Assembly: GCA_902605365.1 (NCBI GenBank)
Contig: CACLCM010000004.1
Location: 1,471 to 65,470 of the forward strand
DNA from: an uncultured Candidatus Poseidoniales archaeon
GTDB lineage: Archaea; Thermoplasmatota; Poseidoniia; Poseidoniales; Poseidoniaceae
Direction: 5' to 3'
Length of the DNA: 64,000 nucleotides
Part shown: piece by piece, positions 1 through 64,000 of the stretch
How the letters are laid out: every line of letters begins with the position of its first letter
How positions within the stretch are numbered: the stretch's first letter is position 1
Position numbers and translations under genes: made by a program
Notes under the pieces: model-generated
The model's database searches: none
What the model was told of the DNA's origin: nothing
Seen by the model: only the letters and a program-made list of their open reading frames with translations

Positions 1-1
1 A

Positions 2-943
2 ATTCTAGGAGCTAGTGGCCTAGTAGCACAGCGTCTTCAAGAATTGCTTCAAGAACATCCATTTTTTGAAGTTGTAGCGATTGCAGGATCTCCAAAGAAT
101 GTTGGATTAATGTTTGATGAATTGGAATGGAGATTGGAATCACCTCGTCCCAACTATGACATTTTAGTTTGTTCAATGAGTGATATACCCGATGTAGATA
201 TTGCATTTTCAGCATTACCTAGCAATGTGGCGGAAATCGTTGAACCTTCACTTGTTGCCAGAGGTATACACGTTTTCTCGAATGCAAGTGCTTTCCGCAG
301 AGTTGCAGGAATTCCGCTAGTTATACCTGAAATAAACCCTGAAGCAATGAAGGTTTACGACGGTCATGCTTGTGCAACTAATTGTACCGTAATACCGGTT
401 GTAATGCCAATTAAGGGTCTGATTCCTCTTGGAATTAAGTCCATTACAATACAAACAAGGCAGGCACTTTCTGGTGCAGGTTGGCGATTACTATTCGATG
501 AGGATGCTTTAGCAGGTGACGTAAATCCGTTTATCCCTGGAGAAGAAGAAAAATTAGTTGAAGAATTGAAACACCTCTTGGACATTGAAATTCCGGTTTT
601 GGCATCTTGTAATAGAGTTCCACACCCAGATGGACACTTTGTTTCATGTGGAGTCGAGATTAGCAGTCCAACAACTATCGAAGAAGTAACTCGAATGATG
701 TTCCTTCCGAGATTGAATTTACCTTCATCGCCACGAGAAGTTAACATGCTAATCGATGAATCACCCAATCGAGAAGACCACCTCTGGGCGGGTGATGGCA
801 TGACTACCACTGTAGGAAATATCCGAGTGGAAGACAACATCATACGCTTTGATGCATTATCACACAATACTGTGCGTGGTGCCGCTGGTGGAGTTATTTT
901 ATTGGCTGAATTTGCAGTACAAGAATCCTACATCACCAAATAG
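2..943 (+). CDS. asd: Aspartate-semialdehyde dehydrogenase (5' end outside window)
   Basis: The frame is open from the window edge (ILGASGLVAQ Rossmann motif). Also SNASAFR, PLVIPEIN, catalytic NC, SGAG, RVP..DGH and HNTVRGAAG. Confidence 0.92.
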   Translation: MLGASGLVAQRLQELLQEHPFFEVVAIAGSPKNVGLMFDELEWRLESPRPNYDILVCSMSDIPDVDIAFSALPSNVAEIVEPSLVARGIHVFSNASAFRRVAGIPLVIPEINPEAMKVYDGHACATNCTVIPVVMPIKGLIPLGIKSITIQTRQALSGAGWRLLFDEDALAGDVNPFIPGEEEKLVEELKHLLDIEIPVLASCNRVPHPDGHFVSCGVEISSPTTIEEVTRMMFLPRLNLPSSPREVNMLIDESPNREDHLWAGDGMTTTVGNIRVEDNIIRFDALSHNTVRGAAGGVILLAEFAVQESYITK

Positions 944-973
944 TCAACCTCTCTTCGCCTACATGGTGGTTGC

Positions 974-1912
974 ATGGGCGTCACGGCAATGATTCCGAAT
1001 ATGACTTTCCAACAATTGAAAGATGAAGCCAATTCTCGATGGGGAGAAATCTGGGATGGCAACGCTGCAAGACTTGAAGTCATGCTCCTTTGTCCTCGTA
1101 AAGAGAGAAAATTACTGGAGCTTCATGGAGATATGATCGACCATGGCCAACCGGTTATGGGAATCTTCCATCGCCCTCGTGCTGAAGCAGACCTGTTGAG
1201 CGAACAGGGATTCGACCCTCGGTCTGCATCTTTCCAATTCGTAAATATTTCAAATGCAGACATGGGACCTTGGATGCAGCAATTGGTCACACAAGAGGGA
1301 TGGTTGCGCAGCACTGTTGAATTATCACCTGTTCCTTTCGTAGTAGATATTCCAAATCAGAGGCCGTTTGAGAGACATTCAATCCTCTGCTTCAGACATC
1401 CAAGTCTTCCACCACTAGAGAAATACTTCTTACCGTATCCAATTCATGCATTGGTTGGAAAGGCGTTTGTCTCTCTACCTCGCAGACAGGCAGCAGAACT
1501 CGCTCGTCAGCAAGCTGAAATCCTTGGCGTTGGATTAGCCAAACCTGAACCAGAAATTGTAGAAGTTCCCGTGGTAGAAGAGGTGGTTGAAGTTGAACAA
1601 GTTCCTATTGCGGTAGAAGATGCATTCGTTTCACAGATTATGGATGAGGTTGTCGAAGATGCACCATCTCCTCCAATGGAGCAAGCACCACCCACTGTCG
1701 CTGAGGAAAGTATTCCTCTCCCAACAGGAGTTGTCGAAGTAGACAATACTCCAGCGATAGAAAGGGAATTCCGGAACTTGATTCAAGAACTTCTCGATGC
1801 AGGAGTTGACCCGTCAGATATGATGACTGACCCTAGGCTTGAAGAGATAACTGAACGAGCATTAGCCCAAAATTTCGAAACCTGGCCAGTGTTCATGCAG
1901 ATGGTAAGTTAA
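974..1912 (+). CDS. Hypothetical protein with acidic Pro/Glu/Val-rich linker
   Basis: 312-aa ORF co-oriented with its neighbours; no family motif recognised. Confidence 0.75.
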   Translation: MGVTAMIPNMTFQQLKDEANSRWGEIWDGNAARLEVMLLCPRKERKLLELHGDMIDHGQPVMGIFHRPRAEADLLSEQGFDPRSASFQFVNISNADMGPWMQQLVTQEGWLRSTVELSPVPFVVDIPNQRPFERHSILCFRHPSLPPLEKYFLPYPIHALVGKAFVSLPRRQAAELARQQAEILGVGLAKPEPEIVEVPVVEEVVEVEQVPIAVEDAFVSQIMDEVVEDAPSPPMEQAPPTVAEESIPLPTGVVEVDNTPAIEREFRNLIQELLDAGVDPSDMMTDPRLEEITERALAQNFETWPVFMQMVS

Positions 1913-1949
1913 TGCGAGGGTTCAAGGACAAGTTTGGAGTGGGACAATT

Positions 1950-2162
1950 ATGGCATTCTGTATCAACTGCGGACAAATGCAAGCAGACAATACTCGTTTC
2001 TGTAGGTTCTGTGGAAGTCAGCAACCTGGTGAACAATTAATCGCCAGACTTCGAATGGAAGCCGAATCTATCAGGTACCAAATGCAACAAATGCAAGCAC
2101 AACAAATGCAGCAAGCAAACTATTCTCAACAGCAAGGTAATGACCAAGCAAGACGTTGGTGA
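1950..2162 (+). CDS. Small double zinc-ribbon protein with Gln-rich tail
   Basis: FCINCG and FCRFCG knuckles, then QMQQMQAQQMQQ. Confidence 0.75.
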   Translation: MAFCINCGQMQADNTRFCRFCGSQQPGEQLIARLRMEAESIRYQMQQMQAQQMQQANYSQQQGNDQARRW

Positions 2163-2716
2163 TCAATGTGAAACTTCGCCACTTGGCGATTGCCTTGTCT
2201 AAGTTACCTCCTAATCCATGCAATAGCGTGGAATTAGAACAATACCAAACTGAAGGTAATCTAGCAGCCCTTTGGCTTTCTCAGATTGATGCTAAAGACG
2301 GACTGGAAGGAAAGACTGTGCTTGACTTAGGTGCGGGAAATGGAATCTTAGGCCATGGTGCGCAATTGATGGGATCTAAAGTGACATTTGTTGAATGTGA
2401 CCCTGAGGCTGCTGAGTTGTGCCGCAAACTAGGAAATACAATCGAAGGAAGAGTTGGTGAAATCGAATTGCCAAAAGTTGACATCGTAATAACCAACCCT
2501 CCGTGGGGTGTACAAACACATGGTGCAGACAGGGCATTCATCGATGCAGCGATGGAATGTGCAACTGTTGTTCACATGATGCATAGCGCTTCTGCTACCC
2601 ATCTTCCCAAAGGAGAGGTTTTGCTTGAAGGAGAGTTTAGAATGCCTGCAACATATCAGCATCATTCATCCCGAATGGGCACTACTCCCATCAAATGCTG
2701 GAGAATTACCCAATGA
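2156..2716 (+). CDS. METTL5/COG2263-like SAM-dependent N6-adenine RNA methyltransferase
   Basis: LEQYQT, DLGAGNGILG (motif I), NPPW (motif IV); lies next to csl4 as in many archaea. Confidence 0.85.
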   Translation: MVINVKLRHLAIALSKLPPNPCNSVELEQYQTEGNLAALWLSQIDAKDGLEGKTVLDLGAGNGILGHGAQLMGSKVTFVECDPEAAELCRKLGNTIEGRVGEIELPKVDIVITNPPWGVQTHGADRAFIDAAMECATVVHMMHSASATHLPKGEVLLEGEFRMPATYQHHSSRMGTTPIKCWRITQ

Positions 2717-2773
2717 TAGGGGTTCAAAAGCAAATAGCCCCCGCCTCAAACATCCCTTCCCGTCACCCATAGG

Positions 2774-4204
2774 GTGACTCCCCAAAACATGAGTGTGAAA
2801 ATTATGGCGAGCATCGTCACCCCAGGAACTGTAGTCGGTACTGCAGACAAGAATAGCCCCGGAGCGGGAACCGCAGAACAAAATGGCAACTTAATCGCAT
2901 TGCTAACCGGCACTGTTGTCGAGAATGACGGTGTCATCAGTATCGATTCTTACAATGAAATGCTTCGTCTCGAAGCAGGCGATATGGTAATTGGTGAAGT
3001 TGTAAAACTCAATGAAAAGGCTGGAGAAATTAAAGTTCTAAGCGTTGAAGGTAAAGCAAATCGCTCGATTATGGCAGACCAAGAATACGCACAGTTCCAC
3101 GTCACTAGAATCTGTGACCGTTTCCTTCACAATACTGCAGATGGGCTTCGTCGCAGAGACATTGTACGTGCTAAAGTTAGTGAAGCGGGCAATGTAGTTC
3201 GAATCGATATGCGTGAAGATGTAAACTGTGGAGTCCTTTGGGCTCTATGTCCTTCTTGTGGAGACACTTTTGTTGCTGAGCAAAACGGAGATTGGAATGT
3301 ATCATGCCGTACTTGTGGCGAGCAATCATTCCGTGCCATGGCCGATGATTTCGGTGGAGAGGCTGGAAAGTCCGCTCTAAACGGTGCTGGAAAGCGCTGG
3401 AGTGGTGCTGCTGAAGCTCTATTCGCAAAGGGAAGTGCTGGACGTGCGACTTTCATTGCAGAAGATGTTCGTGAGGATGGCCGTGAGCGCACTTACTTCA
3501 GGTTCGAAGGAAGTGGTGGCGGCGGCGGTCGAGAACGTAGGCAAAAAGCAGCCCCTGGTTGCAGACTATTCGTCGGCGGTCTATCTCGAGATGTTGAGGA
3601 TGATGAGTTACGCTCTAAATTCAAAGAACATGGTAAAATCACTGACTTTGCACTAATGAAAGATGATGCTGGAAACAGTCGTGGATTCGGATTCATTACT
3701 TTCGAAAAGAAAGAAATGGCAGATGCTGCAATCGCAGCCCTCAATGGAATCAAAATCAAGGGTCGCAAGATTGGTGTTCGTGATGCTGACGCTCCAAGGG
3801 ACGAAAAACCACGCCGCAAGCAACCAGATGGTGCTAGACTCTATGTTGGTAATCTTCCATTCAAAGCAAGTGAAGATGATCTTGCTGCTTTGTTCAAAGA
3901 CATTTGTGATTCTGCTCACATACACTGGGCTACAGATAATGCTGGACGCAAGAAAGCATTCGCATTTGTTACAATCATGCCTGAATCAAAGGGCCCGGAA
4001 GTTGTAAGCAAATTGAATGGGCACGAAATGATGGGAAGACAAATCAAAGTCGACATCTCAAAACCTCGTGACAGAAATCGTGGGAATAAATCTGGTGGCA
4101 AACCTGGCGATAATTCTGGTGGCAAATCGGCTCGTGAATTACGAGCTCTTGCTGAAGAAGAAGCAGACGCTAAGAAAAAGAAACGCCGCCCGAAAAAGGA
4201 ATGA
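2774..4204 (+). CDS. csl4: Exosome RNA-binding subunit Csl4 fused to two RRM domains
   Basis: IVTPG N-terminus, S1 domain (GDMVIGEV..DIVRAKV), Zn ribbon CPSC..CRTC. RRM1 LFVGGL/RGFGFITF; RRM2 LYVGNL/KAFAFVT. True start may be 2789 or 2804. Confidence 0.85.
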   Translation: MTPQNMSVKIMASIVTPGTVVGTADKNSPGAGTAEQNGNLIALLTGTVVENDGVISIDSYNEMLRLEAGDMVIGEVVKLNEKAGEIKVLSVEGKANRSIMADQEYAQFHVTRICDRFLHNTADGLRRRDIVRAKVSEAGNVVRIDMREDVNCGVLWALCPSCGDTFVAEQNGDWNVSCRTCGEQSFRAMADDFGGEAGKSALNGAGKRWSGAAEALFAKGSAGRATFIAEDVREDGRERTYFRFEGSGGGGGRERRQKAAPGCRLFVGGLSRDVEDDELRSKFKEHGKITDFALMKDDAGNSRGFGFITFEKKEMADAAIAALNGIKIKGRKIGVRDADAPRDEKPRRKQPDGARLYVGNLPFKASEDDLAALFKDICDSAHIHWATDNAGRKKAFAFVTIMPESKGPEVVSKLNGHEMMGRQIKVDISKPRDRNRGNKSGGKPGDNSGGKSARELRALAEEEADAKKKKRRPKKE

Positions 4205-4213
4205 GGTAGTAAC

Positions 4214-5944
4214 ATGAGTCAGTCGGAGGATGCCTCCTGGCTCGTAATTGATGGCTATGAAGATGAGCCTGCTGCATTTGGTGTACCGCCTTATGTTGGA
4301 TTTCATATTCGATATATCTGCGGAGTTCTAGAACAACGTGGAATCCCTTACGAATATCGCACTATTGATTCTTACAGACTCGATCCTCCATCACTAGAAA
4401 ACCGATTGGGAATTGTCCTATTGGCAGGAGCGGTAGTGCCTGGTAAATATTTGCGAGGAGCTCCTATCTCACTAAGAGAAACACGTGATGTTATCTCGAA
4501 ATCTCCCGGCGACATACCTTTTCTTTGTGGAGGTTGGGCAATAAGGGGATGGAAGCAGCAAGGATGGAGCCCACTAAGGCAAAATCTGTTTTTGTCGCTA
4601 AAAGATACCGATGCTACACTCGAACATTTCCTTGCACAAAATGAATGGAAGCACAAGAAGCGTACAGCAGAACAGTGGACTGACTGGGCTCATCATGGAG
4701 CAAGGTCAAAGGCAGTTTCGATGAACCCCGATTTGCACGGACCCCTTACCTATGAGGTAGAAGTTTACCAAGGATGTGTCAGGTTCAAACGTGGTTGCAA
4801 GTTTTGTATCGAGCCTAAGAAAGGAGTACCGATTTGGCGAACTCCTGAAGATATCATCGAAGAGGTGAAAATTGCTCATGACATGGGCGTCGAACATATT
4901 CGACTTGGAGGAATGACTGACACTTACACATACATGGCTGAAGGAGTTGTTGACATGGAATACCCACGTCCAAACCCAGAACCAATAGCTAAACTTCTAC
5001 ACGGGCTGCGTGATGATGAGCGACTAGGTATCTTGCATACTGATAACGGAAATCCGTCAATAATCGCTGAACATTTGGAAGAATCCGAGGAGATAACAAA
5101 AACTCTAGTTGATACTCTTTCTGATGGTGCAGTACTATCATTCGGCCTTGAATCTGCAGACCCTAATGTTCACGAAGCAAACTGGCTAAACTGTGATTCT
5201 AACCAATTGAAATCTGCTATTGCTCTAATCAATAAGCATGGACGAGTACGTGGAGAGCGAGGATTACCAAAACTTCTTCCTGGTTTGAATTTCATTGCTG
5301 GATTAAACGGGGAGACTAGTCAGACTTACGATATCAATCTCAAATTACTTCGTGAACTGAAACAGGAAGGTCACATGATTCGACGAGTGAATATACGTCA
5401 GGTTGAAGGGAAAGGATTCCAAGAAATAGATAGTACTGATTTCCGCTCATTCAAGAATAGCGTCAGAGAAGAATTCGATGGTCCATTACTCGAACAGATG
5501 TTACCTACCGGCACGATACTAAACGATGTTTGGTGGGAATCGCATGATGGAAGAACAAGACTGCCACGTCACCTTGAGCCAGAGGCAAAAGACTCTGCAA
5601 TAACCGGTAAAGCAGGTATCACATTTGGCAGACAAATAGGAGCATATCCTATTCTTGTGGGTATGAATTATCTTGCGCCACTCGAATCATACTCCCAAAT
5701 CATGGTCACTGGCCATGGAGCTCGTTCCATCACTGGAATTGAAACAGGAATCGATTGGCGAGTTGCAACTGAAAAACAATTAGCTGCAATTCCGGGAATT
5801 TCCGCTAAAGGTGCTTGGAATTTAATAGGAGCAAGAGCGAAGGCTCGCTCAAAGAATCGACCACTAGATAGTTTGGAAGATTGGTTTGATTATGCAGGAA
5901 TGCAGATTCCTGAAATCATCGACATCGAGAAAATCTTGAATTGA
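4214..5944 (+). CDS. Radical SAM protein with C-terminal helix-hairpin-helix (COG1031-like)
   Basis: IDGYEDEPAAFGVPPY N-terminus, CVRFKRGCKFC cluster motif, GLESAD, HhH QLAAIPGIS. Confidence 0.8.
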   Translation: MSQSEDASWLVIDGYEDEPAAFGVPPYVGFHIRYICGVLEQRGIPYEYRTIDSYRLDPPSLENRLGIVLLAGAVVPGKYLRGAPISLRETRDVISKSPGDIPFLCGGWAIRGWKQQGWSPLRQNLFLSLKDTDATLEHFLAQNEWKHKKRTAEQWTDWAHHGARSKAVSMNPDLHGPLTYEVEVYQGCVRFKRGCKFCIEPKKGVPIWRTPEDIIEEVKIAHDMGVEHIRLGGMTDTYTYMAEGVVDMEYPRPNPEPIAKLLHGLRDDERLGILHTDNGNPSIIAEHLEESEEITKTLVDTLSDGAVLSFGLESADPNVHEANWLNCDSNQLKSAIALINKHGRVRGERGLPKLLPGLNFIAGLNGETSQTYDINLKLLRELKQEGHMIRRVNIRQVEGKGFQEIDSTDFRSFKNSVREEFDGPLLEQMLPTGTILNDVWWESHDGRTRLPRHLEPEAKDSAITGKAGITFGRQIGAYPILVGMNYLAPLESYSQIMVTGHGARSITGIETGIDWRVATEKQLAAIPGISAKGAWNLIGARAKARSKNRPLDSLEDWFDYAGMQIPEIIDIEKILN

Positions 5945-7495
5945 TTACTCGCCAACCCAAGCATAGGTTCGCATTCCTTCTTCATCACCTTGGCTAGCTA
6001 CATCGACTAGTGCGAATTCGCCTTGTGGAGTGATGATAGATTCTCTAGCAAGTCCCTTGTGAAGTGCTTCATAGGTTACACGGTCGATTGCCATTCTTCC
6101 TTCTAATCTTTCGAATAGATTCCAGCGGCTTGCGATCTCTCTCCATGTTGGTTGAATCTCAGCCTCAAACACCTTTGCTTTAGCACCAGAACCATATCCG
6201 CACAATCCTAGAGTCATATTGTCGAGGTTAGCATTCTCTTCATAGTCAGCCTCAAAGGTTGACATTAGTGCCAGGAAAATCGAACCAGTATACTGATTTC
6301 CAATCAAAGAAGATGCACGCTGTCCCTTCTCGATTCTATCTTCAACGAATTGTTTGAATGCCTCGGTCTTGGAAACAGCACGACGGTAGCTATCCATCTC
6401 CTTCTCCCAGTCCTCAATAGTATCGAAGTCTTCCTCTAGGGGCATTTGGCCGATTTCTTTTTCAACATCCTTCCATGAATCTAGGTGTTGACGGTCGTGA
6501 CGGAATACGTCAGGGAACATCCTCTTAGCTTGGAATGCATAAGGCAAATGCATGATGATTCTAGCCCATTGCTCTGTCATAATAACATCTAATTCAGGGT
6601 CGAATCGACCTTGCTTTACCGCCTTCTCACTAAAATCGGTAAATGCTTGCTTTACCGCTTCTCGGTAACAACGGTTTGAGAATTGTCCATCGAATACAGG
6701 CTCATCTCTGTGAACGTTGACATTTTCTTCTCCGTGAGCGAATATCCCTAAGCGGCGAACTGTTGATTCTGGTAAATGTTTGATCATAGCCTCTGCCATA
6801 CCATCTCTAATCGTTGCACCTGCTTCTGTAGCAAGTTGTAATACGTGGTCGATAACACTCTGAATCGATACTTGTCTTCTTGGCTTAAAGAAGTCATGAA
6901 CTGGAGTTGTAGATACTCCCCACCTATCTGGAATTACAATCAGTCGAGGATTGTGGCGAACTAGAAGAGCGCCGCCTCCAGCACCTTGTGTATATTCCCC
7001 AGTTGACTCTAAGTCGTATTTTGCATTGTCAGAGAAAACAACAATTCCCATACGACCGTCTTCCTCGCCTCCACGAGCAACCCAATCTAAGGTGTTGTGA
7101 AGAGCATCAACTGCTCCAATACAAGCGAATGTCATGTCGACTACGTCGCATCCTCTGAAACAATCTTCGCCAAAGCGCTCACCATAACGGTGAGTTAGCA
7201 TATCGACGATGTATGTGGCAGTAGGTTTTGCTCCATCCAAAGCTGATTCTGTTCCTAAGTAAATACGACCTATATCTCTTGGATTAATTCCATTGCGATC
7301 AATAAGGCGGCAAACAGCATTTGCACCCATAGTAGCAGTATCTTCGTGGACATCAGGAATAGCCATTGCAGCAAGCCCTAATCCTTTGTTCAATTTGCCG
7401 AAATCGGCTCCACGCATTTCTGCGAAATCCTCCATATCCATGTATAAACGTGGAAAATGAAGAGCCATATCGTCGATTCCGACCCTAGCACCCAT
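5945..7495 (-). CDS. mvaS: Hydroxymethylglutaryl-CoA synthase
   Basis: EDTATMGANA, GTES, FACIGA (catalytic Cys), EYTQGAG, HLPY, GNQYTGSIF, GYGSG. Confidence 0.9.
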   Translation of the reverse strand: MGARVGIDDMALHFPRLYMDMEDFAEMRGADFGKLNKGLGLAAMAIPDVHEDTATMGANAVCRLIDRNGINPRDIGRIYLGTESALDGAKPTATYIVDMLTHRYGERFGEDCFRGCDVVDMTFACIGAVDALHNTLDWVARGGEEDGRMGIVVFSDNAKYDLESTGEYTQGAGGGALLVRHNPRLIVIPDRWGVSTTPVHDFFKPRRQVSIQSVIDHVLQLATEAGATIRDGMAEAMIKHLPESTVRRLGIFAHGEENVNVHRDEPVFDGQFSNRCYREAVKQAFTDFSEKAVKQGRFDPELDVIMTEQWARIIMHLPYAFQAKRMFPDVFRHDRQHLDSWKDVEKEIGQMPLEEDFDTIEDWEKEMDSYRRAVSKTEAFKQFVEDRIEKGQRASSLIGNQYTGSIFLALMSTFEADYEENANLDNMTLGLCGYGSGAKAKVFEAEIQPTWREIASRWNLFERLEGRMAIDRVTYEALHKGLARESIITPQGEFALVDVASQGDEEGMRTYAWVGE

Positions 7496-7618
7496 CAAAC
7501 CCCCACCCACCCCTTACCCTATTTCACGGCATCGGACGATTTGAGGTACGGAGACGGTGTTGCTGACAACACCTTATCGGCCGAGCGGTTTTTGATGAAT
7601 TACTAGTTGAGATGGTCT

Positions 7619-8347
7619 ATGGGAGTTATTGATTCGGCCAAGAAACTCTCTCAGTCCTGCGATTCTCTAACGAAGTCTATCCTAAGACAGACGAATCTTG
7701 CACATGTTACAAATCCACTGAATTATGCATGGGAATATCATGAATCATACCTTTCGCAATATTCAGGACTTGGAGCCAAGACTTTGATGCTCGGAATGAA
7801 CCCTGGCCCATACGGTATGGCACAATGTGGAGTCCCCTTTGGAGCCACACATATCGCTAGAGATTTCTTGAAGATAACTGGAGAAATTACCGACCCTGAA
7901 GGGCGACATCCGAAACGTCCGATTATAGGATTAGATTTTGAGCGACAAGAAGTTAGTGGAACTAGAATTTGGGGCCTTCTAAAACAAATCTGGGATACAC
8001 CTGAAAATATTCACAAAAACGTGTTTTTGGTTAACCATTGCCCGCTACTCTTACTCGGCGAAACTGGTAAGAATATCACTCCCGACAAAATCAGTGGAAA
8101 TGCGGTTAAAAAGTTGTTAAAAGCATGTGATGAACATTTGCGTGAAGTAGTAATTGAGCTTGGAATTACGAGAGTTATTGGAATAGGAAAGTATGCTGAA
8201 AAGAGAGCGCAGTTGGCTCTTAGCGACCTCGATGTTGAGATAACAACCTGTTGGCATCCTTCACCCGCATCTCCGCTTGCAAACCGTAATGAAGGAGCCG
8301 ATTGGCGTGCAAATGTCACCAAGGTTCTGCTGGGAGAGCATTCATAA
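7619..8347 (+). CDS. SMUG1-family (family 3) uracil-DNA glycosylase
   Basis: GMNPGPYGMAQCGVPFG, EVSG, NHCPL, HPSP. Confidence 0.9.
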   Translation: MGVIDSAKKLSQSCDSLTKSILRQTNLAHVTNPLNYAWEYHESYLSQYSGLGAKTLMLGMNPGPYGMAQCGVPFGATHIARDFLKITGEITDPEGRHPKRPIIGLDFERQEVSGTRIWGLLKQIWDTPENIHKNVFLVNHCPLLLLGETGKNITPDKISGNAVKKLLKACDEHLREVVIELGITRVIGIGKYAEKRAQLALSDLDVEITTCWHPSPASPLANRNEGADWRANVTKVLLGEHS

Positions 8348-8370
8348 TCAATACCGCCCCCCACAATTTT

Positions 8371-10272
8371 ATGCCTACTAAAGAAATGGCTTGGCCTAAG
8401 CAACCTTCAGACAGACAATGGATAAAACCTGAGGGAGATGACCCACGAACTTTGTACCAAATGTTGATGGTAAGCCAAGAGAGGTTTGGTGGCGAACCTT
8501 GTATTGGATACATACCAAGTGCAGGTATGCAAAGAGTACACCTCACATACAATGAATTTGGAGATCTTACTACCGCTGTTGCAAAGGGACTACGCGACAT
8601 TGGAGTAGTTACTGCTGACCGTGTCGCAATTATTGTAGACAACTCTGTCGAGTGGGCTGCTCTTTCCTATGGTGCAAACGCTCTAGGTGCTGCTTACACT
8701 GCAATGTATACTCATCAGCATGGCAAAGATTGGGCTTTCATCCTTAATGATGCAACTCCAAAGGTAGTCGCAGTTCAGAACACAATGGTTCTTGACAAGT
8801 TATGTGATGCTCTGGATGACGATGCATGGCCTGAAGCAGGAGTGATTCTTCTAGGAGATGACCCTGCTAACCAACTACCTCCTGAAGGAGTAACTGTCCG
8901 CTCATGGACTGAACTTGTACAAGCTGGACGTGCTGCTGAAGACTTAGCAGAAATCGCAGATGACCCAAGTGCTCTATCTACTCTAATCTACACATCAGGT
9001 ACAACTGGTAACCCTAAGGGAGTAATGCTATCCAACTGGAACACACTTTCTAACGTACTTTGTGTTCAAGGAGTATTCGAGTTATACCCTGGTGACAAGA
9101 ACGCTGCGTTCTTGCCTTGGGCTCACTCATTCGGTTCAACTTTCGACCTGCACTGGATGATCAGAATGGGAGTTCACATCAATCTAATTTCTGACCTAAC
9201 AAAGATTGCAGACGAATGTATTGAAATCAAACCTGCTGCACTATTAGCAGTTCCTCGTGTCTGGAACAAGTTCTATGACCGTGTTAACTCTCAGTTCGAA
9301 AGCGCAACTGGCGTGAAGAAACTATTTGTTGGCAAGGCTCAGAAGTCTGCTGCAAAGAGAATCGCAAAGGCTGGAGTCGAGTGTGACTCTGTAGCACCTA
9401 ACGGCTTCTTCGACAAGTTGTGGGACAAGCTGGTTTGGAAGAAAGTACGCGCACGATTCGGTGGAAACATTCGTTTCTGTATGTCTGGTGCTGCTGCATT
9501 ATCCCCTGACGTTGCTGGATTCGTTCAGAAAGTCGGATTCAACTGCTACGAAGGATACGGACTTACCGAAACCAGCCCGCTTGTATCTGCAAACGGATGG
9601 ATGGGTAAGGGAATGTCTCGCCTGAACACTGTTGGAATGCCTGCAAATGGTGTCCGTGTTGAAATCGATAAGGATGCATGGGACGACCCAGACCGACCTG
9701 ATGAAGGTGAAGTCGTAGTATACGGTCCAAACATCATGCAAGGATACTGGAACCTTCCAGAAGCTACCGCTGAAGTAATGACTGAAGATGGTGGATTCAG
9801 AACTGGTGACTTAGGAAAGATGGTTGATGGATACCTATCCATCACTGGCCGTGTCAAGAGCCAATTCAAGTTAGAGAATGGAAAGTATGTATCTCCAGCA
9901 CCGCTTGAAGAGAACCTCAAACTCAGCCCACTTGTTGAGCAATGTATCCTTGACGGACGTAACATGAGAAACACATACCTGATCGTTCACCCTGCTGCAG
10001 GTGCACTAAGAAAGGCAGCAAGTGCTGCAGGTGTATCTGTTCCTGAAGACAATGTTGCTATGTGTAATGATGAAGGAGTCAAGACTTGGCTGCTATCTCA
10101 CCTTAGAGAGAACAACATGCTTGAACCTAAGTGGAAAGGATACGAGACTGCTCGTAATATCATCCTAGACCCAGAAGAGTGGACTGTTGACAACGATATG
10201 ATGACTCCATCATTGAAGGTCAAACTACGAAACCTTCTGACCCACCACGAAGAAGCGATCAATGCACTTTGA
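8371..10272 (+). CDS. Long-chain fatty acid--CoA ligase
   Basis: YTSGTTGNPKG, LPWAH, EGYGLTETSP, FRTGDLG, GKYVSP, TPSLKVK. ATG at 8371 preferred. Confidence 0.9.
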   Translation: MPTKEMAWPKQPSDRQWIKPEGDDPRTLYQMLMVSQERFGGEPCIGYIPSAGMQRVHLTYNEFGDLTTAVAKGLRDIGVVTADRVAIIVDNSVEWAALSYGANALGAAYTAMYTHQHGKDWAFILNDATPKVVAVQNTMVLDKLCDALDDDAWPEAGVILLGDDPANQLPPEGVTVRSWTELVQAGRAAEDLAEIADDPSALSTLIYTSGTTGNPKGVMLSNWNTLSNVLCVQGVFELYPGDKNAAFLPWAHSFGSTFDLHWMIRMGVHINLISDLTKIADECIEIKPAALLAVPRVWNKFYDRVNSQFESATGVKKLFVGKAQKSAAKRIAKAGVECDSVAPNGFFDKLWDKLVWKKVRARFGGNIRFCMSGAAALSPDVAGFVQKVGFNCYEGYGLTETSPLVSANGWMGKGMSRLNTVGMPANGVRVEIDKDAWDDPDRPDEGEVVVYGPNIMQGYWNLPEATAEVMTEDGGFRTGDLGKMVDGYLSITGRVKSQFKLENGKYVSPAPLEENLKLSPLVEQCILDGRNMRNTYLIVHPAAGALRKAASAAGVSVPEDNVAMCNDEGVKTWLLSHLRENNMLEPKWKGYETARNIILDPEEWTVDNDMMTPSLKVKLRNLLTHHEEAINAL

Positions 10273-10316
10273 TTCCGGCACTGCATTGATTAAGTCCACT
10301 AACTGTGGTATTAGCA

Positions 10317-10519
10317 TGCGCAAGGCCATAGCACTAGTTTTACTACTTGCTCTTGGCACAATGCCTCTGCAAACTTCTGCTCAAGTATCAGTACCAGCAG
10401 TTGACCTACAATGTTCACATTCAGCCGATTTGGACAAACAAATCGAAGAACTTCAACAAAAGAAGAACGAGATGATTGCGCAAGAAGATGTCACCGAACA
10501 GATGTTCAATGATGACTGA
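10317..10519 (+). CDS. Short signal-peptide ORF, possibly a deletion remnant
   Basis: Signal peptide MRKAIALVLLLALG..SA, about 15 aa, then a charged coiled-coil-like tail. Confidence 0.45.
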
Positions 10520-10819
10520 TTATTCGAAGGCTGTGAAGGCACTGGCTGTTCTCGCCTTAGATCTGAGGAGCATCTTGCGGCGCATTTCTGCTTCGCGACG
10601 AGCTTTCAATTCACTCTTCATTCCAGGACAAGCAATCATACAAACGCCTAGTCCAAGAACCGCTCCACCTGTAAGTGAAATCCACATAGGAATTCCAAGG
10701 ATTAGTGCATTAGCACCTCCAGCAACTAGACCTATTGCAAGACCGATTCCGAGAGGCTTCTCGGCGATCCTCAACAGGGTAGCGCTGCCCTGAATTACTT
10801 CCTTCAATGGAGTAGTCAT
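10520..10819 (-). CDS. Small two-TM membrane protein
   Basis: Two Gly-rich hydrophobic segments and a basic C-terminal helix. Confidence 0.65.
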   Translation of the reverse strand: MTTPLKEVIQGSATLLRIAEKPLGIGLAIGLVAGGANALILGIPMWISLTGGAVLGLGVCMIACPGMKSELKARREAEMRRKMLLRSKARTASAFTAFE

Positions 10820-10921
10820 TTCAAAGAGAGTAATAAAGTCGGCTAATAAATTAACCTCCGGTAAAGATAAGCAATATATTGATTGTCAAACCAATAGGAA
10901 CCAACCAACTATGATGATAGT

Positions 10922-10982
10922 GATTTGAGGCAAGTTGGAAGTCATTTTTGAAAGCCTCAAATCGTGAGGTTTAAATGGCCTC
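10922..10982. promoter_or_regulatory. 10-bp inverted repeat just upstream of a TATA-like box
   Basis: GATTTGAGGC-N22-GCCTCAAATC (10922-10963), then TTTAAAT flanked by GAGG..CCTC, in a divergent intergenic region. Confidence 0.45.
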
Positions 10983-11055
10983 GCTGCAACATTAGGGGTA
11001 CCTTCTTAGGCCGTCGCATTAGCACGTACAAAAGTCGAAGACGGGGGTCAGGAAC

Positions 11056-11577
11056 ATGGCAAATGGAACAGCATATGATGAGATATTGGAAGTGAATTAC
11101 GAGTTTTACATTGTGGAGAATGAAATTGAAATGTCATTCGAAGATTTCCGTTGTGAAGTCGATGTCAAATACCGCAGAGAACACAACCAATTCCCTCTAT
11201 GGGATGACGAGATGGAAGACCGCTTAGACGATATTGCCGACGGAATCGGTAATGAATTCTTATCTGCGGCAATACAAGCAGCTGCTGAATTAGAATCTGG
11301 GTTTCAGCATGCCAAACTAAAGGAGAAGTTCCTTGGGCATGTCGAAGTCTTCCTGAGATGCAAGTCAATGGCATACGAACAAGAATATCCTCAAACTCGA
11401 CTCTTGAAAAGAAAGGACATCTGGAGCATACAAAAGCTCGACTTCGACCGCGATGAAATCTTCGTGGAAGATGCTTACATGGAGTTGTTTGAGGAACTTG
11501 TCGAGGAAGGTTACTTCAAACTGGTAGAATCAGGCGGAGACCATAAACATGACATCTTCCACGTGACTGAAGTCTGA
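11056..11577 (+). CDS. Acidic hypothetical protein
   Basis: 173-aa D/E-rich ORF with an upstream TATA-like element. Confidence 0.75.
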   Translation: MANGTAYDEILEVNYEFYIVENEIEMSFEDFRCEVDVKYRREHNQFPLWDDEMEDRLDDIADGIGNEFLSAAIQAAAELESGFQHAKLKEKFLGHVEVFLRCKSMAYEQEYPQTRLLKRKDIWSIQKLDFDRDEIFVEDAYMELFEELVEEGYFKLVESGGDHKHDIFHVTEV

Positions 11578-12621
11578 TCAATAAGCACGGTAATCCGTTA
11601 CTTTGAATCGATTTATCGACGATTGTGGAACAAGGAATGACTCATACAGGTTGGATTCCGCATTCTTTAGCGCAGTCGCATCTAGGCGTGTTGATTCTTT
11701 CATTATGCGCTTCCAAGCACATATACCTTCTATTCCCTCATTAACTCCACATGAATGTTGTAATTTTAGTGAATATATTTCCGCTTCAATTCTTGCCTTA
11801 GATTCTGCTTCATGTAATTCAAGCCATTCTTTGTGAAGAGTTTCAACCGAAGCGCTTCTGTTAACCATGGACTCTTTCACTGACTTCACTTCTGGCAACT
11901 TGGCTTTAGCAGCCTTACATTGTTCATTTGTCGTTGCGAAGGCGTTCACTGCAGTTGGTTTAGCTGTAATCTTGTAGCCACGTGAAAGTTTTGTTTCAGT
12001 AACTGTATATTTCGCTATTATTTCGGGGTGAGCTTTTGTGAACGAATCTTTGTCAAATGTAGGGTTACGATTAACTGTAGAATGAGTAGAAATATCTTCA
12101 ATTCCACCGTTGTCCAAAGTCAATGCACGCAATTTCACTGTACAGATATCTTGGTTGAGTTTACAAAGTACTCTTTCTTTTTCAAACTTAATGAAATTCT
12201 CATAGTCGCTTTTATTCTGAGGAGTAGGTTCGACAAGTTTTCCGTTGGACTCTACATCCTTCAAGTCAATTAACTCAGACGCTTCTGGTTGAACTGTATT
12301 CAGTAATTCATTCACACGAATTGCTTCTTCAACAACCTCATCTAATTCAGCTTGATCAAGGTGAAACCATTCACCATGTACTCTTTTTGTTGCGAATCGG
12401 TGATGCATGTAGGTTTCTAAATCATCAATAAAGTGAGTCCTTATGCTCGGCACTACCTCAATGATATCCCTAGGGTTGCCAGTCTGATGGTCATTCATTC
12501 TTGCAGCCACTGGACGGTCATGGTCTGTTTTTCCAATCTTCACATAGCCGAATGATTCACCGGTTTTGAAATCGGTTTCGCCCAAAAAATAGAGCCACCC
12601 TGCCTTGTTGGTTAGTGCCAT
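11578..12621 (-). CDS. T5orf172/MUG113-like GIY-YIG nuclease-domain protein
   Basis: LYFL..YVKIGKT..R...QTGNP..LETYMHHRF..RVHGEWF; coiled-coil C-terminal half. Confidence 0.8.
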   Translation of the reverse strand: MALTNKAGWLYFLGETDFKTGESFGYVKIGKTDHDRPVAARMNDHQTGNPRDIIEVVPSIRTHFIDDLETYMHHRFATKRVHGEWFHLDQAELDEVVEEAIRVNELLNTVQPEASELIDLKDVESNGKLVEPTPQNKSDYENFIKFEKERVLCKLNQDICTVKLRALTLDNGGIEDISTHSTVNRNPTFDKDSFTKAHPEIIAKYTVTETKLSRGYKITAKPTAVNAFATTNEQCKAAKAKLPEVKSVKESMVNRSASVETLHKEWLELHEAESKARIEAEIYSLKLQHSCGVNEGIEGICAWKRIMKESTRLDATALKNAESNLYESFLVPQSSINRFKVTDYRAY

Positions 12622-12677
12622 AAGCCTCACATCTCGCTGCTCATAGCCCTACATAGAAGATGCGGTATGATGAATGC

Positions 12678-14114
12678 CTAAACTACAGAGACTTCTGAGT
12701 TTCTACCACTGTCTTGATTTAGACCAGGAGTTGGCTTGTAAGCCATACCTCTGCGCTGAAGAACATCCTTCAATCCGAACTCTAAATCGGCGACCTCGAT
12801 TTCTTCTCTCTCGTTAGAAATCACTTCAATCATCGCTGTTTGAACAACTTCTCTAATCCAAGCTCCTGAAAGTCCCTTAGACTTAGATGCGATGCTATCG
12901 ATGCCCTTTCCGGTATGGACCTTAGTAGGCATATTGCGCAACAAGTTCTGAATGATTTGCTTGCGTTGATTCTTATCTGGGAGTGGTACTTCGATGATGC
13001 GGTCAAAGCGGCCAGGACGGTCTGAAATTGCAGGGTCGATGTTCTCGGTGTGATTTGTTGTTGCAAGAATGACAATTCCATTGTTAGGCTCCATGCCATC
13101 CATTGCCTGCAGGTATTCTCCAAGAATAGGGTGGTCGGTGAACTTTCTACTGACTGTTCCAGCAGTATCTATGTCTTCGATGATAACCAAAGTAGGCGAT
13201 AGACGGCGAGCAAGTTTGAATGCTGTCTTTACATCATGACGCTGCTGAATCATTTCTGCGGAGATTAGGATAGTTGTAGTCTCGGCTTCTGCTGCAAGAG
13301 ACTTGGCATACATCGTCTTACCAGTACCTGGTGCACCAGAAAGAATAACTCCTCGAGAATTAGGCAGCCCTCTATCACCAAGAATCGGCATAAGGCGCAA
13401 GAAGTCAAGGACATCTTTCTTGAGTTGAGAACGGATAGTTGGATTCCAAGCTAGCAATTCATCTACCATTTCGCTACGCTTCATGAAGTTGTAACTCATG
13501 TCAAAGAAAGCACCATTCAATGGACCATTGGCATAGAAATCTTCTTCCAATTCATCGAGTAGTTCAACACCACGTCCTTCAGTATTAGTGATGAAAACAA
13601 TACGCTGATCTCCATCTTGGTCCTGTGACAAGATGATTGCAAAGCGTTCACCATCACGCTCATAGAATCTGTAACCTGATTGAATAAAACGCTTGGAACC
13701 TTGGTCACCAAGTTGGAGATTGCCATAAGTTGCTTGAGTTTCCATCTTTCCTTCTAGGTCGAACTCTTTGACCAGGTCCTTAGGGGAATAGAAGTCATCG
13801 ATATGCAACTTGATTAGCGAGCCCAAGTTATTGTTCCAATATCTGAAGTCCATGTGGTCTTCTCCGCCAATGAATTCTCTAGTCATTTTACGAGCAAGGG
13901 AGAAATTTGGAGGATTTACCTTTTCCTTAGCAGCCTTCTTCTTAGCTTCGTATTCTTCTAAGTCAACCTCGAATTTACCGAAAGGTGTGTTAACTGTAAA
14001 GGTTGAAGCATCATTGGAATCTTCTTCCATATAATCGACATCATCACCTAATGCTCTAACTTCTTCCAATAAATCATCTAATTCGCTCAATGCATCTTCT
14101 ACTCTTCTATCCAT
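12678..14114 (-). CDS. Single-domain AAA+ ATPase (classical AAA clade)
   Basis: GAPGTGKT, IIEDID, ATTNH, RPGRFDR. GGTGA SD upstream of the ATG at 14114. Confidence 0.88.
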   Translation of the reverse strand: MDRRVEDALSELDDLLEEVRALGDDVDYMEEDSNDASTFTVNTPFGKFEVDLEEYEAKKKAAKEKVNPPNFSLARKMTREFIGGEDHMDFRYWNNNLGSLIKLHIDDFYSPKDLVKEFDLEGKMETQATYGNLQLGDQGSKRFIQSGYRFYERDGERFAIILSQDQDGDQRIVFITNTEGRGVELLDELEEDFYANGPLNGAFFDMSYNFMKRSEMVDELLAWNPTIRSQLKKDVLDFLRLMPILGDRGLPNSRGVILSGAPGTGKTMYAKSLAAEAETTTILISAEMIQQRHDVKTAFKLARRLSPTLVIIEDIDTAGTVSRKFTDHPILGEYLQAMDGMEPNNGIVILATTNHTENIDPAISDRPGRFDRIIEVPLPDKNQRKQIIQNLLRNMPTKVHTGKGIDSIASKSKGLSGAWIREVVQTAMIEVISNEREEIEVADLEFGLKDVLQRRGMAYKPTPGLNQDSGRNSEVSVV

Positions 14115-14174
14115 ATTTCTCACCTTATTCTTCTATTTGTGACCCGAAATTACCCAAGTCCAAGTATTGGACTA

Positions 14175-14233
14175 TCGCAACAAAAATACAGTTTGTCAGG
14201 AGTCATATAAACCCTGACAATTGTATGTTGCGA
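14175..14233 (-). promoter_or_regulatory. AAA-gene promoter inside a long imperfect inverted repeat
   Basis: TCGCAAC..ATACA..TTGTCAGG-N12-CCTGACAA.TGTAT.GTTGCGA. The spacer carries TTTATAT on the minus strand. Confidence 0.6.
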
Positions 14234-14274
14234 AGTAAATCTTCGGGAAAATGAATAATGGAATTTGGAAGTGT

Positions 14275-14358
14275 TGAGGCGAACACAGGGCCGAAGCCCT
14301 GTGTCCGCCAGAATCCCTCACATCTCAGTGAGGTGTTACGAACTCAAAGTCCGAAGTG
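14275..14358. repeat. 84-bp direct repeat, copy 1 (att-like displaced gene end)
   Basis: Identical to 17340-17423 on base-by-base comparison. Confidence 0.95.
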
Positions 14359-14396
14359 ATCTTGACTAGTTTGCTCTTCTCTTTTCGGACGGCAGA

Positions 14397-14675
14397 TTAA
14401 GTCATGGATCCTTGGCCTAACATTTTGAGAAACTCTAGAAACTTTGAACCATCAGGTTGATTCTTAATGATGTACATTCTGAAATCGATTTCATCGGCAT
14501 CCAATCCCCCTGAAACTATTTCTTTAAACGCTCTCTTTGCAGGAGTTTCAGGGTTATATTTACCTGAACGCTTCCCTGACTTGTGATCGAAATACTCCTT
14601 AATTAGAGAGTCTCTATAGGCTACGCACATGCAACATTCACAATCCGAACCGTTATTATGCTTCACAGATAACAC
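14397..14675 (-). CDS. Small Cys-cluster hypothetical protein
   Basis: CECCMC motif; overlaps the 3' end of the upstream islet ORF. Confidence 0.5.
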   Translation of the reverse strand: MLSVKHNNGSDCECCMCVAYRDSLIKEYFDHKSGKRSGKYNPETPAKRAFKEIVSGGLDADEIDFRMYIIKNQPDGSKFLEFLKMLGQGSMT

Positions 14676-15183
14676 CTGAGGCTAGAAATGACTGATATTT
14701 TTCCAAATAGTATTCATCATTGGAAAAGGTATCTTCTGCAGCTTCGAAAGCACCTTTCAGAACAAATTTGCTGTAAATGAAGCTTTGCTCTGCATCTTTC
14801 GCAATAATATTTTCTAACTCAGTGATTGGGTTATTCAATTCTAAACAGATTAAAGTGGCATAGAACGGTCCGTCAGGGCTCCATTGAAACAACTCAAGTT
14901 GGGATTCTACCAACTTTGTTGGGTCAACATTCAGCTTGACGTAATTCTTGACCATTGTGAAGAGTACAGCCATTGGAGTCCAAGCTGCCTGCCCAGGATG
15001 GAATGTTCTTGTGCCCAACAGTGGGTGCTTTGCATCATCTGAATCTGCCCATATCTTACGGTCATCCAGCTTATGGTTTGGGAACGATTCCCATACCTGC
15101 TTCTTTCGTTCTTTATCAGCAATGGCGGCTTGATAAGCCTCCATCGCCTCGCTCTGGTTTACATTTTGCAATTCTTGTCGCAT
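14656..15183 (-). CDS. Hypothetical protein with helical-repeat-like C-terminus
   Basis: 175-aa ORF with GAGGTG SD and an upstream TTTATAT box at about 15222-15228. Confidence 0.7.
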   Translation of the reverse strand: MRQELQNVNQSEAMEAYQAAIADKERKKQVWESFPNHKLDDRKIWADSDDAKHPLLGTRTFHPGQAAWTPMAVLFTMVKNYVKLNVDPTKLVESQLELFQWSPDGPFYATLICLELNNPITELENIIAKDAEQSFIYSKFVLKGAFEAAEDTFSNDEYYLEKYQSFLASGVICEA

Positions 15184-15497
15184 TATAGCACCTCTGGCAA
15201 CCCTGCCGACCTACCCCCCCCATATAAACACCTCGATTCGTATCGAGTGTTGATTCAATTTATTAGCACAAATTTTCTATTTTGCCTCTAAAAAGTAGTA
15301 ACAAGTATAATTTTATTTGCAGTATTTACATAGTTAGAAAGGCATGCTTTTTTCAAAATTACTTCCTAGACATCGATTTTGAACCCAATCATGATTTCCT
15401 TGCTAATTAATTCGTGAATTTATGAATATATTAATATTTGTAACTTTTTCCATGAAGAAATAGTAATATTTATTTATAGCCGAAACTAGGATGTATT

Positions 15498-17303
15498 ATG
15501 TCTAATATTGACGCCGAACGGGTGTACTGCCCCAAGCGGAGAGGGAAGTACCTAGAAGAAATCCTAGACGAGATTGCTGAGAGATTCAAAAAAGATCCAA
15601 AAATCACTCTGAAAAATGCCCTTAACAATAATGGAGAATTCGACATAGATTTGTTTAGCAAAATATTTGTGTGTTTAAGACAGATGACAAAGAAAAGTGT
15701 GAAAGAAGAATGCAAGGTATGGGATCACAAAAGAGATAGACATCAACTCAAAGATTGGGATAATTACAAATCAGGTTCATTGCCAAACTTTCTTAGAAAT
15801 TTGTACATAGAAATAGAAAAGTTGAGGAACCCTCGTGGGAAATTCAAGAAATGCTCAACTTGTAATGAAGAGAATAAAGAAATGAAGATTATCGAAGAAA
15901 CTCAAAAGGTCATGGATATTTGCCTAGAATGTTGTGAGGAAGAAAGGATATCTGGAGAAGATTTAGCGCGATATGAGAGAACTGCAAAGGTAATTGATGA
16001 CGAAGAACGCTTCCCAGAGAAAACTGGGATTTTAGAAATCTTGGATATGGAAAATGCGCCAGCGTGGATCAAACTAATCGTCGTAACAGACTTCATGCGA
16101 AGGAGAAACATGAACGCTTTTGGGAGAGAATTGTTTGCCAAAGAACAATCTTGTGTAAAAGTGGACATTGGTAGTGCAATTGAGAAAGCAAACCATTACT
16201 TCAACAACCTAACAAACGAAAAAGAGCATTATAGCAAAGATGATTTCTATAATGAGAAAATAGCAAAAACCGCATATCAAACTCAGAAAATGCTTTGCGA
16301 TTCGAGATGGAAAAAAGAGCCATATCAAGTCATTCATGACGCAATGCAAGTTGCTGAAGCAACTACAAAAATAGAAAATGATGTTAGGTCCACAGTGATG
16401 TATGCCTGGGCAAATTATGTTATATGTAGAGCTTATGTATGTATTGGTGATGAAAGGAAAAGGAAAATGTTTTATTATAATGTAGAGGGCATATGTAAGA
16501 TTGAGAAAACATACGAATCAGGATTGGATGAATATTTTAAAAATTTCCACCTTATTGATGGAAATGATACTGATGACGATATGAAAGTGGAAATACAAAA
16601 CGAAAAACTTTGGAAACTCAATGAGAGTCACAAAAAAATGTTTGAAAAGAAAGATGAGGAATATGTAATGCACCACAAACACGAGAAAATCAGTGGAGTT
16701 AAGTCTGAACCTTGGCTGATAAATAGCCAAGAAGTGTACAAATTGATTCTAGGAAAAGACGATGCTGACAAACTCATAAAGAAATCTGATCAAGGTAGAC
16801 CGGTTGAACTTTTCAAAACACGCCGTGAAATCAAATCGAGTGATTATGACAAATCAGGATTATTCAAAGTTTTGTTGGATTTAAACTTCAATCTTATGCG
16901 CTCTACTTTAGAACATTTAAGTCAAGTAAAATCAATGATTCGTTTGCCAACCAAACGATTAGTTATTCGAGATTGTTTGCTTATGTTCTCCAAACAAGTG
17001 AATAAAAATACAGATGATAGAGAAAATGAACTTATTAAAAAATACTTGAAGGATATCGGATCGCTAATTAACGAAAAGATGGATATCGGATATTTTTTGT
17101 CAAATCATCGTGCAGATTACGTACGAATTAGTGAAAGTTTGGGTAAGATTCGTTCTCCGGATAATGCGAGTGTTTTCGATGGGAAATGGGTTGCTGGGCA
17201 AATCAATCAATTAATGGCAAAAGAAATAATGAGCGATGAGGCGGTTAAGCTCCACTTCCCTCAAGGGAAAAGAAGGTTGGCAAGCCAGCCAGGTTACAAT
17301 TGA
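15498..17303 (+). CDS. AT-rich, Lys-rich hypothetical protein with putative Zn finger and helical region
   Basis: 601-aa ORF; CSTC...CLECC; A-rich codon use unlike the flanking genes. Confidence 0.75.
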   Translation: MSNIDAERVYCPKRRGKYLEEILDEIAERFKKDPKITLKNALNNNGEFDIDLFSKIFVCLRQMTKKSVKEECKVWDHKRDRHQLKDWDNYKSGSLPNFLRNLYIEIEKLRNPRGKFKKCSTCNEENKEMKIIEETQKVMDICLECCEEERISGEDLARYERTAKVIDDEERFPEKTGILEILDMENAPAWIKLIVVTDFMRRRNMNAFGRELFAKEQSCVKVDIGSAIEKANHYFNNLTNEKEHYSKDDFYNEKIAKTAYQTQKMLCDSRWKKEPYQVIHDAMQVAEATTKIENDVRSTVMYAWANYVICRAYVCIGDERKRKMFYYNVEGICKIEKTYESGLDEYFKNFHLIDGNDTDDDMKVEIQNEKLWKLNESHKKMFEKKDEEYVMHHKHEKISGVKSEPWLINSQEVYKLILGKDDADKLIKKSDQGRPVELFKTRREIKSSDYDKSGLFKVLLDLNFNLMRSTLEHLSQVKSMIRLPTKRLVIRDCLLMFSKQVNKNTDDRENELIKKYLKDIGSLINEKMDIGYFLSNHRADYVRISESLGKIRSPDNASVFDGKWVAGQINQLMAKEIMSDEAVKLHFPQGKRRLASQPGYN

Positions 17304-17339
17304 TTACCGGTTTGTCAAAATTACGCTATTGTAGAGTAG

Positions 17340-17423
17340 TGAGGCGAACACAGGGCCGAAGCCCTGTGTCCGCCAGAATCCCTCACATCTCAGTGAGGTG
17401 TTACGAACTCAAAGTCCGAAGTG
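17340..17423. repeat. 84-bp direct repeat, copy 2 (ORF end HFGL-stop plus two hairpins)
   Basis: Minus strand reads CAC TTC GGA CTT TGA, then hairpins CCUCAC/GUGAGG and GGCGGACACAGGGC-UUCG-GCCCUGUGUUCGCC. Confidence 0.95.
17343..17374 (-). terminator. 14-bp cUUCGg hairpin 3' of the basic-protein gene (3'-end or stability element)
   Basis: The stem is fully paired on the minus strand (one G-U) but has an A-C mismatch on the plus strand. No U-tract follows. Confidence 0.5.
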
Positions 17424-17756
17424 CTCACGTGCCACGGCTCTGAAATGAGACATGTGCGCACGGTGCCTAGCAACAAAGTGGTGTGGTATGACACGGTCCC
17501 ATGTTCCAGTAGTCTCGTTCCAGACCTTGTCCCATGTAAGCGTGGACAGTTCAGCCAGCAAACGCTCGTTGACCAGTTCTATCTTCTCTGGTGTCTCACA
17601 GCAAGGCTTGCGTGGACGTGAAAGAACCATCATAGCCGGTTTACGACTGGTTGCAACTCTACTCCTTTGTTTCTTACCTTCGTTCTTAGGATGGGTCTTG
17701 ACGACGCCTCCCGTTACACGGTCTTTGCCGTTGTGTGCTCTCTTGTGGTGCTTCAT
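17409..17756 (-). CDS. Small very basic His/Lys/Arg-rich protein
   Basis: 115-aa ORF with a purine-rich SD-like GGGAGAG, TATA box TTTAAGTA at 17883-17890 and a downstream hairpin. Confidence 0.65.
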   Translation of the reverse strand: MKHHKRAHNGKDRVTGGVVKTHPKNEGKKQRSRVATSRKPAMMVLSRPRKPCCETPEKIELVNERLLAELSTLTWDKVWNETTGTWDRVIPHHFVARHRAHMSHFRAVAREHFGL

Positions 17757-17860
17757 AATTTTCTAACTCTCCCTTTACTCCAATAGCTTCGGCGGATTTT
17801 CGAGCCCGTAGGCCATCCGCTTGCCAAAATGGTGATCAGAGGTTAGAGTGCTTGCGCCAC
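17757..17860 (-). promoter_or_regulatory. Structured 5' leader of about 100 nt
   Basis: Nested stems UCUAACCUCU/AGAGUUAGA, GCGGAU/AUCCGC and GGCC-UACG-GGCU (UNCG loop). Confidence 0.5.
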
Positions 17861-18018
17861 ATACTACTACTCGACGGCGTGTTACTTAAACCGAACGATG
17901 GGTATACCCTTTACTGCGTATCATTTTGTGATAAATTTAGAACGATTTTGCAAAAATCATTCAACCGGCACTATCATGAATGGGTTACCTTTCATGATTG
18001 GAGAGAGGAGCGCAGGTT

Positions 18019-19320
18019 GTGTCACAGATAGACGACGCCATAGACCAGTTGAATGGGCTCGATTCTTGGGCTCAGTGGGGTGTTGGCCTAGTTGCTACTT
18101 TGCTTACCCTATCCATCGTTCGTCTGTTGATGAAAAAGGTAGTTCTCGACATAGTAAAGAAGACTGCGTTTGATTGGGATGACAAATTATACTCACCCGT
18201 GACCAAGAGAATCTACATTTTCATCTTGTTCGCAGGTGTCAATCTAACCATGAATTGGGTAATGGAAGGCGATTCTTTAGTAGACTCCTTCAACCCGTTT
18301 TTCCAGGCCACATACATTTTACTTTCAACATCTCTAACCAGTGTTGTCCTTAGAACGTTGATTCCAGTAGTAATGGATAGATTCTCAGATCCATCCAGTG
18401 TTACAGTATCTGGCAGCAACTCCCTAATCATCTTCATATTCCGTGCAGCGGTTTGGTTTGGAGGATTGTACCTTGCACTGTCAGAACTCGGAATTGAATT
18501 GTTTGGAGTTCTAGCATCGTTAGCTGTATTCTCTCTAATTATTGGATTAGCAATGCAGCAGACACTGGGTAACATCGTTAACTCGTTCATGCTTGCTCTT
18601 GACCAGCCTTTCGAAGTTGGAGACAGAATCGAAGTTGAAGGCAAGATTGGTTCAGTAGTATCGGTTGGAATCCTTTCAACAAAAATCCTCACTCACGAAG
18701 AAAACCTAGTTGTAATTCCTAACAACAGTTTAGTCAATTCAACTGTAATCAACCATGCCCGTGGTGGTGGTGATGGAGTCGGACGCAGAATCTCCTTAGT
18801 CCAAGATATTGGTGTAGGCTATGGAGAAGATATCGCTCACGTAAAGTACACTGTGCTAAAATTGATGAGAGAATGTCCGTATGTAATTTCCAAACCAGAA
18901 CCACGTGTACTTCTGATTGAATTAGGTGAATACGCTAAAATCTTCAGAATGTATGGATGGGTAGAAGATTATTCAGATGAGTTCGTCGCTAGAGACTGGT
19001 TACTCAAGAATGTTGATGAAAAATTCTCTGCTGAAGGAATTGAAATACCATTCCCAACCGCTGTTGAAATATCTGGTAAGCAGAGTCCAGCATTAAACAA
19101 GAACCACAAAACTGCTAGTGTTCGAAAGGCTAGATTACAGATGGTTAAGGAAGATAAGCAATTGAACAAAGAACGTGCTGCTGCTAAAGAGGAAATTGAA
19201 GCGATCCATGAAAAGTTGAACGACCCAGAGTTGGATAAGAAGACACGAAATCTTCTCGAAGAAGACCTCAGAGAACTCAACAGTCTGTTGAGTATGTTCG
19301 AAGCCGGTGGCGATGATTGA
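18019..19320 (+). CDS. MscS-family mechanosensitive channel, paralog 1
   Basis: Several TMs, IGLAMQQTLGN, PFEVGDRIE, VIPNN, IGVGY, IEIPFP; C-terminal coiled coil. GTG start after GAGGAG. Confidence 0.92.
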   Translation: MSQIDDAIDQLNGLDSWAQWGVGLVATLLTLSIVRLLMKKVVLDIVKKTAFDWDDKLYSPVTKRIYIFILFAGVNLTMNWVMEGDSLVDSFNPFFQATYILLSTSLTSVVLRTLIPVVMDRFSDPSSVTVSGSNSLIIFIFRAAVWFGGLYLALSELGIELFGVLASLAVFSLIIGLAMQQTLGNIVNSFMLALDQPFEVGDRIEVEGKIGSVVSVGILSTKILTHEENLVVIPNNSLVNSTVINHARGGGDGVGRRISLVQDIGVGYGEDIAHVKYTVLKLMRECPYVISKPEPRVLLIELGEYAKIFRMYGWVEDYSDEFVARDWLLKNVDEKFSAEGIEIPFPTAVEISGKQSPALNKNHKTASVRKARLQMVKEDKQLNKERAAAKEEIEAIHEKLNDPELDKKTRNLLEEDLRELNSLLSMFEAGGDD

Positions 19321-19984
19321 AGGCGATAATATGTCCAATCGTTTAGCTGAACTCAATTTGCGATACATGCAAGTTGATTTTTCTTTAGAAGCCGGAAGCA
19401 ACCTACCTGGTTCTAAAATTCCTGATTCTTTCCCGATGTTGGAATTTATCACCATGCATGAAAGAACTGAACATGGCCTCATTTGCTACCTTAGACTGGA
19501 GTTCAATAATAAAGATAAACTCAAGGGAAATTACGGTGCAATCAAGATATTGGAAGTAATTTCACAAACTCCACATTCAGCATTGGTCAAGGCATTGGCA
19601 AGTGGCCCAGTTGCTATGATTTTTAGTAGACATGAAGATGCGTGGTGGATAAGCCCCACATATGTAAACGGAAATGGAATGATGATGACAATACGAGGCA
19701 CTACAGATGGATTGCGAAGAATTCGTACTGAATTATCGGCATTGATTGGCAATGGCTTTTCGGTTAAACTGGGTTCTGAATCTCTTCGAAGTCCGGAGTT
19801 CATTGACCTGCTTCCCCAAAAACAACGATTGGTTCTAGACAAAGCGATTGAAATGGGATATTATAGTCGACCACGTGGATGTACTCAAAGAGATATTGCT
19901 GAGGCTATGAACATCAAACAGGCAACTGTCAGCGAACATCTACAATCTGCTGAATCCAAGATTATCCATTCAATCGGAAAATAA
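19313..19984 (+). CDS. Bacterio-opsin activator-type (HTH_10) transcriptional regulator
   Basis: LPQKQRLVLDKAIEMGYYSRPRGCTQRDIAEAMNIKQATVSEHLQSAESKI. Confidence 0.88.
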   Translation: MIEGDNMSNRLAELNLRYMQVDFSLEAGSNLPGSKIPDSFPMLEFITMHERTEHGLICYLRLEFNNKDKLKGNYGAIKILEVISQTPHSALVKALASGPVAMIFSRHEDAWWISPTYVNGNGMMMTIRGTTDGLRRIRTELSALIGNGFSVKLGSESLRSPEFIDLLPQKQRLVLDKAIEMGYYSRPRGCTQRDIAEAMNIKQATVSEHLQSAESKIIHSIGK

Positions 19985-20043
19985 TCGGATTGCCCTATCA
20001 TGAATGGTGCCAAACCTATGCCTTGCGCACGCACACGCGAGGC

Positions 20044-23000
20044 ATGCGCCCAGTTTCACTACGCACATCTGCCCTAATGCTAACGCTAATCATGGTCTTA
20101 ATGCCCATGACTCCGTTTGCTGACCAGAACTTCAAATCAAGCGACTACGCCTCTGAAGGAACTGGTGAAGAACTCAATGAACAAATAATCTTGAGTGCAG
20201 GCAACACTGGAAACGCCGATTCTCTGGCGTTCGGTTTGCAATCCGGATGTGCTATCGGTGCATCTGGCAACATCAAGTGCTGGGGTGACGGTAGTGAAGG
20301 TCAACTCGGCCTGGGTAATACTCAGAACATTGGAGACAGTATTGATGAAACTGGCACTGATCTCCCGTTCGTAAGCCTAGGAACTAATGCATCAATAGAC
20401 AAGATTGTCATGGGCGAAGACCATTCTTGTGCACTATTCACAAACGGTTCAGTCAAGTGTTGGGGAGAGTCCTCAGTCCTTGGTTTGGGCTACTCATCAA
20501 GCAATGGTGGATTCGGTGACGGATACCTTGAGACCGGTGACACATTGCCATTCATGCAATTCCCAACTGGCCGAACAGCAACTATGCTAGAAGCTGGAAA
20601 GAGCCACACCTGTGCTGTTATGGACAACAACGACCTAATCTGCTGGGGAGACAACAGCAAGGGACAACTTGGCCTAGGTGACACAGATAAGAGAGGAGAT
20701 GCAACTGGCGAAATCGGAAGCAACTTCGCAGTCACAAGCGTGCCTACTGGCCGCACTATCGATAGTATGGCACTGGGCTGGGACCACACCTGTGTTGTCT
20801 GGGACAACTACAGTGTATCTTGCTGGGGAGGCAACGACAACGGACAACTCGGATTGGATTCAACTACCGACATCGGCGACGGTGCAGCAGAGATGGGAGA
20901 CAACCTAGATTTCCTAGGCCTTCCAGGAGCCGCTAGCGCTATCACTGCAGGTGATGGATTCACTTGTGCAATCATTGATGACAGTGGAAATGACAGAGCA
21001 TTCTGTTGGGGATTGAATGATTACGGACAACTTGGAATTGAATCTACGACTGATGTCGGAGATGGCTCTGGAGGTTCTATGTCATCTATCAGTAATGCTG
21101 ATTTGACTTATGAAGTTCTATCAATCGATGCTGGTGAAGACCATGTTTGTGCTATCGTTCAATTCGGTTCTTACAAACCAGTTCAATGCTGGGGTAATGG
21201 AGCAGATGGAAGGCTAGGATATGGTAGCCAAGATAACCGAGGAACTGGCCCTGGTTCTACAAATGGAATGGGCAGTAACCTGCCTTATGTTCGATTAACT
21301 TCTTCTAACACTCATTATGCATATAATGTGAATGATGTCGAAGTTGGCGCTGGAACAACCTGTGTGAGAGTAGCAAACGGATGGAATGACGTAATTTGTT
21401 GGGGAGACAACGGAATTGGACAACTAGGATACGGAGATACAGAAGACCGTGGAGATGGCCAAACCGATCTACCATTCACTACAGAATTAAATTTACAATT
21501 GGATGAAGAAGTCAAGGAGAATTCATGTAACATTCTAGGAGTTCCAGAACAAAGAGATGAACTTGACAAGAGGCTCGATTCAGATTCAAGCGACACTGGC
21601 GACTTGATTTCGATGGTCGAAATCCCAACTACTGGATGCCCTGCAATCGCATACTATGACTCTGGCAGTGGCAACCTCAAATTCGCTGCTTACGATAACG
21701 GAATGTGGTCTGTTGAAACACTTGGCAGTGATTCAGGAGTAATCGATGTTGACATCGTAATAGATGCTGATGGTAACCCTCACATTGTTCATATGACTTC
21801 AAGTGGCACAGACAGAGTTTCCTACACCACTAAAGTTAACGGAATTTGGACCGAAGATACCTTGACTGGCATGGATGGAACTGAAGAATTGTCATTATCT
21901 ATTGATTCAAATGGAGACTTGAGACTTCTAACTGTCACAACCACTGAAGTTGTTGAATCCACATGTTCTAGCAGTTGTTCCAGCATTTCAAACTGGGCAA
22001 ACAGCAACACTTTAGTTGCCACAGCGAGCATTGTTGACTCACATGGAGGCGATTCGGTTCACATCACATCCTCTGGACTGCATTACTCGGATTCCCTAGG
22101 AACTCCTGCTCTTGTTTCTACAGATGTTTCATCTGCTTACATGGCTGCTAGCATAGATGTTGCACCAGATGGAACAATTGCCGTTGCTCACACGAATGAT
22201 GTCTACCAAACATACTATTCTTCATGTTCAAGCGCTTGTACTACTGCATCTTCATGGAGTACTGAACTTGTTTCCAATGACACTTCTAGCCAAGTAGTAT
22301 TGCAATTTGATGGCGATGGAACGCCTTGGATTCTGCTTACCCACAACACAACTGGTGCAACCTTGTTCAGTTTGAACGATGGAGCATGGGATGGCCAAGC
22401 AATAACTGCATGGCCAGGTGCTGCTGATTCCTTTGGCATGATGATTAACTCTGCAGGATATGTATTCACATCTCTTCACTTGGTTAGCGCCGGTGAATTA
22501 TGGGCAGTAACTAACCCTACAGTTGCAGGCGCTGGTTTGTATGTAGATGCTGATGGAGATGGTTGGACTGGAATGCAAGAAATTTCTTGTGGAACAGACC
22601 GCATGGCTTCTTCATCCACTCCAGGTGATTTCGATGAAGATGGCCGCTGTGACAGTATGGATACTGTCAACAATTTACCTGCAGTAGGGGACTCAAGTGT
22701 TCTTACTCAAGGAGCAGACTTCGCATGTGCAATTCTTGCCAATGGAGGAATCGAATGTTGGGGTACTAATGCATATGGTCAACTCGGAGGATCTGCTTCT
22801 GGAGCATCATGGCCAACTGGCTTTGAAGCAGTGGACATAGATGCTGGAGAAAACCACGCTTGTGCACTTTCATCCGCTGGAGAGATTATGTGTTGGGGTA
22901 GAAACAACGCGGGACAGATTGGCACAGGAGCAACTTCAGCTCAAGAAAGCCCTACTGTCCTCACACTACCTAATAATCACCAAGCTGCTGACTTAGCAGT

Positions 23001-26000
23001 AGGTGCAAACCACAATTGTGTAACAACAACAACCAGCCAAATTTACTGCTGGGGAGACGGTGGAGATTCACAAACTGGAGAGTATTACGTCACAGATCCT
23101 TCTGCAGGATACGATGATGACTTTGAAGCAGCAACAATTGGTTCTGATTGGACATTAGAAGGTTCAGTTGGACAATTTGGTACTCAATGGGCACTAGACA
23201 CTACCGATGCATCTTCCGGCACTAACTCATTCAAATCAAGCGGCCATGCCTCTTCTTCCGACATAGGGTTTTCAATAACTCGAATGTTTACAAGTGGAGC
23301 TGTTTCTTTTGATTACAAAACAGATACATGTCCTAGCCTAAGCGGTTGTAGTGACCGATTGTCATTCTCTATCGATGGAGTTGAAATCAATTCCTCAAAG
23401 GGACAAATGAGCAATTGGGTAACATTCAACAGCAGCATTACCGCAGGAATGCACACACTTAGGTGGTCTTTCATCAAAGATGGGTCCTCTTCAAATGATG
23501 CAATGGGTGACTATGTCGCAGTAGATAATATACAAATTCGAACAGGATTTAGAATCGAAAGTGGAGGAGTCGTTGACTCTCCTGAAATTATGAACCTAGA
23601 TGCTGGCGGTCTAACCGATTCAATTGTTGCAGGAGAAAGGCATACTTGCGTAACTAACCACTTAGACGAAGTTTGGTGTATGGGTTACAACGGAGGAAGT
23701 AGCAAAATGGTTCTAGGAAATTCAAGTACCACTGCTACCAACTCTTCATCACTTGTTAAAGTCGATATTGGCTTTGGAACCGATTCAGTACGCTCCATAA
23801 CTGCAGGTTATGACACCTCTTGTGCTATCTTGGACAACAGCACACAAGCAGTATGTTGGGGACAAAGAAGCGACTGGAGTGATTCCGGTGCAACAACTAG
23901 ATCTGGAGAATTACTTCTAGGTTCATCCAGTCCATCCAACAGTGGAACTGTGGTTGACTTAGGCACAGCAGGCGACCGAATTTATTCAATCACAATGGGT
24001 GAATCTCATGCATGTGCTATTGTTGAGAACACTATCGAATGCTGGGGTGTAGAAGAGTCTGGTTCATTTGGACAAGGCTCTAGCACGACTGCAGCATACA
24101 GTACACCACAGACAATTTCTGTACCTTCTGGATTGACTGCAAAGCAGATTGTAATCGAGCATTCGATCGATTCAACATGTGGTGTCTTTGAAGACTCCGC
24201 TGGTGCTTCATCTGTAATTTGCTGGGGTGACGAAACTGCAGTAGGATATTCTGCTTCTAGTCCAGTTACTACACTTGCAGATTCACCAGTTGAAGATAGT
24301 AATGGCAACGAAATCATGCCTTCAGATGATTCACTCTCGCCTTATGATATCGTAGACTTGCAATCTGGTTCCTCCCACACATGCGCATTATCTCGTCAAG
24401 GATTGATTAAGTGCTGGGGAGGAAATCAACAGGCGCAATTGAGCATTCCTTTGACTTCAACACACCTTGGAGACGACATCAATGAGATGGGTGCTAATTT
24501 GCCATATATCGATTTAGGAGCAAATGTTACAGCAACACAACTGAGTGTAGGAAAATATCACAATTGTGTTATTGTGCAATCTAGCGTAGATAGTAGCATG
24601 AATGGAAAGGTCATGTGCTGGGGTTACAATCAGTACCGACAAACTCTCTACTCAGGTTCCTCTGCCAATCATGAACCTACACCGAAGATAGTCAACGCAT
24701 TTGGTAACGATGTGAGTAAGATTGCAGCGGCATCTGAAGTTACTTGTGCATTGAAAACAGATGGAGAAATATATTGTATGGGCCGTAATTCAGAGCGAGC
24801 AATTTCTTCGACAAGTTACAGCGCCGGACAAGGAACTGCGACTGCTCTAGAATACTCAACCTCTGGTAAATTCGTAGATTTGTATGCATCATCTCATAGC
24901 AACGGTGCAGTATGTGCAACTTCAGTCACTGGAGCGATCAAGTGTTGGGGTCAAGGCACATTCGTCTCTCAGACTAACTCAAATCCTGTTGTATTTTATG
25001 ACTTCAATGGAATCTTAAGTTCAGATTTATCTTTTGGAAATGACTTTGCTTGTATGGTTGTAGGCACAACAACTGAACTGCACGAAACTACTTCTCCGCC
25101 GACCAATGCAGGAGATATTGTATGCTGGGGATATGGAAGTTATGGACAATTAGGAACTGGTTCACAACCAAATATTGGTACCAATAATGACATACTAACT
25201 GCAAAACCAATTAATTTCAATGGAACACTAATGTCTGATGTCGAATCTGCTACGGACCACTCTTGTGCAATCTCCGATTCAGGAGAAGTGTATTGCTGGG
25301 GAAGGGGAACTTATGGCCGCCTTGGTTATGGAAATACTAACAGCTTAGGTGATAATTCAAACGAATTACCATTCCTAAACGCTGTCGATTTAGAAGGCAG
25401 TGCGAAATTACTTGCTTTAACAGAGACTTCGACTTGTGCTGCTATGCTCGACAATGAAGTCTACTGTTGGGGTTCTGGATCTAACGGAAGAACCGGTCAA
25501 GAACACACAGTCCACATTGGAGACCAATCTAACGAGATGGGAGTTAATCTCGCTCCAACCGATTTGCATATGCGTCCTACTGATTATGATTTAGATGGCA
25601 TCATTGACCACTGGGACACTGATGACGATGATGATGGAACCCTCGACGTGGATGATGATTTCAGATTAGACCCATGTGCAGTCCTCGATACTGATGACGA
25701 TGGAATGCCTGATTCAATTTATGCTGCTTGTTCAACCAATTTGATTGAAGATTTAGACGATGATAATGACAATTGGAATGATACAGATGAAGAAGCATGT
25801 ATCTCAAATTCAAAAGATTCTACAAGTGTACCTCGGGATCTAGATGGCGACGGTACCTGTGACTATGTCGACACCGATGATGATGGTGATGGTTGGAGTG
25901 ATGCTGACGAACAGGCTTGTGAGCGCAAGGAATGGGGAACAAGGAATGCTGCACAGGCATCCACTAGTTACGGTCAAAACTTGCATTATGATTCTGGCAC

Positions 26001-29000
26001 AGGGATTATATTCTTACCAAATGATGCTAATCATGAGTACCAAACCGTGGGAATTGACAATTATCAAAGGTACATGAAATCTTTTGCACATTCTCCTACT
26101 ATTTCACAGAACTCTGTAGCTTCAACTACTTACGGAAGTACTTCACAAACAGACTTTGATTACGAAAGTTATGGACAGGGTGCTTATATCGTGAATGACC
26201 ACCAATTGTACTACTTGGAATACGGTTCTGGCACTAATTTTGCATATACGAACCCTAGTTCTAATTTAGTCCACACATTCGATAACAATCATGATGATTA
26301 TTACCATGATATTTCAATTGCACCAGACGGAACAGTGTACATGACAGCCCACGATGAAATCGTAAGTATTTCTACAAGCAATGCCGTAACTGGAATTTCA
26401 TACCCTTCGGGTGTGAGCAATTCTACAACAAATGCAGATTACAAGCAAATTAGTGTAGATTCAAATGGTGATATCCATTTGCTGGCTTATCATGATTTAG
26501 CATTACGAATTTACACTTGGGTCTATGACACAAGTTCAAATTCATGGAATTCAGGTTTAGATGCAGGTTCGGGTTCAATAACAGATGTTGGTCCTGGCCG
26601 CTCTTCACTCACTGTTGATTCCAACACACAACCGCATATTGCATTCATGAAAGGCTCAAGTGCTACTGACACCAATTCATTTGTAACATACAGTTACTAT
26701 GACAATTCAGGTTCTAATTGGATTACAAGATTTACAGACCAAACACCATCTGGCTATTCAGGAGTCAGTTTGGAATTAGATTCAAACGATAATGTACATT
26801 TGGCATGGGTAGATAATGGTAACAGAACATTATATCACACTAAACTCTCTTCAATATCGAATGCTCAAACAACAACACAATTGATTCAGCATGGTAATTC
26901 GGGTTCAAGTTACTACCAGGGCCAATACGGCCACAAAAACCTCGAACTTGTTATTGGAGCAGGTGATGACCCTTGGATTATTTGGACTCCATATTCACGA
27001 AATAATGCAGTATACAATATGGTTGCACATTACGGTTCACCTATTGACAGTTCCTTGGACAGTACAGTTTATCCTGGCGATTATGATGGCGATGGAACAT
27101 GTGACATGCTTGAAGTTGCTACCTTAGATTATGGATATGATAGTCTAATCTTTGAGATGGAAATGGATATTTCATACGCACCTGAATATCCTGCAATGAT
27201 GCCAACTGGTGTTGCAATAAGCCCTTCACTACCATCCGGTTTGATCCTTAATACGACAACTGGAGAAATTAGTGGCCGTGTTACAACCAGTGATTTTGCT
27301 GGCTCTACTTACACTATTTCAACCACTTCTGGTGTTGAAGCATGGAGTACGAATGTAACAATCAAATCTACTATGGAAAATCCATTATACAACGGTTATG
27401 AAAACCTTTTCAACAATGGATACAGCGACCAAAGCTCTACTAAAACAGCCTTCGCTAGTAATGGTGAAATAGTCACTTTAGAGAGGTATACTAACACAAA
27501 TAGCATCACGATAGATGGTATTGCTGCAGGTGGAAATCATGACTCAAATGATATTGTTTTGAGTATGAGAGAGCCTACGGGAGATTACCTTTGGGCCAAG
27601 AGCATTAGAGGGAACTCATTCTACATCGGAGATGTTGACGTTGACAACAATGGTAACATTTACGCATTATTCCAAGCAACTGCTACAAGTAGTGACCCTG
27701 TTGAATTCAATTTCGATGGAGTGACGATTGACACTAACGGAAAAACAACTGTTATTCTTGCAAAGTGGGATTACTATGGAAATCTACAGTGGGCAATCAA
27801 TACTGAATCTACAGGTACTTCATCCACCGATTCAGCAATACTATCTGTAGGGGTTTCAGATGAAACTTCAGAAATGGACTTAGATAAGTCAACTGGTGAT
27901 GTTGCAATAGTCGCTACTGCAAAGACTGCCAATGATGATTTGAAGTTCGGCGGAATGCAAGTTGGACCATTTGGAACTTGTCTATCTACACAGCAACCTT
28001 GGGTTGCGAAAGTCAACACAAATGGGCAAGTACAGTGGACAGCAGTTGGTACATCTGACCCAACTCAGTGCCGTTACTCTCATCAACATAATGTTGTTTT
28101 ACATCATGATGGTTCCGTGACATCTGCAGGAAATGTTTGGACTAGTTCTGGAGGTTGGGATTATGACTTTGGTTCTGCTTCAGCATCTGCATCTTCATTA
28201 AGTTCCACCATTGGTTCATCTTGGATTGCACATACTGACAGTTCAGGAAATTGGGTTTGGGCCGAAAACGTGACAACTAATTCTAACTCGAATAACGCCA
28301 ATACAAATCATTACTTTACAATGGACAAGTTTAGCGACGATACTCTATTCTTCGCATATGTCAGTGACATTAATTACTGTACGAAAATTGAATTCGCTGG
28401 AAGCTCTTCCAGTTCGCTGCCGACTCAGTATCAGTCGTCTTGCTTACACGCAGCAACTATGAACCACACTACCAGTGATGTTATTTCACTTGAAACTCGA
28501 ATTGGCTATAGTGTCAATCATGATTCCTACAAGAGTGATTCGATCTATTCTGCAGTTGATTCTGACGATATTGCACATGTCTTAATCGATATGGATAGTG
28601 GTTACGACTTGAGGACCACTGGGTTTGACAAAGACCTAAACGTAGCATATGATGTTACTTCTACGTCTTGGTCTACTAACCACAGGACTACCGACTTTGG
28701 ACTCGATAATTCGGATTCAATTTACTTCACAGGTTATCATGGTTCTAAGTTCATGCACAGGACAGCATCATTGCTGAGTCAATGTGGCATTGAAAATGGT
28801 GTTTATAATTGTCCTGGCGTTGATAATTGGGACTCAGGTCAACAATCATTGTCAGCTTCCAGCAGCAACGTTAGACTCTACAGATTCTTTGGAGATTTCG
28901 ACCACGAGATAAACTACAACAGTCCGTCAGAAGGAACATCTATCACCTTCAAATTGATAGGTTTCCATGGCGCTTCACCAGCGACCTATACACTGAACAA

Positions 29001-32000
29001 TAGTTCAGGAATAACCAACAGCGCTGCTTTGCCTTGTGGACTAAATTTCAATCCAAACAATGGTGCCATAACTGGTTCTCCTACCAACGGATGTACAGAT
29101 ACGGCAAATGAGACCTATACAATTACTGTAAACCTCGGTTCCTCATCATACGCATGGAGTAGAAGTCAATCATTTGAGGTAACATTCGGAATAAGTCCTG
29201 CATTACCTGTTGTTTCATACAACCCTGCAGATACTACCCAGTCCTACACTAGAGGTGTGGCGATCACTCCAATTGCCCCAACTGGAATTACGAACAGTGC
29301 AAACCTGCACCACTTTACCACATATCCGCCTCTACCGGCTGGATTATCGGTAAATAGTACAGGACACATTACTGGTACGCCAACTGCAAACCAAAGCACT
29401 GCAACCTTCAAGGTGAAGTCATGTAACAGTTGGAATGTATGTAGTACGGGTGTTCCGTTTACAATTACCATTGACGAACCTGCACCTGTGATTTCTTACC
29501 CTGATTCAGAATATGAATTCTTCAAGGATGTACCAATCACTCCAGTCGTACCAACAAGTACTGGTGGAGTTCCTTCCTCATGGGAGGTATCTCCAGACCT
29601 ACCGACCGGTATGAGTTTGAGAGGCGATGGTGCAATCATAGGAATTCCATTCGTGGATTCACCTGCAACAAACTACACAATCTATGCTAACAATAGTGGT
29701 GGAACTGGAACTGAAGTAATTGAAATTACAATTAATGGAACTGGTGTATTCATCAATTACCCATACAATACTGCAGAATTGGCACAATACTCGCCAATGA
29801 TGGCTTTGTATCCATCTACATCTGGAGCTGCTGTTGTTTCATGGACTATTGAACCAGCACTACCTAGTGGCATATTCTTCGGAACAAACAATGGTACAAT
29901 TTGGGGAACTCCAAACACTCTGACCGAGAGTACTGTGTACACAATCAATGCAACAGGAGTTGAGGACTATGGAATCTCAACTGTGACCATATCTGTTCTC
30001 CTAGATACAGACCTGGACTCAATACCTGACGTCAATGATGACGATATTGATGGAGATGGCTGGTCCAACATTGATGAGATAAATTGTCAAACCGATGAAA
30101 TGGATGAATCATCCTATCCAAGTGACATTGACCAAGATAAGATCTGTGACCTGCTTGATACAAGTGACGACAGAGCAATCATTGTCATCTACATGAAGGA
30201 TAGCGTCGAATTAGCTAATGATTCAGCAATGAACTCACTAATTCCAATTACAGCAGGTGGAGACATTGACACTTGGGAGATTTATCCTGCATTGCCTCTT
30301 GGACTAGACTTCAATGGAACAATGCCTGGTCGCTCTACAACTGACACGGGTACAATTTCGGGAACGCCTACTGAACTCAGTGCTGCTACCGTATACACTA
30401 TCTGGGCTAACAACACAAACTCTGGACAGAGTGGTTCATTCCAGATTACTTTGAGTGTATTGCTCGATTCTGATGGCGATGGCACACCTGACGTCTATGA
30501 TGATGACATGGATGGCGACGGATGGTCTAACGAAATGGAGAATCTCTGTGGAGAAGACCCTGTTGATGCATCCAGCACTCCAATCGATACCGATGGAGAT
30601 GGTCTGTGTAATTACATCGACAGCGATGATGACAATGATACATTCATTGACACAGATGAAATCATGTGTAACTCTGATTCAGAAGACCAATTCTCTGTAC
30701 CAATCGATGATGACAACGATGGAATCTGTGATGCTCTGCAATCTGATAGAGACCTTGACGGATGGGCAGATGGCCCTGAAGAATCATGTGGCTCTGACCC
30801 AGATGATGCATCCAGTGTACCTGTTGATTCTGATGGCGACATGATCTGTGATTCACAAGATGATGACAGAGATGGCGATTATGTAGGAAACAACGTTGAC
30901 GACTTCCCGGATGACCGTTCTGCTTCAAAGGATACTGATGGCGATGGTAAGCCTGACTCACTGTCAGGAACATCAACATCAGACCCACAATTGGTTGAAG
31001 ACTTTGATGACGATGATGACAACTGGGAAGATTACAAGGAATCCGAGTGTGGTACAGACCCACTCGATGAATCTGACTTCCCTACTGACTCAGATGGAGA
31101 TGGTGAATGTGACGCTCTAGAAGACGACACTGATGGTGATGGATTTTCTGATGCTGAAGATGCATTCCCACTGGATAGTAGCGAATGGCTAGATACAGAT
31201 GGTGACGAAGTTGGTGACAATGCTGACGAAGATGACGATGGAGACACATGGTCTGACGCTGATGAAGAGAGATGTGGTTCTGACAGTCTTAATGCAGAAA
31301 GTATCCCAGAAAACATTGAGGATGAAACCACCTGTGTAACTGTCAAGACTGAATCTAAGGATGACGATGACGACAGCAGTTCCTCCACAATGTGGTGGAT
31401 TTGCGTCTGCTTCCCATTACTACTACTGCTGCTTCTGATACCACTAATATATTGGTCCAGAGAAAAGGGAGAGTCCCTAATGGTACTTGTTGGAATGAAG
31501 AACGGACCTGAACCTGAACACACTACTGCAAGGCCTAACTTTGTCAGTGGAAGTGGAACAAAGAACGACCCGTTCGTGCTTAAACCAGGACACGTCGAAA
31601 ACTTTGGAGACAGTTGTGAAAGTAAGGAAACTATCACTATCACAAACCTAGACCCTGAATCTCTGATAACAATCACAGATATGGCATCGCACACAAACCG
31701 TGGTCGATTCAATATGGATTCTATCCTAGTAGAAGGCAACTCTGATGATAAGGGCAGTGGCGCAATTGTCTTCACATTGAAGTTTGATGATAATGTAACT
31801 GAAGACGATGTTAGTGGAGTTTACAACGGCCAAATCAGAATCGGTAGTGCATCTGTTTACATCCTTTGGGAAGTAAAGGTTGGAGACCCTGAGGCCGATG
31901 AACTAGCAGAAGCTGATAGAAGAGCCAAGGAATTGAAGGCCCAAGAAGACGCTGAGAGGAAGGCAATCAAGGAAGCTGAAGCAAAGGATAAGGCTGACAA

Positions 32001-32856
32001 GAAGGCTGCTGAAGAGAAAGCCAAGGCTGAGAAAGAAGCCGCTGACAAGGCTGCCGCTGAAAAGGAAAAATCTGAGAAAGAGGCTGCTGAAGCAAAGGCG
32101 AAAGCCGAGATTGAGGCTGCTGATGCAATGGCAAAGGCTGAGAAAGAGGCTGCTGAAAAGAAACTCAAGGAAGCCGAAGAAAAAGCTGCTGCTGCTGAAG
32201 CAAAGGCAAAGGCTGCTGAAGAGAAGGCTGCTGCTGAAAAGAAAGCTCGTGAAGATTCAGAAGATGCTGCTCGTGTTGCTGCTGAAAAGGCCGCTCAAGA
32301 AAGGCTTGAACAGATGGAGAAAGAGATGGAAGAGCGCCGTAAGAAACTCGATGAAATGGATGAGGCTACTCGTAAGAAAGAGGAAGAACTCATACGTATT
32401 TCTGAGAAGGCTAAGAGCATCGATTTCACCACTCTTGGAGTTGCTGCTAGAAGCACTGTCTCCAAACCAGTTGAAAAGGGCGCTACTGAAGTCACAATGG
32501 GCGATACCTCTGAATTCGATGAAAGCGGCAGTGCTTGGGTCCAAGATGACGAAGGTGGCATGAACATCTCATGGACCGGAAAGACCGCAACTGCATTGAC
32601 CGGTGTTAAGGGCCTCAAGAGAGGCTTCGCCGCTGCAGCAATGATCACAGCCAGCGATGACCTACAAAGAATCAAGGGAGTTGGACCTTTCATCGAGGAT
32701 AAGTTGAATGCTCTTGGAATCTACACTTTCGAACAGGTTGGTAACATGACTTCAGAAATTGAAGAACAAGTTAACATCGCTATCGAATTCTTCCCTGGAA
32801 GAATTAAGAGAGACAAGTGGGCTAAGCAAGCAAAGAAATTCGCTGACCAAAAGTGA
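20044..32856 (+). CDS. Giant (about 4270 aa) membrane-anchored surface protein: RCC1 repeats, TSP3-like Ca repeats, Ig repeats, TM, coiled coil, C-terminal HhH domain
   Basis: Signal peptide; many H(T/S)CA..CWG.N..GQLG repeats; DxDxDG repeats; PALPxGL..G.ISGTP Ig repeats; TM WWICVCFPLLLLLLLIPLIYW; KAAAE-rich coil; DDLQRIKGVGPFIEDKLNALGIYTF. Confidence 0.9.
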   Translation: MRPVSLRTSALMLTLIMVLMPMTPFADQNFKSSDYASEGTGEELNEQIILSAGNTGNADSLAFGLQSGCAIGASGNIKCWGDGSEGQLGLGNTQNIGDSIDETGTDLPFVSLGTNASIDKIVMGEDHSCALFTNGSVKCWGESSVLGLGYSSSNGGFGDGYLETGDTLPFMQFPTGRTATMLEAGKSHTCAVMDNNDLICWGDNSKGQLGLGDTDKRGDATGEIGSNFAVTSVPTGRTIDSMALGWDHTCVVWDNYSVSCWGGNDNGQLGLDSTTDIGDGAAEMGDNLDFLGLPGAASAITAGDGFTCAIIDDSGNDRAFCWGLNDYGQLGIESTTDVGDGSGGSMSSISNADLTYEVLSIDAGEDHVCAIVQFGSYKPVQCWGNGADGRLGYGSQDNRGTGPGSTNGMGSNLPYVRLTSSNTHYAYNVNDVEVGAGTTCVRVANGWNDVICWGDNGIGQLGYGDTEDRGDGQTDLPFTTELNLQLDEEVKENSCNILGVPEQRDELDKRLDSDSSDTGDLISMVEIPTTGCPAIAYYDSGSGNLKFAAYDNGMWSVETLGSDSGVIDVDIVIDADGNPHIVHMTSSGTDRVSYTTKVNGIWTEDTLTGMDGTEELSLSIDSNGDLRLLTVTTTEVVESTCSSSCSSISNWANSNTLVATASIVDSHGGDSVHITSSGLHYSDSLGTPALVSTDVSSAYMAASIDVAPDGTIAVAHTNDVYQTYYSSCSSACTTASSWSTELVSNDTSSQVVLQFDGDGTPWILLTHNTTGATLFSLNDGAWDGQAITAWPGAADSFGMMINSAGYVFTSLHLVSAGELWAVTNPTVAGAGLYVDADGDGWTGMQEISCGTDRMASSSTPGDFDEDGRCDSMDTVNNLPAVGDSSVLTQGADFACAILANGGIECWGTNAYGQLGGSASGASWPTGFEAVDIDAGENHACALSSAGEIMCWGRNNAGQIGTGATSAQESPTVLTLPNNHQAADLAVGANHNCVTTTTSQIYCWGDGGDSQTGEYYVTDPSAGYDDDFEAATIGSDWTLEGSVGQFGTQWALDTTDASSGTNSFKSSGHASSSDIGFSITRMFTSGAVSFDYKTDTCPSLSGCSDRLSFSIDGVEINSSKGQMSNWVTFNSSITAGMHTLRWSFIKDGSSSNDAMGDYVAVDNIQIRTGFRIESGGVVDSPEIMNLDAGGLTDSIVAGERHTCVTNHLDEVWCMGYNGGSSKMVLGNSSTTATNSSSLVKVDIGFGTDSVRSITAGYDTSCAILDNSTQAVCWGQRSDWSDSGATTRSGELLLGSSSPSNSGTVVDLGTAGDRIYSITMGESHACAIVENTIECWGVEESGSFGQGSSTTAAYSTPQTISVPSGLTAKQIVIEHSIDSTCGVFEDSAGASSVICWGDETAVGYSASSPVTTLADSPVEDSNGNEIMPSDDSLSPYDIVDLQSGSSHTCALSRQGLIKCWGGNQQAQLSIPLTSTHLGDDINEMGANLPYIDLGANVTATQLSVGKYHNCVIVQSSVDSSMNGKVMCWGYNQYRQTLYSGSSANHEPTPKIVNAFGNDVSKIAAASEVTCALKTDGEIYCMGRNSERAISSTSYSAGQGTATALEYSTSGKFVDLYASSHSNGAVCATSVTGAIKCWGQGTFVSQTNSNPVVFYDFNGILSSDLSFGNDFACMVVGTTTELHETTSPPTNAGDIVCWGYGSYGQLGTGSQPNIGTNNDILTAKPINFNGTLMSDVESATDHSCAISDSGEVYCWGRGTYGRLGYGNTNSLGDNSNELPFLNAVDLEGSAKLLALTETSTCAAMLDNEVYCWGSGSNGRTGQEHTVHIGDQSNEMGVNLAPTDLHMRPTDYDLDGIIDHWDTDDDDDGTLDVDDDFRLDPCAVLDTDDDGMPDSIYAACSTNLIEDLDDDNDNWNDTDEEACISNSKDSTSVPRDLDGDGTCDYVDTDDDGDGWSDADEQACERKEWGTRNAAQASTSYGQNLHYDSGTGIIFLPNDANHEYQTVGIDNYQRYMKSFAHSPTISQNSVASTTYGSTSQTDFDYESYGQGAYIVNDHQLYYLEYGSGTNFAYTNPSSNLVHTFDNNHDDYYHDISIAPDGTVYMTAHDEIVSISTSNAVTGISYPSGVSNSTTNADYKQISVDSNGDIHLLAYHDLALRIYTWVYDTSSNSWNSGLDAGSGSITDVGPGRSSLTVDSNTQPHIAFMKGSSATDTNSFVTYSYYDNSGSNWITRFTDQTPSGYSGVSLELDSNDNVHLAWVDNGNRTLYHTKLSSISNAQTTTQLIQHGNSGSSYYQGQYGHKNLELVIGAGDDPWIIWTPYSRNNAVYNMVAHYGSPIDSSLDSTVYPGDYDGDGTCDMLEVATLDYGYDSLIFEMEMDISYAPEYPAMMPTGVAISPSLPSGLILNTTTGEISGRVTTSDFAGSTYTISTTSGVEAWSTNVTIKSTMENPLYNGYENLFNNGYSDQSSTKTAFASNGEIVTLERYTNTNSITIDGIAAGGNHDSNDIVLSMREPTGDYLWAKSIRGNSFYIGDVDVDNNGNIYALFQATATSSDPVEFNFDGVTIDTNGKTTVILAKWDYYGNLQWAINTESTGTSSTDSAILSVGVSDETSEMDLDKSTGDVAIVATAKTANDDLKFGGMQVGPFGTCLSTQQPWVAKVNTNGQVQWTAVGTSDPTQCRYSHQHNVVLHHDGSVTSAGNVWTSSGGWDYDFGSASASASSLSSTIGSSWIAHTDSSGNWVWAENVTTNSNSNNANTNHYFTMDKFSDDTLFFAYVSDINYCTKIEFAGSSSSSLPTQYQSSCLHAATMNHTTSDVISLETRIGYSVNHDSYKSDSIYSAVDSDDIAHVLIDMDSGYDLRTTGFDKDLNVAYDVTSTSWSTNHRTTDFGLDNSDSIYFTGYHGSKFMHRTASLLSQCGIENGVYNCPGVDNWDSGQQSLSASSSNVRLYRFFGDFDHEINYNSPSEGTSITFKLIGFHGASPATYTLNNSSGITNSAALPCGLNFNPNNGAITGSPTNGCTDTANETYTITVNLGSSSYAWSRSQSFEVTFGISPALPVVSYNPADTTQSYTRGVAITPIAPTGITNSANLHHFTTYPPLPAGLSVNSTGHITGTPTANQSTATFKVKSCNSWNVCSTGVPFTITIDEPAPVISYPDSEYEFFKDVPITPVVPTSTGGVPSSWEVSPDLPTGMSLRGDGAIIGIPFVDSPATNYTIYANNSGGTGTEVIEITINGTGVFINYPYNTAELAQYSPMMALYPSTSGAAVVSWTIEPALPSGIFFGTNNGTIWGTPNTLTESTVYTINATGVEDYGISTVTISVLLDTDLDSIPDVNDDDIDGDGWSNIDEINCQTDEMDESSYPSDIDQDKICDLLDTSDDRAIIVIYMKDSVELANDSAMNSLIPITAGGDIDTWEIYPALPLGLDFNGTMPGRSTTDTGTISGTPTELSAATVYTIWANNTNSGQSGSFQITLSVLLDSDGDGTPDVYDDDMDGDGWSNEMENLCGEDPVDASSTPIDTDGDGLCNYIDSDDDNDTFIDTDEIMCNSDSEDQFSVPIDDDNDGICDALQSDRDLDGWADGPEESCGSDPDDASSVPVDSDGDMICDSQDDDRDGDYVGNNVDDFPDDRSASKDTDGDGKPDSLSGTSTSDPQLVEDFDDDDDNWEDYKESECGTDPLDESDFPTDSDGDGECDALEDDTDGDGFSDAEDAFPLDSSEWLDTDGDEVGDNADEDDDGDTWSDADEERCGSDSLNAESIPENIEDETTCVTVKTESKDDDDDSSSSTMWWICVCFPLLLLLLLIPLIYWSREKGESLMVLVGMKNGPEPEHTTARPNFVSGSGTKNDPFVLKPGHVENFGDSCESKETITITNLDPESLITITDMASHTNRGRFNMDSILVEGNSDDKGSGAIVFTLKFDDNVTEDDVSGVYNGQIRIGSASVYILWEVKVGDPEADELAEADRRAKELKAQEDAERKAIKEAEAKDKADKKAAEEKAKAEKEAADKAAAEKEKSEKEAAEAKAKAEIEAADAMAKAEKEAAEKKLKEAEEKAAAAEAKAKAAEEKAAAEKKAREDSEDAARVAAEKAAQERLEQMEKEMEERRKKLDEMDEATRKKEEELIRISEKAKSIDFTTLGVAARSTVSKPVEKGATEVTMGDTSEFDESGSAWVQDDEGGMNISWTGKTATALTGVKGLKRGFAAAAMITASDDLQRIKGVGPFIEDKLNALGIYTFEQVGNMTSEIEEQVNIAIEFFPGRIKRDKWAKQAKKFADQK

Positions 32857-34154
32857 AACATATGGAATTAATTTCAGACTTGCTTGATTACTTAGATGGC
32901 TTGCCATTCGGTGCCAAAGTCGCTTTGTGTGTCCTTGGGATTGCGTTAGCATTAACTGGTGCTAGGTATGTTCTAATCAATCCATGGAAGGAGATTGTAA
33001 AAAGCAGTTCTGCAGGTTGGGACGATTTACTACTAGGACCTCTTGCCATTAGATTGAATCTATTCATAATAGCAGGAGGATGCCAATTATCTGCTAAATG
33101 GCTAATCGATTCAGATGTTGATTACAACACACTGCAACCATATTTTGGTGCGACTTACATAATGATTGCAACCTCGATTTCAAGTGTATCAGCAAAATAT
33201 CTGATGCCAGTAATCCTTGAACAATTTCAGAAAAAGGATGCAGTTACCGTTTCGGGAGGAAACCCAATCTTGGTAATTTGTACTCGTGCAGCACTATATT
33301 TTGTGGGCTCATATTTTGCTCTGATTGAACTTGATATCGATTTGTTCGGTATATTTGCATCATTAACATTGATTGCACTTATCATGGGAATTGCAATGCA
33401 GCAAACCATTAGCAACATTGCTAATTCATTCTTATTGGCAGTAGACCAACCATTTGAGGTAGGAGATAGAATAGAAGTTGGAGAAACATTGGGAACAGTA
33501 GTATCAATCGGTGTTCTGTCAACCAAAGTTCTTGACCGTGATGAAAGATTAGTAATCATTCCTAACAATACAATCGTATCTTCAGATATTGTCAACCACG
33601 CAAGAGGTGGTGGAGAAGGTACTGCAAGTCGTAAATCTCTGGTTATGGACATAGGTGTAAGTTATGATGAAGATGTTGACCATGTCAAGTACACTCTACT
33701 CACACTTGCTAGAGATTCTCCTTACTGCTTGGATAATCCAGAGCCAAGAGTTTTGGTAAACCAACTCGATGATTTCACTAAAAATTTCAGGCTTTTTTCA
33801 TGGATTGAAAACTACAATGAAGAGTTCATTGCAAGAGATTGGATTCTGAAATCAATCGATGAGAATTTCAACAGTGAAGGAATATCAATTTCATTCCCTA
33901 CAGAAATTGAAATCGATGGTGAGTTAGCTTCAATCGACCAGTCTGCTAAGGCTGAGCGTCAAAAAATTGCTCGTGAACAGATGGCTATCGAAGATCAGCG
34001 ATTCCAAGAAGATAGAGAAGCGGCACGTCTGCGCCTAAAGGAATTAGAAGATAAGATGCTGAAGGCTCAACTATCTGGTGGCAAGGTTTCAGATTTAGAA
34101 TTTGAAGCACAAGCTCTTGAAGCCGAGTTAGACGCCTATGAAAGCGAAGGCTAA
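32853..34154 (+). CDS. MscS-family mechanosensitive channel, paralog 2
   Basis: GIAMQQTISN, PFEVGDRIE, IIPNN, IGVSY, ISFP. Start overlaps the giant gene's stop (GTGA) or is the ATG at 32862. Confidence 0.92.
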   Translation: MKHMELISDLLDYLDGLPFGAKVALCVLGIALALTGARYVLINPWKEIVKSSSAGWDDLLLGPLAIRLNLFIIAGGCQLSAKWLIDSDVDYNTLQPYFGATYIMIATSISSVSAKYLMPVILEQFQKKDAVTVSGGNPILVICTRAALYFVGSYFALIELDIDLFGIFASLTLIALIMGIAMQQTISNIANSFLLAVDQPFEVGDRIEVGETLGTVVSIGVLSTKVLDRDERLVIIPNNTIVSSDIVNHARGGGEGTASRKSLVMDIGVSYDEDVDHVKYTLLTLARDSPYCLDNPEPRVLVNQLDDFTKNFRLFSWIENYNEEFIARDWILKSIDENFNSEGISISFPTEIEIDGELASIDQSAKAERQKIAREQMAIEDQRFQEDREAARLRLKELEDKMLKAQLSGGKVSDLEFEAQALEAELDAYESEG

Positions 34155-34171
34155 GGAACGTACAAAGTGAC

Positions 34172-34786
34172 CTAAGACGCAGGGCCTCTGATTAGGAAGA
34201 CGACCCATAGTAGTGAGAGCAAGACTCCACAGATTTGGAAGATCCTACGTCCGTGCTTTTCATCACTGAATAGTCCGGATAGGCGGTCTCCGAAGAAGGT
34301 CCAAGCGATCATCGCAGATACGCAAGTTACTAGTGAAACCAAGATGATCACACTAATTCCAACAAAGCCACCACCCAGAGGTTCCATGTATTGACTCATC
34401 ATGATAATGATGAATGCCCATTCCTTACCGTTGACATACTGCATTGCAATACCGGTCTTGATTCCGAGTTTGCCTTCACTAGTTTCTGCTTCGATTTTGG
34501 AGGGGTCAATTCTGAACATTGCCACAACCATCGCACCAAGGAAAACCATTCCAATCCAATGAAGAGCAGTGAGTGCGATTTCATTTCCATCCAGAGAGTT
34601 GACGAGGAATCCGATTATGAGTTCAATCGAGACAAATCCAATTGCCATTCCGGTGATTAGTGTGATATTGGCCTTCTTTCCAAACATGCCACTGTGAGCA
34701 AATGATGTCAGAGCATTAGGCCCGGGAGTCAACAATCCCAAAGCAAGTAAGAGCAACAACTGAAGTAAAGCAGTTGTAGCATCCAT
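34172..34786 (-). CDS. LysE/RhtB-family exporter
   Basis: LTPGPN motif; about six TM segments. Confidence 0.78.
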   Translation of the reverse strand: MDATTALLQLLLLLALGLLTPGPNALTSFAHSGMFGKKANITLITGMAIGFVSIELIIGFLVNSLDGNEIALTALHWIGMVFLGAMVVAMFRIDPSKIEAETSEGKLGIKTGIAMQYVNGKEWAFIIIMMSQYMEPLGGGFVGISVIILVSLVTCVSAMIAWTFFGDRLSGLFSDEKHGRRIFQICGVLLSLLWVVFLIRGPAS

Positions 34787-34840
34787 GATTGCTCTACCCT
34801 ATCATGATAAATAATAATTGAGACAGTTAAACTGTTCAAA

Positions 34841-37800
34841 TCACATGTTACGGCGATACTGTCCACCGACAGCAAACAGTGCATCAGTAATTTGACCAAG
34901 TGAAGCAACCTTGGAAGTTTCCATCAATTCCTCGAATACATTGCCGCCTTCTCTAGCGACCTGCTGTAATCTACTGAGTGCCTCTTCATCGCGAGGAATT
35001 GCCTGAGTTCTCTCAAGACATGCTTGTTTCTCATCAGGGTTAGCACGAGCAAGTTCCATGTCGAACTCGTCTGCGGAATCTTCGTCGAAGTCTGTAGCAT
35101 TTGGATTCAGGAATGTGTTTACACCAATGATAGGTAGTGTTCCATCGTGCTTGAGGTGTTCGTAGTACATGCTTTCATCTTGGATCTTACCACGCTGATA
35201 CATTGTTTCCATAGCACCAAGAACACCGCCTCTGCGAGATAGTGCTTCGAATTCCTGAAGAACTGCTTCCTCAACCAAGTCGGTTAACTCCTCTACGATG
35301 AATGAACCCTGCATAGGGTTCTCCGTCTTTGTCCAACCGCTTTCTTTGTTCACAATCAACTGAATTGCGAGTGCCCTTCTAACCGACTCTTCAGTTGGTG
35401 TAGTAATCGCTTCATCATACGCATTGGTGTGCAGTGAGTTAGCATTGTCCTGAATTGCCAATAATGCTTGCAAGGTAGTACGAATATCATTGAAATCAAT
35501 CTCTTGGGCGTGAAGGCTTCTACCACTGGTCTGAATGTGATACTTGAGCTTCTGACTGCGAGCGTCTGCACCATACAAATCACGCATGGTTACTGCCCAT
35601 ATACGGCGAGCAACTCTTCCAATGACCGTGTATTCTGGGTCTAGGCCATTAGAGAAGAAGAACGAGAGATTTGGTGCAAATTCTGCTACATCCATTCCTC
35701 TGCTTCGGTAATACTCAACATAGGTGAAACCGTTTGCAAGAGTTAGTGCCAACTGTGTAATTGGGTTTGCACCTGCTTCTGCGATGTGGTAGCCGGAAAT
35801 TGAAACCGAGTAGTGGTTGCGTACTCCGTTATCGATGTAGTACTGCTGAACATCTCCCATCATCTTGAGAGCGAAAGGTGTTGAGAAGATACAGGTGTTT
35901 TGGGCTTGATCTTCTTTGAGAATATCAGCCTGAACTGTTCCTCTAACTGTCTGAAGAGTCTTTGCTTTGATTTCTGCATATGTAGCTGCATCTACCATTT
36001 CGTCTCCTCTCTTTCCGACTGTTACAAGACCGAATCCATTGTGACCTTCTGGCAAATCACCACGGTAGCCACTAGCATCTGCTTCTAATTGCAGATGCTT
36101 CTCGACTTGTTGGTCGATTGCTGCATTGAGATAGAATGCAAGAATCACTGGAGCTGGTCCATTGATTGTCATTGAAACTGAGGTATTTGCGTCACACAAA
36201 TCAAATCCAGAATAAAGACGCTTAGCGTCATCTATGCTAGCGATAGAAACACCGGAGTTACCGACCTTACCCCAAATATCTGGGCGACGGTCAGGGTCAC
36301 GCCCATACAGAGTTACACTGTCGAAAGCGGTAGAAAGGCGAACGTAATCTTGGCCTTGTGAAAGAAGGTGGAAGCGACGGTTTGTCCTCTCCCCCTCGCC
36401 TTCTCCGGCAAACATACGAGCACTCAACTCATCGGTTCGCTTGAATGGGAATACTCCTGCTGTGAATGGGAAATGTCCTGGGGCATTCTCTCTTGATATC
36501 CAATTGTACATGTCTCCATCATCGGAATACTTCGGAAGTGCGACACGAGGGATCATCTGATGAGACAAGGATTCAGTAACTGTTGAAACTGTGAATGGCT
36601 TTCCACGAACATAGTAGGTGAATTCGCCACTGGAATATTGCTCTGCCAAATCTCTGAAATCTGAAACGACTTGACTTGCTTCTGCAATCTCTTCACGTAA
36701 TTCCGCTAGATGCTCCTCAACCTCACTCTTGATTGAAGGCAACTCTTTGCTTGCTGTCTCAAGATGTTGCATTACTCGCAACTTCTCTGCAACACTGCCA
36801 TTTTGTGAATGGTAATCGCGAACAACTGAGGATATCTCTGAAAGATAATGCACACGCTCAGGAGGGATTACTCCCTTGCGCTCTCCAATTACACCAATCG
36901 GCTCACTTGCATTGAAATCAACCATTGCGGCTAATTTCTGCCATAGAACATCCACACCGGGGTCTGCAAATTGACTAGCTATTGTAGCAACTACGGGGAG
37001 TTCCAAATCTTCGACATCAAACATGTTACGATTGCGTCTAACTTGTTTTCGAATTGCACGCAGTGCATCTTCACTGCCTCTCTTTTCGTACTTGTTTAGC
37101 ACGACTAAGTCCGCTACATCGAGCATCTCGATTTTCTCTAACTGAGTATGAGCACCGAACTCTGCAGTCATGACATACAATGAACGGTCTGAAACAGTAG
37201 TAATCGCATCACTACCTTGTCCAATTCCGCTTGTCTCACAGAAGATTAAATCGAAGCCAACAGCCTTTGCGGCCTCGATTGCTCTATCGAGGTTAGCACT
37301 GATTTCTGAACCGCTACCTCTGCTCGCTAAAGAGCGCATGAAGAGGTTGTTATTGGAAAGTGAATTCATTCTGATACGGTCGCCTAGTAAAGCACCACCT
37401 GTTCGCTTTCTAGTTGGGTCAACACAGAGTAAGCATACTTTCTTGTCGGGGTTGTCACGAAGAATTCGCAGCATTAATTCGTCCAACAAACTGCTCTTTC
37501 CTGCACCACCTGTACCTGTAAAACCGATTACTGGGACTTCAGAATCGCTAGAGCGAACCTTGTTGAGAGTCTCTTTGAATTCATCATCACTTGCAGATTC
37601 TGATAGAGTCATCAGAAGACCTACTTTGGCCATATCATTCGCCGTAATCGGTCCATCGAGACTTGCTATTCTACTGCCTGCAATCAAGTCGACCTCGCTC
37701 GCAGTACCCATCAAATCGTGAATCATTCCCATTAGTCCCATCTTTCGGCCATCATCTGGAGAATATATTTTGGAAATACCACTCTTGTGTAAATCTCTAA

Positions 37801-38134
37801 TTTCAGGAGGAGTAATTGTTCCACCGCCGCCGCCAAAGATGCGGATGTGCTCACAGCCTGCTTCATCTAGCAATTGACGAATGTAGGTGAAGTACTCCAT
37901 GTGTCCACCTTGGTACGAAGTCAAAGCAACTGCATGTGCGTCTTCCTGAACTGCACAATCGACTACATCTTTCGCCGATCTATCGTGTCCAAGGTGAATA
38001 ACTTCAGCTCCGCTGCTCTGAATCAAACGTCGCATGACGTTAATCGCTGCATCATGACCATCGAATAGGCTTGCAGCAGTGATAACACGAACCGGACCGG
38101 TCGTAGTTTCAAACACCGGCGCCTCCTCCGACAT
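34841..38134 (-). CDS. icmF: Fused isobutyryl-CoA mutase / MeaB-like GTPase (B12-dependent)
   Basis: B12-binding SLFDGHDAAIN, P-loop GTGGAGKSS, GALLGDRIRMN, mutase RMFAGEG, RLSTAFD, HIQTSGRSL. Confidence 0.93.
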   Translation of the reverse strand: MSEEAPVFETTTGPVRVITAASLFDGHDAAINVMRRLIQSSGAEVIHLGHDRSAKDVVDCAVQEDAHAVALTSYQGGHMEYFTYIRQLLDEAGCEHIRIFGGGGGTITPPEIRDLHKSGISKIYSPDDGRKMGLMGMIHDLMGTASEVDLIAGSRIASLDGPITANDMAKVGLLMTLSESASDDEFKETLNKVRSSDSEVPVIGFTGTGGAGKSSLLDELMLRILRDNPDKKVCLLCVDPTRKRTGGALLGDRIRMNSLSNNNLFMRSLASRGSGSEISANLDRAIEAAKAVGFDLIFCETSGIGQGSDAITTVSDRSLYVMTAEFGAHTQLEKIEMLDVADLVVLNKYEKRGSEDALRAIRKQVRRNRNMFDVEDLELPVVATIASQFADPGVDVLWQKLAAMVDFNASEPIGVIGERKGVIPPERVHYLSEISSVVRDYHSQNGSVAEKLRVMQHLETASKELPSIKSEVEEHLAELREEIAEASQVVSDFRDLAEQYSSGEFTYYVRGKPFTVSTVTESLSHQMIPRVALPKYSDDGDMYNWISRENAPGHFPFTAGVFPFKRTDELSARMFAGEGEGERTNRRFHLLSQGQDYVRLSTAFDSVTLYGRDPDRRPDIWGKVGNSGVSIASIDDAKRLYSGFDLCDANTSVSMTINGPAPVILAFYLNAAIDQQVEKHLQLEADASGYRGDLPEGHNGFGLVTVGKRGDEMVDAATYAEIKAKTLQTVRGTVQADILKEDQAQNTCIFSTPFALKMMGDVQQYYIDNGVRNHYSVSISGYHIAEAGANPITQLALTLANGFTYVEYYRSRGMDVAEFAPNLSFFFSNGLDPEYTVIGRVARRIWAVTMRDLYGADARSQKLKYHIQTSGRSLHAQEIDFNDIRTTLQALLAIQDNANSLHTNAYDEAITTPTEESVRRALAIQLIVNKESGWTKTENPMQGSFIVEELTDLVEEAVLQEFEALSRRGGVLGAMETMYQRGKIQDESMYYEHLKHDGTLPIIGVNTFLNPNATDFDEDSADEFDMELARANPDEKQACLERTQAIPRDEEALSRLQQVAREGGNVFEELMETSKVASLGQITDALFAVGGQYRRNM

Positions 38135-38224
38135 GCTCCTACGGAGCATACATTCGTTCATCATGATACCGTTGTAATCAAAGGCCTAGAAGTGGGTGCG
38201 AGTTGTATGCGGCCCCGTTGGATA

Positions 38225-39652
38225 ATGGCTCAACATGAGGTCGCTATCCTCGACGCCAATGCCGAAGCATTAGGCGCCAATATGGATGAGTTGATGACAA
38301 CTGCAGCAGAACATCTTGCGAATGCACTAGACGGAGCCCCCAAACCAATCTGGATATTGTGTGGTCCAGGCAATAATGGTGGAGATGGATTCAGATTAGC
38401 AACTATGCTAGATGAATGCAAGGTTATCGCAACACATGACAAGCAAAAGAATGCCCTTGCTCAAAGGGCTAGAGAGGACTGGAAAGGAGAAATTTACTCA
38501 ATAGAAAACCTGCCATCACAACCCCCTGCTGTGATTGTTGATTGCCTACTTGGCGCTGGCTCACAAGGTAAGCCAAGAGGTGAAATCCTCAAATTGATGG
38601 AAACTATTCCCGGCAGACCAATGGTATTAGCGTGTGATATGCCAACGGGCTGTGGTTCAGGAATTTCGTTCAATGCATTCAGAACCGTTACATTCGAAGC
38701 TCCAAAATCAAACATGATTGACTCGAATGGAAAACTATTGCCTGAAGTGGGAGACTTATTCATAGCACCAATCGGTTGGCCAGAAGAAACTCTAGACCCT
38801 GGGCCGGGAGATCTTCTACGATACCCACACCCACAAGAAGGACAAATCAAAGGGGACAGAGGCAGAGTTCTGATTATTGGAGGAGGTCCATATCATGGAG
38901 CCCCAATTCTTTCAGGAATGGCTGCAGCAAGAATGGGGGTTGACCTAGTTCATGTTGCAATGCCAAAGTCAGCCACTGCCAGGGCAAAGTGGCCTAGTGA
39001 ATTGATTCAAGAACCGATGACAGACCAAGAAATAATCACAGATGTTTCTGGATTGGTCAAACGTTGCATGACAGGAAGAGGAGTTCAGGCGATGGTCATA
39101 GGTCCGGGAATGGGCGATGCTCCTGAATCATTAGAGGCTGTCAAAATGCTAATCCAATCAACTCCAAATATTCCCAAAGTAATCGATGCAGACGCAATCA
39201 AAGCGTTGGAAGGCTGGCCTCAACACCTAGTTGGAGTCGTTACTCCTCACCAAAAGGAATTGGAAAACTGGATTGGAGATATTGAATCAGTACCAGAATT
39301 ACTCACCGGTTCTGGAGAAAGAAGAGTCGTTATTCGAACCGGAGCAGAGGATATCATCATTGGCTCTGCTGGGCGCGGAGGGTTATGTAAAGGTGGAAAT
39401 CCGCGCATGTCAATGGGGGGAACCGGAGACCTTCTTGCGGGTAGCATAGGCGGCTTACTGGGGCTTGGATTATCTCCTTGGAGTGCAGCAAGACTCGGTG
39501 TCCACCTAATGCGAGTTGCTGGAAAATTGGCTGAGAAAGAAATGGGACCAGGTATGGTAGCGGATGATATACCGCCTTATCTGTCAAGGGCACTGATCAC
39601 AGGACCGGTTCTTCTCCGTCCACAAGGGCAGGAAGGCCTTTCTTCTTCCTGA
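38225..39652 (+). CDS. nnr: Bifunctional NAD(P)H-hydrate epimerase/dehydratase
   Basis: CGPGNNGGDG, DCLLGAG, IGPGMG, VIDADA, TPH..E, GGTGDLLAG. Confidence 0.9.
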   Translation: MAQHEVAILDANAEALGANMDELMTTAAEHLANALDGAPKPIWILCGPGNNGGDGFRLATMLDECKVIATHDKQKNALAQRAREDWKGEIYSIENLPSQPPAVIVDCLLGAGSQGKPRGEILKLMETIPGRPMVLACDMPTGCGSGISFNAFRTVTFEAPKSNMIDSNGKLLPEVGDLFIAPIGWPEETLDPGPGDLLRYPHPQEGQIKGDRGRVLIIGGGPYHGAPILSGMAAARMGVDLVHVAMPKSATARAKWPSELIQEPMTDQEIITDVSGLVKRCMTGRGVQAMVIGPGMGDAPESLEAVKMLIQSTPNIPKVIDADAIKALEGWPQHLVGVVTPHQKELENWIGDIESVPELLTGSGERRVVIRTGAEDIIIGSAGRGGLCKGGNPRMSMGGTGDLLAGSIGGLLGLGLSPWSAARLGVHLMRVAGKLAEKEMGPGMVADDIPPYLSRALITGPVLLRPQGQEGLSSS

Positions 39653-41273
39653 TGTAATCAGTATAATTCCCATAATATTTGGTGACGATTCCATCCTGTA
39701 ACTCCCAAATCTGATTGACGATTTGGTCGAGGAACCATCTATCGTGACTGACGGTTACAATTGCACCTTCATATTCAGTAAGAGCCTCTTCAAGAGTTTC
39801 TTTTGCGTCCATGTCCAAGTGATTAGTTGGTTCATCGAGCAGAAGTAAATTGTTTTCTTCTAGCAGAATTTTTAGTAATGCAATACGAGCTCTCTCCCCG
39901 CCTGAAAGTTTGCCCAAAGGAGTATCAACTTGCTCCTTAGCAAATTGGAAACGGCCCAAAGCAGCACGGATTTCTCCATATGACATGTCAGGGCGAAGCA
40001 ATTCAACTTGCTTTACCGCATTCAGTTTGAAATCCAGAGTACGGTGGTCTTGGTGATAGTAACCGACGATGGCTCCAGGTGCAAGGTCTCTGGTTCCTGA
40101 ATCGATTACTTCATCACCAGTAATCAACTTCAGGAGCGTGGTCTTACCTTGACCATTTCCTCCAACAATACCTATTCTATCGCCTTTGGAAATTTCTAAG
40201 TCCTGATTATCTAAAATTGGACGTTTCAATCCTTCGAATTTCTTTGAAGCGCCTAAGAATTGAATGATATCATTGCTTGACTTATCTGCTGCTTCGAGAT
40301 TGAATCTCAGTCCCTTGCGCTGCTTCGGTTTTCGTGCGTTCAAGGCTTTGAGTTCCTGTTGCATTCTTTCTATCATTTTGTGCTTAGCTGAAATCGACTT
40401 GTCGTACTTGTTAGCGGATTTCATAGAACGGAGAGCGTTCTGAGTATTCGCTATTTTCTTCTCCACATTCTTGATTCTATCATCAAGGGCAGCAAGGAAG
40501 TTTTGTTTCTGTTTTAGGAACTCTGAATAATTACCCTTGTAATTCCAGTTGCGAAGATTGTCCACTTCTACAATCCTCGTACAAACTTGGTCAAGGAAAT
40601 ACCTGTCGTGAGATACGATCAATTGAGCACCTACGAACTCATTTATGAATTCTTCAAGCCATTCAGTAGTCTCAATATCCAAGTGGTTTGTCGGCTCGTC
40701 AAGGAATATAACATCGACTCCAGCAAGACCTACAAGTTGGCGAGCAAGAGCAAGTTTGGCCTTCTCCCCACCAGATAATTTGTTGACTTTCATCTCCATT
40801 GGGTGCTGGTCTAGACCTAACATCTCCAAAATCGCCTTAGCAATATTTGCAACATTTCCTCCACCTGAAGCTCCGAGCATTGTTTGGAGTTCAGAATAGC
40901 GGTCCATCACAGGTTGCCAGTTGCCATCATAGAATGAAGGGTCAACCATCTGTGCTTCTATCGCTGCGATCTCTTCTTCCAGCTCTTGGAATTGGCGCCC
41001 CTTACGAGATAACTCTTCTTCGATAGTTGAATCTTCATCAATATCTCGAATCTGAGTCAGATATGCTATGCGAATTCCTGAAGCGAATTCGATATCTCCA
41101 ACATCCTGCTTTTGTTCTGAAATTGTATTGAGCAGTGTTGTCTTTCCGGCACCATTATGACCGACTATTCCGATTCTGTCACCCTCGTTTACCATGATGT
41201 TGATGTCCTGCAATACGGTGACTGGACCGAATGAACGGTCTACACCTTCAACGCGGATTAATTCGCGGGACAT
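39597..41273 (-). CDS. ABC-F family ATPase
   Basis: Two ATPase domains (GHNGAGKTT and GGNGQGKTT, each with LSGGE and DEPTNHLD), linker GNYSEF, no TM. Confidence 0.92.
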   Translation of the reverse strand: MSRELIRVEGVDRSFGPVTVLQDINIMVNEGDRIGIVGHNGAGKTTLLNTISEQKQDVGDIEFASGIRIAYLTQIRDIDEDSTIEEELSRKGRQFQELEEEIAAIEAQMVDPSFYDGNWQPVMDRYSELQTMLGASGGGNVANIAKAILEMLGLDQHPMEMKVNKLSGGEKAKLALARQLVGLAGVDVIFLDEPTNHLDIETTEWLEEFINEFVGAQLIVSHDRYFLDQVCTRIVEVDNLRNWNYKGNYSEFLKQKQNFLAALDDRIKNVEKKIANTQNALRSMKSANKYDKSISAKHKMIERMQQELKALNARKPKQRKGLRFNLEAADKSSNDIIQFLGASKKFEGLKRPILDNQDLEISKGDRIGIVGGNGQGKTTLLKLITGDEVIDSGTRDLAPGAIVGYYHQDHRTLDFKLNAVKQVELLRPDMSYGEIRAALGRFQFAKEQVDTPLGKLSGGERARIALLKILLEENNLLLLDEPTNHLDMDAKETLEEALTEYEGAIVTVSHDRWFLDQIVNQIWELQDGIVTKYYGNYTDYIRKKKGLPALVDGEEPVL

Positions 41274-41517
41274 ATTTCGAGGCGGCTCCCTATCTCTTAT
41301 GGACTCACCGTTTGATTTTGCTGGCAAAATCCATACTAGCAATAAAAATTAGATTATTTACTTACAAATTACCATTATCTGAAATTCAACATCTCAATTA
41401 TGGAAAATGAAATACCATCTTCCGGAATCTAATATCTTGAATCCGTCACAGGCTAGAAGTATGCCTTTTGATGCATCGAGACAAAGGTAAATAGGCGTAA
41501 GAGAGTTATGTCATAAC

Positions 41518-41679
41518 ATGGCGAGTGAAAGTACCAAACAACGTCCAACCGCAGCAGAATCATTAGTTAAGGCAACAGTTGCTGTCCTTGACAATGTTAA
41601 TGTTCAAGCACACATGGACCGTGCATCAATGGAAACGGCAAAGCGTTTAGGAGCGCACACTATCACATTCCTAGGTTGA
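41518..41679 (+). CDS. 53-aa small protein not in the ORF track
   Basis: MASESTKQRPTAAESLVKATVAVLDNVNVQAHMDRASMETAKRLGAHTITFLG; fills an intergenic gap; GGTAAATA about 25 nt upstream. Confidence 0.6.
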   Translation: MASESTKQRPTAAESLVKATVAVLDNVNVQAHMDRASMETAKRLGAHTITFLG

Positions 41680-41720
41680 ACTTACAGAAAGGTCATTGAC
41701 ACTGACACTTTGGGACAAGC

Positions 41721-42329
41721 GTGGACATAACTGCAATTTCGGCAGCAGCCGTGATGTTTATTCTCGGTGCAACCTCACCAGGTCCATCTTTAGCTGTAGT
41801 TCTACGCAACACGATGATTGGCGGTAGGCCTCGAGGTTTAGCGTGCGCAGTGGGGCATGGAATTGGATTCGGATTCTATGCTGTTAGCGTAGTATTCGGT
41901 TTAGTTGTGATAATGGAAAACAATCCTGATGTATTTACACTAATGCAAATTATTGGTGGATTGTTTCTACTCTACCTTGGAATTGGTATGATTCGTAGTG
42001 AAGAAGCTGTCATAGTTCAATCAGAAGGTAAGCGTGAAGGATTTTTCGAAGGTTTCTTCATTGCATTTTTGAATCCCAAAATTGCAGTATTCATGCTCGC
42101 AGTTCTCTCCAGTGTACTCGACCCATCGATGTCAAACGACACAAAATGGATTATTGCAGGAATGGGGATGACGATTGATACCGTATGGTACGTGATCGTC
42201 GCACTTTTGCTATCCAAATCTACAATATTAGCAAAAATTGAGCAAAATCAACGTAGTTTGAATATCGCTACTGGTGTTTTGATGATTGGTTTAGCAATAT
42301 GGACAGCATACAAACTATCTGGACTGTGA
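41721..42329 (+). CDS. LysE/RhtB-family exporter
   Basis: TSPGPS, LYLGI, LNPK. Confidence 0.88.
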   Translation: MDITAISAAAVMFILGATSPGPSLAVVLRNTMIGGRPRGLACAVGHGIGFGFYAVSVVFGLVVIMENNPDVFTLMQIIGGLFLLYLGIGMIRSEEAVIVQSEGKREGFFEGFFIAFLNPKIAVFMLAVLSSVLDPSMSNDTKWIIAGMGMTIDTVWYVIVALLLSKSTILAKIEQNQRSLNIATGVLMIGLAIWTAYKLSGL

Positions 42330-42368
42330 CACATCAATACTATTGATGTCAAGTGAAAACGGTCAGTT

Positions 42369-43172
42369 ATGCCAGAGCTTCCAGAAGTCGAAACCGTCCG
42401 CACTGGACTGTCTCGTTCTTGGGTTGGTAAGCGAATAGACGGTGTGGATTTACGCAGAGAAGGCCTGCGTTTTCCATTTCCTGAAGACCTCGAGAAAAGA
42501 CTCATTGGAAGGACAATTACTGCGATAAGAAGACGTGCCAAATATCTCTTAATCGACCTTGATAATGATGACATCTTACTTTCTCACTTAGGAATGAGTG
42601 GAAAATGGACACTTGATGCTAGTGATTGCGAAGGTAAGCATGACCACGTCGTCATCTATCTCGATGACGGAACGATGTCGGTATACAATGACCCACGGCG
42701 ATTTGGAGTTATGGATATCTACTCGGGTACATCTCATAAATTGCTGGACCATTTAGGCCCAGAGCCTCTAGAAGAATGGACTGCTACAGACTTATATGAA
42801 AAACTACAACGTAGGAAAAGTCCTATCAAAATTTGTATTCTCGATCAAAAAGTGGTAGTTGGTGTTGGCAATATCTATGCTTGTGAAGCACTAAACAGAA
42901 GCAAGATTTCCCCTACTCGTTTGTCAAACACAATCAAACTAAAAGAATGTGAGAAGTTAGTCAATGAGATAAAAATCATTCTTTCAGAAGCGATTCAAGT
43001 AGGTGGCTCATCATTACGAGACTTTGCAGGTGTTGATGGAACTCTTGGCTATTTCATTCACCAGTTCAAGGTGTATGATAAAGAAGGGGCAGAGTGCGAA
43101 TGCGGAGGGATTATTGAGAGACTGGTCCAAGGTGGACGCTCAACATTCTGGTGTAGTTCTTGTCAGAAATGA
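42369..43172 (+). CDS. mutM: Formamidopyrimidine-DNA glycosylase
   Basis: MPELPEVE, RRAKYL, HLGMSG, DPRRFG, GVGNIYA, C-terminal Zn finger. Confidence 0.95.
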   Translation: MPELPEVETVRTGLSRSWVGKRIDGVDLRREGLRFPFPEDLEKRLIGRTITAIRRRAKYLLIDLDNDDILLSHLGMSGKWTLDASDCEGKHDHVVIYLDDGTMSVYNDPRRFGVMDIYSGTSHKLLDHLGPEPLEEWTATDLYEKLQRRKSPIKICILDQKVVVGVGNIYACEALNRSKISPTRLSNTIKLKECEKLVNEIKIILSEAIQVGGSSLRDFAGVDGTLGYFIHQFKVYDKEGAECECGGIIERLVQGGRSTFWCSSCQK

Positions 43173-43766
43173 TCAGTAGTTTTCGAGAACTGTCCTTACA
43201 TCTTCAACAAATAAGTCAACTGGGAAATCATAATCTGACCAAACCACTCTTCCCATTAGATTTGAATCCAAGATATAGGTGGGAGATGGATGGGCAACTG
43301 TGTATCCTTCATCAGAATCATCTGATTCCTCGTATGGATAAACTCCATATGTTTCGTAAACCATATCTAAAGCTGAGCCTGAACCTGTTAGGTGAGGCCA
43401 ATCATACCCTCTGTCTTCAGTCCAATTTTGCAACTTTGAGGGGGAGTCATGTCGCTTATCTACAGTTACAGATACAATACTAATTTTTTCTAATTCTTCA
43501 TCTGACAAAGTTTCTTGAACCATTTTTACATTCTGACTAGTTACTGGACATGTTTCATCACACCGAGTAAACATGAACACTAGTATCACAACTTTACCAC
43601 GCTGCTCTTCTAGGCTCCATAGGTCTCCGTCTGCGCTTTCTAGAGTAAATTTGTAGGTGTCGCTACCTGCCAAATCGCGGCCATGGAATGTAATTTCTTT
43701 TTCATCATCAGAGGTGCAGCCTGGTAAAAGAAACATTAATGCCAGAATTATTGCAGTAAACCTCAT
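43173..43766 (-). CDS. SCO family copper-chaperone lipoprotein
   Basis: Lipobox LPGC, FTRCDETCP (CxxxC), conserved His in VAHP. Confidence 0.88.
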   Translation of the reverse strand: MRFTAIILALMFLLPGCTSDDEKEITFHGRDLAGSDTYKFTLESADGDLWSLEEQRGKVVILVFMFTRCDETCPVTSQNVKMVQETLSDEELEKISIVSVTVDKRHDSPSKLQNWTEDRGYDWPHLTGSGSALDMVYETYGVYPYEESDDSDEGYTVAHPSPTYILDSNLMGRVVWSDYDFPVDLFVEDVRTVLENY

Positions 43767-43767
43767 T

Positions 43768-44346
43768 TCATTCCTCCAAATCAATTACTGTCCGCAAATC
43801 TTCCATGAATAAATCAATTGGCCAGTCGTATTCACTCCATACTACTCGGCCCTTGAGATTAGTATCCAAAATGTATACTGGTTGAAGATGAATTTCTTGA
43901 TATTCCTCTTCATCATAAGGTACGATATCATATTCTGAATATGTATTTTTTATTTCGTCAGAATTCCAATCTGTAAGATGTGGCCAATCCAGACCCATGT
44001 CTGCCGACCAGTCCCTCAGAACATCGGGAGAATCGTGCCTCCAATCAATTGTGACAGAAATGAATGAAACCTTTTCAAGTTCATCTGAAGTTAATTGCGA
44101 TTTGACGGTTTTGAGATTATTAGAAATCATTAGGCAAACATCATCACAACGAGTGTAGACGAAAGCAAGGATTACGACCTTGCCCTCATTATCTTCGAGT
44201 GAATATGACGATTGGTTTTGATCGCTCAAAGTGAATTTGAAGGTATCCATTTCACCCAAGTCTTTGCCATTAAACTCAGGACTGTCTTCGGAAATACATC
44301 CTGGCAGCAATAGCAGTAAACAAGCGAATAGCACTCGTATCTTCAT
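43768..44346 (-). CDS. SCO family copper-chaperone lipoprotein, tandem paralog
   Basis: LPGC, YTRCDDVC, His in EIHL; closely similar to its neighbour. Confidence 0.88.
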   Translation of the reverse strand: MKIRVLFACLLLLLPGCISEDSPEFNGKDLGEMDTFKFTLSDQNQSSYSLEDNEGKVVILAFVYTRCDDVCLMISNNLKTVKSQLTSDELEKVSFISVTIDWRHDSPDVLRDWSADMGLDWPHLTDWNSDEIKNTYSEYDIVPYDEEEYQEIHLQPVYILDTNLKGRVVWSEYDWPIDLFMEDLRTVIDLEE

Positions 44347-44356
44347 ACCTAACCAC

Positions 44357-44686
44357 TCAGAATTCTCTCCAACCCTTACCGCATTTCTTGCAAGTTAGCA
44401 TTCGAGTTTCAGGCTCATCGGATGAGCGAGTCTGTTCAAGATAGGAATATACTTCCCGAGATTCACATTTCAAATCAGGGCAGATGTATACATCCTTAGT
44501 CAACACACCCTTCAACTCATCAGAATCTTTGATGACTTCGTAGACTCTTGTTTCTGCCTTAGTAGACGATTGAATATTTGCAAATTCTTTGTTTTGGGGT
44601 CCTTGATACCCACATTTGTAATTGGTGCAATTAATGTCACCAGTTGGAGTAGGGAATGCCAATGTACCACATTCGGGGCAGAACAT
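44357..44686 (-). CDS. tfs: Transcription factor S (TFS)
   Basis: MFCPECG N-terminal ribbon; C-terminal ribbon with QTRSSDEP and CKKC. Confidence 0.9.
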   Translation of the reverse strand: MFCPECGTLAFPTPTGDINCTNYKCGYQGPQNKEFANIQSSTKAETRVYEVIKDSDELKGVLTKDVYICPDLKCESREVYSYLEQTRSSDEPETRMLTCKKCGKGWREF

Positions 44687-44772
44687 AGGAACAGGTGGAG
44701 GAACCTACATATCAACATTTTGAATATCTTAGCAGCAATTGGTTCATCAATGTAGTCGGTTTGGACTACCAT

Positions 44773-45780
44773 ATGTGGCTATGGTATGACTGGAGAGCGG
44801 CCGCTGTTTCTGATTCTGATGGCAATCTTTTGGATGTAGAAGAATGGGATGGTTGGAAGAACACAGATGCTGTATGTGCACGTATGGACATAATTGCATT
44901 TGGAGCACTTACGCCTGAAGCTGAAAGACTGTCTGAAAGATTCCCTGATGCGAAAGTTTTGATCCATGGTGACGAGGATTTACCAGATGCTGACTGGCCA
45001 ATACCTAGTGAAGAAGCGTTAGAAGCATTAGACAGAGCAGCGATCTTACTTTCTAAGCGTGGGGTTGATGCTGCTGCTGGTGACCCAGACAGAAGATTAG
45101 AACACATTCTAAGAGCATCTGATGAACTACGAACTACTTTCATTACAATTGAAGGAAGGCTAGTTGAATGGGTAGGATTGTTTCTTCCAGAAGCAAGATT
45201 CGAAAAAGACCGAAGTGGACTTGCTAAGAAAGTTATCAACGCATCCAATTTGAGTGATTTGGCTGAAGAGATTGGTATTGGCATGCCCCCACTGGGTCCG
45301 ACCGATGCGGAATGGGATAGCCTTCATGATTGGGCAAAGAGTGTATGGGAAATCAAAAACCGACTCGAGAGTATGGAAGATGTTGTTAGAGAATTAGCAT
45401 CGCAGCACCTACCTTCGCTATCTGGACTTCTAGGCCCGATTCTTGCAGCCAGACTTTGTGTTGAAGCCCACGGTCGTGCTAGGTTAGCTAGACTTCCAGC
45501 AGGCACAATGCAAATTTTAGGTGCTGAAAAGGCATTTTTCAATCATCTGAAGACAGGTGCTCCATCTCCTAAGCACGGTCATATTTTTATGCACCCTTGG
45601 ATTTCACGTTCACCTCGCTGGATGCGAGGAAAGATTGCAAGAACTGTTGCTGCTAAAGCGACAATAGCCGCTAGATGTGATGAATTTGGAGGAGAAACTT
45701 GGAGTCAAGAAACCATCGATGCAGTAGCCGCCAAGGTGGAGACTATTCGAAGCGAGAATTCAACTCCACCACAGCGGTGA
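44773..45780 (+). CDS. nop5: Box C/D RNP protein Nop5
   Basis: LARLPAGTMQILGAEKAFF, PKHGHIF, RGKIARTVAAK; lies next to fibrillarin. Confidence 0.9.
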   Translation: MWLWYDWRAAAVSDSDGNLLDVEEWDGWKNTDAVCARMDIIAFGALTPEAERLSERFPDAKVLIHGDEDLPDADWPIPSEEALEALDRAAILLSKRGVDAAAGDPDRRLEHILRASDELRTTFITIEGRLVEWVGLFLPEARFEKDRSGLAKKVINASNLSDLAEEIGIGMPPLGPTDAEWDSLHDWAKSVWEIKNRLESMEDVVRELASQHLPSLSGLLGPILAARLCVEAHGRARLARLPAGTMQILGAEKAFFNHLKTGAPSPKHGHIFMHPWISRSPRWMRGKIARTVAAKATIAARCDEFGGETWSQETIDAVAAKVETIRSENSTPPQR

Positions 45781-45784
45781 GATT

Positions 45785-46480
45785 ATGGGCAAAAAACGCC
45801 GACTCTCATGGGCCGTTATGGTTGATGGAAGGGCTATTTGGACAAGGAACGCTGTCCCAAAGTTGTCTCAATATGGAGAGTCACTTCGAAGATTCAAAGG
45901 CACTGAATACAGGAGATGGGACCCTACTCGATCTAAATTAGGTGCGGCTCTATCTCGTGCAAGACACACACAGTATGACTTACTTCCACAAGATGGAGAC
46001 ACTTGTCTGTACCTAGGAGCTGGTCATGGAACATCACTTTCGCACATCCACGACCAAGTTTGTGGAATTGACAACCAAAAGAATGGACGTATTATCGCAG
46101 TAGACCTATCGCCTAGGTGTTTGCGCGATTTAGTTCATCTAGCAAGCCTTCGGCCTGGTTTAGTTCCAGTTCTTGGAGACGCTAGAAAGCATTCAGCGTG
46201 GGGAATTATGGTTGCATCTAAGGTAGATTGGTTACTACAAGATGTTAGTCAAGCTGGACAGGCGGAAATTTTCATCAACGCTGTAAAACGGTTCCTGAAA
46301 AAGGGCGGAAAGGGCTTACTCTCTCTGAAAGCAGCATCAGAACGTTTCAATGAAGGAGGAGAAAGAGAAGTCTTCCAAAATGTTAGAGACCAACTAGAAG
46401 ATGCAGGGCTAACTATTGAAGAACAAATCGATCTTCACGGACTAGAGGACAATCATTGCCTCTACTTCGTTACAAATTGA
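45785..46480 (+). CDS. flpA: Fibrillarin-like 2'-O-methyltransferase
   Basis: YRRWDPTRSKLGAA, LYLGAGHGTSLSH, LGDAR, QDVSQ. Confidence 0.92.
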   Translation: MGKKRRLSWAVMVDGRAIWTRNAVPKLSQYGESLRRFKGTEYRRWDPTRSKLGAALSRARHTQYDLLPQDGDTCLYLGAGHGTSLSHIHDQVCGIDNQKNGRIIAVDLSPRCLRDLVHLASLRPGLVPVLGDARKHSAWGIMVASKVDWLLQDVSQAGQAEIFINAVKRFLKKGGKGLLSLKAASERFNEGGEREVFQNVRDQLEDAGLTIEEQIDLHGLEDNHCLYFVTN

Positions 46481-46501
46481 GCCTCTTTAGATTTTAGAAA
46501 T

Positions 46502-47545
46502 CTATTCTTCCTCTAATATTTCATCGACAATCTTGTCAGTATCAATATCTGTAAGAGTCCTCACAGCATCGACTTTACTACGAGTGAAAACCATGTATGC
46601 CGAAGCTAAAATCAAGATAATCAATAACAAAACTAACCATGTGTTCGATGTGGATTCTTCTGCTGAAGAGCCTGCATCTAGTGATGTGCCCGCATTTTCA
46701 TTGCCATAATTCCAAGTAAAAGTCGTAATCGACGCCCATGGTGAGTTTCCAGTTCTAGTAAATTCCTCAGTGATTTTGTTTCCTCTTTCATCGTAGGTAT
46801 AATTCCAATAACTAGTCCAATTATTTGGTCCATCATGCTGTTCTTTGGAAACTAATTTTCCAGAGTCATCATAGGAGTAATTTGTCGTCTTTGAAAATTG
46901 ACTTGAACCATAAATATTAGTCAATGTTTCAGAATTCAAAACATTGGTTCCATCGTATTCATATTCAATAGAACTACTCAGTTCACCATTAGTCGATGAA
47001 TCAACCTTAGCCATATTTCCACTCTCATCATAGGTAGTTTCGACAGTATAGGATGAGTCTCCATAAGAGGAATTTGTTAGAACCTCTCTGCCTTGGCTAT
47101 CGTAACTATACACGGTATGCTGTTCTTGATTCAATGAATAATTACCACCATTATTGGAAAATTCAGCCCAAGTGCTTGCGCTTACTAAATCTCCTTGATA
47201 GGCAAATGTCTCTTGCCAAAGATAGATTACATCACCATCAGAATCGTACCAGTATAGCGAAGTATTGGAAATCGTGCTATCTTCATTATAGGATATGAAT
47301 TTGTGATGTAGAGAGTCATAAGTTGTATCTGTTCTCTCGAACAACCTGCACTGCGAATCGTAGGAAAGATTCGATTCCATAGAGTGCATCGCAGCCATTT
47401 CCGCATCCTCAGTTATCCACTCGTAGTTTTCCTTAATTATCACCCAACAATCATCTGTCTCTGAATCTTCTGCGGATACTGCATATAAATTACTGAAACA
47501 CAATGAGATTAACATTATTGACATAAGCAACGAGGTTCTTTGCAT
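46502..47545 (-). CDS. Secreted, C-terminally anchored YD-repeat protein
   Basis: Signal peptide; YSYDSQGR, TYDESGN, YSYDDSGK, YTYDERGN; C-terminal TM. Confidence 0.75.
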   Translation of the reverse strand: MQRTSLLMSIMLISLCFSNLYAVSAEDSETDDCWVIIKENYEWITEDAEMAAMHSMESNLSYDSQCRLFERTDTTYDSLHHKFISYNEDSTISNTSLYWYDSDGDVIYLWQETFAYQGDLVSASTWAEFSNNGGNYSLNQEQHTVYSYDSQGREVLTNSSYGDSSYTVETTYDESGNMAKVDSSTNGELSSSIEYEYDGTNVLNSETLTNIYGSSQFSKTTNYSYDDSGKLVSKEQHDGPNNWTSYWNYTYDERGNKITEEFTRTGNSPWASITTFTWNYGNENAGTSLDAGSSAEESTSNTWLVLLLIILILASAYMVFTRSKVDAVRTLTDIDTDKIVDEILEEE

Positions 47546-47662
47546 ATTACAAAGTAAGTAAAGCGCGATTATAACTTTAGTCACTACTCAGGTTGAAAAT
47601 GTTCAAATTTTGAAAAAGAATGTTTCAATGGAAACATCGATTGCACTAAACTGCTAATGATA

Positions 47663-48403
47663 TCAGAAGTCGCCTTCTACTCTTGGAGCCAAGAAGTATT
47701 CGACATGACCTGCACCATCTGCAAAGTCGAAAGTAATCCTTAGAGGGAAGTTCTCACCGAATCTTAGGTTTACATTTTCAATACCTTGCATAATCTTAGT
47801 CATTGGAATAAGATAGGTTAGAGAGTACTGGGAGCGAGCAGGACTACTGCAATCGATTGCGACTAGTTCGTCCTTAGAGAACTCGACGTGTACAGAATCA
47901 GTTGAGCCGTTAACATTCACTGCGAAAGTATCCGCTGTAAGTGATAGATTGACTAAATCTCCAACTTGGCGAGCTGCACGTAGTGCTTGGCCAAGGTCAG
48001 ATCCAGTAATTGTGACCCCACAAGGCAGTTCCAATGATGGAACATTTGGGGGGCTCAGGGTTGTATTATCAAGAGGGCGAAGATTCAAGTCGATTCTACC
48101 AATATTGACAGTTGCTTGTCCCGACTCGTCATTGTAAGCTAACTCAACCATGTCACCTGGACCTGCAAGGCTTAGAATGTCCTTCAGTTTCCTCATTTCA
48201 AGACCCAATTTGGTCTCGTCAACTTCCCAAGTATCGAATGCAGCGCTATCTACATCCATCTTAATCATGGCTACGTGTGAAGGGTCTACAACCCTTACAG
48301 ATAATCCATCTTCTCCGAAATCTAGTCTTGCCTCCTCAACTACGACCCCAAGTGTTTCTACTATGGTTCGCATGAGTTCTTGACGGGCTGTGACGTTCAA
48401 CAT
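47663..48403 (-). CDS. pcn: DNA sliding clamp PCNA
   Basis: VDPSHVAM, YSLTYL, FPL, FLAPRVE C-terminus. Confidence 0.95.
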   Translation of the reverse strand: MLNVTARQELMRTIVETLGVVVEEARLDFGEDGLSVRVVDPSHVAMIKMDVDSAAFDTWEVDETKLGLEMRKLKDILSLAGPGDMVELAYNDESGQATVNIGRIDLNLRPLDNTTLSPPNVPSLELPCGVTITGSDLGQALRAARQVGDLVNLSLTADTFAVNVNGSTDSVHVEFSKDELVAIDCSSPARSQYSLTYLIPMTKIMQGIENVNLRFGENFPLRITFDFADGAGHVEYFLAPRVEGDF

Positions 48404-48549
48404 GAGAGCACCCCTATACTTTGTTTGCTTCTTTGGAGGCTTATGAACCTTCTAATTGCTGAGGCACACTTTCGCGCGCCTTTGAGGTGATTTTTCAATT
48501 CCGCATATTGGTGAGATGGTTTCATCAAGGGGGGCTTAGTGGACAGGAT

Positions 48550-49677
48550 ATGGCAGATATTGCACCCCTGCTCAAGGAAGATGGCGAACCTTTCAAGGTA
48601 GCAGTTCTAATTCCGACAATTAACAACGCTGTTGAATTGGAAATAGTCCTAGAAAGACTGTCTAAACAAACATACTCAGATTTTGAAGTTGTTATTTCGG
48701 ATTCCAAATCAAAGGATAACACAAAAGAGATTTGTGAAAAGTACGGGGCAACTTGGATTGACGACCCATCGCGAAATAGAGCAAATGCGTGTAATTTCGC
48801 ACTGGAACAAATGGACCACGACCTAGTTCTGTTCACAGACGACGACACAATTCCTCCACTAGATTGGGTTGAAAAATTAGTTCGCTGGTTCGATGACCCA
48901 GAGGTTGGAGCAGTAGGTGGCCCTAACTTTGCACCTGATGAAGATCCATTTGGAGCAAAGTGTGCTGATGTCGCATTCTGTACTAAATTTATGACTGCAG
49001 GTACACGCTATGGCGCTCAACCAAAAGGGAAACTAGTTCCAATTACTCACAACCCTGGAGTTAATTGTGCTCACAGAATGGCAAACCTTCGTGAAGTCGG
49101 GTTTTTCGAGGATGGATGTATTGGAGCAGAAGATGTAGTGCTGGATGCTAAGATTCAGAGAAAGGGGCACAAGTTGTTTATCGACCCTGAAAATGTCATG
49201 CCACATCGTCGACGCAGGCCATTCAGGCCATACATGAAGCAGATGCGTAATTATGGCTACACACGAATGGTTGCTAACAAGCGATGGCCAGAAATCGCTG
49301 AATGGTCCCACACCGCTATCGGATTCTTCCCTTGGATCGTAATCGCAGCTGCAATCAGTACGATTTATGGTGCCGCTACAGGAGGAGCCGCAGCAGAACT
49401 ATGGTTCACTCTTGATGGAGAATGGGATATCTCCCGTATAGCATTCCACATACCATTGGGGCTTGCAGGAATTTACATTGCAATCTCTTGGCTTGGCGCT
49501 GCAATAGGCACAAGCCCTCACCGAAATATTGGAACAGTTTTCTTTGCACCATTATTCGTATTCCTTGCACACTGGGCATACGGTGCTGGCGTAAACAAAG
49601 CATGGAAAGAGATTCGTCGCACCGGCGGAAGTGCAGGTGTAGGTGAACAGATTGACGATAGAATTCGTACTGCTTGA
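48550..49677 (+). CDS. GT2-family glycosyltransferase with C-terminal TMs
   Basis: VLIPT.N, DSKSKDNT, FTDDD, AEDV, Q..NYG, hydrophobic C-terminus. Confidence 0.88.
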   Translation: MADIAPLLKEDGEPFKVAVLIPTINNAVELEIVLERLSKQTYSDFEVVISDSKSKDNTKEICEKYGATWIDDPSRNRANACNFALEQMDHDLVLFTDDDTIPPLDWVEKLVRWFDDPEVGAVGGPNFAPDEDPFGAKCADVAFCTKFMTAGTRYGAQPKGKLVPITHNPGVNCAHRMANLREVGFFEDGCIGAEDVVLDAKIQRKGHKLFIDPENVMPHRRRRPFRPYMKQMRNYGYTRMVANKRWPEIAEWSHTAIGFFPWIVIAAAISTIYGAATGGAAAELWFTLDGEWDISRIAFHIPLGLAGIYIAISWLGAAIGTSPHRNIGTVFFAPLFVFLAHWAYGAGVNKAWKEIRRTGGSAGVGEQIDDRIRTA

Positions 49678-49712
49678 CTAACCTTAAGCGAGTCAAGACC
49701 TAGGGCTCACCT

Positions 49713-50012
49713 ATGGCGCAGTCTCATCGAGATGGAATGAATGCGTCAGGTGAGTCGGATGATGCTAGAGAGATTTGGCTTCTGATTAGAAGTTGGCTGA
49801 CTTTATTACGCGTATTGTTAGTCATCGCAATAATCATCGTTGCAGAAATATTTGAAGAACACAATATCATGAACTTATCATTATCCGTTTGGGCCATAGT
49901 AGTGGGTTTCCCACTATTCTTGCTAATGTCTATGATCATCATTCAGGGCGACAAGAGATTCGCACCTGACCTCGAAGATAAGAGGCGTAAACGAATTGAG
50001 AAAGCCGGATGA
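49713..50012 (+). CDS. Small two-TM membrane protein
   Basis: Two hydrophobic helices and a charged tail. Confidence 0.65.
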   Translation: MAQSHRDGMNASGESDDAREIWLLIRSWLTLLRVLLVIAIIIVAEIFEEHNIMNLSLSVWAIVVGFPLFLLMSMIIIQGDKRFAPDLEDKRRKRIEKAG

Positions 50013-50019
50013 AACGTGT

Positions 50020-51885
50020 TCAGAGTTCACCGGTCTGGATTCGCCACTGACTAGCATATACACCATTGTTAGAAATCAGTTCGTCATGACCTCCACGCTC
50101 AAGTATTCCACCATCAACCATCGAAATAATCTCATCTGCATTACGAATCGTAGACAAGCGGTGCGCCACTGCTATGGTTGTTCTTTCACTACCACTAGCG
50201 AGTAGATTCTCTTGGATTCTCTTCTCGGTCTCGGCATCAAGTGCACTAGATGCTTCATCGAGAACAAGTAGACTTGGTTTCTTTAGTAATGCTCTAGCCA
50301 AAGAGACTCTCGCTCTTTGCCCGCCTGACAGCATAGTACCTCTGTCACCGACCATTGTGTCTAGACCATTTTCCAATTCGTTAACGAATTCTGCGGCACC
50401 TGCCATTTCGAGGGCTGTCATGATCTCATCATCACCCGCTTCGCGATTATATGCAACATTTTGCTTGAGAGATCCAAAGAAAAGGAATGGCTCTTGACTA
50501 ACAAATCCCATCCCGTCTCTAACCGAATCTAAAGTAAGGTCTTGTACATCGATTCCATTGACTAATACTCGCCCTGATTGCGGCTCATAATATCTCATCA
50601 ACAATTTCAAGATTGTAGTTTTTCCCGCCCCAGTGTGGCCCATCACTCCAAGGAACTGGCCTGCAACTACCTTGAATGAGATTCCAGCCAACACCTTGGT
50701 CGAAGTCCCAGGATAGGTGAAATGAACATCCTCAAATTCTACTGAATGGATAGGGCCATCTAGTTCTGAAGCGTCTTCCTTGTCGGCAATGGTAGGCTCT
50801 AGGTCCACCAATGCGAACACTCTTCGAGCACTGGCCTCTCCTTTTTGCAACTGATTTACAAGCATTCCAAAGATGAACATAGGCATGGTCATCCTTGTAG
50901 AAATCAATAGGAATGTCACTAACTGACCTGTTGAAATATCTCCTGACTTGGTCAGGTAGCCACCAACAGTAACCAGCAATCCAAAGGCAATTCCTGCAAT
51001 GCCGTAAAGGCCAGGCAGGAAGCGGTTACGGTCACGGCTAGCGCCGATTGCTTGCTCACGATAAGCAGTTGATTCTGAATCAACACGGTTTGCTTCCCAT
51101 TCCTGAGCATTGTACGCTTGAACAACTGCTATTCCCGAAATGACATTTTCTAAAACTGCAGTAATATCACCAGTCGATTCTCTTTGCTGACGATACTTTC
51201 TCTGAACACGAGTTGAGAATAAGTAGACTAATGGAATAATCAGTACAAGTGGAGCAAACAGCACAGCTGCTAATTTCCAACTCATCAAAACCAAAATTAA
51301 GAACGCTGTACCAAATGTAACAACTATCCTGATAATTGACGTTGAAGCATCGCTAATCACATCTTCTAATTGATTTACATCTGCAGATAAAACACTCATC
51401 AACTGACCCGTTTGACGTAAATCATAGTATGAAGCTTCCATATCGATTAGAGAACGGGTTGCATCAAGGCGTAGATCGTGTTGAACTTTGTATCCAAGAG
51501 TTTGCCAACAATATTCGCTAATTCCTTGAAACACTGCAAGGCTTGCGAATCCGAGGAAAATTAGAACACCGTATCCTACGGCTAAATTATCCGTCATTAG
51601 CGGGAATATTGAATCGTCAAGGAAACCCCTCATGCTCCCAAAGAACCCATCAGTTTCATTTCCAGCGTAATAATCTACTGCGAAACCGATGAATACGAAC
51701 GGTAACAAGTCAGCAAACCTTGCCATTCCATTAGCAAGAACACCTGTCAAAGCACGCATCTTGTAGCGGAAGCCGTAAGGAATAACGCGCCAAATTTGCT
51801 TACCTAGGACCTCGGTTTTGGTGACATTGAGAGCATCGGGGTCTAGATGCTCATATTGCGTGGCGCGTTTATGACCTGCCCCCAT
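50020..51885 (-). CDS. ABC exporter with fused TMD and NBD (MdlB/MsbA-like)
   Basis: N-terminal TMs, GHTGAGKTT, LSGGQ, LDEASSALD, AHRLST. Confidence 0.92.
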   Translation of the reverse strand: MGAGHKRATQYEHLDPDALNVTKTEVLGKQIWRVIPYGFRYKMRALTGVLANGMARFADLLPFVFIGFAVDYYAGNETDGFFGSMRGFLDDSIFPLMTDNLAVGYGVLIFLGFASLAVFQGISEYCWQTLGYKVQHDLRLDATRSLIDMEASYYDLRQTGQLMSVLSADVNQLEDVISDASTSIIRIVVTFGTAFLILVLMSWKLAAVLFAPLVLIIPLVYLFSTRVQRKYRQQRESTGDITAVLENVISGIAVVQAYNAQEWEANRVDSESTAYREQAIGASRDRNRFLPGLYGIAGIAFGLLVTVGGYLTKSGDISTGQLVTFLLISTRMTMPMFIFGMLVNQLQKGEASARRVFALVDLEPTIADKEDASELDGPIHSVEFEDVHFTYPGTSTKVLAGISFKVVAGQFLGVMGHTGAGKTTILKLLMRYYEPQSGRVLVNGIDVQDLTLDSVRDGMGFVSQEPFLFFGSLKQNVAYNREAGDDEIMTALEMAGAAEFVNELENGLDTMVGDRGTMLSGGQRARVSLARALLKKPSLLVLDEASSALDAETEKRIQENLLASGSERTTIAVAHRLSTIRNADEIISMVDGGILERGGHDELISNNGVYASQWRIQTGEL

Positions 51886-51962
51886 ATTTATGCGGCTGTG
51901 ATAGAGAATATGAAGTTGTGTAGGACGGCAACCTTCATGCCCCACCAATTCTTCACAGAATC

Positions 51963-54900
51963 ATGCGAGCAATAGCACTTGTTGGCCTACTGGTTTTATC
52001 TTCATTTGGTTCTGTCGCTGCTTGGCAACCCCAAAGCGTAGACGGAGAGACTATTGGACTTCGTAATGGAGACGTAGAATCCATTCCAATTCAGCAATTC
52101 CCAGATGTATCACACTCTGGTTTTTGGATGCTGACCCATGAATATCCCGTTCCTAGCGAATGGGTGCATGAACTTGCAGCAGCAGGTATTGAGTGCTGGT
52201 CATTTCTACCATCCTCTGCTTTCCATTGCGAATTGAATGGACATACCACATCTGAGTTGGCTAAACTTGATGTCAATGGAATGATCGAAATGCCGCCTTC
52301 TGCAAAACTACATCCTGACCTAATGCCATCTCTGAAGGGAGAAATGGAATCTTGGTTCATCGCTAAAGGTATAGGAGTTGTAAGTGTGGTTTTGTCAGGA
52401 GATGAATTACCTGAGGGAATCGAAGATAGAAGTGATGTTGAAGTAATGTCACATAGCTGGAGATGGGCCACTGTTGAAGTTAGAATTAGTGGAGTAGAAT
52501 GGCTGATTCAGCAATCAGAGGTTGAGTGGATTGAACCTCAGTTCGAAAAGGTTCTATTGAACGATGAGGCTGATGCTGTAATCGGTGCAACCGTATTACA
52601 GGACGCTACTCAAATGGCTGGAATTAACTCTGCTTGGAATGCATTAGATGGTACAGGAATTATCGTCACGGTTTCAGATACGGGATTGGATAATGGCGTA
52701 AACAACACCAATATGCACCCTGATTTCAGAGACCACATAGTAGGCATTCACTCCTACGGCATCCCATCAGGAATGCAAAGTTATGCTAACGCACCTTACG
52801 AAGATGGTGCTTCTGACCTCGATAGTGGACACGGAACTCACGTAGCAGGCTCTGTACTAGGGGATGGAACTCAATCCTCAGGTTCTATCAAAGGAATTGC
52901 TCCTGAAGCAAGACTCTACATGCAGGCTACTGAAGTGTGGACCGATTGGACTACATCTGTAGAAAACACATACGGATATACTGATGATTACACTTTGATG
53001 GGCATACCAGACGACTTGAGCGACATGTTTGATGATGCTGTTGCAAATGGCTCTAACATACATACCAATTCGTGGGGATCATCAGTTGCTGGACAATATA
53101 CCTCCAATTCCATGCAGGCCGACCATTCGGCAAGAAATCACACAGGATTGTTGATATTATTCGCAGCAGCGAATGAAGGAACAGATGGTAACAGTGACGG
53201 AGAAGTAGACCTAGATAGCATGGGTGCGCCTGCTACTGCGAAGAACGTTCTAACAGTAGGTGCATCTGAAAATAACCGAGGTTCAACGATTTCCTCTCAG
53301 TGGGGACAATGGTGGCCTGGAGACTATCCAGCTGACCCGATTAATTCCGATAAGATAGCAAATAATACCGAGGGATTGGCCGCATTCTCAAGCCGTGGAC
53401 CTGTCGATGACGGGAGAGTGAAACCTGATGTTTCAGCGCCTGGAACATTCATTCTTTCAGCAAAGAGTCGCTCAACAACACAAACAGGATGGGGCGCTCA
53501 CTCAAATTCAGATTACACCTTCATGGGAGGAACAAGTATGGCGACTCCTATTACTGCAGGAGCATCAGCATTATTGTATCAGCATCTAATTGACAATTTA
53601 GCTCACACAACCCCTACTAGCGCTCTAGTCAAAGGGATAATTGCAGCTAGCGCTCACGACATGACTGGCCAGTACGGTTCATCTAGCAATGGCGCTGGTG
53701 AAACTGCACCTAACAACCACGAAGGATGGGGTCTTCTAGACCTTGACCGTGCAGTAAATACCACATGGGTAGATGATGAATCGGTTAGCACAGGAGATTC
53801 TAGAAGTTGGAAATTTACAGTCCCAGCAAGCGCTCCTGACCTCAAGGTAATGGTGTCATGGACTGACCCAGCAAGTACACCTGCAGCATCGGTAAATTTG
53901 GTTAATGATATCGACTTTGCAGTTAAGGACCCTAATGGTAACTGGGTAGAATATGGAAACAATCTCGACAACCTGATTGGTACAACTATCTCATCTCCGA
54001 TGTCTGGACAGTGGGAGGTTCACGTAAATGGAACCAATATCCCTACTGGGCCACAATCCTTTGCAATGGTTATCGATGCCCCTTATTCTATGATAAATAT
54101 GTCAGCGGATGCCGATGGTGACGGAATAATTGACACTCTTGATGACTGTCCAAATACAGCAGGAACATCTACTCAAGACCAAACTGGGTGCCCGGATGGC
54201 GATGGAGATGGATGGTCCAATGTTGGAGATGATTTCCCTAACGAAGGAACGCAATGGGCCGATTCTGATAGTGATGGATTTGGTGATAACCCAGGCGGAG
54301 TCAATCCTGACTCCTGCACATCTGTAGCAGGTACATCCAGTGGCGATAGATATGGCTGCCCAGATTCTGATTCCGATTCATGGTCAGACCCTGATGGTGG
54401 ATGGACTGCAATTCAAGGAGCTGATGCTTGCGATTCGGTCTGGGGTAATTCCTCCCTTGACAGAAATGGTTGTCCTGACGCTGATGGCGATAGCCAATCT
54501 GACCTAAATGACATTCTTGTTAACGACCCAAGCCAATGGCTGGATACTGACGGAGATACCTATTATGACAATGCTAATCCCGCTACAAATTGGGATGACT
54601 GCCCGGCAATTTGGGGTAATTCAACTATTGATTTACAAGGATGTCTTGACAGTGATGGAGATGGCATGTCTGATGCTAATGATCAATGGCCAAACGACCC
54701 TACAAAGTCTAATGATACCGATGGTGACGGCGTTGCAGATAGTGAAGATGATTGTCCAAACTTTGCAGGTAACTCCACTTGGATTTTAGTTGGATGCCTA
54801 GATGCAGATGGCGATGGTAGAACTGTTGACCACGATGCTTTTCCTGCAGATCAAACTCAGTGGAACGACACAGATGGTGACGGATTTGGGGATGAGCCAA

Positions 54901-56657
54901 CTGGTAACCTAGCTGACGATTGCGTAAACACAGCAGGCGACTCTTGGCAAAATGGAACTCTTGGTTGCCCTGATTTAGATGGTGATGGTTGGGCAGATTC
55001 AGAAGATAGTTTCACCAATGATTCTACCCAATGGCAGGATGATGATGGTGACGGATTTGGAGACAATATAATTGGCAATAATCACGATTCATGTATAGGA
55101 ATCTGGGGTAATTCAACAAAAGGTGGAATGCTAGGTTGTATCGATACTGATGGCGATGGATGGGCAGACATGATTGATGCACTGCCAAATGACCCTACTC
55201 AACATGAAGACCAAGATGGTGATGGATACGGAGACAATATTACAGGTAACAATGCCGATGATTGTCCACTAACATTTGGAAATTCAACAATCGACCGACT
55301 TGGATGTGTGGATACCGATGGCGATGGCCACTCCGACCTAAACGATGACTTCCCACTAGACCCTACTAGGTATCTCGATACGGATGGAGACGGATATGAT
55401 GATGTCGAAGACGACTGTTTTGAGACTGCAGGAACTTCAACCAACGGCTCCTTAGGATGCTTTGATGCAGACCAGGACTCATGGGCAGATTTAGATGATT
55501 CATTCCCACTAGACAACACACAGTGGAACGATACAGATAATGATGGATTTGGAGATAATGCAGAAGGAACCACACCGGATTCATGCCCCTCACAATTTGG
55601 AAACAGTAGTTCAGATACGTTCGGTTGTACAGATACTGATGGCGATTCATGGTCAGATTCAGGAGATGCATTCCCTTCAGACATTAGCGAGTGGTCAGAT
55701 AATGACTCTGATGGATTTGGAGATAATATCGATAATTGCCCGCTAGTTGCTGGAAATTCCACCAATGGTAGCATTGGATGTTTGGATGACGATGGGGACT
55801 CATGGTCTAACAATAACGACTTCCTTCCATCAGACCCGACCCAGTGGCTAGATACTGATGGTGACGGCTATGGTGACAATCCGACTGGTACTGACGGAGA
55901 CCAATGCCCATCTGCAGCAGGAACTGCTACTCTGGACTTACTGGGTTGTCCAGACAATGACTTGGACGGTTGGTCAAACATTGGAGATGCTTTCCCAGAG
56001 CACAGAACACAATACGAAGACAATGATGGTGATGGATACGGAGACAATAATTCACCCGGAGCTGAATTACCAGACCACTGGCCTGAAGACCCTTCACGTA
56101 ACACTGCGGAAGTATTGCTATCTTGCGACCCTAATGAATTCGAAAGAGATCTAGCGAGTGATTCAAGCCTTACATTTACTTGTACGATAACAAATATGAT
56201 CCAAAATGATCTAACCGTGGTAGTTGAATGGAAATTGATGAATGCAATAGATGCTGGGGTCAGAAGACACATTCTGGTTATACCTGGAAATGAAAATGAT
56301 ACTGTAGCATTCTCTGGACAAGTTGTAGAGAAAGGGGACATCTCATCAGTAATTGATGCCAGCGAACCGGGTGCTGAGTCTTCTATGGCTATCACTGTAA
56401 TTTCAATAAAAGCAATCAATTCTGATGACGGTGATACATTCGATGACCTGCTAGAGCAAACTAAGGATGTTCCACATATTCAAGAAATAATAGCCGTAAG
56501 TCTTGCACTAATTCTAGGATTATTCCTTGTGATAAACGGTAGAAGAAACTCAAAACGTAGAAAATCAGAGCGTTTGGCGCACATAAACAGATTGAGAGCG
56601 GACAGATTCGTAATTGACGAAAACAGTATGATTGGCGGACCTCCTCCTAGATTCTAA
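51963..56657 (+). CDS. Membrane-anchored S8 subtilase with long TSP3-like Ca-binding repeat stalk
   Basis: Catalytic triad DTGLD, HGTHVAG, GTSMATP; many DxDGDG/GCPD repeats; C-terminal TM. Confidence 0.93.
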   Translation: MRAIALVGLLVLSSFGSVAAWQPQSVDGETIGLRNGDVESIPIQQFPDVSHSGFWMLTHEYPVPSEWVHELAAAGIECWSFLPSSAFHCELNGHTTSELAKLDVNGMIEMPPSAKLHPDLMPSLKGEMESWFIAKGIGVVSVVLSGDELPEGIEDRSDVEVMSHSWRWATVEVRISGVEWLIQQSEVEWIEPQFEKVLLNDEADAVIGATVLQDATQMAGINSAWNALDGTGIIVTVSDTGLDNGVNNTNMHPDFRDHIVGIHSYGIPSGMQSYANAPYEDGASDLDSGHGTHVAGSVLGDGTQSSGSIKGIAPEARLYMQATEVWTDWTTSVENTYGYTDDYTLMGIPDDLSDMFDDAVANGSNIHTNSWGSSVAGQYTSNSMQADHSARNHTGLLILFAAANEGTDGNSDGEVDLDSMGAPATAKNVLTVGASENNRGSTISSQWGQWWPGDYPADPINSDKIANNTEGLAAFSSRGPVDDGRVKPDVSAPGTFILSAKSRSTTQTGWGAHSNSDYTFMGGTSMATPITAGASALLYQHLIDNLAHTTPTSALVKGIIAASAHDMTGQYGSSSNGAGETAPNNHEGWGLLDLDRAVNTTWVDDESVSTGDSRSWKFTVPASAPDLKVMVSWTDPASTPAASVNLVNDIDFAVKDPNGNWVEYGNNLDNLIGTTISSPMSGQWEVHVNGTNIPTGPQSFAMVIDAPYSMINMSADADGDGIIDTLDDCPNTAGTSTQDQTGCPDGDGDGWSNVGDDFPNEGTQWADSDSDGFGDNPGGVNPDSCTSVAGTSSGDRYGCPDSDSDSWSDPDGGWTAIQGADACDSVWGNSSLDRNGCPDADGDSQSDLNDILVNDPSQWLDTDGDTYYDNANPATNWDDCPAIWGNSTIDLQGCLDSDGDGMSDANDQWPNDPTKSNDTDGDGVADSEDDCPNFAGNSTWILVGCLDADGDGRTVDHDAFPADQTQWNDTDGDGFGDEPTGNLADDCVNTAGDSWQNGTLGCPDLDGDGWADSEDSFTNDSTQWQDDDGDGFGDNIIGNNHDSCIGIWGNSTKGGMLGCIDTDGDGWADMIDALPNDPTQHEDQDGDGYGDNITGNNADDCPLTFGNSTIDRLGCVDTDGDGHSDLNDDFPLDPTRYLDTDGDGYDDVEDDCFETAGTSTNGSLGCFDADQDSWADLDDSFPLDNTQWNDTDNDGFGDNAEGTTPDSCPSQFGNSSSDTFGCTDTDGDSWSDSGDAFPSDISEWSDNDSDGFGDNIDNCPLVAGNSTNGSIGCLDDDGDSWSNNNDFLPSDPTQWLDTDGDGYGDNPTGTDGDQCPSAAGTATLDLLGCPDNDLDGWSNIGDAFPEHRTQYEDNDGDGYGDNNSPGAELPDHWPEDPSRNTAEVLLSCDPNEFERDLASDSSLTFTCTITNMIQNDLTVVVEWKLMNAIDAGVRRHILVIPGNENDTVAFSGQVVEKGDISSVIDASEPGAESSMAITVISIKAINSDDGDTFDDLLEQTKDVPHIQEIIAVSLALILGLFLVINGRRNSKRRKSERLAHINRLRADRFVIDENSMIGGPPPRF

Positions 56658-56701
56658 GACCGAATCGCCTAAGAAGAGGACGCACTCCGACAGAATATTA
56701 C

Positions 56702-56773
56702 GCGGATATGGTGAAGTGGTTATCACCTGAGGTTTCCAACCTCATGTCGTGGGTTCGATTCCCGCTATCCGCA
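56702..56773 (+). tRNA. tRNA-Gly (TCC)
   Basis: Acceptor stem GCGGATA/TATCCGC, anticodon arm TGAGG-TTTCCAA-CCTCA, T arm GTGGG-TTCGATT-CCCGC. Confidence 0.95.
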
Positions 56774-56854
56774 TCCACTTTCAATGAATCATGCTAATTT
56801 TTATTTTAGCAATCTCCCCATATGTTGATGAGTAACGGAATATGCGCGTAGCGC

Positions 56855-58259
56855 ATGAACCGTCATCTAACGGCGTTAATCCTAACCGGATTATTCGTGA
56901 TTGCTCCATTATCGGGATGCTTTGGCGAGGAGGAACAGAAATCGATAGACCCTGCAGGATCGTTACAAATCGATTTCGTTAATCCCGAAGATGCAGTTTT
57001 GCGAGCAGGTGAGTTTCATGATTTCACTCTGGTGGGTGAAGGTAATTCGATAGCAACTCAGCCAGATGTTTTGATATTCATTAACGGGACTTATGTGAAA
57101 AGTCACATGGTTGTGGTTGAAGATAATACAGTATATGGTCAACTATTAACAACGCCTTACACCGATGAAGTTAGCATAGCATTCATGAGTAGTGATGGAC
57201 AAACTGAAGCACTAAGCGTTTCGATTACAAATGGAACTCCAATCGTTAACGGCGAAGAATGGTTTAGAAAAATTGACTTCATCACAAGTACTTGTACTGA
57301 CACAACGAAATGTGGAGGATACATAAATCGCTGGATGGGCGCTGGGAATCTAGCCTTTGAGCGTGCAGCTGAATATTTCAAAGGTCATTTCGAAGGGCTT
57401 GGATATGAAACTCACTTGCTTAGAGTCACAGACCATGGTAACCTAGCACAACCAGAAAGCCTCAATGTCATCGCTTGGAAGCAAGGCCGCAACGATAACT
57501 GCGTTCAAGGAATGGGTGGACACATGGACATCGCACCACCAGGTGGGCCTCCAGGAGGAGGAACTTACGAAGGAGCTTATGACAACACGGCAGGTACTGT
57601 TGCGATGATGTTGTATGCCCGTGCTTTCGCAGACTTAACTTTCGAATGTGACACATTCCTGGCACTATGGTCCAGTGAAGAAGAAGGACTACGCGGTTCT
57701 AACGCCTTTGCTAACAACAACTGTGACTATTGTTTGCCTCAAGACAAAGAACTTGAGTTCTACATTAACATGGACATGATGGGAATGTCTTGGCCTGCAG
57801 TCAAATCAAACGGCGATCCTTTCCCTTATCATGCATGGTCAGGACCTGATGCAGACCCAGAAGTACAGGATGTTGCAATTACAACCGTTCTGGATGACGT
57901 ACATTTCAACATTTTAAAAGCTCCAAGAGACCTCAGAATTGAAGGCTCTTATGGAGCAGGTTGTGACCAGCATTGGGATGACCATTACAACCTCGTAATG
58001 GATGTTCATGAAGACACATTTGGACGCTCAGACCATGTAACATTCCGTGAGTTGGGGGGCACAAACCATTTTCCATCTAGGCGCATATGATGAGGATTAT
58101 GATGCATACCACTCCCCCTCAGATACTCTAGATAACATGGTTGCAGAAGTAGGTGGCCAGGAAGAGTTGGAGAAGAGCATGGAGTTCGTAATGTGGGCGG
58201 CAATGCTTGAATTCATCATAGCCGACCAAACCCCTGAGATTAGGAACTTGAACGCTTGA
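56855..58259 (+). pseudogene. M28 metallopeptidase lipoprotein split by a +1 frameshift (or a sequencing error)
   Basis: Lipobox LSGC, GHMD, GAYDN, SEEEG, INMDM, SDH. The YHSPSDT tail is in another frame after G6 at 58054-58059. Confidence 0.8.
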
Positions 58260-58268
58260 GGTGTGATA

Positions 58269-58436
58269 ATGGTTGAAGCTATTGGGGAAATAGTGGCTGC
58301 GATTGGAGATTCTGTTGTCAAAGATAGTGAATTTATGAACACCAAGAGTGAGACTAAATCCATTATTGTTAGAGTTCTATACTATCTAGTTCCAATTTCA
58401 CTATTGGTAGGGTTCTACGTTTGGACTGTCTACTAA
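58269..58436 (+). CDS. 55-aa single-TM protein not in the ORF track
   Basis: GAGGTG SD; MVEAIGEIVAAIGDSVV...IIVRVLYYLVPISLLVGFYVWTVY. Confidence 0.6.
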   Translation: MVEAIGEIVAAIGDSVVKDSEFMNTKSETKSIIVRVLYYLVPISLLVGFYVWTVY

Positions 58437-58528
58437 CTAACACCGGCAACTCAAGCCATGTTATTATGGCCAAGGACTATGATAGAATCAGACAATGCTT
58501 TTTGTAGTCCATCAACTCGAACATTAGC

Positions 58529-58972
58529 ATGGAGGAAGAAGTTACTGCGAGCGGCATAGAAGAAAAGCAGCCACGAAAGTTGTGGAAAATTGTTGCTAGT
58601 TCTTCTGTAATCGCCTCCATGTGTTGTCTTCCATCTGTAGTGCTGGTAATGTTTGGCATTGCAACTGTATCGACTGGCGCCGCACTATCTGACACACTAT
58701 ACTGGGGCGAAGATGGATATTCATGGTTCAGACCTTTGATGCTCGCAATTGCTGCAATAACTGTATGCGTGGGGCTGTTCTTTTACTTCAGGAGTCAAGG
58801 AATTTGCACCATAGACCAGGCTAAGCGTGAACGCAGAAAAATCATCAATACATCGATACTAATCATCATCATCTCTTACCTTAGTTACCTATTGCTAAAT
58901 TATGTAATCCTAACAGAAATTGGAATTCTATTCGGCCTACCTTGGGAATCGAGTAGAGTTTGGAACAAATGA
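58529..58972 (+). CDS. MerT-like small membrane protein
   Basis: TM1 with vicinal cysteines (ASMCCLP), RP at the start of TM2, Cys in the loop, three TMs. Confidence 0.55.
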   Translation: MEEEVTASGIEEKQPRKLWKIVASSSVIASMCCLPSVVLVMFGIATVSTGAALSDTLYWGEDGYSWFRPLMLAIAAITVCVGLFFYFRSQGICTIDQAKRERRKIINTSILIIIISYLSYLLLNYVILTEIGILFGLPWESSRVWNK

Positions 58973-58973
58973 T

Positions 58974-59663
58974 TCACACATTGTTCCTGGTAGTATTACA
59001 ACCAACACCCCAAGACTCACCAGACTGCATAGCAATTCTTGTTTGTTGCAACAAATCATCTTCAGCGCTTGCAGGGTCATCTCCTGCATTTCTCCATGAA
59101 ACAGAAACCATCTGGTCCTCATGAATAAATGATTCAACTTGGTAATTCTCAAGAATAATATCTCTAGGATTGAGATTCATCCCCCTCCTCTCTGCTTTTT
59201 GCACGGCCTCTTTGGCCGTCCATATTCGAATTGCTTGGTCGGGATTTGATTTCAACCAATCTAATTCCTCACCCTTAGCAATCATATCAAATGCATTTTC
59301 TTGAATGCCTCTATCCTTGGGCTCAGCATCTATTCCAATCCAGAACCCTGGCTCGATTACAGCGCATACAGCCCATTCACCTGAATGGCCGATACTTATT
59401 CCGGGCAAAGGAGTATTTCTCCAAATTCCGTCTAACCATGAAAGGTATGGAGCTCTCTCATCAGTGCGTAAGACCTCTATTGAATCAAGGGGAATTCCCC
59501 ATTCATTCAAGCATTCTTCTAGAAGAAGCCTTCCTGAATTGTGGTCTGCGATTCTTTTCGTATTAGCACGGGGTATTTCATCTGCAAGAGAACTAATGCA
59601 ATTCTCAATACGCCTACGAGCGATTAGCATTCGTGGACCCGAAACAGGATCCATCTTTTCCAT
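58974..59663 (-). CDS. Sfp-type 4'-phosphopantetheinyl transferase
   Basis: GRLLL, APYL, ISIGHS, IGIDAE, WTAKEAVQK. SD GAGGTGA lies in the last codons of the PKS gene. Confidence 0.9.
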   Translation of the reverse strand: MEKMDPVSGPRMLIARRRIENCISSLADEIPRANTKRIADHNSGRLLLEECLNEWGIPLDSIEVLRTDERAPYLSWLDGIWRNTPLPGISIGHSGEWAVCAVIEPGFWIGIDAEPKDRGIQENAFDMIAKGEELDWLKSNPDQAIRIWTAKEAVQKAERRGMNLNPRDIILENYQVESFIHEDQMVSVSWRNAGDDPASAEDDLLQQTRIAMQSGESWGVGCNTTRNNV

Positions 59664-59667
59664 ACAA

Positions 59668-62600
59668 TCACCTCTCGAGTGTGAACCTTTGGTCTTCAGG
59701 AACTTGCCCCATAGCCTTGAGTCTCAATCCTTTGAGCGATAATACCGGAGCATCATCATCACCAACGATTACGACATCGTGAACAGTTACACCCGCATCT
59801 TCTGAAGCGACCTTAACTGAACGCATTCGAAGTCTTTCGTTAGATTCAGGAACTCGTAACATTGTAGTCCACTCGATTCCTATTGGCAAACTGGAGAAAC
59901 CATCGCTCTCCATAGCGGCTAAGCCTGCGTTTTGGAATCCTGCTTCTATCAGCATAGGTAATGCATCTAGTAGTATTTCTTCGCCTTCACTTTCCAAAGC
60001 AAATTGGTCGGTTGCTGGGAGTTGATGTCTCATCAGTGCGATTCCATCAACGCCATTGTCAATTCCGCGAAGAACACCTCCGTGTGATTGGAATCTTGGA
60101 CCATGGAAATATCTGAGGTAGATGAAACTCGAGTGATGCAATAATTCGCCATCAGCAGGAGTTCCAATCGTAGGTAATGCATCAACCTCATTCTGAAGGA
60201 ATGGAAGTAGATCATCACTTGAAGTAACCAATCTGACCTTGGCTTCATGATGAAGTCGTGGCTCACCAAAGATTTCTCCTTTAGAATTGACCAAATCAGA
60301 AACTAAACGGCAACTCACCCAACTTAAATCACCATCTTTTCTTTCTAACTTGGCTTCTACTCGAACTGTCATTGAGCCTTTCATTATCTTAATCGGCAAG
60401 CCAAATGTTACGTCTTCAAATCCAGCAATACAATGTTCTGGTAATAGCAACAGAGAGTTCTCTGCAAACATTTCCATGGCCATTACTCCTGGATGATATG
60501 GCACACCATCGATTGCATGGTCGACCAAGAACGGATGGTCTTGGGTCGAAAGTGTGCATTGTGAGACCAAGGCTTTTCCAACATCAAGAGAAATTAATTT
60601 GTCAATTAGAGGGAAACGACGAGGGTCAGCAATAGATGCCGCCATCTCTGCTGGTAATTTCAATGGAGCTTCTCTGAAAGAGTCAAACCTGTCCATTAGA
60701 CCTAATGACCCACATCCAAGTACTCTCCTCTTCCCACCTGCAAGAGCCTCACCAACAAATATCTCAACCCCCTTCTCTACTGCTAATGTTTCGATTCCTG
60801 CAGATTCGAATACCGCTTCAATTGAACCTCTTGTGGCCATACCAACATCTCTCCAACCTGTCCACCCAATTGCGACTGCTCGGCAATCCCCACTTGCGGT
60901 CAGTCGAGCCATCTCTGCATCTAGAATTGAATTGGCAGCAGCATAATCTGTCTGACCACCATTTCCAAAGCGTCCAGCAACGCTTGTGAATGCACATGCA
61001 AATCGTAAATCGTCTCCAACTGCAGAGACAAGTGCTTTCCAGCCATCTACTTTCACACGCACAATCAAATCGAAAGTTTTCCATTCTTTGTCCGCAACTA
61101 ATTTTGATTCTTCCAGTCCTGCGCCATGGACGATTCCTGTGACGCTCCTTCCACCTACTGCTGCAATTATTGCATCAGAGTCAGTTACGTCTGCAGAATG
61201 GTACTCGGCATTGTTACCGCCTGACTCTATCACGCTGATAGTACGATAAATGTCCATGCTCCTAGTCAATTTAGTCCAGGCATTATTCCATTCTACCATC
61301 GTTATCTTGCCACTTTCCGATTCAGATATCATTGACTCACGAAGTTCCATCTTTCTAGTGTTGAGTTGCTCATCACTCCAATCAAGCCAAGTCGAAGTTT
61401 CTTCCTCAAGTTTACTTCTTCCAAGCAACAAGAAGGTTGCACCTGCTCCTTGGCTGGCGTTTGATACTCCGATTATCGAAGCGGCTGTAACACCAGAACC
61501 GCCTCCACTGACAATCCAAATATCATCCGATTCTAGAGATTTCACTTCATCAACAATATCTTCAGCAAAGCAAACTAATGTCCATCTTCTACCGTCTCTA
61601 TCGATTCCAACTTCAACGTCGCCACCAGAACTGAACATATCATTCTCGATTAATTCAGCTGCCGCTTCAGCATCAATAATCAATTCAGGGTGTAAGTCTA
61701 GGGCACGGCATCTGAGGTTTTCACGCTCAAACGCATATGATTTGGTCACACCACTGGCTGCACAGGCAAGTGAGTTGAATCTCTCTCCACGGTTTCCATG
61801 CCTTCCATCCATAGCGGTAACGCTTCCAATGATACCTGATGAAATCACTGCTAATTGTGAATCTAATCCTTTGAGTAATCCAAACCAGGATTGTGCTGCA
61901 AGTGTTACTTGGTTTGAAGGACCTTTAGATTCCCATGAACTTCCAGTAAGAGATAGTGGTGCTAAGTGAATGACTCCGGCAACTCCGGTTATTCTGGAAC
62001 ATATTTCTGAAATTTGTTCTTCGCTACTAGGGTCTGCTCTGTAAGTATGACCAGACAATTCTTCTTGCTCGGTTACCGACTTAGCACCGAACTCGAAGCC
62101 GATTTTAGCAATCGAGAGACCTTTTTCGCTTAGTCTGAGAGCTAATGCATCTGCAACTCCCCAACTATCTTGAGTGAGAACAATGGTTCCACCAATTGGC
62201 AATCCTTCTGCAACTGCGGGACAGGGCTCGACTTCAACCTGCCATCGCCTAGTCGTTGAACTTGCATGAGTTGGTGTGGAAGGTGTTGAAACGGGTGCTA
62301 CTTCGCTAACTGGTTCCGGTTCAGGAGTTGGTACTGGTTCAGAAGAACCCCCTCCTGTCATTTTCTGAATATATGCTACGAAATGATTCAGTGTAGGATG
62401 GTCTGAAAGTACGAAGTCCTCATCTACAGGTAATGAGAATATTTCTCTCACATCACCCATAATTTCAGCCTGTTTGACAGTATCAATTCCAAGTTCTCCC
62501 TCGAGGTCTTGGTCCATCTCGATAAAATCTTCAGGATAACCAGTATGTTTCACGACAACTCCAATCAACTTAGGCTGAATATCTGATGAGCCAACAGATT

Positions 62601-64000
62601 CTACCGGCTTTGCAATTATCGCCGGCTCTGGATTTACGGCTACTTCCAAAGGTTTGCTTACTTCTGTTTCAACTACTGGAGTTGGTGCAGTAGGAGTTGG
62701 ATTGCTTCCACCTTTCATTTTCTGAATATAGCCAATCATATGATTGAGAGTTGGATAATCTGACAATACGAAATCTTCGTCTACAGGCAACCCAAATTTA
62801 GTACGGATATCCGCCATTATTTCTGCTTGCTTGACCGTATCGATTCCGAGTTCACCCTCTAGGTCTTGGTCAAGTTCAACAAAGTCTGCAGGATAACCTG
62901 TGTGCTTTACAACAACCTCGATTACCACAGCGTTTAGATCTCCAGATATATTCTGTTGCGGGACTTTATCTTCGACTACTACCGGCTCTGGAGCGTCAAC
63001 AACTACCGGCTCTGGAGTAACAACTGCAATTGCAGGAGCTGCAACTGTTGTGGTGTTCTTCGGAACTGCATATTCCTCACCTTGGATTCCTCCATGTAGA
63101 TTATTTTCTCCATCCACATATGCAACTAATTTGTTTTGAAGAATACGTAATTCGATATTAGGAGTACCTGCCAGCGACTGGTTCCAAGTCAGTAATTTTT
63201 GGCGATTAATCCGGTCGCCAGAAAATTCACACTTTCTAACTAATGACAATCCAATTTGGCTACCAAACCCTGCTGCAAAGCGCATTCCGTACCTTAGTTC
63301 TGGATATGACCCTCCCTTGGATAAGTTCAGATTACCCAATTCCGGGTCTGCTTCTTTGTGATTAGCAATCGGAGGAATTTTCCCAGTCATTAGACCGTAG
63401 AACATTGAAGCACTTTCAATTCCAACACCCATTGGGTGTCCGGTGAAACCTTTGGTATTGGCGATAACTATCGAATCTGTACTCGCTCCAAACGTATCCC
63501 TCAGTGCCTTAACTTCGGCTTGTGCCGAGCCTCCTCTTGCAGGAGTGAAAGTTTCATGGGAAAAGAACACTGTTTCTGGAGCAATCTTGTGACGGTCAAG
63601 CCCCCACCTAGTTTCCATCTCTCCGATGAAACTGTCTACAGTGGAAGCCACGTGTTCCACGTCTAATCTAGTACCATGGAATGCTGAGTTTGCAATTTTA
63701 GTTCCGAGTAATTCAGCCATTGGCTGAACTCCTCTAGCATCTGATTGAGATTTCCTTTCTACAACGAATGCCGCTGCACCCATACCTAGAATCAAGCCGT
63801 TTCGACGTTTGTCGAAGGGCAGTGCTGTTTCTTCGATGACATTGCTAGTGGCTGCTGCGCCACTAGAAGCGAATCCTGAGCCAATCCATTCCCACATGTC
63901 ATCTCCAGTGACATCATCTGCAGAGATTATTACTACACGGTCACAACGGTCTGTAGCCAGCCAATCCTCGGCCACACCAAATGCTGCTGTTGCAGAAGCA
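59668..64000 (-). CDS. Multidomain type I PKS/FAS-like protein (KS-ACP-ACP-KR-DH), 5' end outside window
   Basis: Frame open to the edge (ASATAAFG). KS: PFDKRRNG..GMG, HETFT, NTKGFTGH, AGFG. Two ACPs: DLEGELGIDTVKQAE. KR: GGGSGV, HGAG, QTDYAAAN. DH: HAIDGVPYHP, FHGPRFQ. Confidence 0.9.
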   Translation of the reverse strand, partial: ASATAAFGVAEDWLATDRCDRVVIISADDVTGDDMWEWIGSGFASSGAAATSNVIEETALPFDKRRNGLILGMGAAAFVVERKSQSDARGVQPMAELLGTKIANSAFHGTRLDVEHVASTVDSFIGEMETRWGLDRHKIAPETVFFSHETFTPARGGSAQAEVKALRDTFGASTDSIVIANTKGFTGHPMGVGIESASMFYGLMTGKIPPIANHKEADPELGNLNLSKGGSYPELRYGMRFAAGFGSQIGLSLVRKCEFSGDRINRQKLLTWNQSLAGTPNIELRILQNKLVAYVDGENNLHGGIQGEEYAVPKNTTTVAAPAIAVVTPEPVVVDAPEPVVVEDKVPQQNISGDLNAVVIEVVVKHTGYPADFVELDQDLEGELGIDTVKQAEIMADIRTKFGLPVDEDFVLSDYPTLNHMIGYIQKMKGGSNPTPTAPTPVVETEVSKPLEVAVNPEPAIIAKPVESVGSSDIQPKLIGVVVKHTGYPEDFIEMDQDLEGELGIDTVKQAEIMGDVREIFSLPVDEDFVLSDHPTLNHFVAYIQKMTGGGSSEPVPTPEPEPVSEVAPVSTPSTPTHASSTTRRWQVEVEPCPAVAEGLPIGGTIVLTQDSWGVADALALRLSEKGLSIAKIGFEFGAKSVTEQEELSGHTYRADPSSEEQISEICSRITGVAGVIHLAPLSLTGSSWESKGPSNQVTLAAQSWFGLLKGLDSQLAVISSGIIGSVTAMDGRHGNRGERFNSLACAASGVTKSYAFERENLRCRALDLHPELIIDAEAAAELIENDMFSSGGDVEVGIDRDGRRWTLVCFAEDIVDEVKSLESDDIWIVSGGGSGVTAASIIGVSNASQGAGATFLLLGRSKLEEETSTWLDWSDEQLNTRKMELRESMISESESGKITMVEWNNAWTKLTRSMDIYRTISVIESGGNNAEYHSADVTDSDAIIAAVGGRSVTGIVHGAGLEESKLVADKEWKTFDLIVRVKVDGWKALVSAVGDDLRFACAFTSVAGRFGNGGQTDYAAANSILDAEMARLTASGDCRAVAIGWTGWRDVGMATRGSIEAVFESAGIETLAVEKGVEIFVGEALAGGKRRVLGCGSLGLMDRFDSFREAPLKLPAEMAASIADPRRFPLIDKLISLDVGKALVSQCTLSTQDHPFLVDHAIDGVPYHPGVMAMEMFAENSLLLLPEHCIAGFEDVTFGLPIKIMKGSMTVRVEAKLERKDGDLSWVSCRLVSDLVNSKGEIFGEPRLHHEAKVRLVTSSDDLLPFLQNEVDALPTIGTPADGELLHHSSFIYLRYFHGPRFQSHGGVLRGIDNGVDGIALMRHQLPATDQFALESEGEEILLDALPMLIEAGFQNAGLAAMESDGFSSLPIGIEWTTMLRVPESNERLRMRSVKVASEDAGVTVHDVVIVGDDDAPVLSLKGLRLKAMGQVPEDQRFTLER

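Follow-up and report, generated by a model that had tools for sequence, protein, structure and literature searches.

Among MscS-like channels, the bCNG channels, MscCG and Msy1/2 carry added regulatory C-terminal domains that may modulate gating, and in the tethered mechanotransduction of eukaryotes, as with NOMPC and the hair-cell tip link, the channel is pulled by a tether that is either extracellular or cytoskeletal. Surface-contact sensing in prokaryotes is an unsettled matter. According to the accessible text of the respective reports, surface-adhesion forces gate mechanosensitive channels via the envelope/membrane in Staphylococcus aureus (PMC7442641), and the cfrX-cmpX unit of Pseudomonas aeruginosa contains an MscS homologue with effects on biofilm and on the shear response (PMC10965496). 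The initial annotation of the locus presented here knew of no system pairing MscS channels with a giant surface protein. Likewise, no description of such a pairing was found among the openly accessible papers listed for mechanosensitive channels, adhesins and surface sensing, and the word stem 'mechanosens' is absent from the accessible text of Orsi et al. 2015 (PMC4511931), which treats the adhesion domains of Marine Group II.

The host belongs to the archaeal order Poseidoniales (Marine Group II), and the window is the whole 64,000-nt stretch of its DNA that was analysed. Marine Group II, of which no member has been cultured, are among the most abundant archaea in ocean surface waters, and their particle association is a central open question in the accessible part of Orsi et al. 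2015 (PMC4511931). The locus (17998–34154) comprises four genes, all on the + strand (Table 1), which overlap or nearly abut as first annotated: MscS1 and the HTH gene overlap by 14 nt, and the GTG start of MscS2 overlaps the TGA stop of the giant gene by 4 nt (GTGA). This arrangement is more than chance, because it recurs in many relatives. Channel and surface protein form one conserved, co-oriented, tightly spaced gene module, which is undescribed. It probably represents a Poseidoniales 'surface module', in which 5-TM MscS-like channels of a dedicated subfamily share inheritance and expression with a giant surface protein anchored at its C-terminus. A neighbour of the locus in this genome is methylmalonyl-CoA mutase. 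A 204-aa ORF lies 3' of MscS2 on the minus strand (34172–34786); it is not a second HTH paralog, and a Pfam search assigned it to no family.

Table 1 Features of the MscS–giant surface-protein locus, in window coordinates.
Feature	Position	Strand	Description and basis
Conserved box pair	17971..18001 (CTATCATGAATGG 17971-17983; CTTTCATGATTGG 17989-18001)	+	Candidate operator/promoter element
MscS1	18019 (GTG) or 17998 (TTG) to 19320	+	440 aa; 5-TM MscS-like channel (Pfam, PDB profile, alignment)
HTH regulator	19307-19984	+	Putative ACT-like N-domain + HTH_10 (Pfam, AF2, VIA-align)
Giant surface-protein gene	19990 (TTG) to 32856	+	4288 aa; likely ATG 20044
Third box copy, CTATCATGAATGG	19995..20007	+	37 nt 5' of the giant's likely ATG (20044)
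Giant ectodomain	19990..31392	+	Signal-peptide-like N-terminus, RCC1-type propellers, He_PIG Ig, D-x-D-x-D-G repeats
Giant single TM helix, aa 3802-3822	31393..31455	+	Hydropathy scan
TailA, tail aa 40-143	31573..31884	+	Ig-like beta-sandwich nearest the membrane (AF2)
Charged helical spacer, tail aa 145-321	31888..32418	+	Ala/Glu/Lys (composition, AF2)
Tail small beta-barrel, tail aa 328-403	32437..32664	+	AF2, VIA-align
C-terminal HhH module	32686..32850	+	PhaH / NuoE-extension / protein-O type (phmmer, NCBIfam)
MscS2	32853 (GTG) or 32862 (ATG) to 34154	+	5-TM MscS-like channel, C-terminal helical extension

Both channels matched the Pfam families MS_channel_2nd (PF00924; 67.3 and 66.8 bits, cut-off 20.2) and MS_channel_3rd, the C-terminal alpha-beta domain (PF21082; 37.1 and 53.9 bits, cut-off 21). 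Five hydrophobic segments were counted in each by sequence reading, and the two proteins share 44% identity over 428 aa. Profile searches matched E. coli MscS (2vv5_A, E 3.5e-32; aligned residues 71–280) and YnaI chains (about 1e-14 to 1e-15). In the pore helix, the equivalents of L105 and L109, which we take to be the gate positions in E. coli MscS residue numbering, are L and I in MscS2 (2vv5_A alignment) and L and L in MscS1 (via the subfamily alignment). Judging by this profile match and the hydrophobic gate positions, the channels look functional, and membership of the MscS family predicts that they are tension-gated heptamers. The N-H-A-R-G-G-G-(D/E)-G segment, picked out earlier as common to both paralogs, is a 4-residue insertion when compared with E. 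coli MscS. Across 14 aligned subfamily members, the residues N, A, R, G, G, G and G of this segment are invariant. The C-terminal extension reported for both paralogs was also confirmed, as a helical extension of ~80 aa past the MscS fold; it is missing solely in alignment row L040, which is clipped at the end of a local alignment, and the PDB profile search matched no solved MscS structure that covers it.

The beta-domain, the alpha-beta domain and the hydrophobic-gated pore helix are shared with E. coli MscS and the 5-TM YnaI, whereas the helical extension, the GGG(D/E)G loop insertion, the adjoining giant surface-protein gene and a regulator box of their own set the archaeal channels apart. 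As in bCNG, MscCG and Msy1/2, an MscS core is joined to a lineage-specific cytoplasmic part, but here this part is short and helical and belongs to no known ligand-binding family, and the genomic partner is distinctive. The idea of gating by adhesion force is the same as in S. aureus, where the accessible text deals with housekeeping channels and generic forces and not with an adhesin–channel gene module or a local regulator. The cfrX-cmpX unit resembles the locus in that an MscS homologue belongs to a small, regulated unit with a bearing on surface-associated behaviour; in the text available, an ECF sigma factor controls its partner, which is a small protein rather than a giant surface protein, and the system is bacterial and unrelated in gene content.

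MscS1 and MscS2 fell in separate starred clades of the MscS tree (unrooted within the subfamily) and are not sisters. An AU test rejected a single clade of the MscS2 clade plus the MscS1/HTH rows (p 1.5e-6), for a group that was chosen post hoc from the tree and omits rows nested inside the MscS1 clade, and the branch supports are preferred. The two paralogs do bracket the giant gene here, as first annotated, but this bracket recurs in only 6/61 related genomes, all of one genus, and the heteromeric channel that had been considered possible would be confined to these. Close relatives, among them a variant represented in the RNA-library contigs, lack MscS2. One further canonical MscS is carried by the host genome. 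The MscS subfamily as such was found in 266/401 genomes of the order at E <= 1e-40.

Linkage of channel and surface-protein genes was conserved in relatives. Across the 61 related genomes, 33 places matched MscS2 at a cut-off of our choosing (E <= 1e-98). All of those with enough flanking DNA (24/24) adjoined a gene for a large secreted or surface protein, in at least three gene orders and two families; the 9 other places lay at contig ends, 5/9 showing the HTH gene and then the end of the contig. The synteny comparison across Poseidoniales proposed in the initial annotation thus did not refute the proposed system: since the linkage of MscS to a giant tail-bearing gene is conserved across the order, the genes are not unlinked in relatives. 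In a wider retrieval of 80 subfamily loci, the HTH gene followed MscS in 56/70 loci with at least 700 nt downstream, and a very large or contig-end-running ORF followed in 23/34 loci with at least 3 kb downstream. In seven of the 11 loci without a following large ORF, a tail-bearing gene lay immediately upstream or at a greater distance downstream. A tail-bearing gene also adjoined 14/19 loci hand-picked from an order-wide list of the best ~150 matches. Many assemblies break inside the giant gene, and the related genomes are non-independent observations, with most loci coming from one family.

Four gene orders were observed (tail gene followed by MscS; MscS-HTH-giant; MscS followed directly by the giant; and the bracket), spread over different MscS clades and both large families. 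The distance from tail-gene stop to MscS start was -44 to +76 nt (median 18), on the same strand, in 21/21 distinct junctions, and the -4 overlap of giant and MscS2 was kept in 6/6 orthologous junctions. These junctions are operon-like. Weak evidence of co-transcription comes from RNA-library contigs, which cover the genes, albeit with uncovered stretches in some runs, and extend across both the MscS1/HTH and the giant/MscS2 junction (X16 record 15, X17 records 16 and 22, X15 record 2); DNA carry-over is possible, and contigs do not equal single transcripts. Neutral synteny, in which the genes are functionally unrelated neighbours by descent, could draw on the fact that gene order is common among kin and that one family supplies most of the examined loci. 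However, the genes stay linked although their order and their orientation relative to the giant gene differ and the surface proteins range from 925 to 5946 aa, the other neighbours change (topoisomerase IB, a phosphatase or SelO in other lineages versus methylmalonyl-CoA mutase), and the loci share a locus-specific box. Neutral synteny is already disfavoured on these grounds and we regard it as very improbable.

The box (CTATCATGAATGG), a near-palindrome, stands before MscS1 and before the giant gene. Its conservation extends over several genera and includes the region upstream of MscS1 orthologues. In the whole 1.45-Mb assembly the exact 13-mer occurred at 2 sites, both at the locus (reversed control 0), and a degenerate pattern at 3 sites, all at the locus (reversed control 1). 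The two-copy box at 17971..18001 lies such that the MscS1 GTG (18019) is 18–48 nt 3' of it. Box places fell at the same locus in 4/6 cases in another genome, a closed one of 2.06 Mb, and in 4/7, 4/5, 2/2 and 3/4 cases in four more genomes. Among the 80 loci, 102/162 box sites were within two promoter-side regions that make up about 2% of bases, and the HTH-to-giant spacer contained the box in 42/51 related loci. The strict pattern was present 5' of MscS1 in only 34/78 loci, the others having diverged versions. In the Poseidoniaceae, a CCTATCATGATAGG-like locus-specific box precedes both the MscS1-HTH unit and the giant(-MscS2) unit. The box is a probable operator for the regulator encoded at the locus, and its presence before MscS1 and before the giant gene backs the local regulator postulated in the initial annotation.

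The regulator carries HTH_10 at aa 171–220 (Pfam, 63.6 bits, cut-off 23.1) behind a putative tandem ferredoxin/ACT-like domain (aa 15–162). Its AF2 model (pLDDT 82) aligned with Ta1207 (5m86_A; VIA-align Z 9.5, rmsd 3.4, 141 aligned), and the C-terminus of the model superposed on sigma region-4-type HTHs (Z about 8). ACT-type structures scored ~Z 7, inside the stated background of Z 7–8. Foldseek returned no match for the model at E <= 1e-3, and a PDB sequence search with the regulator gave no credible match. The HTH gene was absent from the MGIIb arrangements, the L115-L134 clade and the MscS2 position, where the MscS-giant linkage is still present, so the regulator seems to have joined an already existing pair at a later stage.

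This distribution bears on a second alternative, in which MscS1 would mainly sense membrane tension or a solute and control the HTH regulator, by sequestration or through an ACT-bound solute, and thereby switch the giant adhesin on or off. The 14-nt overlap of MscS1 and the HTH gene, the position of the HTH gene after MscS in most loci, the seemingly ligand-binding type of the regulator's N-domain and the same box before both units all fit such a sensor–regulator pair. The absence of the HTH gene from three settings in which MscS and the giant remain linked does not, nor does the seemingly later arrival of the regulator, and we hold the scheme to be improbable. A third alternative would leave the channel an ordinary osmotic safety valve, co-regulated with attachment proteins but mechanistically separate from them, because life on particles and in blooms brings osmotic or ionic shifts. 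Conservation of the MscS core and gate is in keeping with a plain valve, as are the further canonical MscS in the genome and the subfamily members found amid housekeeping genes (L055, L057, L061 and L078). Such a valve nevertheless leaves unexplained why adjacency, even the stop/start overlap, was kept through several rearrangements and in two families, and why a conserved C-terminal extension is restricted to the subfamily. It appears quite improbable to us.

In Pfam, the giant protein matched the RCC1-like domain at E 8.5e-121 and He_PIG Ig at E 2.1e-26. Several RCC1-type propellers, He_PIG Ig domains and acidic D-x-D-x-D-G repeats lie in its ectodomain, and a signal-like N-terminus can be read from M19 (20044). 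Its domain types, together with the literature on MGII adhesion domains, suggest an adhesin-like protein with putative particle or cell binding. The single TM of the initial annotation was borne out by a hydropathy scan, with one strongly hydrophobic segment at aa 3802–3822. The sequence is acidic before this segment and R/K-rich after it, which predicts a cytoplasmic location for the C-terminal side.

That side is a tail of 466 aa in which an Ig-like domain is followed by a charged helical spacer, then by a small beta-barrel and finally by an HhH module; 36 homologous tails measure 255 to 677 aa. The Ig-like domain (tailA; AF2 pLDDT 80–86) is conserved in all 29 aligned tails. Its resemblance to ASH/PapD-like folds is weak (VIA-align Z 6.2–7.8; Foldseek E 4.8e-3 against the HYDIN PapD-like domain), and its ESM Atlas scores were 0.85, none reaching 0.9. 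Foldseek with the tail model gave no match at E <= 1e-3, and no credible match emerged when the PDB sequences were searched with the Ig-like part. The beta-barrel (pLDDT 83–90) aligned with 9n71_B (VIA-align Z 10.8, rmsd 1.8, 75 aligned). By phmmer, the HhH module matched the C-terminal domain of 8yy9_O (E 1.6e-12) and 9wqv_a (4.3e-12). Its partial NCBIfam matches (NuoE PRK12373, S2, L21, PhaH) were below cut-offs because only the C-terminal part of whole-protein models is covered, and in Pfam the tail alone gave sub-threshold HhH matches and nothing else.

The last ~70 aa of the giant are homologous to the HhH of Caulobacter PhaH, of alphaproteobacterial NuoE/S2/L21 and of Dinoroseobacter protein-O. 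As in PhaH, NuoE and protein-O the module follows a long charged linker, but here its carrier is an archaeal surface protein with a C-terminal anchor, in which an Ig-like domain and a beta-barrel precede it. It occurs in 1–3 copies on such proteins. In the accessible text of the respective papers, the PhaH module binds DNA non-specifically (PMC13052382), and the function of protein-O and of the NuoE extension is called obscure (PMC12079452). By analogy with PhaH, the only relative for which it is known, the giant's module may bind DNA.

The long KAAAE stretch (aa about 3965–4135) lies on the predicted cytoplasmic side, as in the initial annotation, but its description as a coil was not supported. 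With 50–68% charged and 0–14% hydrophobic residues, 6–10 oppositely charged i/i+4 pairs per 28 aa, long lone helices in AF2 (pLDDT 43–85) and variable length among homologues, the stretch looks like a spacer of the single-alpha-helix type rather than a heptad coil. Since it ends in the HhH module, the tail is a poor candidate for a specific coil–coil partner of the MscS tails. The proposed coiled-coil tether to MscS is accordingly not supported. A more general direct tether, in which the giant's tail would bind the MscS extension or cytoplasmic cage and a pull on the ectodomain would gate the channel, shares with NOMPC and the tip link only the concept, the channel families being unrelated. 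Adjacency with start/stop overlap is typical of subunits of one complex, and both partners carry conserved cytoplasmic parts, the giant its Ig-like domain (29/29 tails) and the channel its near-universal extension (absent only in the clipped L040 row). However, the KAAAE spacer is poor in hydrophobic residues and differs in length between homologues, it leads to a module whose sole tested relative binds DNA, and linkage is incomplete in both directions, with many tail genes lacking an adjoining MscS and some subfamily MscS lacking an adjoining tail gene. Tail-bearing surface genes outnumber MscS genes (in the DNA and coordinates covered, several have no adjoining MscS, for example G033:C12, G015:C21, G036:C5 and family f2), so the tail is not dedicated to the channel. 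A direct tether is therefore unlikely.

Within the surface module that we favour, the regulator, a one-component protein with a putative ACT-like sensor domain and HTH_10, would bind the box and couple expression of both units, its ligand-binding domain setting the amount of module made. Load on the ectodomain, from particle or cell contact or from shear, might then strain the membrane around the single-helix anchor and gate the co-expressed MscS-like channels via the lipid bilayer, with the resulting flux of ions or solutes acting as a signal or as relief. We put this putative route forward tentatively, as possible rather than probable. Points against the module are the subfamily members amid housekeeping genes, the tail genes that adjoin no MscS, the close relatives lacking MscS2 and the loci with diverged box versions. 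In a stronger version, which we consider unlikely, the anchor and cytoplasmic Ig-like domain would dock on the dedicated MscS, load would open the channel directly, and the 25-nm spacer and HhH module would reach the nucleoid. If true, surface contact, ion flux and chromosome would be physically linked in a contact-sensing machine that has no described prokaryotic counterpart.

Adjacency and the common control sequence suggest that channel activity is tied to attachment at the cell surface, a connection not described before. For surface-contact sensing, the locus is a concrete conserved candidate that combines a dedicated MscS subfamily with the largest surface proteins of these cells; the predicted operator would define a small regulon, and the architecture of the tail may form a bridge from the surface of the cell to its interior. 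Finally, the '900-aa open frames' of some MGIIb genomes, considered as MscS-tail fusions, proved to be MscS followed by an in-frame topoisomerase IB gene.

A subfamily of MscS channels and a surface-protein gene form a conserved, tightly spaced module whose genes share a DNA box specific to this locus. In the window, four co-oriented genes occupy 17998-34154, and two MscS paralogs (MscS1 and MscS2) bracket the gene of the giant surface protein. The end of MscS1 overlaps the start of the HTH gene by 14 nt. In the ectodomain of the giant protein, RCC1-like propellers (E 8.5e-121) are accompanied by He_PIG Ig domains (2.1e-26) and by acidic D-x-D-x-D-G repeats. The protein's sole strongly hydrophobic helix (aa 3802-3822), acidic on the side before and basic after, is followed by a 466-aa tail. 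The initial annotation had described four co-oriented genes, MscS paralogs with a shared loop and a C-terminal extension, and one transmembrane helix in the giant protein; this was borne out in every point. The assembly containing the window comprises 1.45 Mb in 53 contigs and is 60% complete.

Genes of the module and other open reading frames in the window.
Feature	Position	Strand	Length	Remark
ORF	15498-17303	+		No Pfam family at E<=0.001
ORF	17409-17756	-		No Pfam family at E<=0.001
MscS1	TTG 17998 or, more probably, GTG 18019	+	440 aa from TTG	GGAG-rich stretch precedes GTG
HTH_10 regulator gene	19307-19984	+	225 aa	HTH_10 domain at 63.6 bits
Giant ORF	19990-32856	+	4288 aa	Likeliest start ATG 20044 (M19), then signal-peptide-like segment
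MscS2	GTG 32853 (overlaps the giant's TGA) or ATG 32862	+	433 aa	
ORF	34172-34786	-		No Pfam family at E<=0.001
Fusion gene	34841-38164	-	1107 aa	B12-binding domain, MeaB-type GTPase and methylmalonyl-CoA mutase; IcmF-like architecture
Very long ORF	51963-56657	+	1564 aa
Very long ORF	59668-63975	-	1435 aa

MscS1 and MscS2 share 44% identity, and each has matches to the beta and the alpha-beta domain of the MscS family. Against E. coli MscS structures, the subfamily profile scored E 3.5e-32, and gate positions are hydrophobic in alignment to the MscS structure. Both channels have the invariant loop N-x-A-R-G-G-G-x-G and, in addition, ~80 aa of helical extension, which lies outside the span of solved MscS structures. 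One further MscS gene was present in the assembly, a canonical 369-aa open frame on a separate contig. The subfamily was found in 266/401 sampled genomes of the order.

The linkage of channel and giant gene, on which the earlier proposal of a channel-coupled adhesin depended, held in relatives. Counting MscS2 matches at E<=1e-98, a cut-off of our choice, gave 33 places in 61 related genomes; flanking DNA was sufficient at 24 of these, and all 24 adjoined a large secreted or surface-protein gene. The neighbour in genome G009 was an ELW-x-x-DG-repeat ORF that continued to the end of its contig without showing a tail. The remaining nine places were contig ends, five of them after an HTH gene, and assembly breaks inside the giant gene were common among the relatives. 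Among the best 80 subfamily loci, which included the closed 'MG-II' chromosome CM001443.1 and bore the names Candidatus Poseidoniales, Poseidoniaceae, Poseidonia and Thalassarchaeaceae, the HTH gene came next after MscS in 56/70 loci having at least 700 nt downstream. Where at least 3 kb of downstream sequence was available, 23/34 of these best loci were followed by an ORF that was very large or ran to the contig end; the 11 misses comprised four with large tail-bearing genes (split, or a second one) farther downstream, three with the tail gene directly upstream and four without a giant gene. A further 19 loci were hand-picked among the order-wide matches listed (seven by odd open-frame length, 12 by long contigs). 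A gene for a surface protein with a homologous tail adjoined MscS in 14 of them, the MscS neighbour at L060 was an Ig-repeat ORF in which a tail could not be detected, and in the other four, including L062, the subfamily MscS lay among housekeeping genes.

The stop-to-start distance ranged from -44 to +76 nt at 21 distinct junctions of tail gene and MscS, and the remaining neighbours of the module varied among lineages. Neutral synteny, the reading that these genes adjoin with no functional consequence, is highly improbable. We infer instead, as the rather probable reading, that the module is functionally coupled under its local regulator. After the MscS gene of MGIIb genomes comes one for topoisomerase IB, with a single in-frame stop between them (L044:7539-8867 and equivalents in L045-L050), which accounts for the 900-aa open frames in the MGIIb search output.

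Gene orders mapped to separate, well-supported clades in FastTree and IQ-TREE trees. The tail gene preceded MscS in MGIIb genera, the clade of loci L115-L134 and the MscS2 clade; MscS-HTH-giant was the order of a large Poseidoniaceae clade; MscS led directly to the giant gene, with no HTH gene, in G042, G155, G009 and G210; and the fourth order was the bracket, as in the window. In these trees MscS1 and MscS2 fall in different old clades, so a fresh tandem duplication is not the origin of the bracket. The bracket was present in only 6/61 relatives (G000, G008, G015, G031, G032 and G036), all of one genus, and the 4-nt giant/MscS2 overlap was kept in 6/6 MscS2 orthologues. Close relatives G007 and G002 had no MscS2, and RNA-library contigs (two libraries, one sample) joined 32828 to 34260, representing a close relative's variant without this gene; MscS2 is thus a presence/absence polymorphism.

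The box, a near-palindromic 13-nt element, stands before both MscS1 and the giant gene. The 13-mer CTATCATGAATGG is found 36 nt before the MscS1 GTG, with a related second copy beside it, and again 37 nt before the giant ATG; its exact sequence occurs at these two places only in the whole assembly (1.45 Mb). Likewise, the degenerate pattern CTWTCATRAHHGG had three sites only in the whole assembly, all at the module, and in five other Poseidoniaceae genomes most pattern sites fell at the same locus. Across the best 80 loci, the HTH-to-giant spacer contained the pattern in 42/51 and the 120 nt ahead of MscS1 did in 34/78; together, these spacers and MscS1-upstream regions, both small, accounted for 102/162 pattern sites. 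Many of the box versions are the perfect palindrome CCTATCATGATAGG. On the simplest reading, the box is a candidate operator at which the locus's own dimeric HTH_10 protein would act. MscS1-HTH and giant(-MscS2) would then be two transcription units controlled in common. Four marine RNA libraries from two studies yielded contigs that, at 90-99% identity, span a large part of the locus. The MscS1/HTH junction was bridged by single contigs in the contig sets X17 (record 16) and X15 (record 2), and the giant/MscS2 junction likewise in X16 (record 15) and X17 (record 22), which is consistent with co-transcription, short of proof.

The N-terminal 150 aa of the regulator have a predicted tandem ferredoxin/ACT-like fold (AF2 pLDDT 82; Ta1207 at Z 9.5, modestly above background), a fold typical of small-ligand sensors. 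That MscS1 is itself a sensor serving the regulator seems unlikely, and the proposal that the channel is an osmotic valve, sharing regulation with the giant protein and otherwise independent of it, is more doubtful still. In other Poseidoniaceae genera, several tail-bearing surface genes stand in a row (L051, from the closed MG-II genome, 1020000-1039999, and L052), with box sites also before the extra tail-bearing genes; at L052 the giant gene is followed by a second HTH_10 paralog.

An AF2 model (pLDDT 73) and composition gave the order of parts in the giant's tail. An unstructured juxtamembrane part with the conserved motif G-P-E-P-x-x-T...G-x-G-T-x-x-D-P-F is followed by an Ig-like sandwich with weak ASH/PapD-like matches, a lone Ala/Glu/Lys helix of ~175 aa resembling the single-alpha-helix type (50-68% charged, 0-14% hydrophobic), a small beta-barrel that matches insertion domains of phage tail tubes at Z 10.8, and a helix-hairpin-helix (HhH) module recognised by sequence homology. 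The C-termini of Dinoroseobacter protein-O and of a complex I subunit are homologues of this last module (E about 1e-12), as are extensions of NuoE, S2, L21 and phasin PhaH. The module's function in protein-O and NuoE is termed obscure in PMC12079452, and the HhH end of Caulobacter PhaH binds DNA non-specifically, according to a review (PMC13052382) citing Salinas et al. 2023. Homologous tails were 255 to 677 aa long with 1-3 HhH modules. Several occurred per genome, the majority with no adjoining MscS gene, which makes the tail a general cassette on the cytoplasmic side of MGII surface proteins. At L062:9400-10998 (-) in genome G133, a subtilase gene lies directly upstream of the subfamily MscS; its product has a single TM at the C-terminus and, in the short cytoplasmic tail, a SAP domain. 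Here too, an exported protein whose cytoplasmic end is of a DNA-binding type is encoded next to this channel.

The suggestion that the giant's tail pairs with MscS through coiled coils was not supported, given a lone, highly charged helix with 0-14% hydrophobic residues and tails of such variable length. A direct tether between giant protein and channel is unlikely; for any channel contact, the conserved membrane-proximal Ig-like domain would be a better candidate than the spacer. Within the coupled-module reading, we favour a version in which load on the giant's single-helix anchor would gate the co-expressed channels through the bilayer. Adhesion forces are reported to gate generic MS channels in S. 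aureus (PMC7442641), and the likeness of the module to this case and to Pseudomonas cfrX-cmpX (PMC10965496) is conceptual only. Individually, the module's parts are members of known families, and it is doubtful that the locus is a categorically new contact-sensing complex. In the literature searched, no description was found of the conserved pairing, the subfamily extension, the regulator box or the tail cassette beside a channel.

Members of the tail's Ig-like family also occurred in TM-less proteins 1200-1800 aa long, close to the N-terminus (P0115, P0119, P0131, P0135, P0144, P0150 and P0183). Several of these proteins have Lcl_C domains and a conserved 'MALTRAQLL' start, and the group resembles tail fibres of viruses, or else secreted fibres.

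What the first reader, a model, noticed from the sequence alone, without database searches (positions are those of the whole stretch)
58974..64000. Type I PKS/FAS plus PPTase in an archaeal chromosome, with atypical domain order
Seen: the KS leads straight into ACP-ACP-KR-DH with no AT in between, unlike PfaA (KS-AT-ACPn-KR). The KS keeps both His residues, but in variant motifs (HETFT for HGTGT; FabF-like TKGFTGH). The DH acid position reads EAGFQ. The PPTase starts 4 bp downstream. No mobility gene or obvious compositional break is visible. Established: archaea make isoprenoid lipids and mostly lack ACP-dependent synthesis. Inference: this may be a resident pathway for an unknown fatty-acyl or polyketide lipid, relevant to proposed mixed membranes in MGII.
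Basis: partly seen in the sequence, partly recalled or inferred. Interest (0 to 1): 0.8.

Follow-up and report, generated by a model that had tools for sequence, protein, structure and literature searches.

The report
Archaeal lipid megasynthase with threonine carriers
A Marine Group II archaeon carries, as a long-resident gene set, a bacterial-style giant fatty-acyl synthase with its own reductase and activating enzyme, and its carrier domains have a threonine where every studied carrier protein has the cofactor-bearing serine.

Summary
The genes are real, but the "KS straight into ACP, no AT" order comes from the window ending inside the gene. The gene runs 3,965 bases further. It encodes 2,765 aa: KS1-AT-(degenerate ACP)-KS2-ACP-ACP-KR-DH. 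A FabI-like reductase gene abuts it upstream and an Sfp-type PPTase gene lies 4 nt downstream. The KS2 cysteine is present (TGT).

This layout matches the "Type R secondary lipid synthase" catalogued in bacteria in 2011, whose product is unknown. Two earlier reports of this scan reached that reading on other Marine Group II DNA.

The locus is resident. It was found in 95 of 99 same-family genomes and 128 of 201 genomes of the order, with genus-clean absences, conserved synteny, no GC break and independent DNA contigs across the junctions. In five genomes searched it holds the only ACP domains, PPTase and strong KS domains.

New here: both ACPs read GIDTV, with Thr at the phosphopantetheine site. 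This marks the whole family: 58 of 62 cluster representatives and 70 of 80 named genome loci are Thr-only, none is mixed, and Ser arose about three times.

Best reading: a self-contained iterative fatty-acyl synthase that uses Thr-anchored carriers. The product and the Thr modification are untested.

The parts
58974..59663 (-). Sfp-type 4'-phosphopantetheinyl transferase gene (229 aa, P0002). It starts 4 nt after the synthase stop codon.
   Evidence: Pfam ACPS 43.9 bits against a cut-off of 25. Weak alignment to Sfp (1qr0, E 0.018) with the IGHSGEW / IGIDAE / WTAKEAVQK motifs in register. It is the only PF01648 match in each of 5 genomes, always beside the synthase. No PF01648 match in 5 synthase-less genomes.
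59668..64000 (-). C-terminal 1,443 aa of the 2,765-aa megasynthase (P0003). The gene continues to window-equivalent 67965 (C4:69435), where KS1, AT and a degenerate ACP-like linker lie.
   Evidence: ORF tables; translation; Pfam and NCBIfam domains.
59686..60618 (-). PKS-type dehydratase domain. It carries His in HxxxGxxxxP (DHAIDGVPYHP) and the acid position in EAGFQ.
   Evidence: PKS_DH_N and PS-DH hits. Motifs conserved in 12 of 12 aligned family members. Coordinates.
60766..62163 (-). Ketoreductase domain. It has the GGGSGVT nucleotide loop and the Lys, Ser, Tyr and Asn catalytic positions.
   Evidence: Pfam KR 76.6-78.2 bits. K2305, S2328, Y2341 and N2345 are at least 90% conserved in 62 sequences. 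Motif table.
62353..62586 (-). ACP domain 2. The cofactor-site residue is Thr1829, codon ACT at 62479-62481.
   Evidence: Second PP-binding stretch. Codon read. Motif LGIDTVKQAEIM.
62710..62943 (-). ACP domain 1. The cofactor-site residue is Thr1710, codon ACG at 62836-62838.
   Evidence: PP-binding 53-55 bits. Thr aligns with the phosphopantetheinylated Ser of the PigH ACPs and of AcpM; that position is printed X, not Ser, in 9rgb. Codon read.
63166..64000 (-). Second ketosynthase (KS2), FabF-like. It continues to window-equivalent 64623. The Cys1322 codon TGT spans 64000-64002; His1470 sits in SHETFTP, and Lys1505 and His1510 in NTKGFTGH.
   Evidence: FabF model TIGR03150 128 bits, far below its equivalog cut-off. 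PDB FabF alignments show Cys, His and His in register. C1322, H1470, E1471, T1472, K1505 and H1510 are invariant in 62 family representatives. Cys codon read.

Best explanation
This is a chromosomally resident, vertically inherited three-gene operon of Marine Group II (Poseidoniales) archaea: fabI-like enoyl reductase, a 2,765-aa iterative type I synthase, and an Sfp-type PPTase.

The synthase belongs to the 'Type R secondary lipid synthase' family. Its order is KS1-AT-(degenerate ACP)-KS2-ACP-ACP-KR-DH.

Proposed working:
1. The linked PPTase puts the phosphopantetheine arm on Thr1710 and Thr1829 of the two ACPs. These residues replace the usual serine (inferred).
2. The AT, which has malonyl-type motifs, loads malonyl units onto the arm (inferred from motifs).
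3. Two condensing domains, each with a full Cys-His-His set, extend the chain. They probably divide the work by chain length, as the KS domains of PUFA synthases are said to do (inferred, from recalled knowledge).
4. KR and DH process each beta-keto group, and the FabI-like protein reduces the enoyl bond in trans. This gives a largely saturated acyl chain (inferred from gene content).
5. There is no thioesterase. Release is unknown and could be by PlsC-type acyltransferases encoded elsewhere (speculative).

In these archaea this operon is the only carrier-protein-dependent acyl-chain machinery.
For: Architecture and active sites.
- Domains come from Pfam and NCBIfam.
- Catalytic motifs of KS1, AT, KS2, KR and DH are conserved in 12 of 12 aligned members, including an Elusimicrobium minutum locus.
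- Several of these residues are invariant across 62 representatives.

Operon.
- The fabI stop codon overlaps the annotated synthase start, or lies a few bases before it.
- The PPTase gene follows after 4 nt.
- FabI lies directly upstream in 21 of 21 Marine Group II-type loci, but in only 1 of 66 other loci.
- A PPTase lies downstream in 15 of the 20 related Marine Group II-type loci (the window's own locus counted apart). The other 5 loci end inside the synthase.

Residency.
- Full protein query: 23 of 24 same-genus genomes, 2 of 2 in family f2, 6 of 14 in f3.
- KS2 query at E<=1e-30: 128 of 201 genomes of the order; f1 95/99, f2 2/2, f3 30/99; nearly always one match per genome.
- On the KS2 tree the Poseidoniales sequences form one clade with 100% support. 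It does not nest in any bacterial phylum.
- Independent DNA contigs bridge the gene junctions.

Sole system, in 5 genomes (four of them 91-96% complete).
- PP-binding domains occur only inside this gene.
- There is one PPTase, and it sits beside the synthase.
- Strong KS hits are only the two in this gene.
- FabA/FabZ: 0 of 5.
- One to four acyl-CoA carboxyltransferase matches per genome (three or four in the four near-complete genomes) make a malonyl-CoA supply feasible.

Thr carriers.
- Thr aligns with the modified Ser of solved ACPs.
- Family-wide counts: 58 Thr-only, 2 Ser-only and 0 mixed of 62 representatives; 70 Thr-only and 0 Ser of 80 named loci.
- Ser needs 3 changes on a 132-row tree.

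Contigs from RNA libraries of two studies match parts of the gene at 95-99% identity. This is weak support, because DNA carry-over is not excluded.
Against: - No product, activity or modification has been measured, for this gene or for any Type R member I could find.
- From memory, E. coli ACP S36T is not modified by AcpS, so phosphopantetheinylation of Thr has no precedent that I know of.
- No release enzyme is in the operon.
- The FabI-like protein scores 219 bits, below NCBIfam's FabI equivalog cut-offs of 299-477.
- The synthase was not found in six genera of family f3: 0 of 67 genomes in all. Of the five of these checked, all 93-97% complete, none has the PPTase. The product is therefore dispensable for part of the order.
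- PlsC-type genes occur with or without the synthase, so that link is not supported by co-occurrence.
- In bacteria the family lacks a linked reductase, so the ancestral product may be unsaturated.
- The RNA evidence consists of assembled contigs from relatives, not stranded reads.
Confidence: 0.6

Rival explanations
1. The synthase makes a specialised, non-membrane 'secondary lipid', such as a polyene, a hydroxy chain or a very long chain, as in bacteria that carry Type R beside their own fatty-acid synthase. It is not a supplier of ordinary fatty acids for membrane glycerolipids.
For: - The family is spread over bacteria named in the records as Acidobacteriota, Chloroflexota, Actinomycetota, Elusimicrobiota and Myxococcota.
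- The megasynthase has KR and DH but no built-in ER. From memory, this resembles enediyne PKSE, which makes a polyene.
- The gene was not found in 67 genomes of six genera of the same order.
- PlsC genes are not coupled to it.
- No acyltransferase or thioesterase is in the operon.
Against: - A FabI-like reductase is fixed directly upstream in all 21 Marine Group II-type loci, against 1 of 66 other loci. This completes a full reductive cycle.
- These genomes show no other ACP, KS or FabZ, so there is no primary synthase for this one to be 'secondary' to.
Confidence: 0.3
2. The carrier domains are dead because they lack the serine, so the gene is a decaying relic or has a non-biosynthetic role.
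For: - Thr stands at the cofactor site in both ACPs.
- From memory, a Ser-to-Thr change blocks modification of E. coli ACP.
Against: - Intact frames of 2,700-3,050 aa occur in over a hundred genomes.
- All catalytic motifs are kept.
- Thr is held in 179 of 188 ACP domains of 62 distant representatives and in 207 of 207 domains in named loci, with different codons (ACG, ACT) in the two copies here.
- A PPTase with intact motifs is kept beside the synthase, and the five synthase-less genomes checked lack it too.
- Ser and Thr swap as a whole-protein state, never mixed.
Confidence: 0.04
3. The locus is bacterial DNA: contamination, a chimeric contig or a very recent transfer.
For: The enzyme type is typically bacterial, and the assembly is a 60%-complete metagenome bin.
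Against: - The same gene order with the same neighbours (TatD-like and TBP-like genes) occurs in other genomes of the order.
- The contig also holds an Rrp4-like exosome protein and an HMG-CoA synthase.
- GC content is uniform.
- Independent contigs bridge the junctions.
- The nearest named relatives are all Poseidoniales.
- Bacterial relatives are at most about 45% identical.
- On the tree the Poseidoniales sequences form one clade.
Confidence: 0.02

Closest known systems
Type R secondary lipid synthase (Shulse & Allen 2011, PLoS One 6:e20146 = PMC3098273; passages read)
   Same: - One pfaA homologue described as KS-MAT-'CLF'-ACP(3-6)-KR, with a PPTase gene downstream, and an unknown product.
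- A locus titled Elusimicrobium minutum (a species listed under Type R) is 39% identical over residues 23-2730. It shares every catalytic motif, has four Thr-type ACPs and has a PPTase ORF 14 bases downstream.
   Different: - The host is an archaeon; the paper has no occurrence of 'archaea'.
- It has two ACPs, not 3-6.
- The 'CLF' keeps Cys-His-His, so it is a true ketosynthase.
- A PKS-type DH follows the KR.
- A FabI gene is fixed upstream only in the archaeal clade.
- The paper does not contain the words threonine or serine.
PfaA of the bacterial PUFA synthase PfaABCDE (NCBIfam TIGR02813)
   Same: The best NCBIfam match is 871 bits, over KS1-AT. Both have tandem ACPs followed by KR and a PKS-type DH, and both need a dedicated PPTase.
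   Different: - The score is below the family cut-off of 1010.
- An extra KS sits between the AT and the ACPs.
- No FabA-type DH was found in 5 genomes, and no PfaB, PfaC or PfaD partner lies in the locus.
- The reductase is FabI-like, not PfaD-type.
- The ACPs carry Thr.
Enediyne polyketide synthase PKSE (KS-AT-ACP-KR-DH-PPTase; recalled, not tested)
   Same: Both are iterative, have KR and DH without a built-in ER, and have a PPTase belonging to the synthase. The PPTase is fused at the C-terminus in about half of the family representatives (31 of 62 carry W..KE[AS]..K near the end). It is fused in 4 of 86 genome loci and adjacent in 33.
   Different: This family has a second KS, tandem ACPs, Thr at the cofactor site and no enediyne cassette genes nearby. 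The relationship was not tested by phylogeny.
Bacterial type II fatty-acid synthase (FabF, FabI, AcpP, AcpS)
   Same: KS2 is most like FabF. The upstream gene is most like FabI and has the Tyr-x6-Lys pair.
   Different: All functions except the ER are fused in one protein. No free ACP, FabZ/FabA or further strong KS exists in the genomes searched. Scores are far below the equivalog cut-offs.

Membership tests
Type R secondary lipid synthase (Shulse & Allen 2011) | A single pfaA homologue with the order KS-MAT-second KS-like ('CLF') domain-tandem ACPs-KR | tested here: met
   KS 23-480, AT 625-960, KS2 about 1115-1600, two ACPs, KR, then DH. It has two ACPs against the 3-6 in the paper. Close relatives have 2-5 by my reading, and 2-4 by the motif counts.
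Type R secondary lipid synthase (Shulse & Allen 2011) | A PPTase gene downstream of the synthase | tested here: met
   The PPTase ORF starts 4 nt after the stop codon. Across the wider family a PPTase lies within 3 kb or is fused in only 37 of 86 loci.
Type R secondary lipid synthase (Shulse & Allen 2011) | Homology to a species listed as Type R | tested here: met
   The Elusimicrobium minutum-titled locus L095 is 39% identical over residues 23-2730 with the same motifs. It is a metagenome bin, not strain Pei191. Koribacter, Solibacter and Roseiflexus themselves were not among the 80 loci kept, although relatives from their phyla were.
Type R secondary lipid synthase (Shulse & Allen 2011) | KS1 groups with Type R in a KS tree against the other Types A-T | not tested
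   I held no sequences of the other Types. My trees use KS2 only and are unrooted.
Chain length factor (CLF) | A KS-like domain without the catalytic Cys | tested here: not met
   The Cys1322 codon is TGT. Cys, His, Lys and His are invariant in 62 representatives. KS2 is therefore a ketosynthase, not a CLF.
PUFA synthase PfaA (TIGR02813) | Score over the curated cut-off, with PfaB/C/D partners | tested here: not met
   871 bits against 1010. FabA-type DH found in 0 of 5 genomes. No such partner genes in the locus.
Carrier protein (PP-binding, PF00550) | Ser at the start of helix II (DSL motif) as the phosphopantetheine site | tested here: not met
   The Pfam score is above the cut-off, but the aligned residue is Thr in both domains.
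Sfp-type PPTase (PF01648) | ACPS domain with the metal-binding and catalytic motifs | tested here: met
   43.9 bits against a cut-off of 25. H93, D112, E114, W148, K151, E152 and K156 are conserved in 36 to 38 of 38 Thr-type relatives. Alignment to Sfp.
FabI enoyl-ACP reductase | Score over the NCBIfam equivalog cut-off | tested here: inconclusive
   All top hits are FabI models, the best at 219 bits, below the cut-offs of 299-477. Pfam adh_short_C2 scores 225.6 bits.

The most novel reading that the evidence does not exclude
Type R synthases, including this archaeal one, attach phosphopantetheine to a threonine. That would be the first natural carrier-protein family to use Thr.

The change may insulate the system, so that only its own PPTase (fused or adjacent in many members) can activate it, or it may stabilise the linkage.

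In Poseidoniaceae this Thr-based machine, completed by a recruited FabI, would be the cell's only fatty-acid synthase. It would then be the missing source of acyl chains for the mixed archaeal/bacterial membranes proposed for Marine Group II. Related copies in bins titled Heimdallarchaeota and Asgard archaea make it relevant to the lipid-divide problem in eukaryote origins.
Probability: 0.4. Interest if true: 0.9.

Novelty: new variant of a known kind. Interest (0 to 1): 0.78.

Why it matters
- Marine Group II archaea are described as the most abundant planktonic archaea of the surface ocean (PMC6461757). They have no culture, and their lipids are unknown.
- None of 270 genomes encodes the archaeal glycerol-1-phosphate enzyme (PMC6461757, passage). 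Intact polar GDGTs were not found where they dominate (PMC6962369, title and passages).
- A conserved, self-contained, carrier-dependent acyl synthase gives a concrete enzyme to test for the proposed fatty-acid or mixed membranes.
- The family-wide Thr at the cofactor site, if it is modified, would widen the rule that phosphopantetheine sits on serine. It might also give an orthogonal carrier/PPTase pair for engineering.
- The same family occurs in bins titled Heimdallarchaeota, Asgard and Thermoplasmata. That bears on how archaea could have acquired acyl lipids.

Tried and rejected
Literature.
- None returned a paper describing this synthase in Marine Group II.
- None of the three searches aimed at threonine phosphopantetheinylation returned anything (0 papers each).
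- The search for follow-ups of 'Type R' returned only the 2011 paper.
- One search was badly framed, and PKS+PUFA papers swamped it.
- The library lacks most subscription journals, so 'not found' is weak.
- Villanueva et al. 2017 was not readable. I know it only through citations in PMC6962369, PMC6461757 and PMC13037920.
- Supplements were not opened. Rinke et al. Figs S13-S15 and their supplementary text, and the figures of Shulse & Allen, may bear on these claims.

PPTase adaptation.
- I compared 38 Thr-type with 3 Ser-type PPTases.
- Only one conserved column stands out: Gly161 in 38 of 38 Thr-type, replaced in 2 of 3 Ser-type.
- That is too few cases to interpret.

PlsC link. PlsC-type genes are present in 5 of 5 genomes with the synthase and 5 of 5 without it, so co-occurrence gives no support.

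RNA.
- Only assembled contigs of RNA libraries could be laid.
- They cover 17 and 16 of 30 bins at 95-99% identity.
- They cannot show strand, level or a single transcript, and DNA carry-over is possible.
- Uncovered bins mean nothing.

Donor of the gene. The backbone of the KS2 tree is unresolved and unrooted, so I name no donor or direction of transfer.

Degenerate ACP between AT and KS2. There is only a faint match to the ACP region of the PfaA model (13 bits, E 0.006). Its site residue is Asp here, and the motif varies among relatives by my reading (no call tabulated it). I treat it as a vestige, which is not proven.

Technical points.
- My first pattern for FabI found almost nothing and was replaced by phmmer.
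- Complex prediction and structure prediction were not run. A PPTase-ACP pass would mostly reflect likeness to solved pairs and could not tell Thr from Ser.
Full report
**What is at the coordinates**

On the minus strand the window holds a 229-aa ORF (58974-59663) and a frame open at its 5' end (59668-63999, 1,443 aa). Pfam finds an ACPS phosphopantetheinyl transferase domain in the first. In the second it finds two PP-binding domains, a KR and a PKS-type dehydratase. A divergent FabF-like ketosynthase precedes them.

**The gene is cut by the window end**

The window is G000:C4:1471-65470 on a 91,794-base contig. The full gene is C4:61138-69435 and encodes 2,765 aa. Homologues begin at the Met three codons further in. 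The domain order is as follows:

| Domain | Residues | Notes |
|---|---|---|
| KS1 | 23-480 | DAACASS, HGTST, GHLK |
| AT | 625-960 | GHSLGE and HAFH, the malonyl-type pattern as I recall the rule |
| ACP-like stretch | about 1010-1095 | degenerate |
| KS2 | about 1115-1600 | |
| ACP1, ACP2 | | |
| KR | | |
| DH | | |

So 'KS straight into ACP with no AT' is a truncation artefact.

A FabI-like gene of 267 aa abuts the synthase start.

**Resident, not foreign**

- GC content is flat across the locus.
- The contig also carries an Rrp4-like exosome protein, an HMG-CoA synthase and a TBP-like gene.
- With the whole protein as query, 23 of 24 same-genus genomes, 2 of 2 of a second family and 6 of 14 of a third had a match.
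- With KS2 alone at E<=1e-30, 128 of 201 genomes of the order had it, and 46 of the 61 high-quality genomes did. By family: f1 95/99, f2 2/2, f3 30/99.
- Absences are clean at genus level: g5 0/13, g7 0/15, g8 0/9, g10 0/14, g23 0/12, g24 0/4.
- Every named one among the 120 best database relatives is a Poseidoniales or euryarchaeote bin.
- fabI lies directly upstream in all 21 Marine Group II-type loci, but in only 1 of 66 other loci.
- The PPTase follows in 15 of the 20 related loci. The other five end inside the synthase.
- DNA contigs of two other studies cover all 30 bins of 56000-64000. One 2,135-base contig spans 58699-60833, across the flanking gene, the PPTase and the synthase.

**The only such system in these genomes**

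I searched five genomes: G000 and four that are 91-96% complete.

- PP-binding domains occur only inside this gene.
- There is exactly one PPTase, beside the synthase.
- The only strong KS hits are its two KS domains.
- FabA/FabZ was not found.
- Five synthase-less genomes (93-97% complete) also have no PPTase.
- One to four carboxyltransferase matches per genome (three or four in the four near-complete genomes) make a malonyl-CoA supply possible.

**Family**

Two earlier reports of this scan on other Marine Group II DNA pointed to 'Type R' of Shulse & Allen 2011. The paper describes Type R as one pfaA homologue, KS-MAT-CLF-ACP(3-6)-KR, with a downstream PPTase. It lists Koribacter, Solibacter, Elusimicrobium minutum and Roseiflexus, and the product is unknown.

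I tested this lead as follows.

- The 80 loci kept are titled Poseidoniales, Thermoplasmata, Heimdallarchaeota, Elusimicrobium minutum (39% identity over residues 23-2730), Acidobacteriota, Chloroflexota, Actinomycetota, Myxococcota and others.
- All catalytic motifs are shared.
- The representative library holds 540 clusters at E<=1e-30 for KS2. Some of them are named Asgard, Heimdallarchaeota, Thermoplasmatota, Polyangiaceae and Bradymonadaceae.
- The 'CLF' keeps Cys, His, Lys and His invariantly in 62 representatives, so it is a real ketosynthase.
- On an unrooted KS2 tree the Poseidoniales sequences form one clade with 100% support on a long branch. It does not lie inside any bacterial phylum and stands apart from the Thermoplasmata and Heimdall sequences. 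The backbone of the tree is unresolved.

**Threonine carriers**

Both ACPs read LGIDTVKQAEIM. In alignments to the PigH ACPs and to AcpM, the Thr lies on the phosphopantetheinylated Ser. The two codons differ: ACG at 62836-62838 and ACT at 62479-62481.

This is a hallmark of the whole family:

| Set | Thr-only | Ser-only | Mixed | No match | ACP domains (Thr / Ser) |
|---|---|---|---|---|---|
| 62 representatives | 58 | 2 | 0 | 2 | 179 / 9 |
| 80 named loci | 70 | 0 | 0 | 10 | 207 / 0 |

The two representatives without a match to the strict pattern show Thr with a looser pattern. The ten loci without a match lack an ACP match, mostly because the contig is cut.

Within the order, G033 and G030 have Ser, while G026, G027 and G028 have Thr. 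On a 132-row tree the four Ser rows need three changes, each nested among Thr relatives.

Three points argue that this hydroxyl is the working site and that Thr is selected:
- Ser and Thr are one base apart.
- Thr is kept almost everywhere.
- The state is never mixed within a protein.

The 2011 paper does not contain the words threonine or serine. Three literature searches for Thr phosphopantetheinylation found nothing. That E. coli ACP S36T is not modified is my recollection, not a result.

The PPTase keeps the Sfp-type catalytic residues. A PPTase is fused or adjacent in many family members, but none lies within 3 kb in most of the Acidobacteriota and Actinomycetota loci.

**Reading**

The gene content gives a full cycle: loading, condensation by two KS domains, keto-reduction, dehydration and enoyl reduction by FabI in trans. 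It also includes activation by its own PPTase. Hence a self-contained iterative fatty-acyl synthase.

What is shown: domains, motifs, conservation, linkage and uniqueness in the genome.

What is inferred: modification of Thr, division of labour between the KS domains, a saturated product, and release.

Evidence against a core membrane role:
- The gene is missing from six genera.
- PlsC-type genes occur with and without it.
- No release enzyme is linked.

[quoted passage not shown] It also speaks of possible mixed membranes (PMC6461757; PMC13037920). In the passages I read, none names this megasynthase. A PKS with a PUFA-like KS in a Heimdallarchaeota bin is mentioned in PMC7472256.

Contigs from RNA libraries of two studies match parts of the gene at 95-99% identity. 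This is only a hint of expression.

**Verdict**

The interpretation as a resident lipid pathway holds. The system is an archaeal variant, with a fixed FabI, of the catalogued but uncharacterised Type R family. This scan had already reached that on other genomes. The Thr carrier site across the whole family is the new and testable point.

Noticed in passing
window 56702-56773 (+): A tRNA-Gly(TCC) gene. It explains the depth spike and the loose contig ends at 56702 and 56773 in all four runs laid.
   Followed up: yes
window 2774-4204 (+): A 476-aa protein that combines an exosome Rrp4 N-terminal region with two RRM RNA-recognition motifs (113 bits). RRM domains are unusual in archaea as far as I recall.
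   Followed up: no
window 19990-32856 (+): A single 4,288-aa ORF. Further giant ORFs lie at 51963-56657 (1,564 aa, with a subtilase domain) and beyond the window at L002:13722-19586 (1,954 aa, with a C-terminal membrane anchor). They are probably cell-surface proteins and were not analysed.
   Followed up: no
window 34841-38164 (-): A fused B12-binding, MeaB GTPase and methylmalonyl-CoA mutase protein (1,107 aa, IcmF-like). An acyl-CoA ligase (8302-10272) and an HMG-CoA synthase (5945-7510) lie on the same contig.
   Followed up: no
P0002 residue 161 (window about 59181-59183); alignment: Gly161, just after the WxxKEAxxK motif of the PPTase, is kept in 38 of 38 PPTases linked to Thr-type ACPs. 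It is replaced (by Val or Ser) in 2 of 3 PPTases linked to Ser-type ACPs. This is too few cases to interpret.
   Followed up: partly
L002:6300-6560 (-), residues about 1010-1095, just outside the window: The stretch between AT and KS2 looks like a decayed ACP (TGYPAKF...LGMSDSEIQ, with Asp at the site position). In some distant family members a proper Thr-type ACP sits at that place, for example in P0148, P0151 and P0169.
   Followed up: partly
L015 (G033) and L016 (G030); also L014 and L039: The f3-family copies read SHEP.TPPRG in KS2 where the rest of the family has the otherwise invariant SHET.TPARG. Two of them have also switched both ACPs from Thr to Ser.
   Followed up: partly
L002:10353-11510 (-), upstream of fabI: A 385-aa predicted membrane-anchored protein with a lysine-rich stretch and a strongly acidic D/F-repeat tail. 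A protein of similar size sits at the same place in G006. No Pfam family matched.
   Followed up: no

What the first reader, a model, noticed from the sequence alone, without database searches (positions are those of the whole stretch)
62350..62945. Both carrier domains of an archaeal PKS have Thr instead of the pantetheine-accepting Ser
Seen: both tandem ACP-like domains read LEGELGIDTVKQAEIM. The Thr codons differ (ACG at 62836-62838, ACT at 62479-62481), so one base-call error cannot explain it, and the motif is kept while synonymous sites have diverged. Established: PPTases modify the Ser of the GxDS motif. Inference: either the adjacent PPTase modifies Thr, which would be non-canonical carrier chemistry with a dedicated enzyme, or these domains have a non-carrier role. 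I recall similar GIDTVKQ motifs in some bacterial PKS-like proteins, so this may be a wider unstudied family; I could not verify that.
Basis: partly seen in the sequence, partly recalled or inferred. Interest (0 to 1): 0.88.

Follow-up and report, generated by a model that had tools for sequence, protein, structure and literature searches.

The report
Carrier domains using threonine, not serine
A fatty-acid/polyketide megasynthase of a marine archaeon, and its many bacterial relatives, has threonine where every known acyl carrier domain has the serine that holds the phosphopantetheine arm, and a dedicated transferase gene sits next to it, which points to an undescribed threonine-linked version of a textbook cofactor attachment.

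Summary
Both ACP domains read LEGELGIDTVKQAEIM, with Thr (ACG, ACT) at the position that aligns to the phosphopantetheine-bearing Ser of solved ACPs and opens helix II in the model.

It is not a local oddity:
- 449 of 449 ACP motifs in 120 archaeal and bacterial homologues carry Thr.
- All 80 GTDB loci found with a pattern that did not demand Thr carry it.

The gene is a 2765-aa KS-AT-KS-ACP2-KR-DH synthase, cut by the window end, set between a FabI-like reductase and an Sfp-type PPTase. It matches the "Type R secondary lipid synthase" catalogued in 2011, whose paper never mentions threonine.

A PPTase lies downstream in 53 of 59 bacterial loci with a full flank. In four 93-98% complete related archaeal genomes these ACPs are the only PP-binding hits and this PPTase the only PPTase. 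One archaeal genus nested among Thr lineages has Ser in the same motif.

Best reading: Thr is the attachment site, loaded by the in-cluster PPTase. This is inferred, not shown. Mass spectrometry would settle it.

The parts
59668..64000 (-). C-terminal 1443 codons of a 2765-aa megasynthase: KS1-AT-(archaea-only degenerate ACP-like linker)-KS2-ACP-ACP-KR-DH. The gene continues beyond the window end, to G000:C4:69435.
   Evidence: ORF listing; full ORF from the genome; Pfam and NCBIfam domains
63106..64000 (-). The part of the second ketosynthase (KS2) that lies in the window. Its Cys, two His and Lys are invariant in 43-44 of 44 family members, so it is an active-type KS rather than a chain-length factor.
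62698..62958 (-). ACP domain 1. The acceptor-position Thr codon is ACG at 62836-62838.
62350..62601 (-). ACP domain 2. The acceptor-position Thr codon is ACT at 62479-62481.
60847..61245 (-). Ketoreductase (KR) domain, residues 2241-2373 of the full protein.
   Evidence: Pfam PF08659
59698..60612 (-). PKS-type dehydratase (PKS_DH_N plus PS-DH), residues 2452-2756.
58974..59663 (-). Sfp-type 4'-phosphopantetheinyl transferase of 229 aa, starting 4 nt after the synthase stop codon. The residues that align with the ISHS, GIDxE and WxxKExxxK segments of Sfp are kept (S90, H93, D112, E114, W148, K151, E152, K156).
   Evidence: Pfam PF01648; conservation; alignment to Sfp 1qr0/4mrt; sole PPTase hit in the genome

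Best explanation
The two domains are working acyl carrier domains of an iterative FAS/PUFA-synthase-like megasynthase. A FabI-like enoyl reductase is encoded just upstream and an Sfp-type PPTase just downstream. In this protein family the phosphopantetheine arm is attached to a threonine at the N-terminus of helix II instead of the canonical serine. The in-cluster PPTase transfers the arm from CoA onto that Thr hydroxyl as a phosphodiester, by the same chemistry as for Ser. The holo-ACPs then shuttle malonyl and acyl thioesters between KS1, KS2, AT, KR, DH and the trans-acting reductase. Shown here: the position of the Thr, its conservation, the gene linkage, and the absence of any other carrier or PPTase. 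Inferred: that the Thr is modified at all, and that the neighbouring PPTase does it.
For: 1. The Thr sits exactly at the canonical site, by sequence alignment to solved ACPs and in the model, where T41 opens helix II.
2. Thr is invariant across a large family.
- 449 of 449 ACP motifs in the best 120 homologues. That search is word-biased, and the 18 other regex hits lie in non-ACP context.
- All 80 best GTDB loci from a pattern that stops before the acceptor residue: 274 motifs in 78 loci plus 2 loci read by hand.
- The loci span Chloroflexota, Acidobacteriota, Myxococcales, Actinomycetota, Elusimicrobiota, Gemmatimonadota, Leptospiraceae, Rhodothermales and Bacteroidetes.
- All four ACN codons are used.
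3. An unbiased phmmer scan of 1.84 billion representatives gave 100 Thr-only proteins, 44 Ser-only, 6 without a motif hit and 0 mixed among the top 150. The Ser-type neighbours are PUFA-synthase-like ACPs.
4. Natural Ser/Thr swaps occur in an otherwise unchanged motif.
- Genus g9 of the same archaeal family has GVDSVKQAE (TCN codons) in all 4 of its 4 genomes.
- g9 is nested among Thr archaea, with Thr outgroups, in a KS1+AT tree.
- Holding all Thr rows together is rejected: delta lnL 255, p-AU 2.6e-52.
5. A PPTase homologue lies downstream in 53 of 59 bacterial loci with a full flank, and in 60 of 62 cases on the same strand. It is also present in every archaeal locus fetched that reaches far enough.
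6. In G000 and in five relatives (four of them 93-98% complete) the only PF00550 hits are these ACPs and the only PF01648 hit is this PPTase. The enzyme therefore has no other detectable substrate.
7. The PPTase keeps the residues aligned to the ISHS, GIDxE and WxxKExxxK segments of Sfp. Their roles in metal binding and catalysis are recalled, not tested here.
8. A complex model of PPTase, CoA, Mg and ACP1 scored ipSAE 0.91 against a best control of 0.09. That mark was reached by 58 of 80 solved complexes and 2 of 110 mismatched pairs. The runs agree in at least 98% of contacts and the partner pLDDT is at least 86. The interface includes ACP residues 40-42 and PPTase E114, W148 and E152. Sfp-PCP and AcpS-ACP complexes are solved, so this pass may reflect likeness to them.
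Against: - No experiment or proteomic datum shows a phosphopantetheinyl-threonine in this or any protein. None turned up in five full-text searches aimed at the question.
- As I recall, not from any call, the Ser36-to-Thr mutant of E. coli ACP is not modified by AcpS. Thr is therefore not a generally accepted acceptor.
- The partner PPTases show no obvious Thr-specific active-site change relative to Sfp, so nothing in the sequence explains a changed specificity.
- Tandem ACPs can be homogenised by gene conversion, which weakens the '0 mixed proteins' argument. In the window itself, however, the two copies are saturated at synonymous sites.
- The Thr group in the AU test was named after the tree had been seen.
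- G000 is only 60% complete, so the 'only carrier, only PPTase' argument rests on its relatives.
Confidence: 0.68

Rival explanations
1. The Thr domains are not phosphopantetheinylated. They are structural or docking domains (pseudo-ACPs), and intermediates travel on CoA or on an unrecognised carrier.
For: - The defining Ser is missing.
- A degenerate ACP-like insert does exist in the same archaeal proteins, between AT and KS2. This shows that ACP folds can lose carrier function here.
- From recall, not from a call: archaea generally lack ACP.
Against: - The motif around the Thr is more conserved than the rest of the domain across phyla.
- Copy number varies from 2 to 8, as for throughput-tuned PUFA-synthase ACPs.
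- A catalytically intact PPTase is co-inherited and has no other detectable substrate in the archaeal genomes.
- Nested lineages swap Thr for the canonical Ser.
- The truly degenerate insert shows no such conservation.
Confidence: 0.12
2. The domains are carriers and are phosphopantetheinylated, but Ser versus Thr is functionally neutral. Any Sfp-type PPTase would load either residue, so Thr is a frozen accident with no dedicated chemistry.
For: - Ser and Thr interchanged at least twice or three times in the family.
- The partner PPTases keep all the residues aligned to the conserved Sfp segments.
- The PPTase of the Ser-type genus g9 is a homologue found at the same position next to the synthase as the Thr-type ones.
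Against: - Thr to Ser needs one base change (ACN to TCN or AGY). Even so, 331 of 339 acceptor codons in the loci in hand are Thr, and the 8 Ser codons all lie in one genus.
- None of the 144 top proteins that have a motif mixes the two residues.
- In the window the two copies have diverged to saturation at synonymous sites while both keep Thr.
- The g9 PPTases differ from the consensus of 81 Thr-partner PPTases at H93, E132 and R167. R167 is listed in the modelled interface and H93 adjoins listed residue 94. This rests on one lineage only.
Confidence: 0.15
3. The arm or the acyl chain is attached elsewhere, for example at the invariant Thr of the TGYP turn, or as a direct O-acyl ester on the motif Thr without pantetheine.
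For: TGYP and the Thr of YPTL are also invariant. No data exclude other sites.
Against: - TGYP also occurs in the archaea-only degenerate ACP-like insert between AT and KS2, which keeps no acceptor residue.
- From recall, not from a call: it is also shared with Ser-type PUFA-synthase ACPs, where the Ser is the site.
- The modelled complex puts residues 40-42, not the TGYP turn, at the PPTase catalytic residues.
- From established knowledge: an ester directly on the protein would lack the roughly 20 Å reach needed to visit six active sites.
Confidence: 0.05

Closest known systems
Type R secondary lipid synthase cluster (Shulse & Allen 2011, PMC3098273; passages and section 8 read)
   Same: One pfaA-like gene described as KS-MAT-CLF-ACP(3-6)-KR, followed by a PPTase gene. 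It is spread over Acidobacteria, Elusimicrobia and Chloroflexi, with an acetyl-CoA carboxylase gene inserted in some clusters. This is the architecture and the taxa I find. The archaeal proteins group with these bacterial ones in the tree.
   Different: - The paper lists no archaea and has no occurrence of the word 'threonine'.
- Its 'CLF' keeps Cys-His-His in 43-44 of 44 members examined here.
- The window protein has 2 ACPs and an archaea-only insert.
- It pairs with FabI rather than the acyl-CoA-dehydrogenase-like gene seen next to the bacterial clusters.
- The paper's supplementary PPTase alignment could not be seen.
PfaA of PUFA synthases (TIGR02813) and its tandem ACPs
   Same: The order KS-AT-ACPn-KR-DH, tandem ACPs and an Sfp-type PPTase in the cluster. 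The ACP flanks are alike. PUFA-type rows carry LGIDSIKRVEIL and were the Ser-type neighbours in the unbiased search.
   Different: - The TIGR02813 score is 871 bits, below the cut-off of 1010.
- An extra KS2 lies between AT and the ACPs.
- The acceptor is Thr and the motif is DTVKQAE.
- PUFA-type rows form the outgroup in the tree.
Canonical acyl carrier proteins (Pfam PF00550), such as AcpM and the PigH ACPs
   Same: The helical-bundle fold, an HMM match above the cut-off and a GxD motif at the start of helix II.
   Different: The modified Ser is replaced by Thr in every copy.
Sfp-type (group II) PPTases
   Same: A PF01648 match. The ISHS, GIDxE and WxxKExxxK segments align with Sfp (1qr0/4mrt).
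   Different: About 20% identity between the archaeal and the bacterial family members. The presumed acceptor is Thr. No Thr-specific residue could be named.

Membership tests
Acyl carrier protein / PP-binding (PF00550) | Sequence match to the family profile above its curated cut-off | tested here: met
   55.1 bits for two stretches against a cut-off of 20.8; 36.6 bits in the genome scan
Acyl carrier protein / PP-binding (PF00550) | Helical-bundle fold with the acceptor at the N-terminus of helix II | tested here: met
   AF2 model with pLDDT 88.6 and helices at 4-20, 41-55 and 71-81. T41 is the first residue of helix II.
Acyl carrier protein / PP-binding (PF00550) | Serine in the GxDS motif as the phosphopantetheine attachment site | tested here: not met
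   Thr in both copies, aligned to the Ser of 5y08 and 1klp
Acyl carrier protein / PP-binding (PF00550) | Covalent 4'-phosphopantetheine on the domain | not testable with these tools
   Needs mass spectrometry. Only indirect genomic evidence is available.
Type R secondary lipid synthase (Shulse & Allen 2011) | A single pfaA-like gene with KS-MAT-(second KS-like domain)-tandem ACPs-KR | tested here: met
   Domains found by Pfam. The same order occurs in bacterial homologues. The window protein has 2 ACPs, against the 3-6 described.
Type R secondary lipid synthase (Shulse & Allen 2011) | PPTase gene directly downstream | tested here: met
   Window 58974-59663, 4 nt after the synthase stop codon. 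Present in 53 of 59 bacterial loci with a full flank.
Type R secondary lipid synthase (Shulse & Allen 2011) | Phylogenetic grouping with the named Type R organisms | tested here: inconclusive
   Groups at 99* with bacterial KS-AT-KS2 proteins from the same phyla. The paper's own reference sequences (Roseiflexus, Koribacter, Solibacter, E. minutum Pei191) were not in my set.
PfaA, omega-3 PUFA synthase (TIGR02813) | Score above the curated cut-off | tested here: not met
   871.2 bits against a cut-off of 1010.1
Sfp-type PPTase (PF01648) | Profile match, plus the conserved residues that align with Sfp's ISHS, GIDxE and WxxKExxxK segments | tested here: met
   43.9 bits against a cut-off of 25. 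D112, E114, W148, K151, E152 and K156 are invariant or nearly so in 30 and in 81 sequences. Alignment to Sfp.

The most novel reading that the evidence does not exclude
O-(4'-phosphopantetheinyl)-threonine is a real, undescribed protein modification that defines a whole class of carrier domains. The class covers several bacterial phyla and most Poseidoniaceae archaea. The Thr would be selected because it makes the carrier orthogonal: only the co-inherited PPTase can load it. Housekeeping AcpS-type enzymes could not load it, and possibly ACP phosphodiesterases could not strip it. This would insulate a secondary lipid synthase from primary fatty-acid metabolism.
Probability: 0.3. Interest if true: 0.9.

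Novelty: new variant of a known kind. Interest (0 to 1): 0.8.

Why it matters
Attachment of phosphopantetheine to a serine is treated as universal for fatty-acid, polyketide and non-ribosomal peptide carriers. Annotation patterns and genome-mining tools are built on it.

- **New chemistry.** A large natural family with Thr at that site would be the first Thr-linked pantetheine arm if it is loaded.
- **A new specificity problem.** It would pose a question about how PPTases choose their acceptor, and it might supply an orthogonal carrier/PPTase pair for engineering.
- **Archaeal lipids.** The archaeal case also bears on an open question. Poseidoniales are abundant marine archaea. This operon (reductase, megasynthase, PPTase) is their only detectable carrier-dependent acyl-chain machinery in the genomes searched. 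The motif occurs in 145 of 149 sampled genomes of the window's family.
- **Testability.** The claim can be tested with one co-expression experiment and intact-mass spectrometry.

Tried and rejected
**A hidden canonical ACP upstream.** The full ORF was recovered from the genome and scanned. The stretch between AT and KS2 looks ACP-like (TGYP ... LGMSD). It is present only in archaea, and its candidate Ser position varies (S, T, N, L, D) across 19 archaeal-clade rows. The bacterial members lack the insert. I rejected it as a carrier.

**PPTase fused to the synthase.** Four long ORFs with a C-terminal PPTase hit (L025, L041, L070, L072) turned out to be stop-to-stop frames of high-GC DNA. Their first Met comes late and they have no KS, AT, KR or DH similarity. 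I dropped this claim.

**A Thr-specific residue in the PPTase.** I compared 81 Thr-partner PPTases with 3 Ser-partner (g9) PPTases. The g9 enzymes differ at H93, E132 and R167. Sfp, which loads Ser, has His at the position aligned to H93, and g9 is a single lineage. This is a lead, not a determinant.

**Unusual divergence of the g9 PPTase.** The g9 PPTase is no more divergent than expected. Its synthase is also the most divergent in the family, and the PPTases of family f3 are as distant.

- No paper on a Thr-type carrier or on phosphopantetheinyl-threonine was found.
- No paper holds Poseidoniales together with 'acyl carrier protein' and 'fatty acid'. The two papers that hold Poseidoniales and 'polyketide synthase' were not about this gene. 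One was checked: the term stands only in its reference list. The other was seen only in the search listing.
- The preprint 10.1101/2025.01.28.635281 was checked by term search only and does not treat Thr.
It could bear on the PPTase comparison.

Full report
**1. The observation**

On the minus strand the window encodes two tandem PP-binding domains that both read LEGELGIDTVKQAEIM. The Thr codons are ACG at 62836-62838 and ACT at 62479-62481. Pfam PP-binding matches both domains.

Several results show that this is neither an error nor a recent duplicate:
- phmmer against all PDB chains aligns the Thr with the phosphopantetheine-bearing Ser of the PigH ACPs (5y08) and of AcpM (1klp, 7bvc).
- An AlphaFold2 model of ACP1 (pLDDT 88.6) has helices at residues 4-20, 41-55 and 71-81. 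The Thr (residue 41) opens helix II.
- The two copies share 58 of 75 residues but only 161 of 225 bases. Synonymous sites are saturated (pS 0.82) and pN is 0.14. Nine of the 16 motif codons differ, all synonymously.

**2. The gene and its neighbours**

The ORF is cut by the window end. In the genome (G000, contig C4) it has 2765 aa.

The domain order is as follows:
- KS1, residues 23-480.
- AT, residues 629-958.
- A linker.
- KS2, about residues 1120-1620.
- ACP1 (Thr 1710) and ACP2 (Thr 1829).
- KR, residues 2241-2373.
- A PKS-type DH, residues 2452-2756.

KS2 keeps Cys, two His and Lys in 43-44 of 44 family members. It is therefore an active-type ketosynthase.

A FabI-like enoyl reductase ends 2 nt inside the synthase start codon. 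An Sfp-type PPTase of 229 aa starts 4 nt after the synthase stop codon. A TBP gene nearby and source annotations of homologues as Poseidoniales place the organism in that archaeal order.

The upstream part holds no canonical GxDS carrier. The AT-KS2 linker contains an ACP-like remnant, but it occurs only in archaea and has no conserved acceptor residue.

**3. How widespread the Thr is**

*Word-indexed search.* A search with the ACP region found 3159 proteins at E no greater than 1e-3. In the best 120, from archaea and bacteria, all 449 ACP motifs read G[IV]DTVKQ[AV]E. The 18 other regex hits lie in unrelated sequence context. That search favours shared words, so I ran two less biased ones.

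*GTDB species genomes.* A scan used the pattern D[LM]E[AG][DE]LG[IV]D, which ends before the acceptor residue.
- All of the best 80 loci are Thr-type: 274 motifs in 78 loci plus two loci read by hand.
- They come from Chloroflexota, Acidobacteriota, Myxococcales, Actinomycetota (including a cultured Amycolatopsis), Elusimicrobiota, Gemmatimonadota, Leptospiraceae, Rhodothermales and Bacteroidetes.

*Unbiased phmmer scan.* ACP1 was searched against 1.84 billion cluster representatives.
- It gave 4599 hits at E no greater than 1e-3 and 2545 at 1e-10.
- Of the top 150, 100 are Thr-only, 44 Ser-only and 6 have no motif hit. None mixes Ser and Thr.
- The Ser-type neighbours are PUFA-synthase-like (LGIDSIKRVEIL), a KS-KS-AT family (DSIKKAQ), P0210 (same KS-AT-KS2 architecture, DSVKVAE) and P0203 (GVDSVKQAE).

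**4. Ser and Thr swap within the family**

A degenerate DNA pattern allowing either residue was run on 301 genomes of the window's order, G000 included.
- It matched 175 genomes: 145 of 149 in the window's family f1, 1 of 2 in f2 and 28 of 149 in f3.
- Of 476 matches, 150 were listed. Among those, Ser codons (TCN) occur only in genus g9, in all 4 of its genomes and in both ACPs.
- Five f3 genomes checked separately are all Thr, 10 motifs in total.
- In the loci fetched, archaeal acceptor codons are 57 ACN and 8 TCN. Bacterial ones are 274 ACN. All four Thr codons are used.

A KS1+AT tree of 55 rows, rooted on PUFA-type proteins, gave these results:
- The KS-AT-KS2 family is one clade (99*).
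- The archaea are one clade (100*).
- g9 is nested among Thr-type archaea, with Thr-type outgroups P0121 and P0102.
- At least 3 Ser/Thr changes are needed, and starred branches force 2.

Holding all Thr rows together costs 255 log-likelihood units (p-AU 2.6e-52). The group was defined after the tree had been seen. A residue that toggles between Ser and Thr while the surrounding motif stays fixed behaves like an acceptor hydroxyl, not like a dead site.

**5. The PPTase**

*Linkage.* A profile built from the window PPTase finds a homologue in 62 of the 80 bacterial loci.
- Among the 59 loci with a full 10-kb downstream flank, 53 have one.
- The 12 short-flank loci without a homologue have less than 2.2 kb downstream.
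- 60 of the 62 homologues are on the same strand as the synthase.
- Every archaeal locus fetched that reaches far enough has one, including the Ser-type g9 loci.

*No other substrate.* The only PF00550 matches are the synthase ACPs and the only PF01648 match is this PPTase. This holds in G000 and in five relatives: G003, G010, G012 and G002 at 93-98% completeness, and G258 at 82%. The searches did find hits in 11 and 10 of the 14 control genomes.

*Catalytic residues.* The enzyme keeps S90, H93, D112, E114, W148, K151, E152 and K156. These align with the ISHS, GIDxE and WxxKExxxK segments of Sfp.

*Complex model.* A model of PPTase, CoA, Mg and ACP1 gave the following:
- It scored ipSAE 0.91 against a best control of 0.09.
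- That mark was reached by 58 of 80 solved complexes and 2 of 110 mismatched pairs.
- The runs agree in at least 98% of contacts and the partner pLDDT is at least 86.
- The interface includes ACP residues 40-42 and PPTase E114, W148 and E152.
- The model supports binding but does not show it. Sfp-PCP and AcpS-ACP complexes are solved, so the pass may reflect likeness to them.

**6. What it most likely is**

The operon encodes a self-contained iterative acyl-chain synthase: two KS domains, AT, KR, DH, a trans-acting FabI and its own PPTase. Its carriers use Thr as the pantetheine attachment site.

- Shown: the position of the Thr, its conservation, the gene linkage, and the lack of alternative carriers or PPTases.
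- Inferred: that the Thr is modified and that the neighbouring PPTase does it.

I put this at about 0.68. The rivals are:
- Unmodified pseudo-carriers (0.12).
- Modification with Ser and Thr interchangeable and no dedicated chemistry (0.15).
- Attachment elsewhere (0.05).

Against neutrality, one base change would turn Thr into Ser. Yet 331 of 339 acceptor codons in hand are Thr, and no protein mixes the two residues. Against my reading, no adduct has been observed. As I recall, not from a call, E. coli AcpS does not accept a Ser36-to-Thr ACP. I also could not find a Thr-specific change in the PPTase.

**7. Comparison with what is known**

The cluster matches the 'Type R secondary lipid synthase' of Shulse & Allen 2011 (PMC3098273). 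They describe KS-MAT-CLF-ACP(3-6)-KR plus a downstream PPTase in Koribacter, Solibacter, Elusimicrobium and Roseiflexus, with an acetyl-CoA carboxylase gene inserted in some clusters and an unknown product (passages and section 8 read).

I see the same gene order. Three bacterial loci were scanned:
- All three, from three phyla, have an acyl-CoA-dehydrogenase-like gene upstream.
- The acidobacterial locus also has an ETF gene and a multidomain ACC.

That paper has no occurrence of 'threonine' and lists no archaea. The window protein is not a PfaA by the NCBIfam cut-off: 871 bits against 1010.

Five full-text searches aimed at Thr-type carriers or phosphopantetheinyl-threonine found nothing relevant. 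Three searches aimed at Poseidoniales or Marine Group II synthases found nothing relevant either. The library misses most subscription journals, so 'not in print' holds only for what was searched.

**8. Verdict**

The gene-cluster type is known, but the Thr acceptor appears to be unreported. I classify the finding as a new variant of a known kind. It is of high interest to carrier-protein enzymology and can be tested directly by mass spectrometry.

Noticed in passing
window 63106-64000 and beyond (full protein residues about 1120-1620): The second KS-like domain, called a chain-length factor in the 2011 description of Type R clusters, keeps the Cys, both His and the Lys in 43-44 of 44 family members. 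The synthase therefore seems to have two active ketosynthases.
   Followed up: partly
L002:8070-8560 (-), outside the window; full protein residues about 960-1120: An archaea-only insert between AT and KS2 resembles an ACP (TGYP ... LG[ML][ST][DE]) but has no conserved acceptor residue. It looks like a degenerate carrier domain used as a linker. The bacterial homologues lack it.
   Followed up: yes
L084, L085, L086, L087 (genus g9 of the same archaeal family): Genus g9 has Ser (TCN) instead of Thr in the same motif. Its neighbouring PPTases replace the otherwise conserved His of the ISxxHSG segment, E132 and R167. This is a single lineage, so covariation is unproven.
   Followed up: partly
L005, L010, L016 (bacterial loci): All three bacterial clusters scanned carry an acyl-CoA-dehydrogenase-like gene of about 565 aa just upstream of the synthase. 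The acidobacterial locus L016 also has an ETF gene and a 1897-aa multidomain acetyl-CoA carboxylase between the synthase and the PPTase. The archaeal clusters instead have a FabI-like reductase.
   Followed up: partly
window 51963-56657 (+): A 1564-aa ORF with an N-terminal signal-like segment, a subtilisin-like region and a long run of Asp-rich repeats (DxDGDGxxD-like), ending in a hydrophobic anchor. It is probably a surface protease. It was judged by eye from the translation only.
   Followed up: no
window 56855-58090 (+): An M28-family peptidase with a lipoprotein-like N-terminus (Pfam PF04389, E 1e-16).
   Followed up: no
G000:C4:73722-79619 (-), outside the window: A 1965-aa ORF with no carrier motifs and a C-terminal hydrophobic segment. 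It is probably a giant surface protein, four genes upstream of the synthase operon.
   Followed up: no
P0268: A 3350-aa KS-KS-AT-KS2-ACP3-KR-DH protein with a third motif variant, GIDTIKQAQ. It has Thr, but flanks like the Ser-type DSIKKAQ family. It branches first in the family tree, on a long branch.
   Followed up: no
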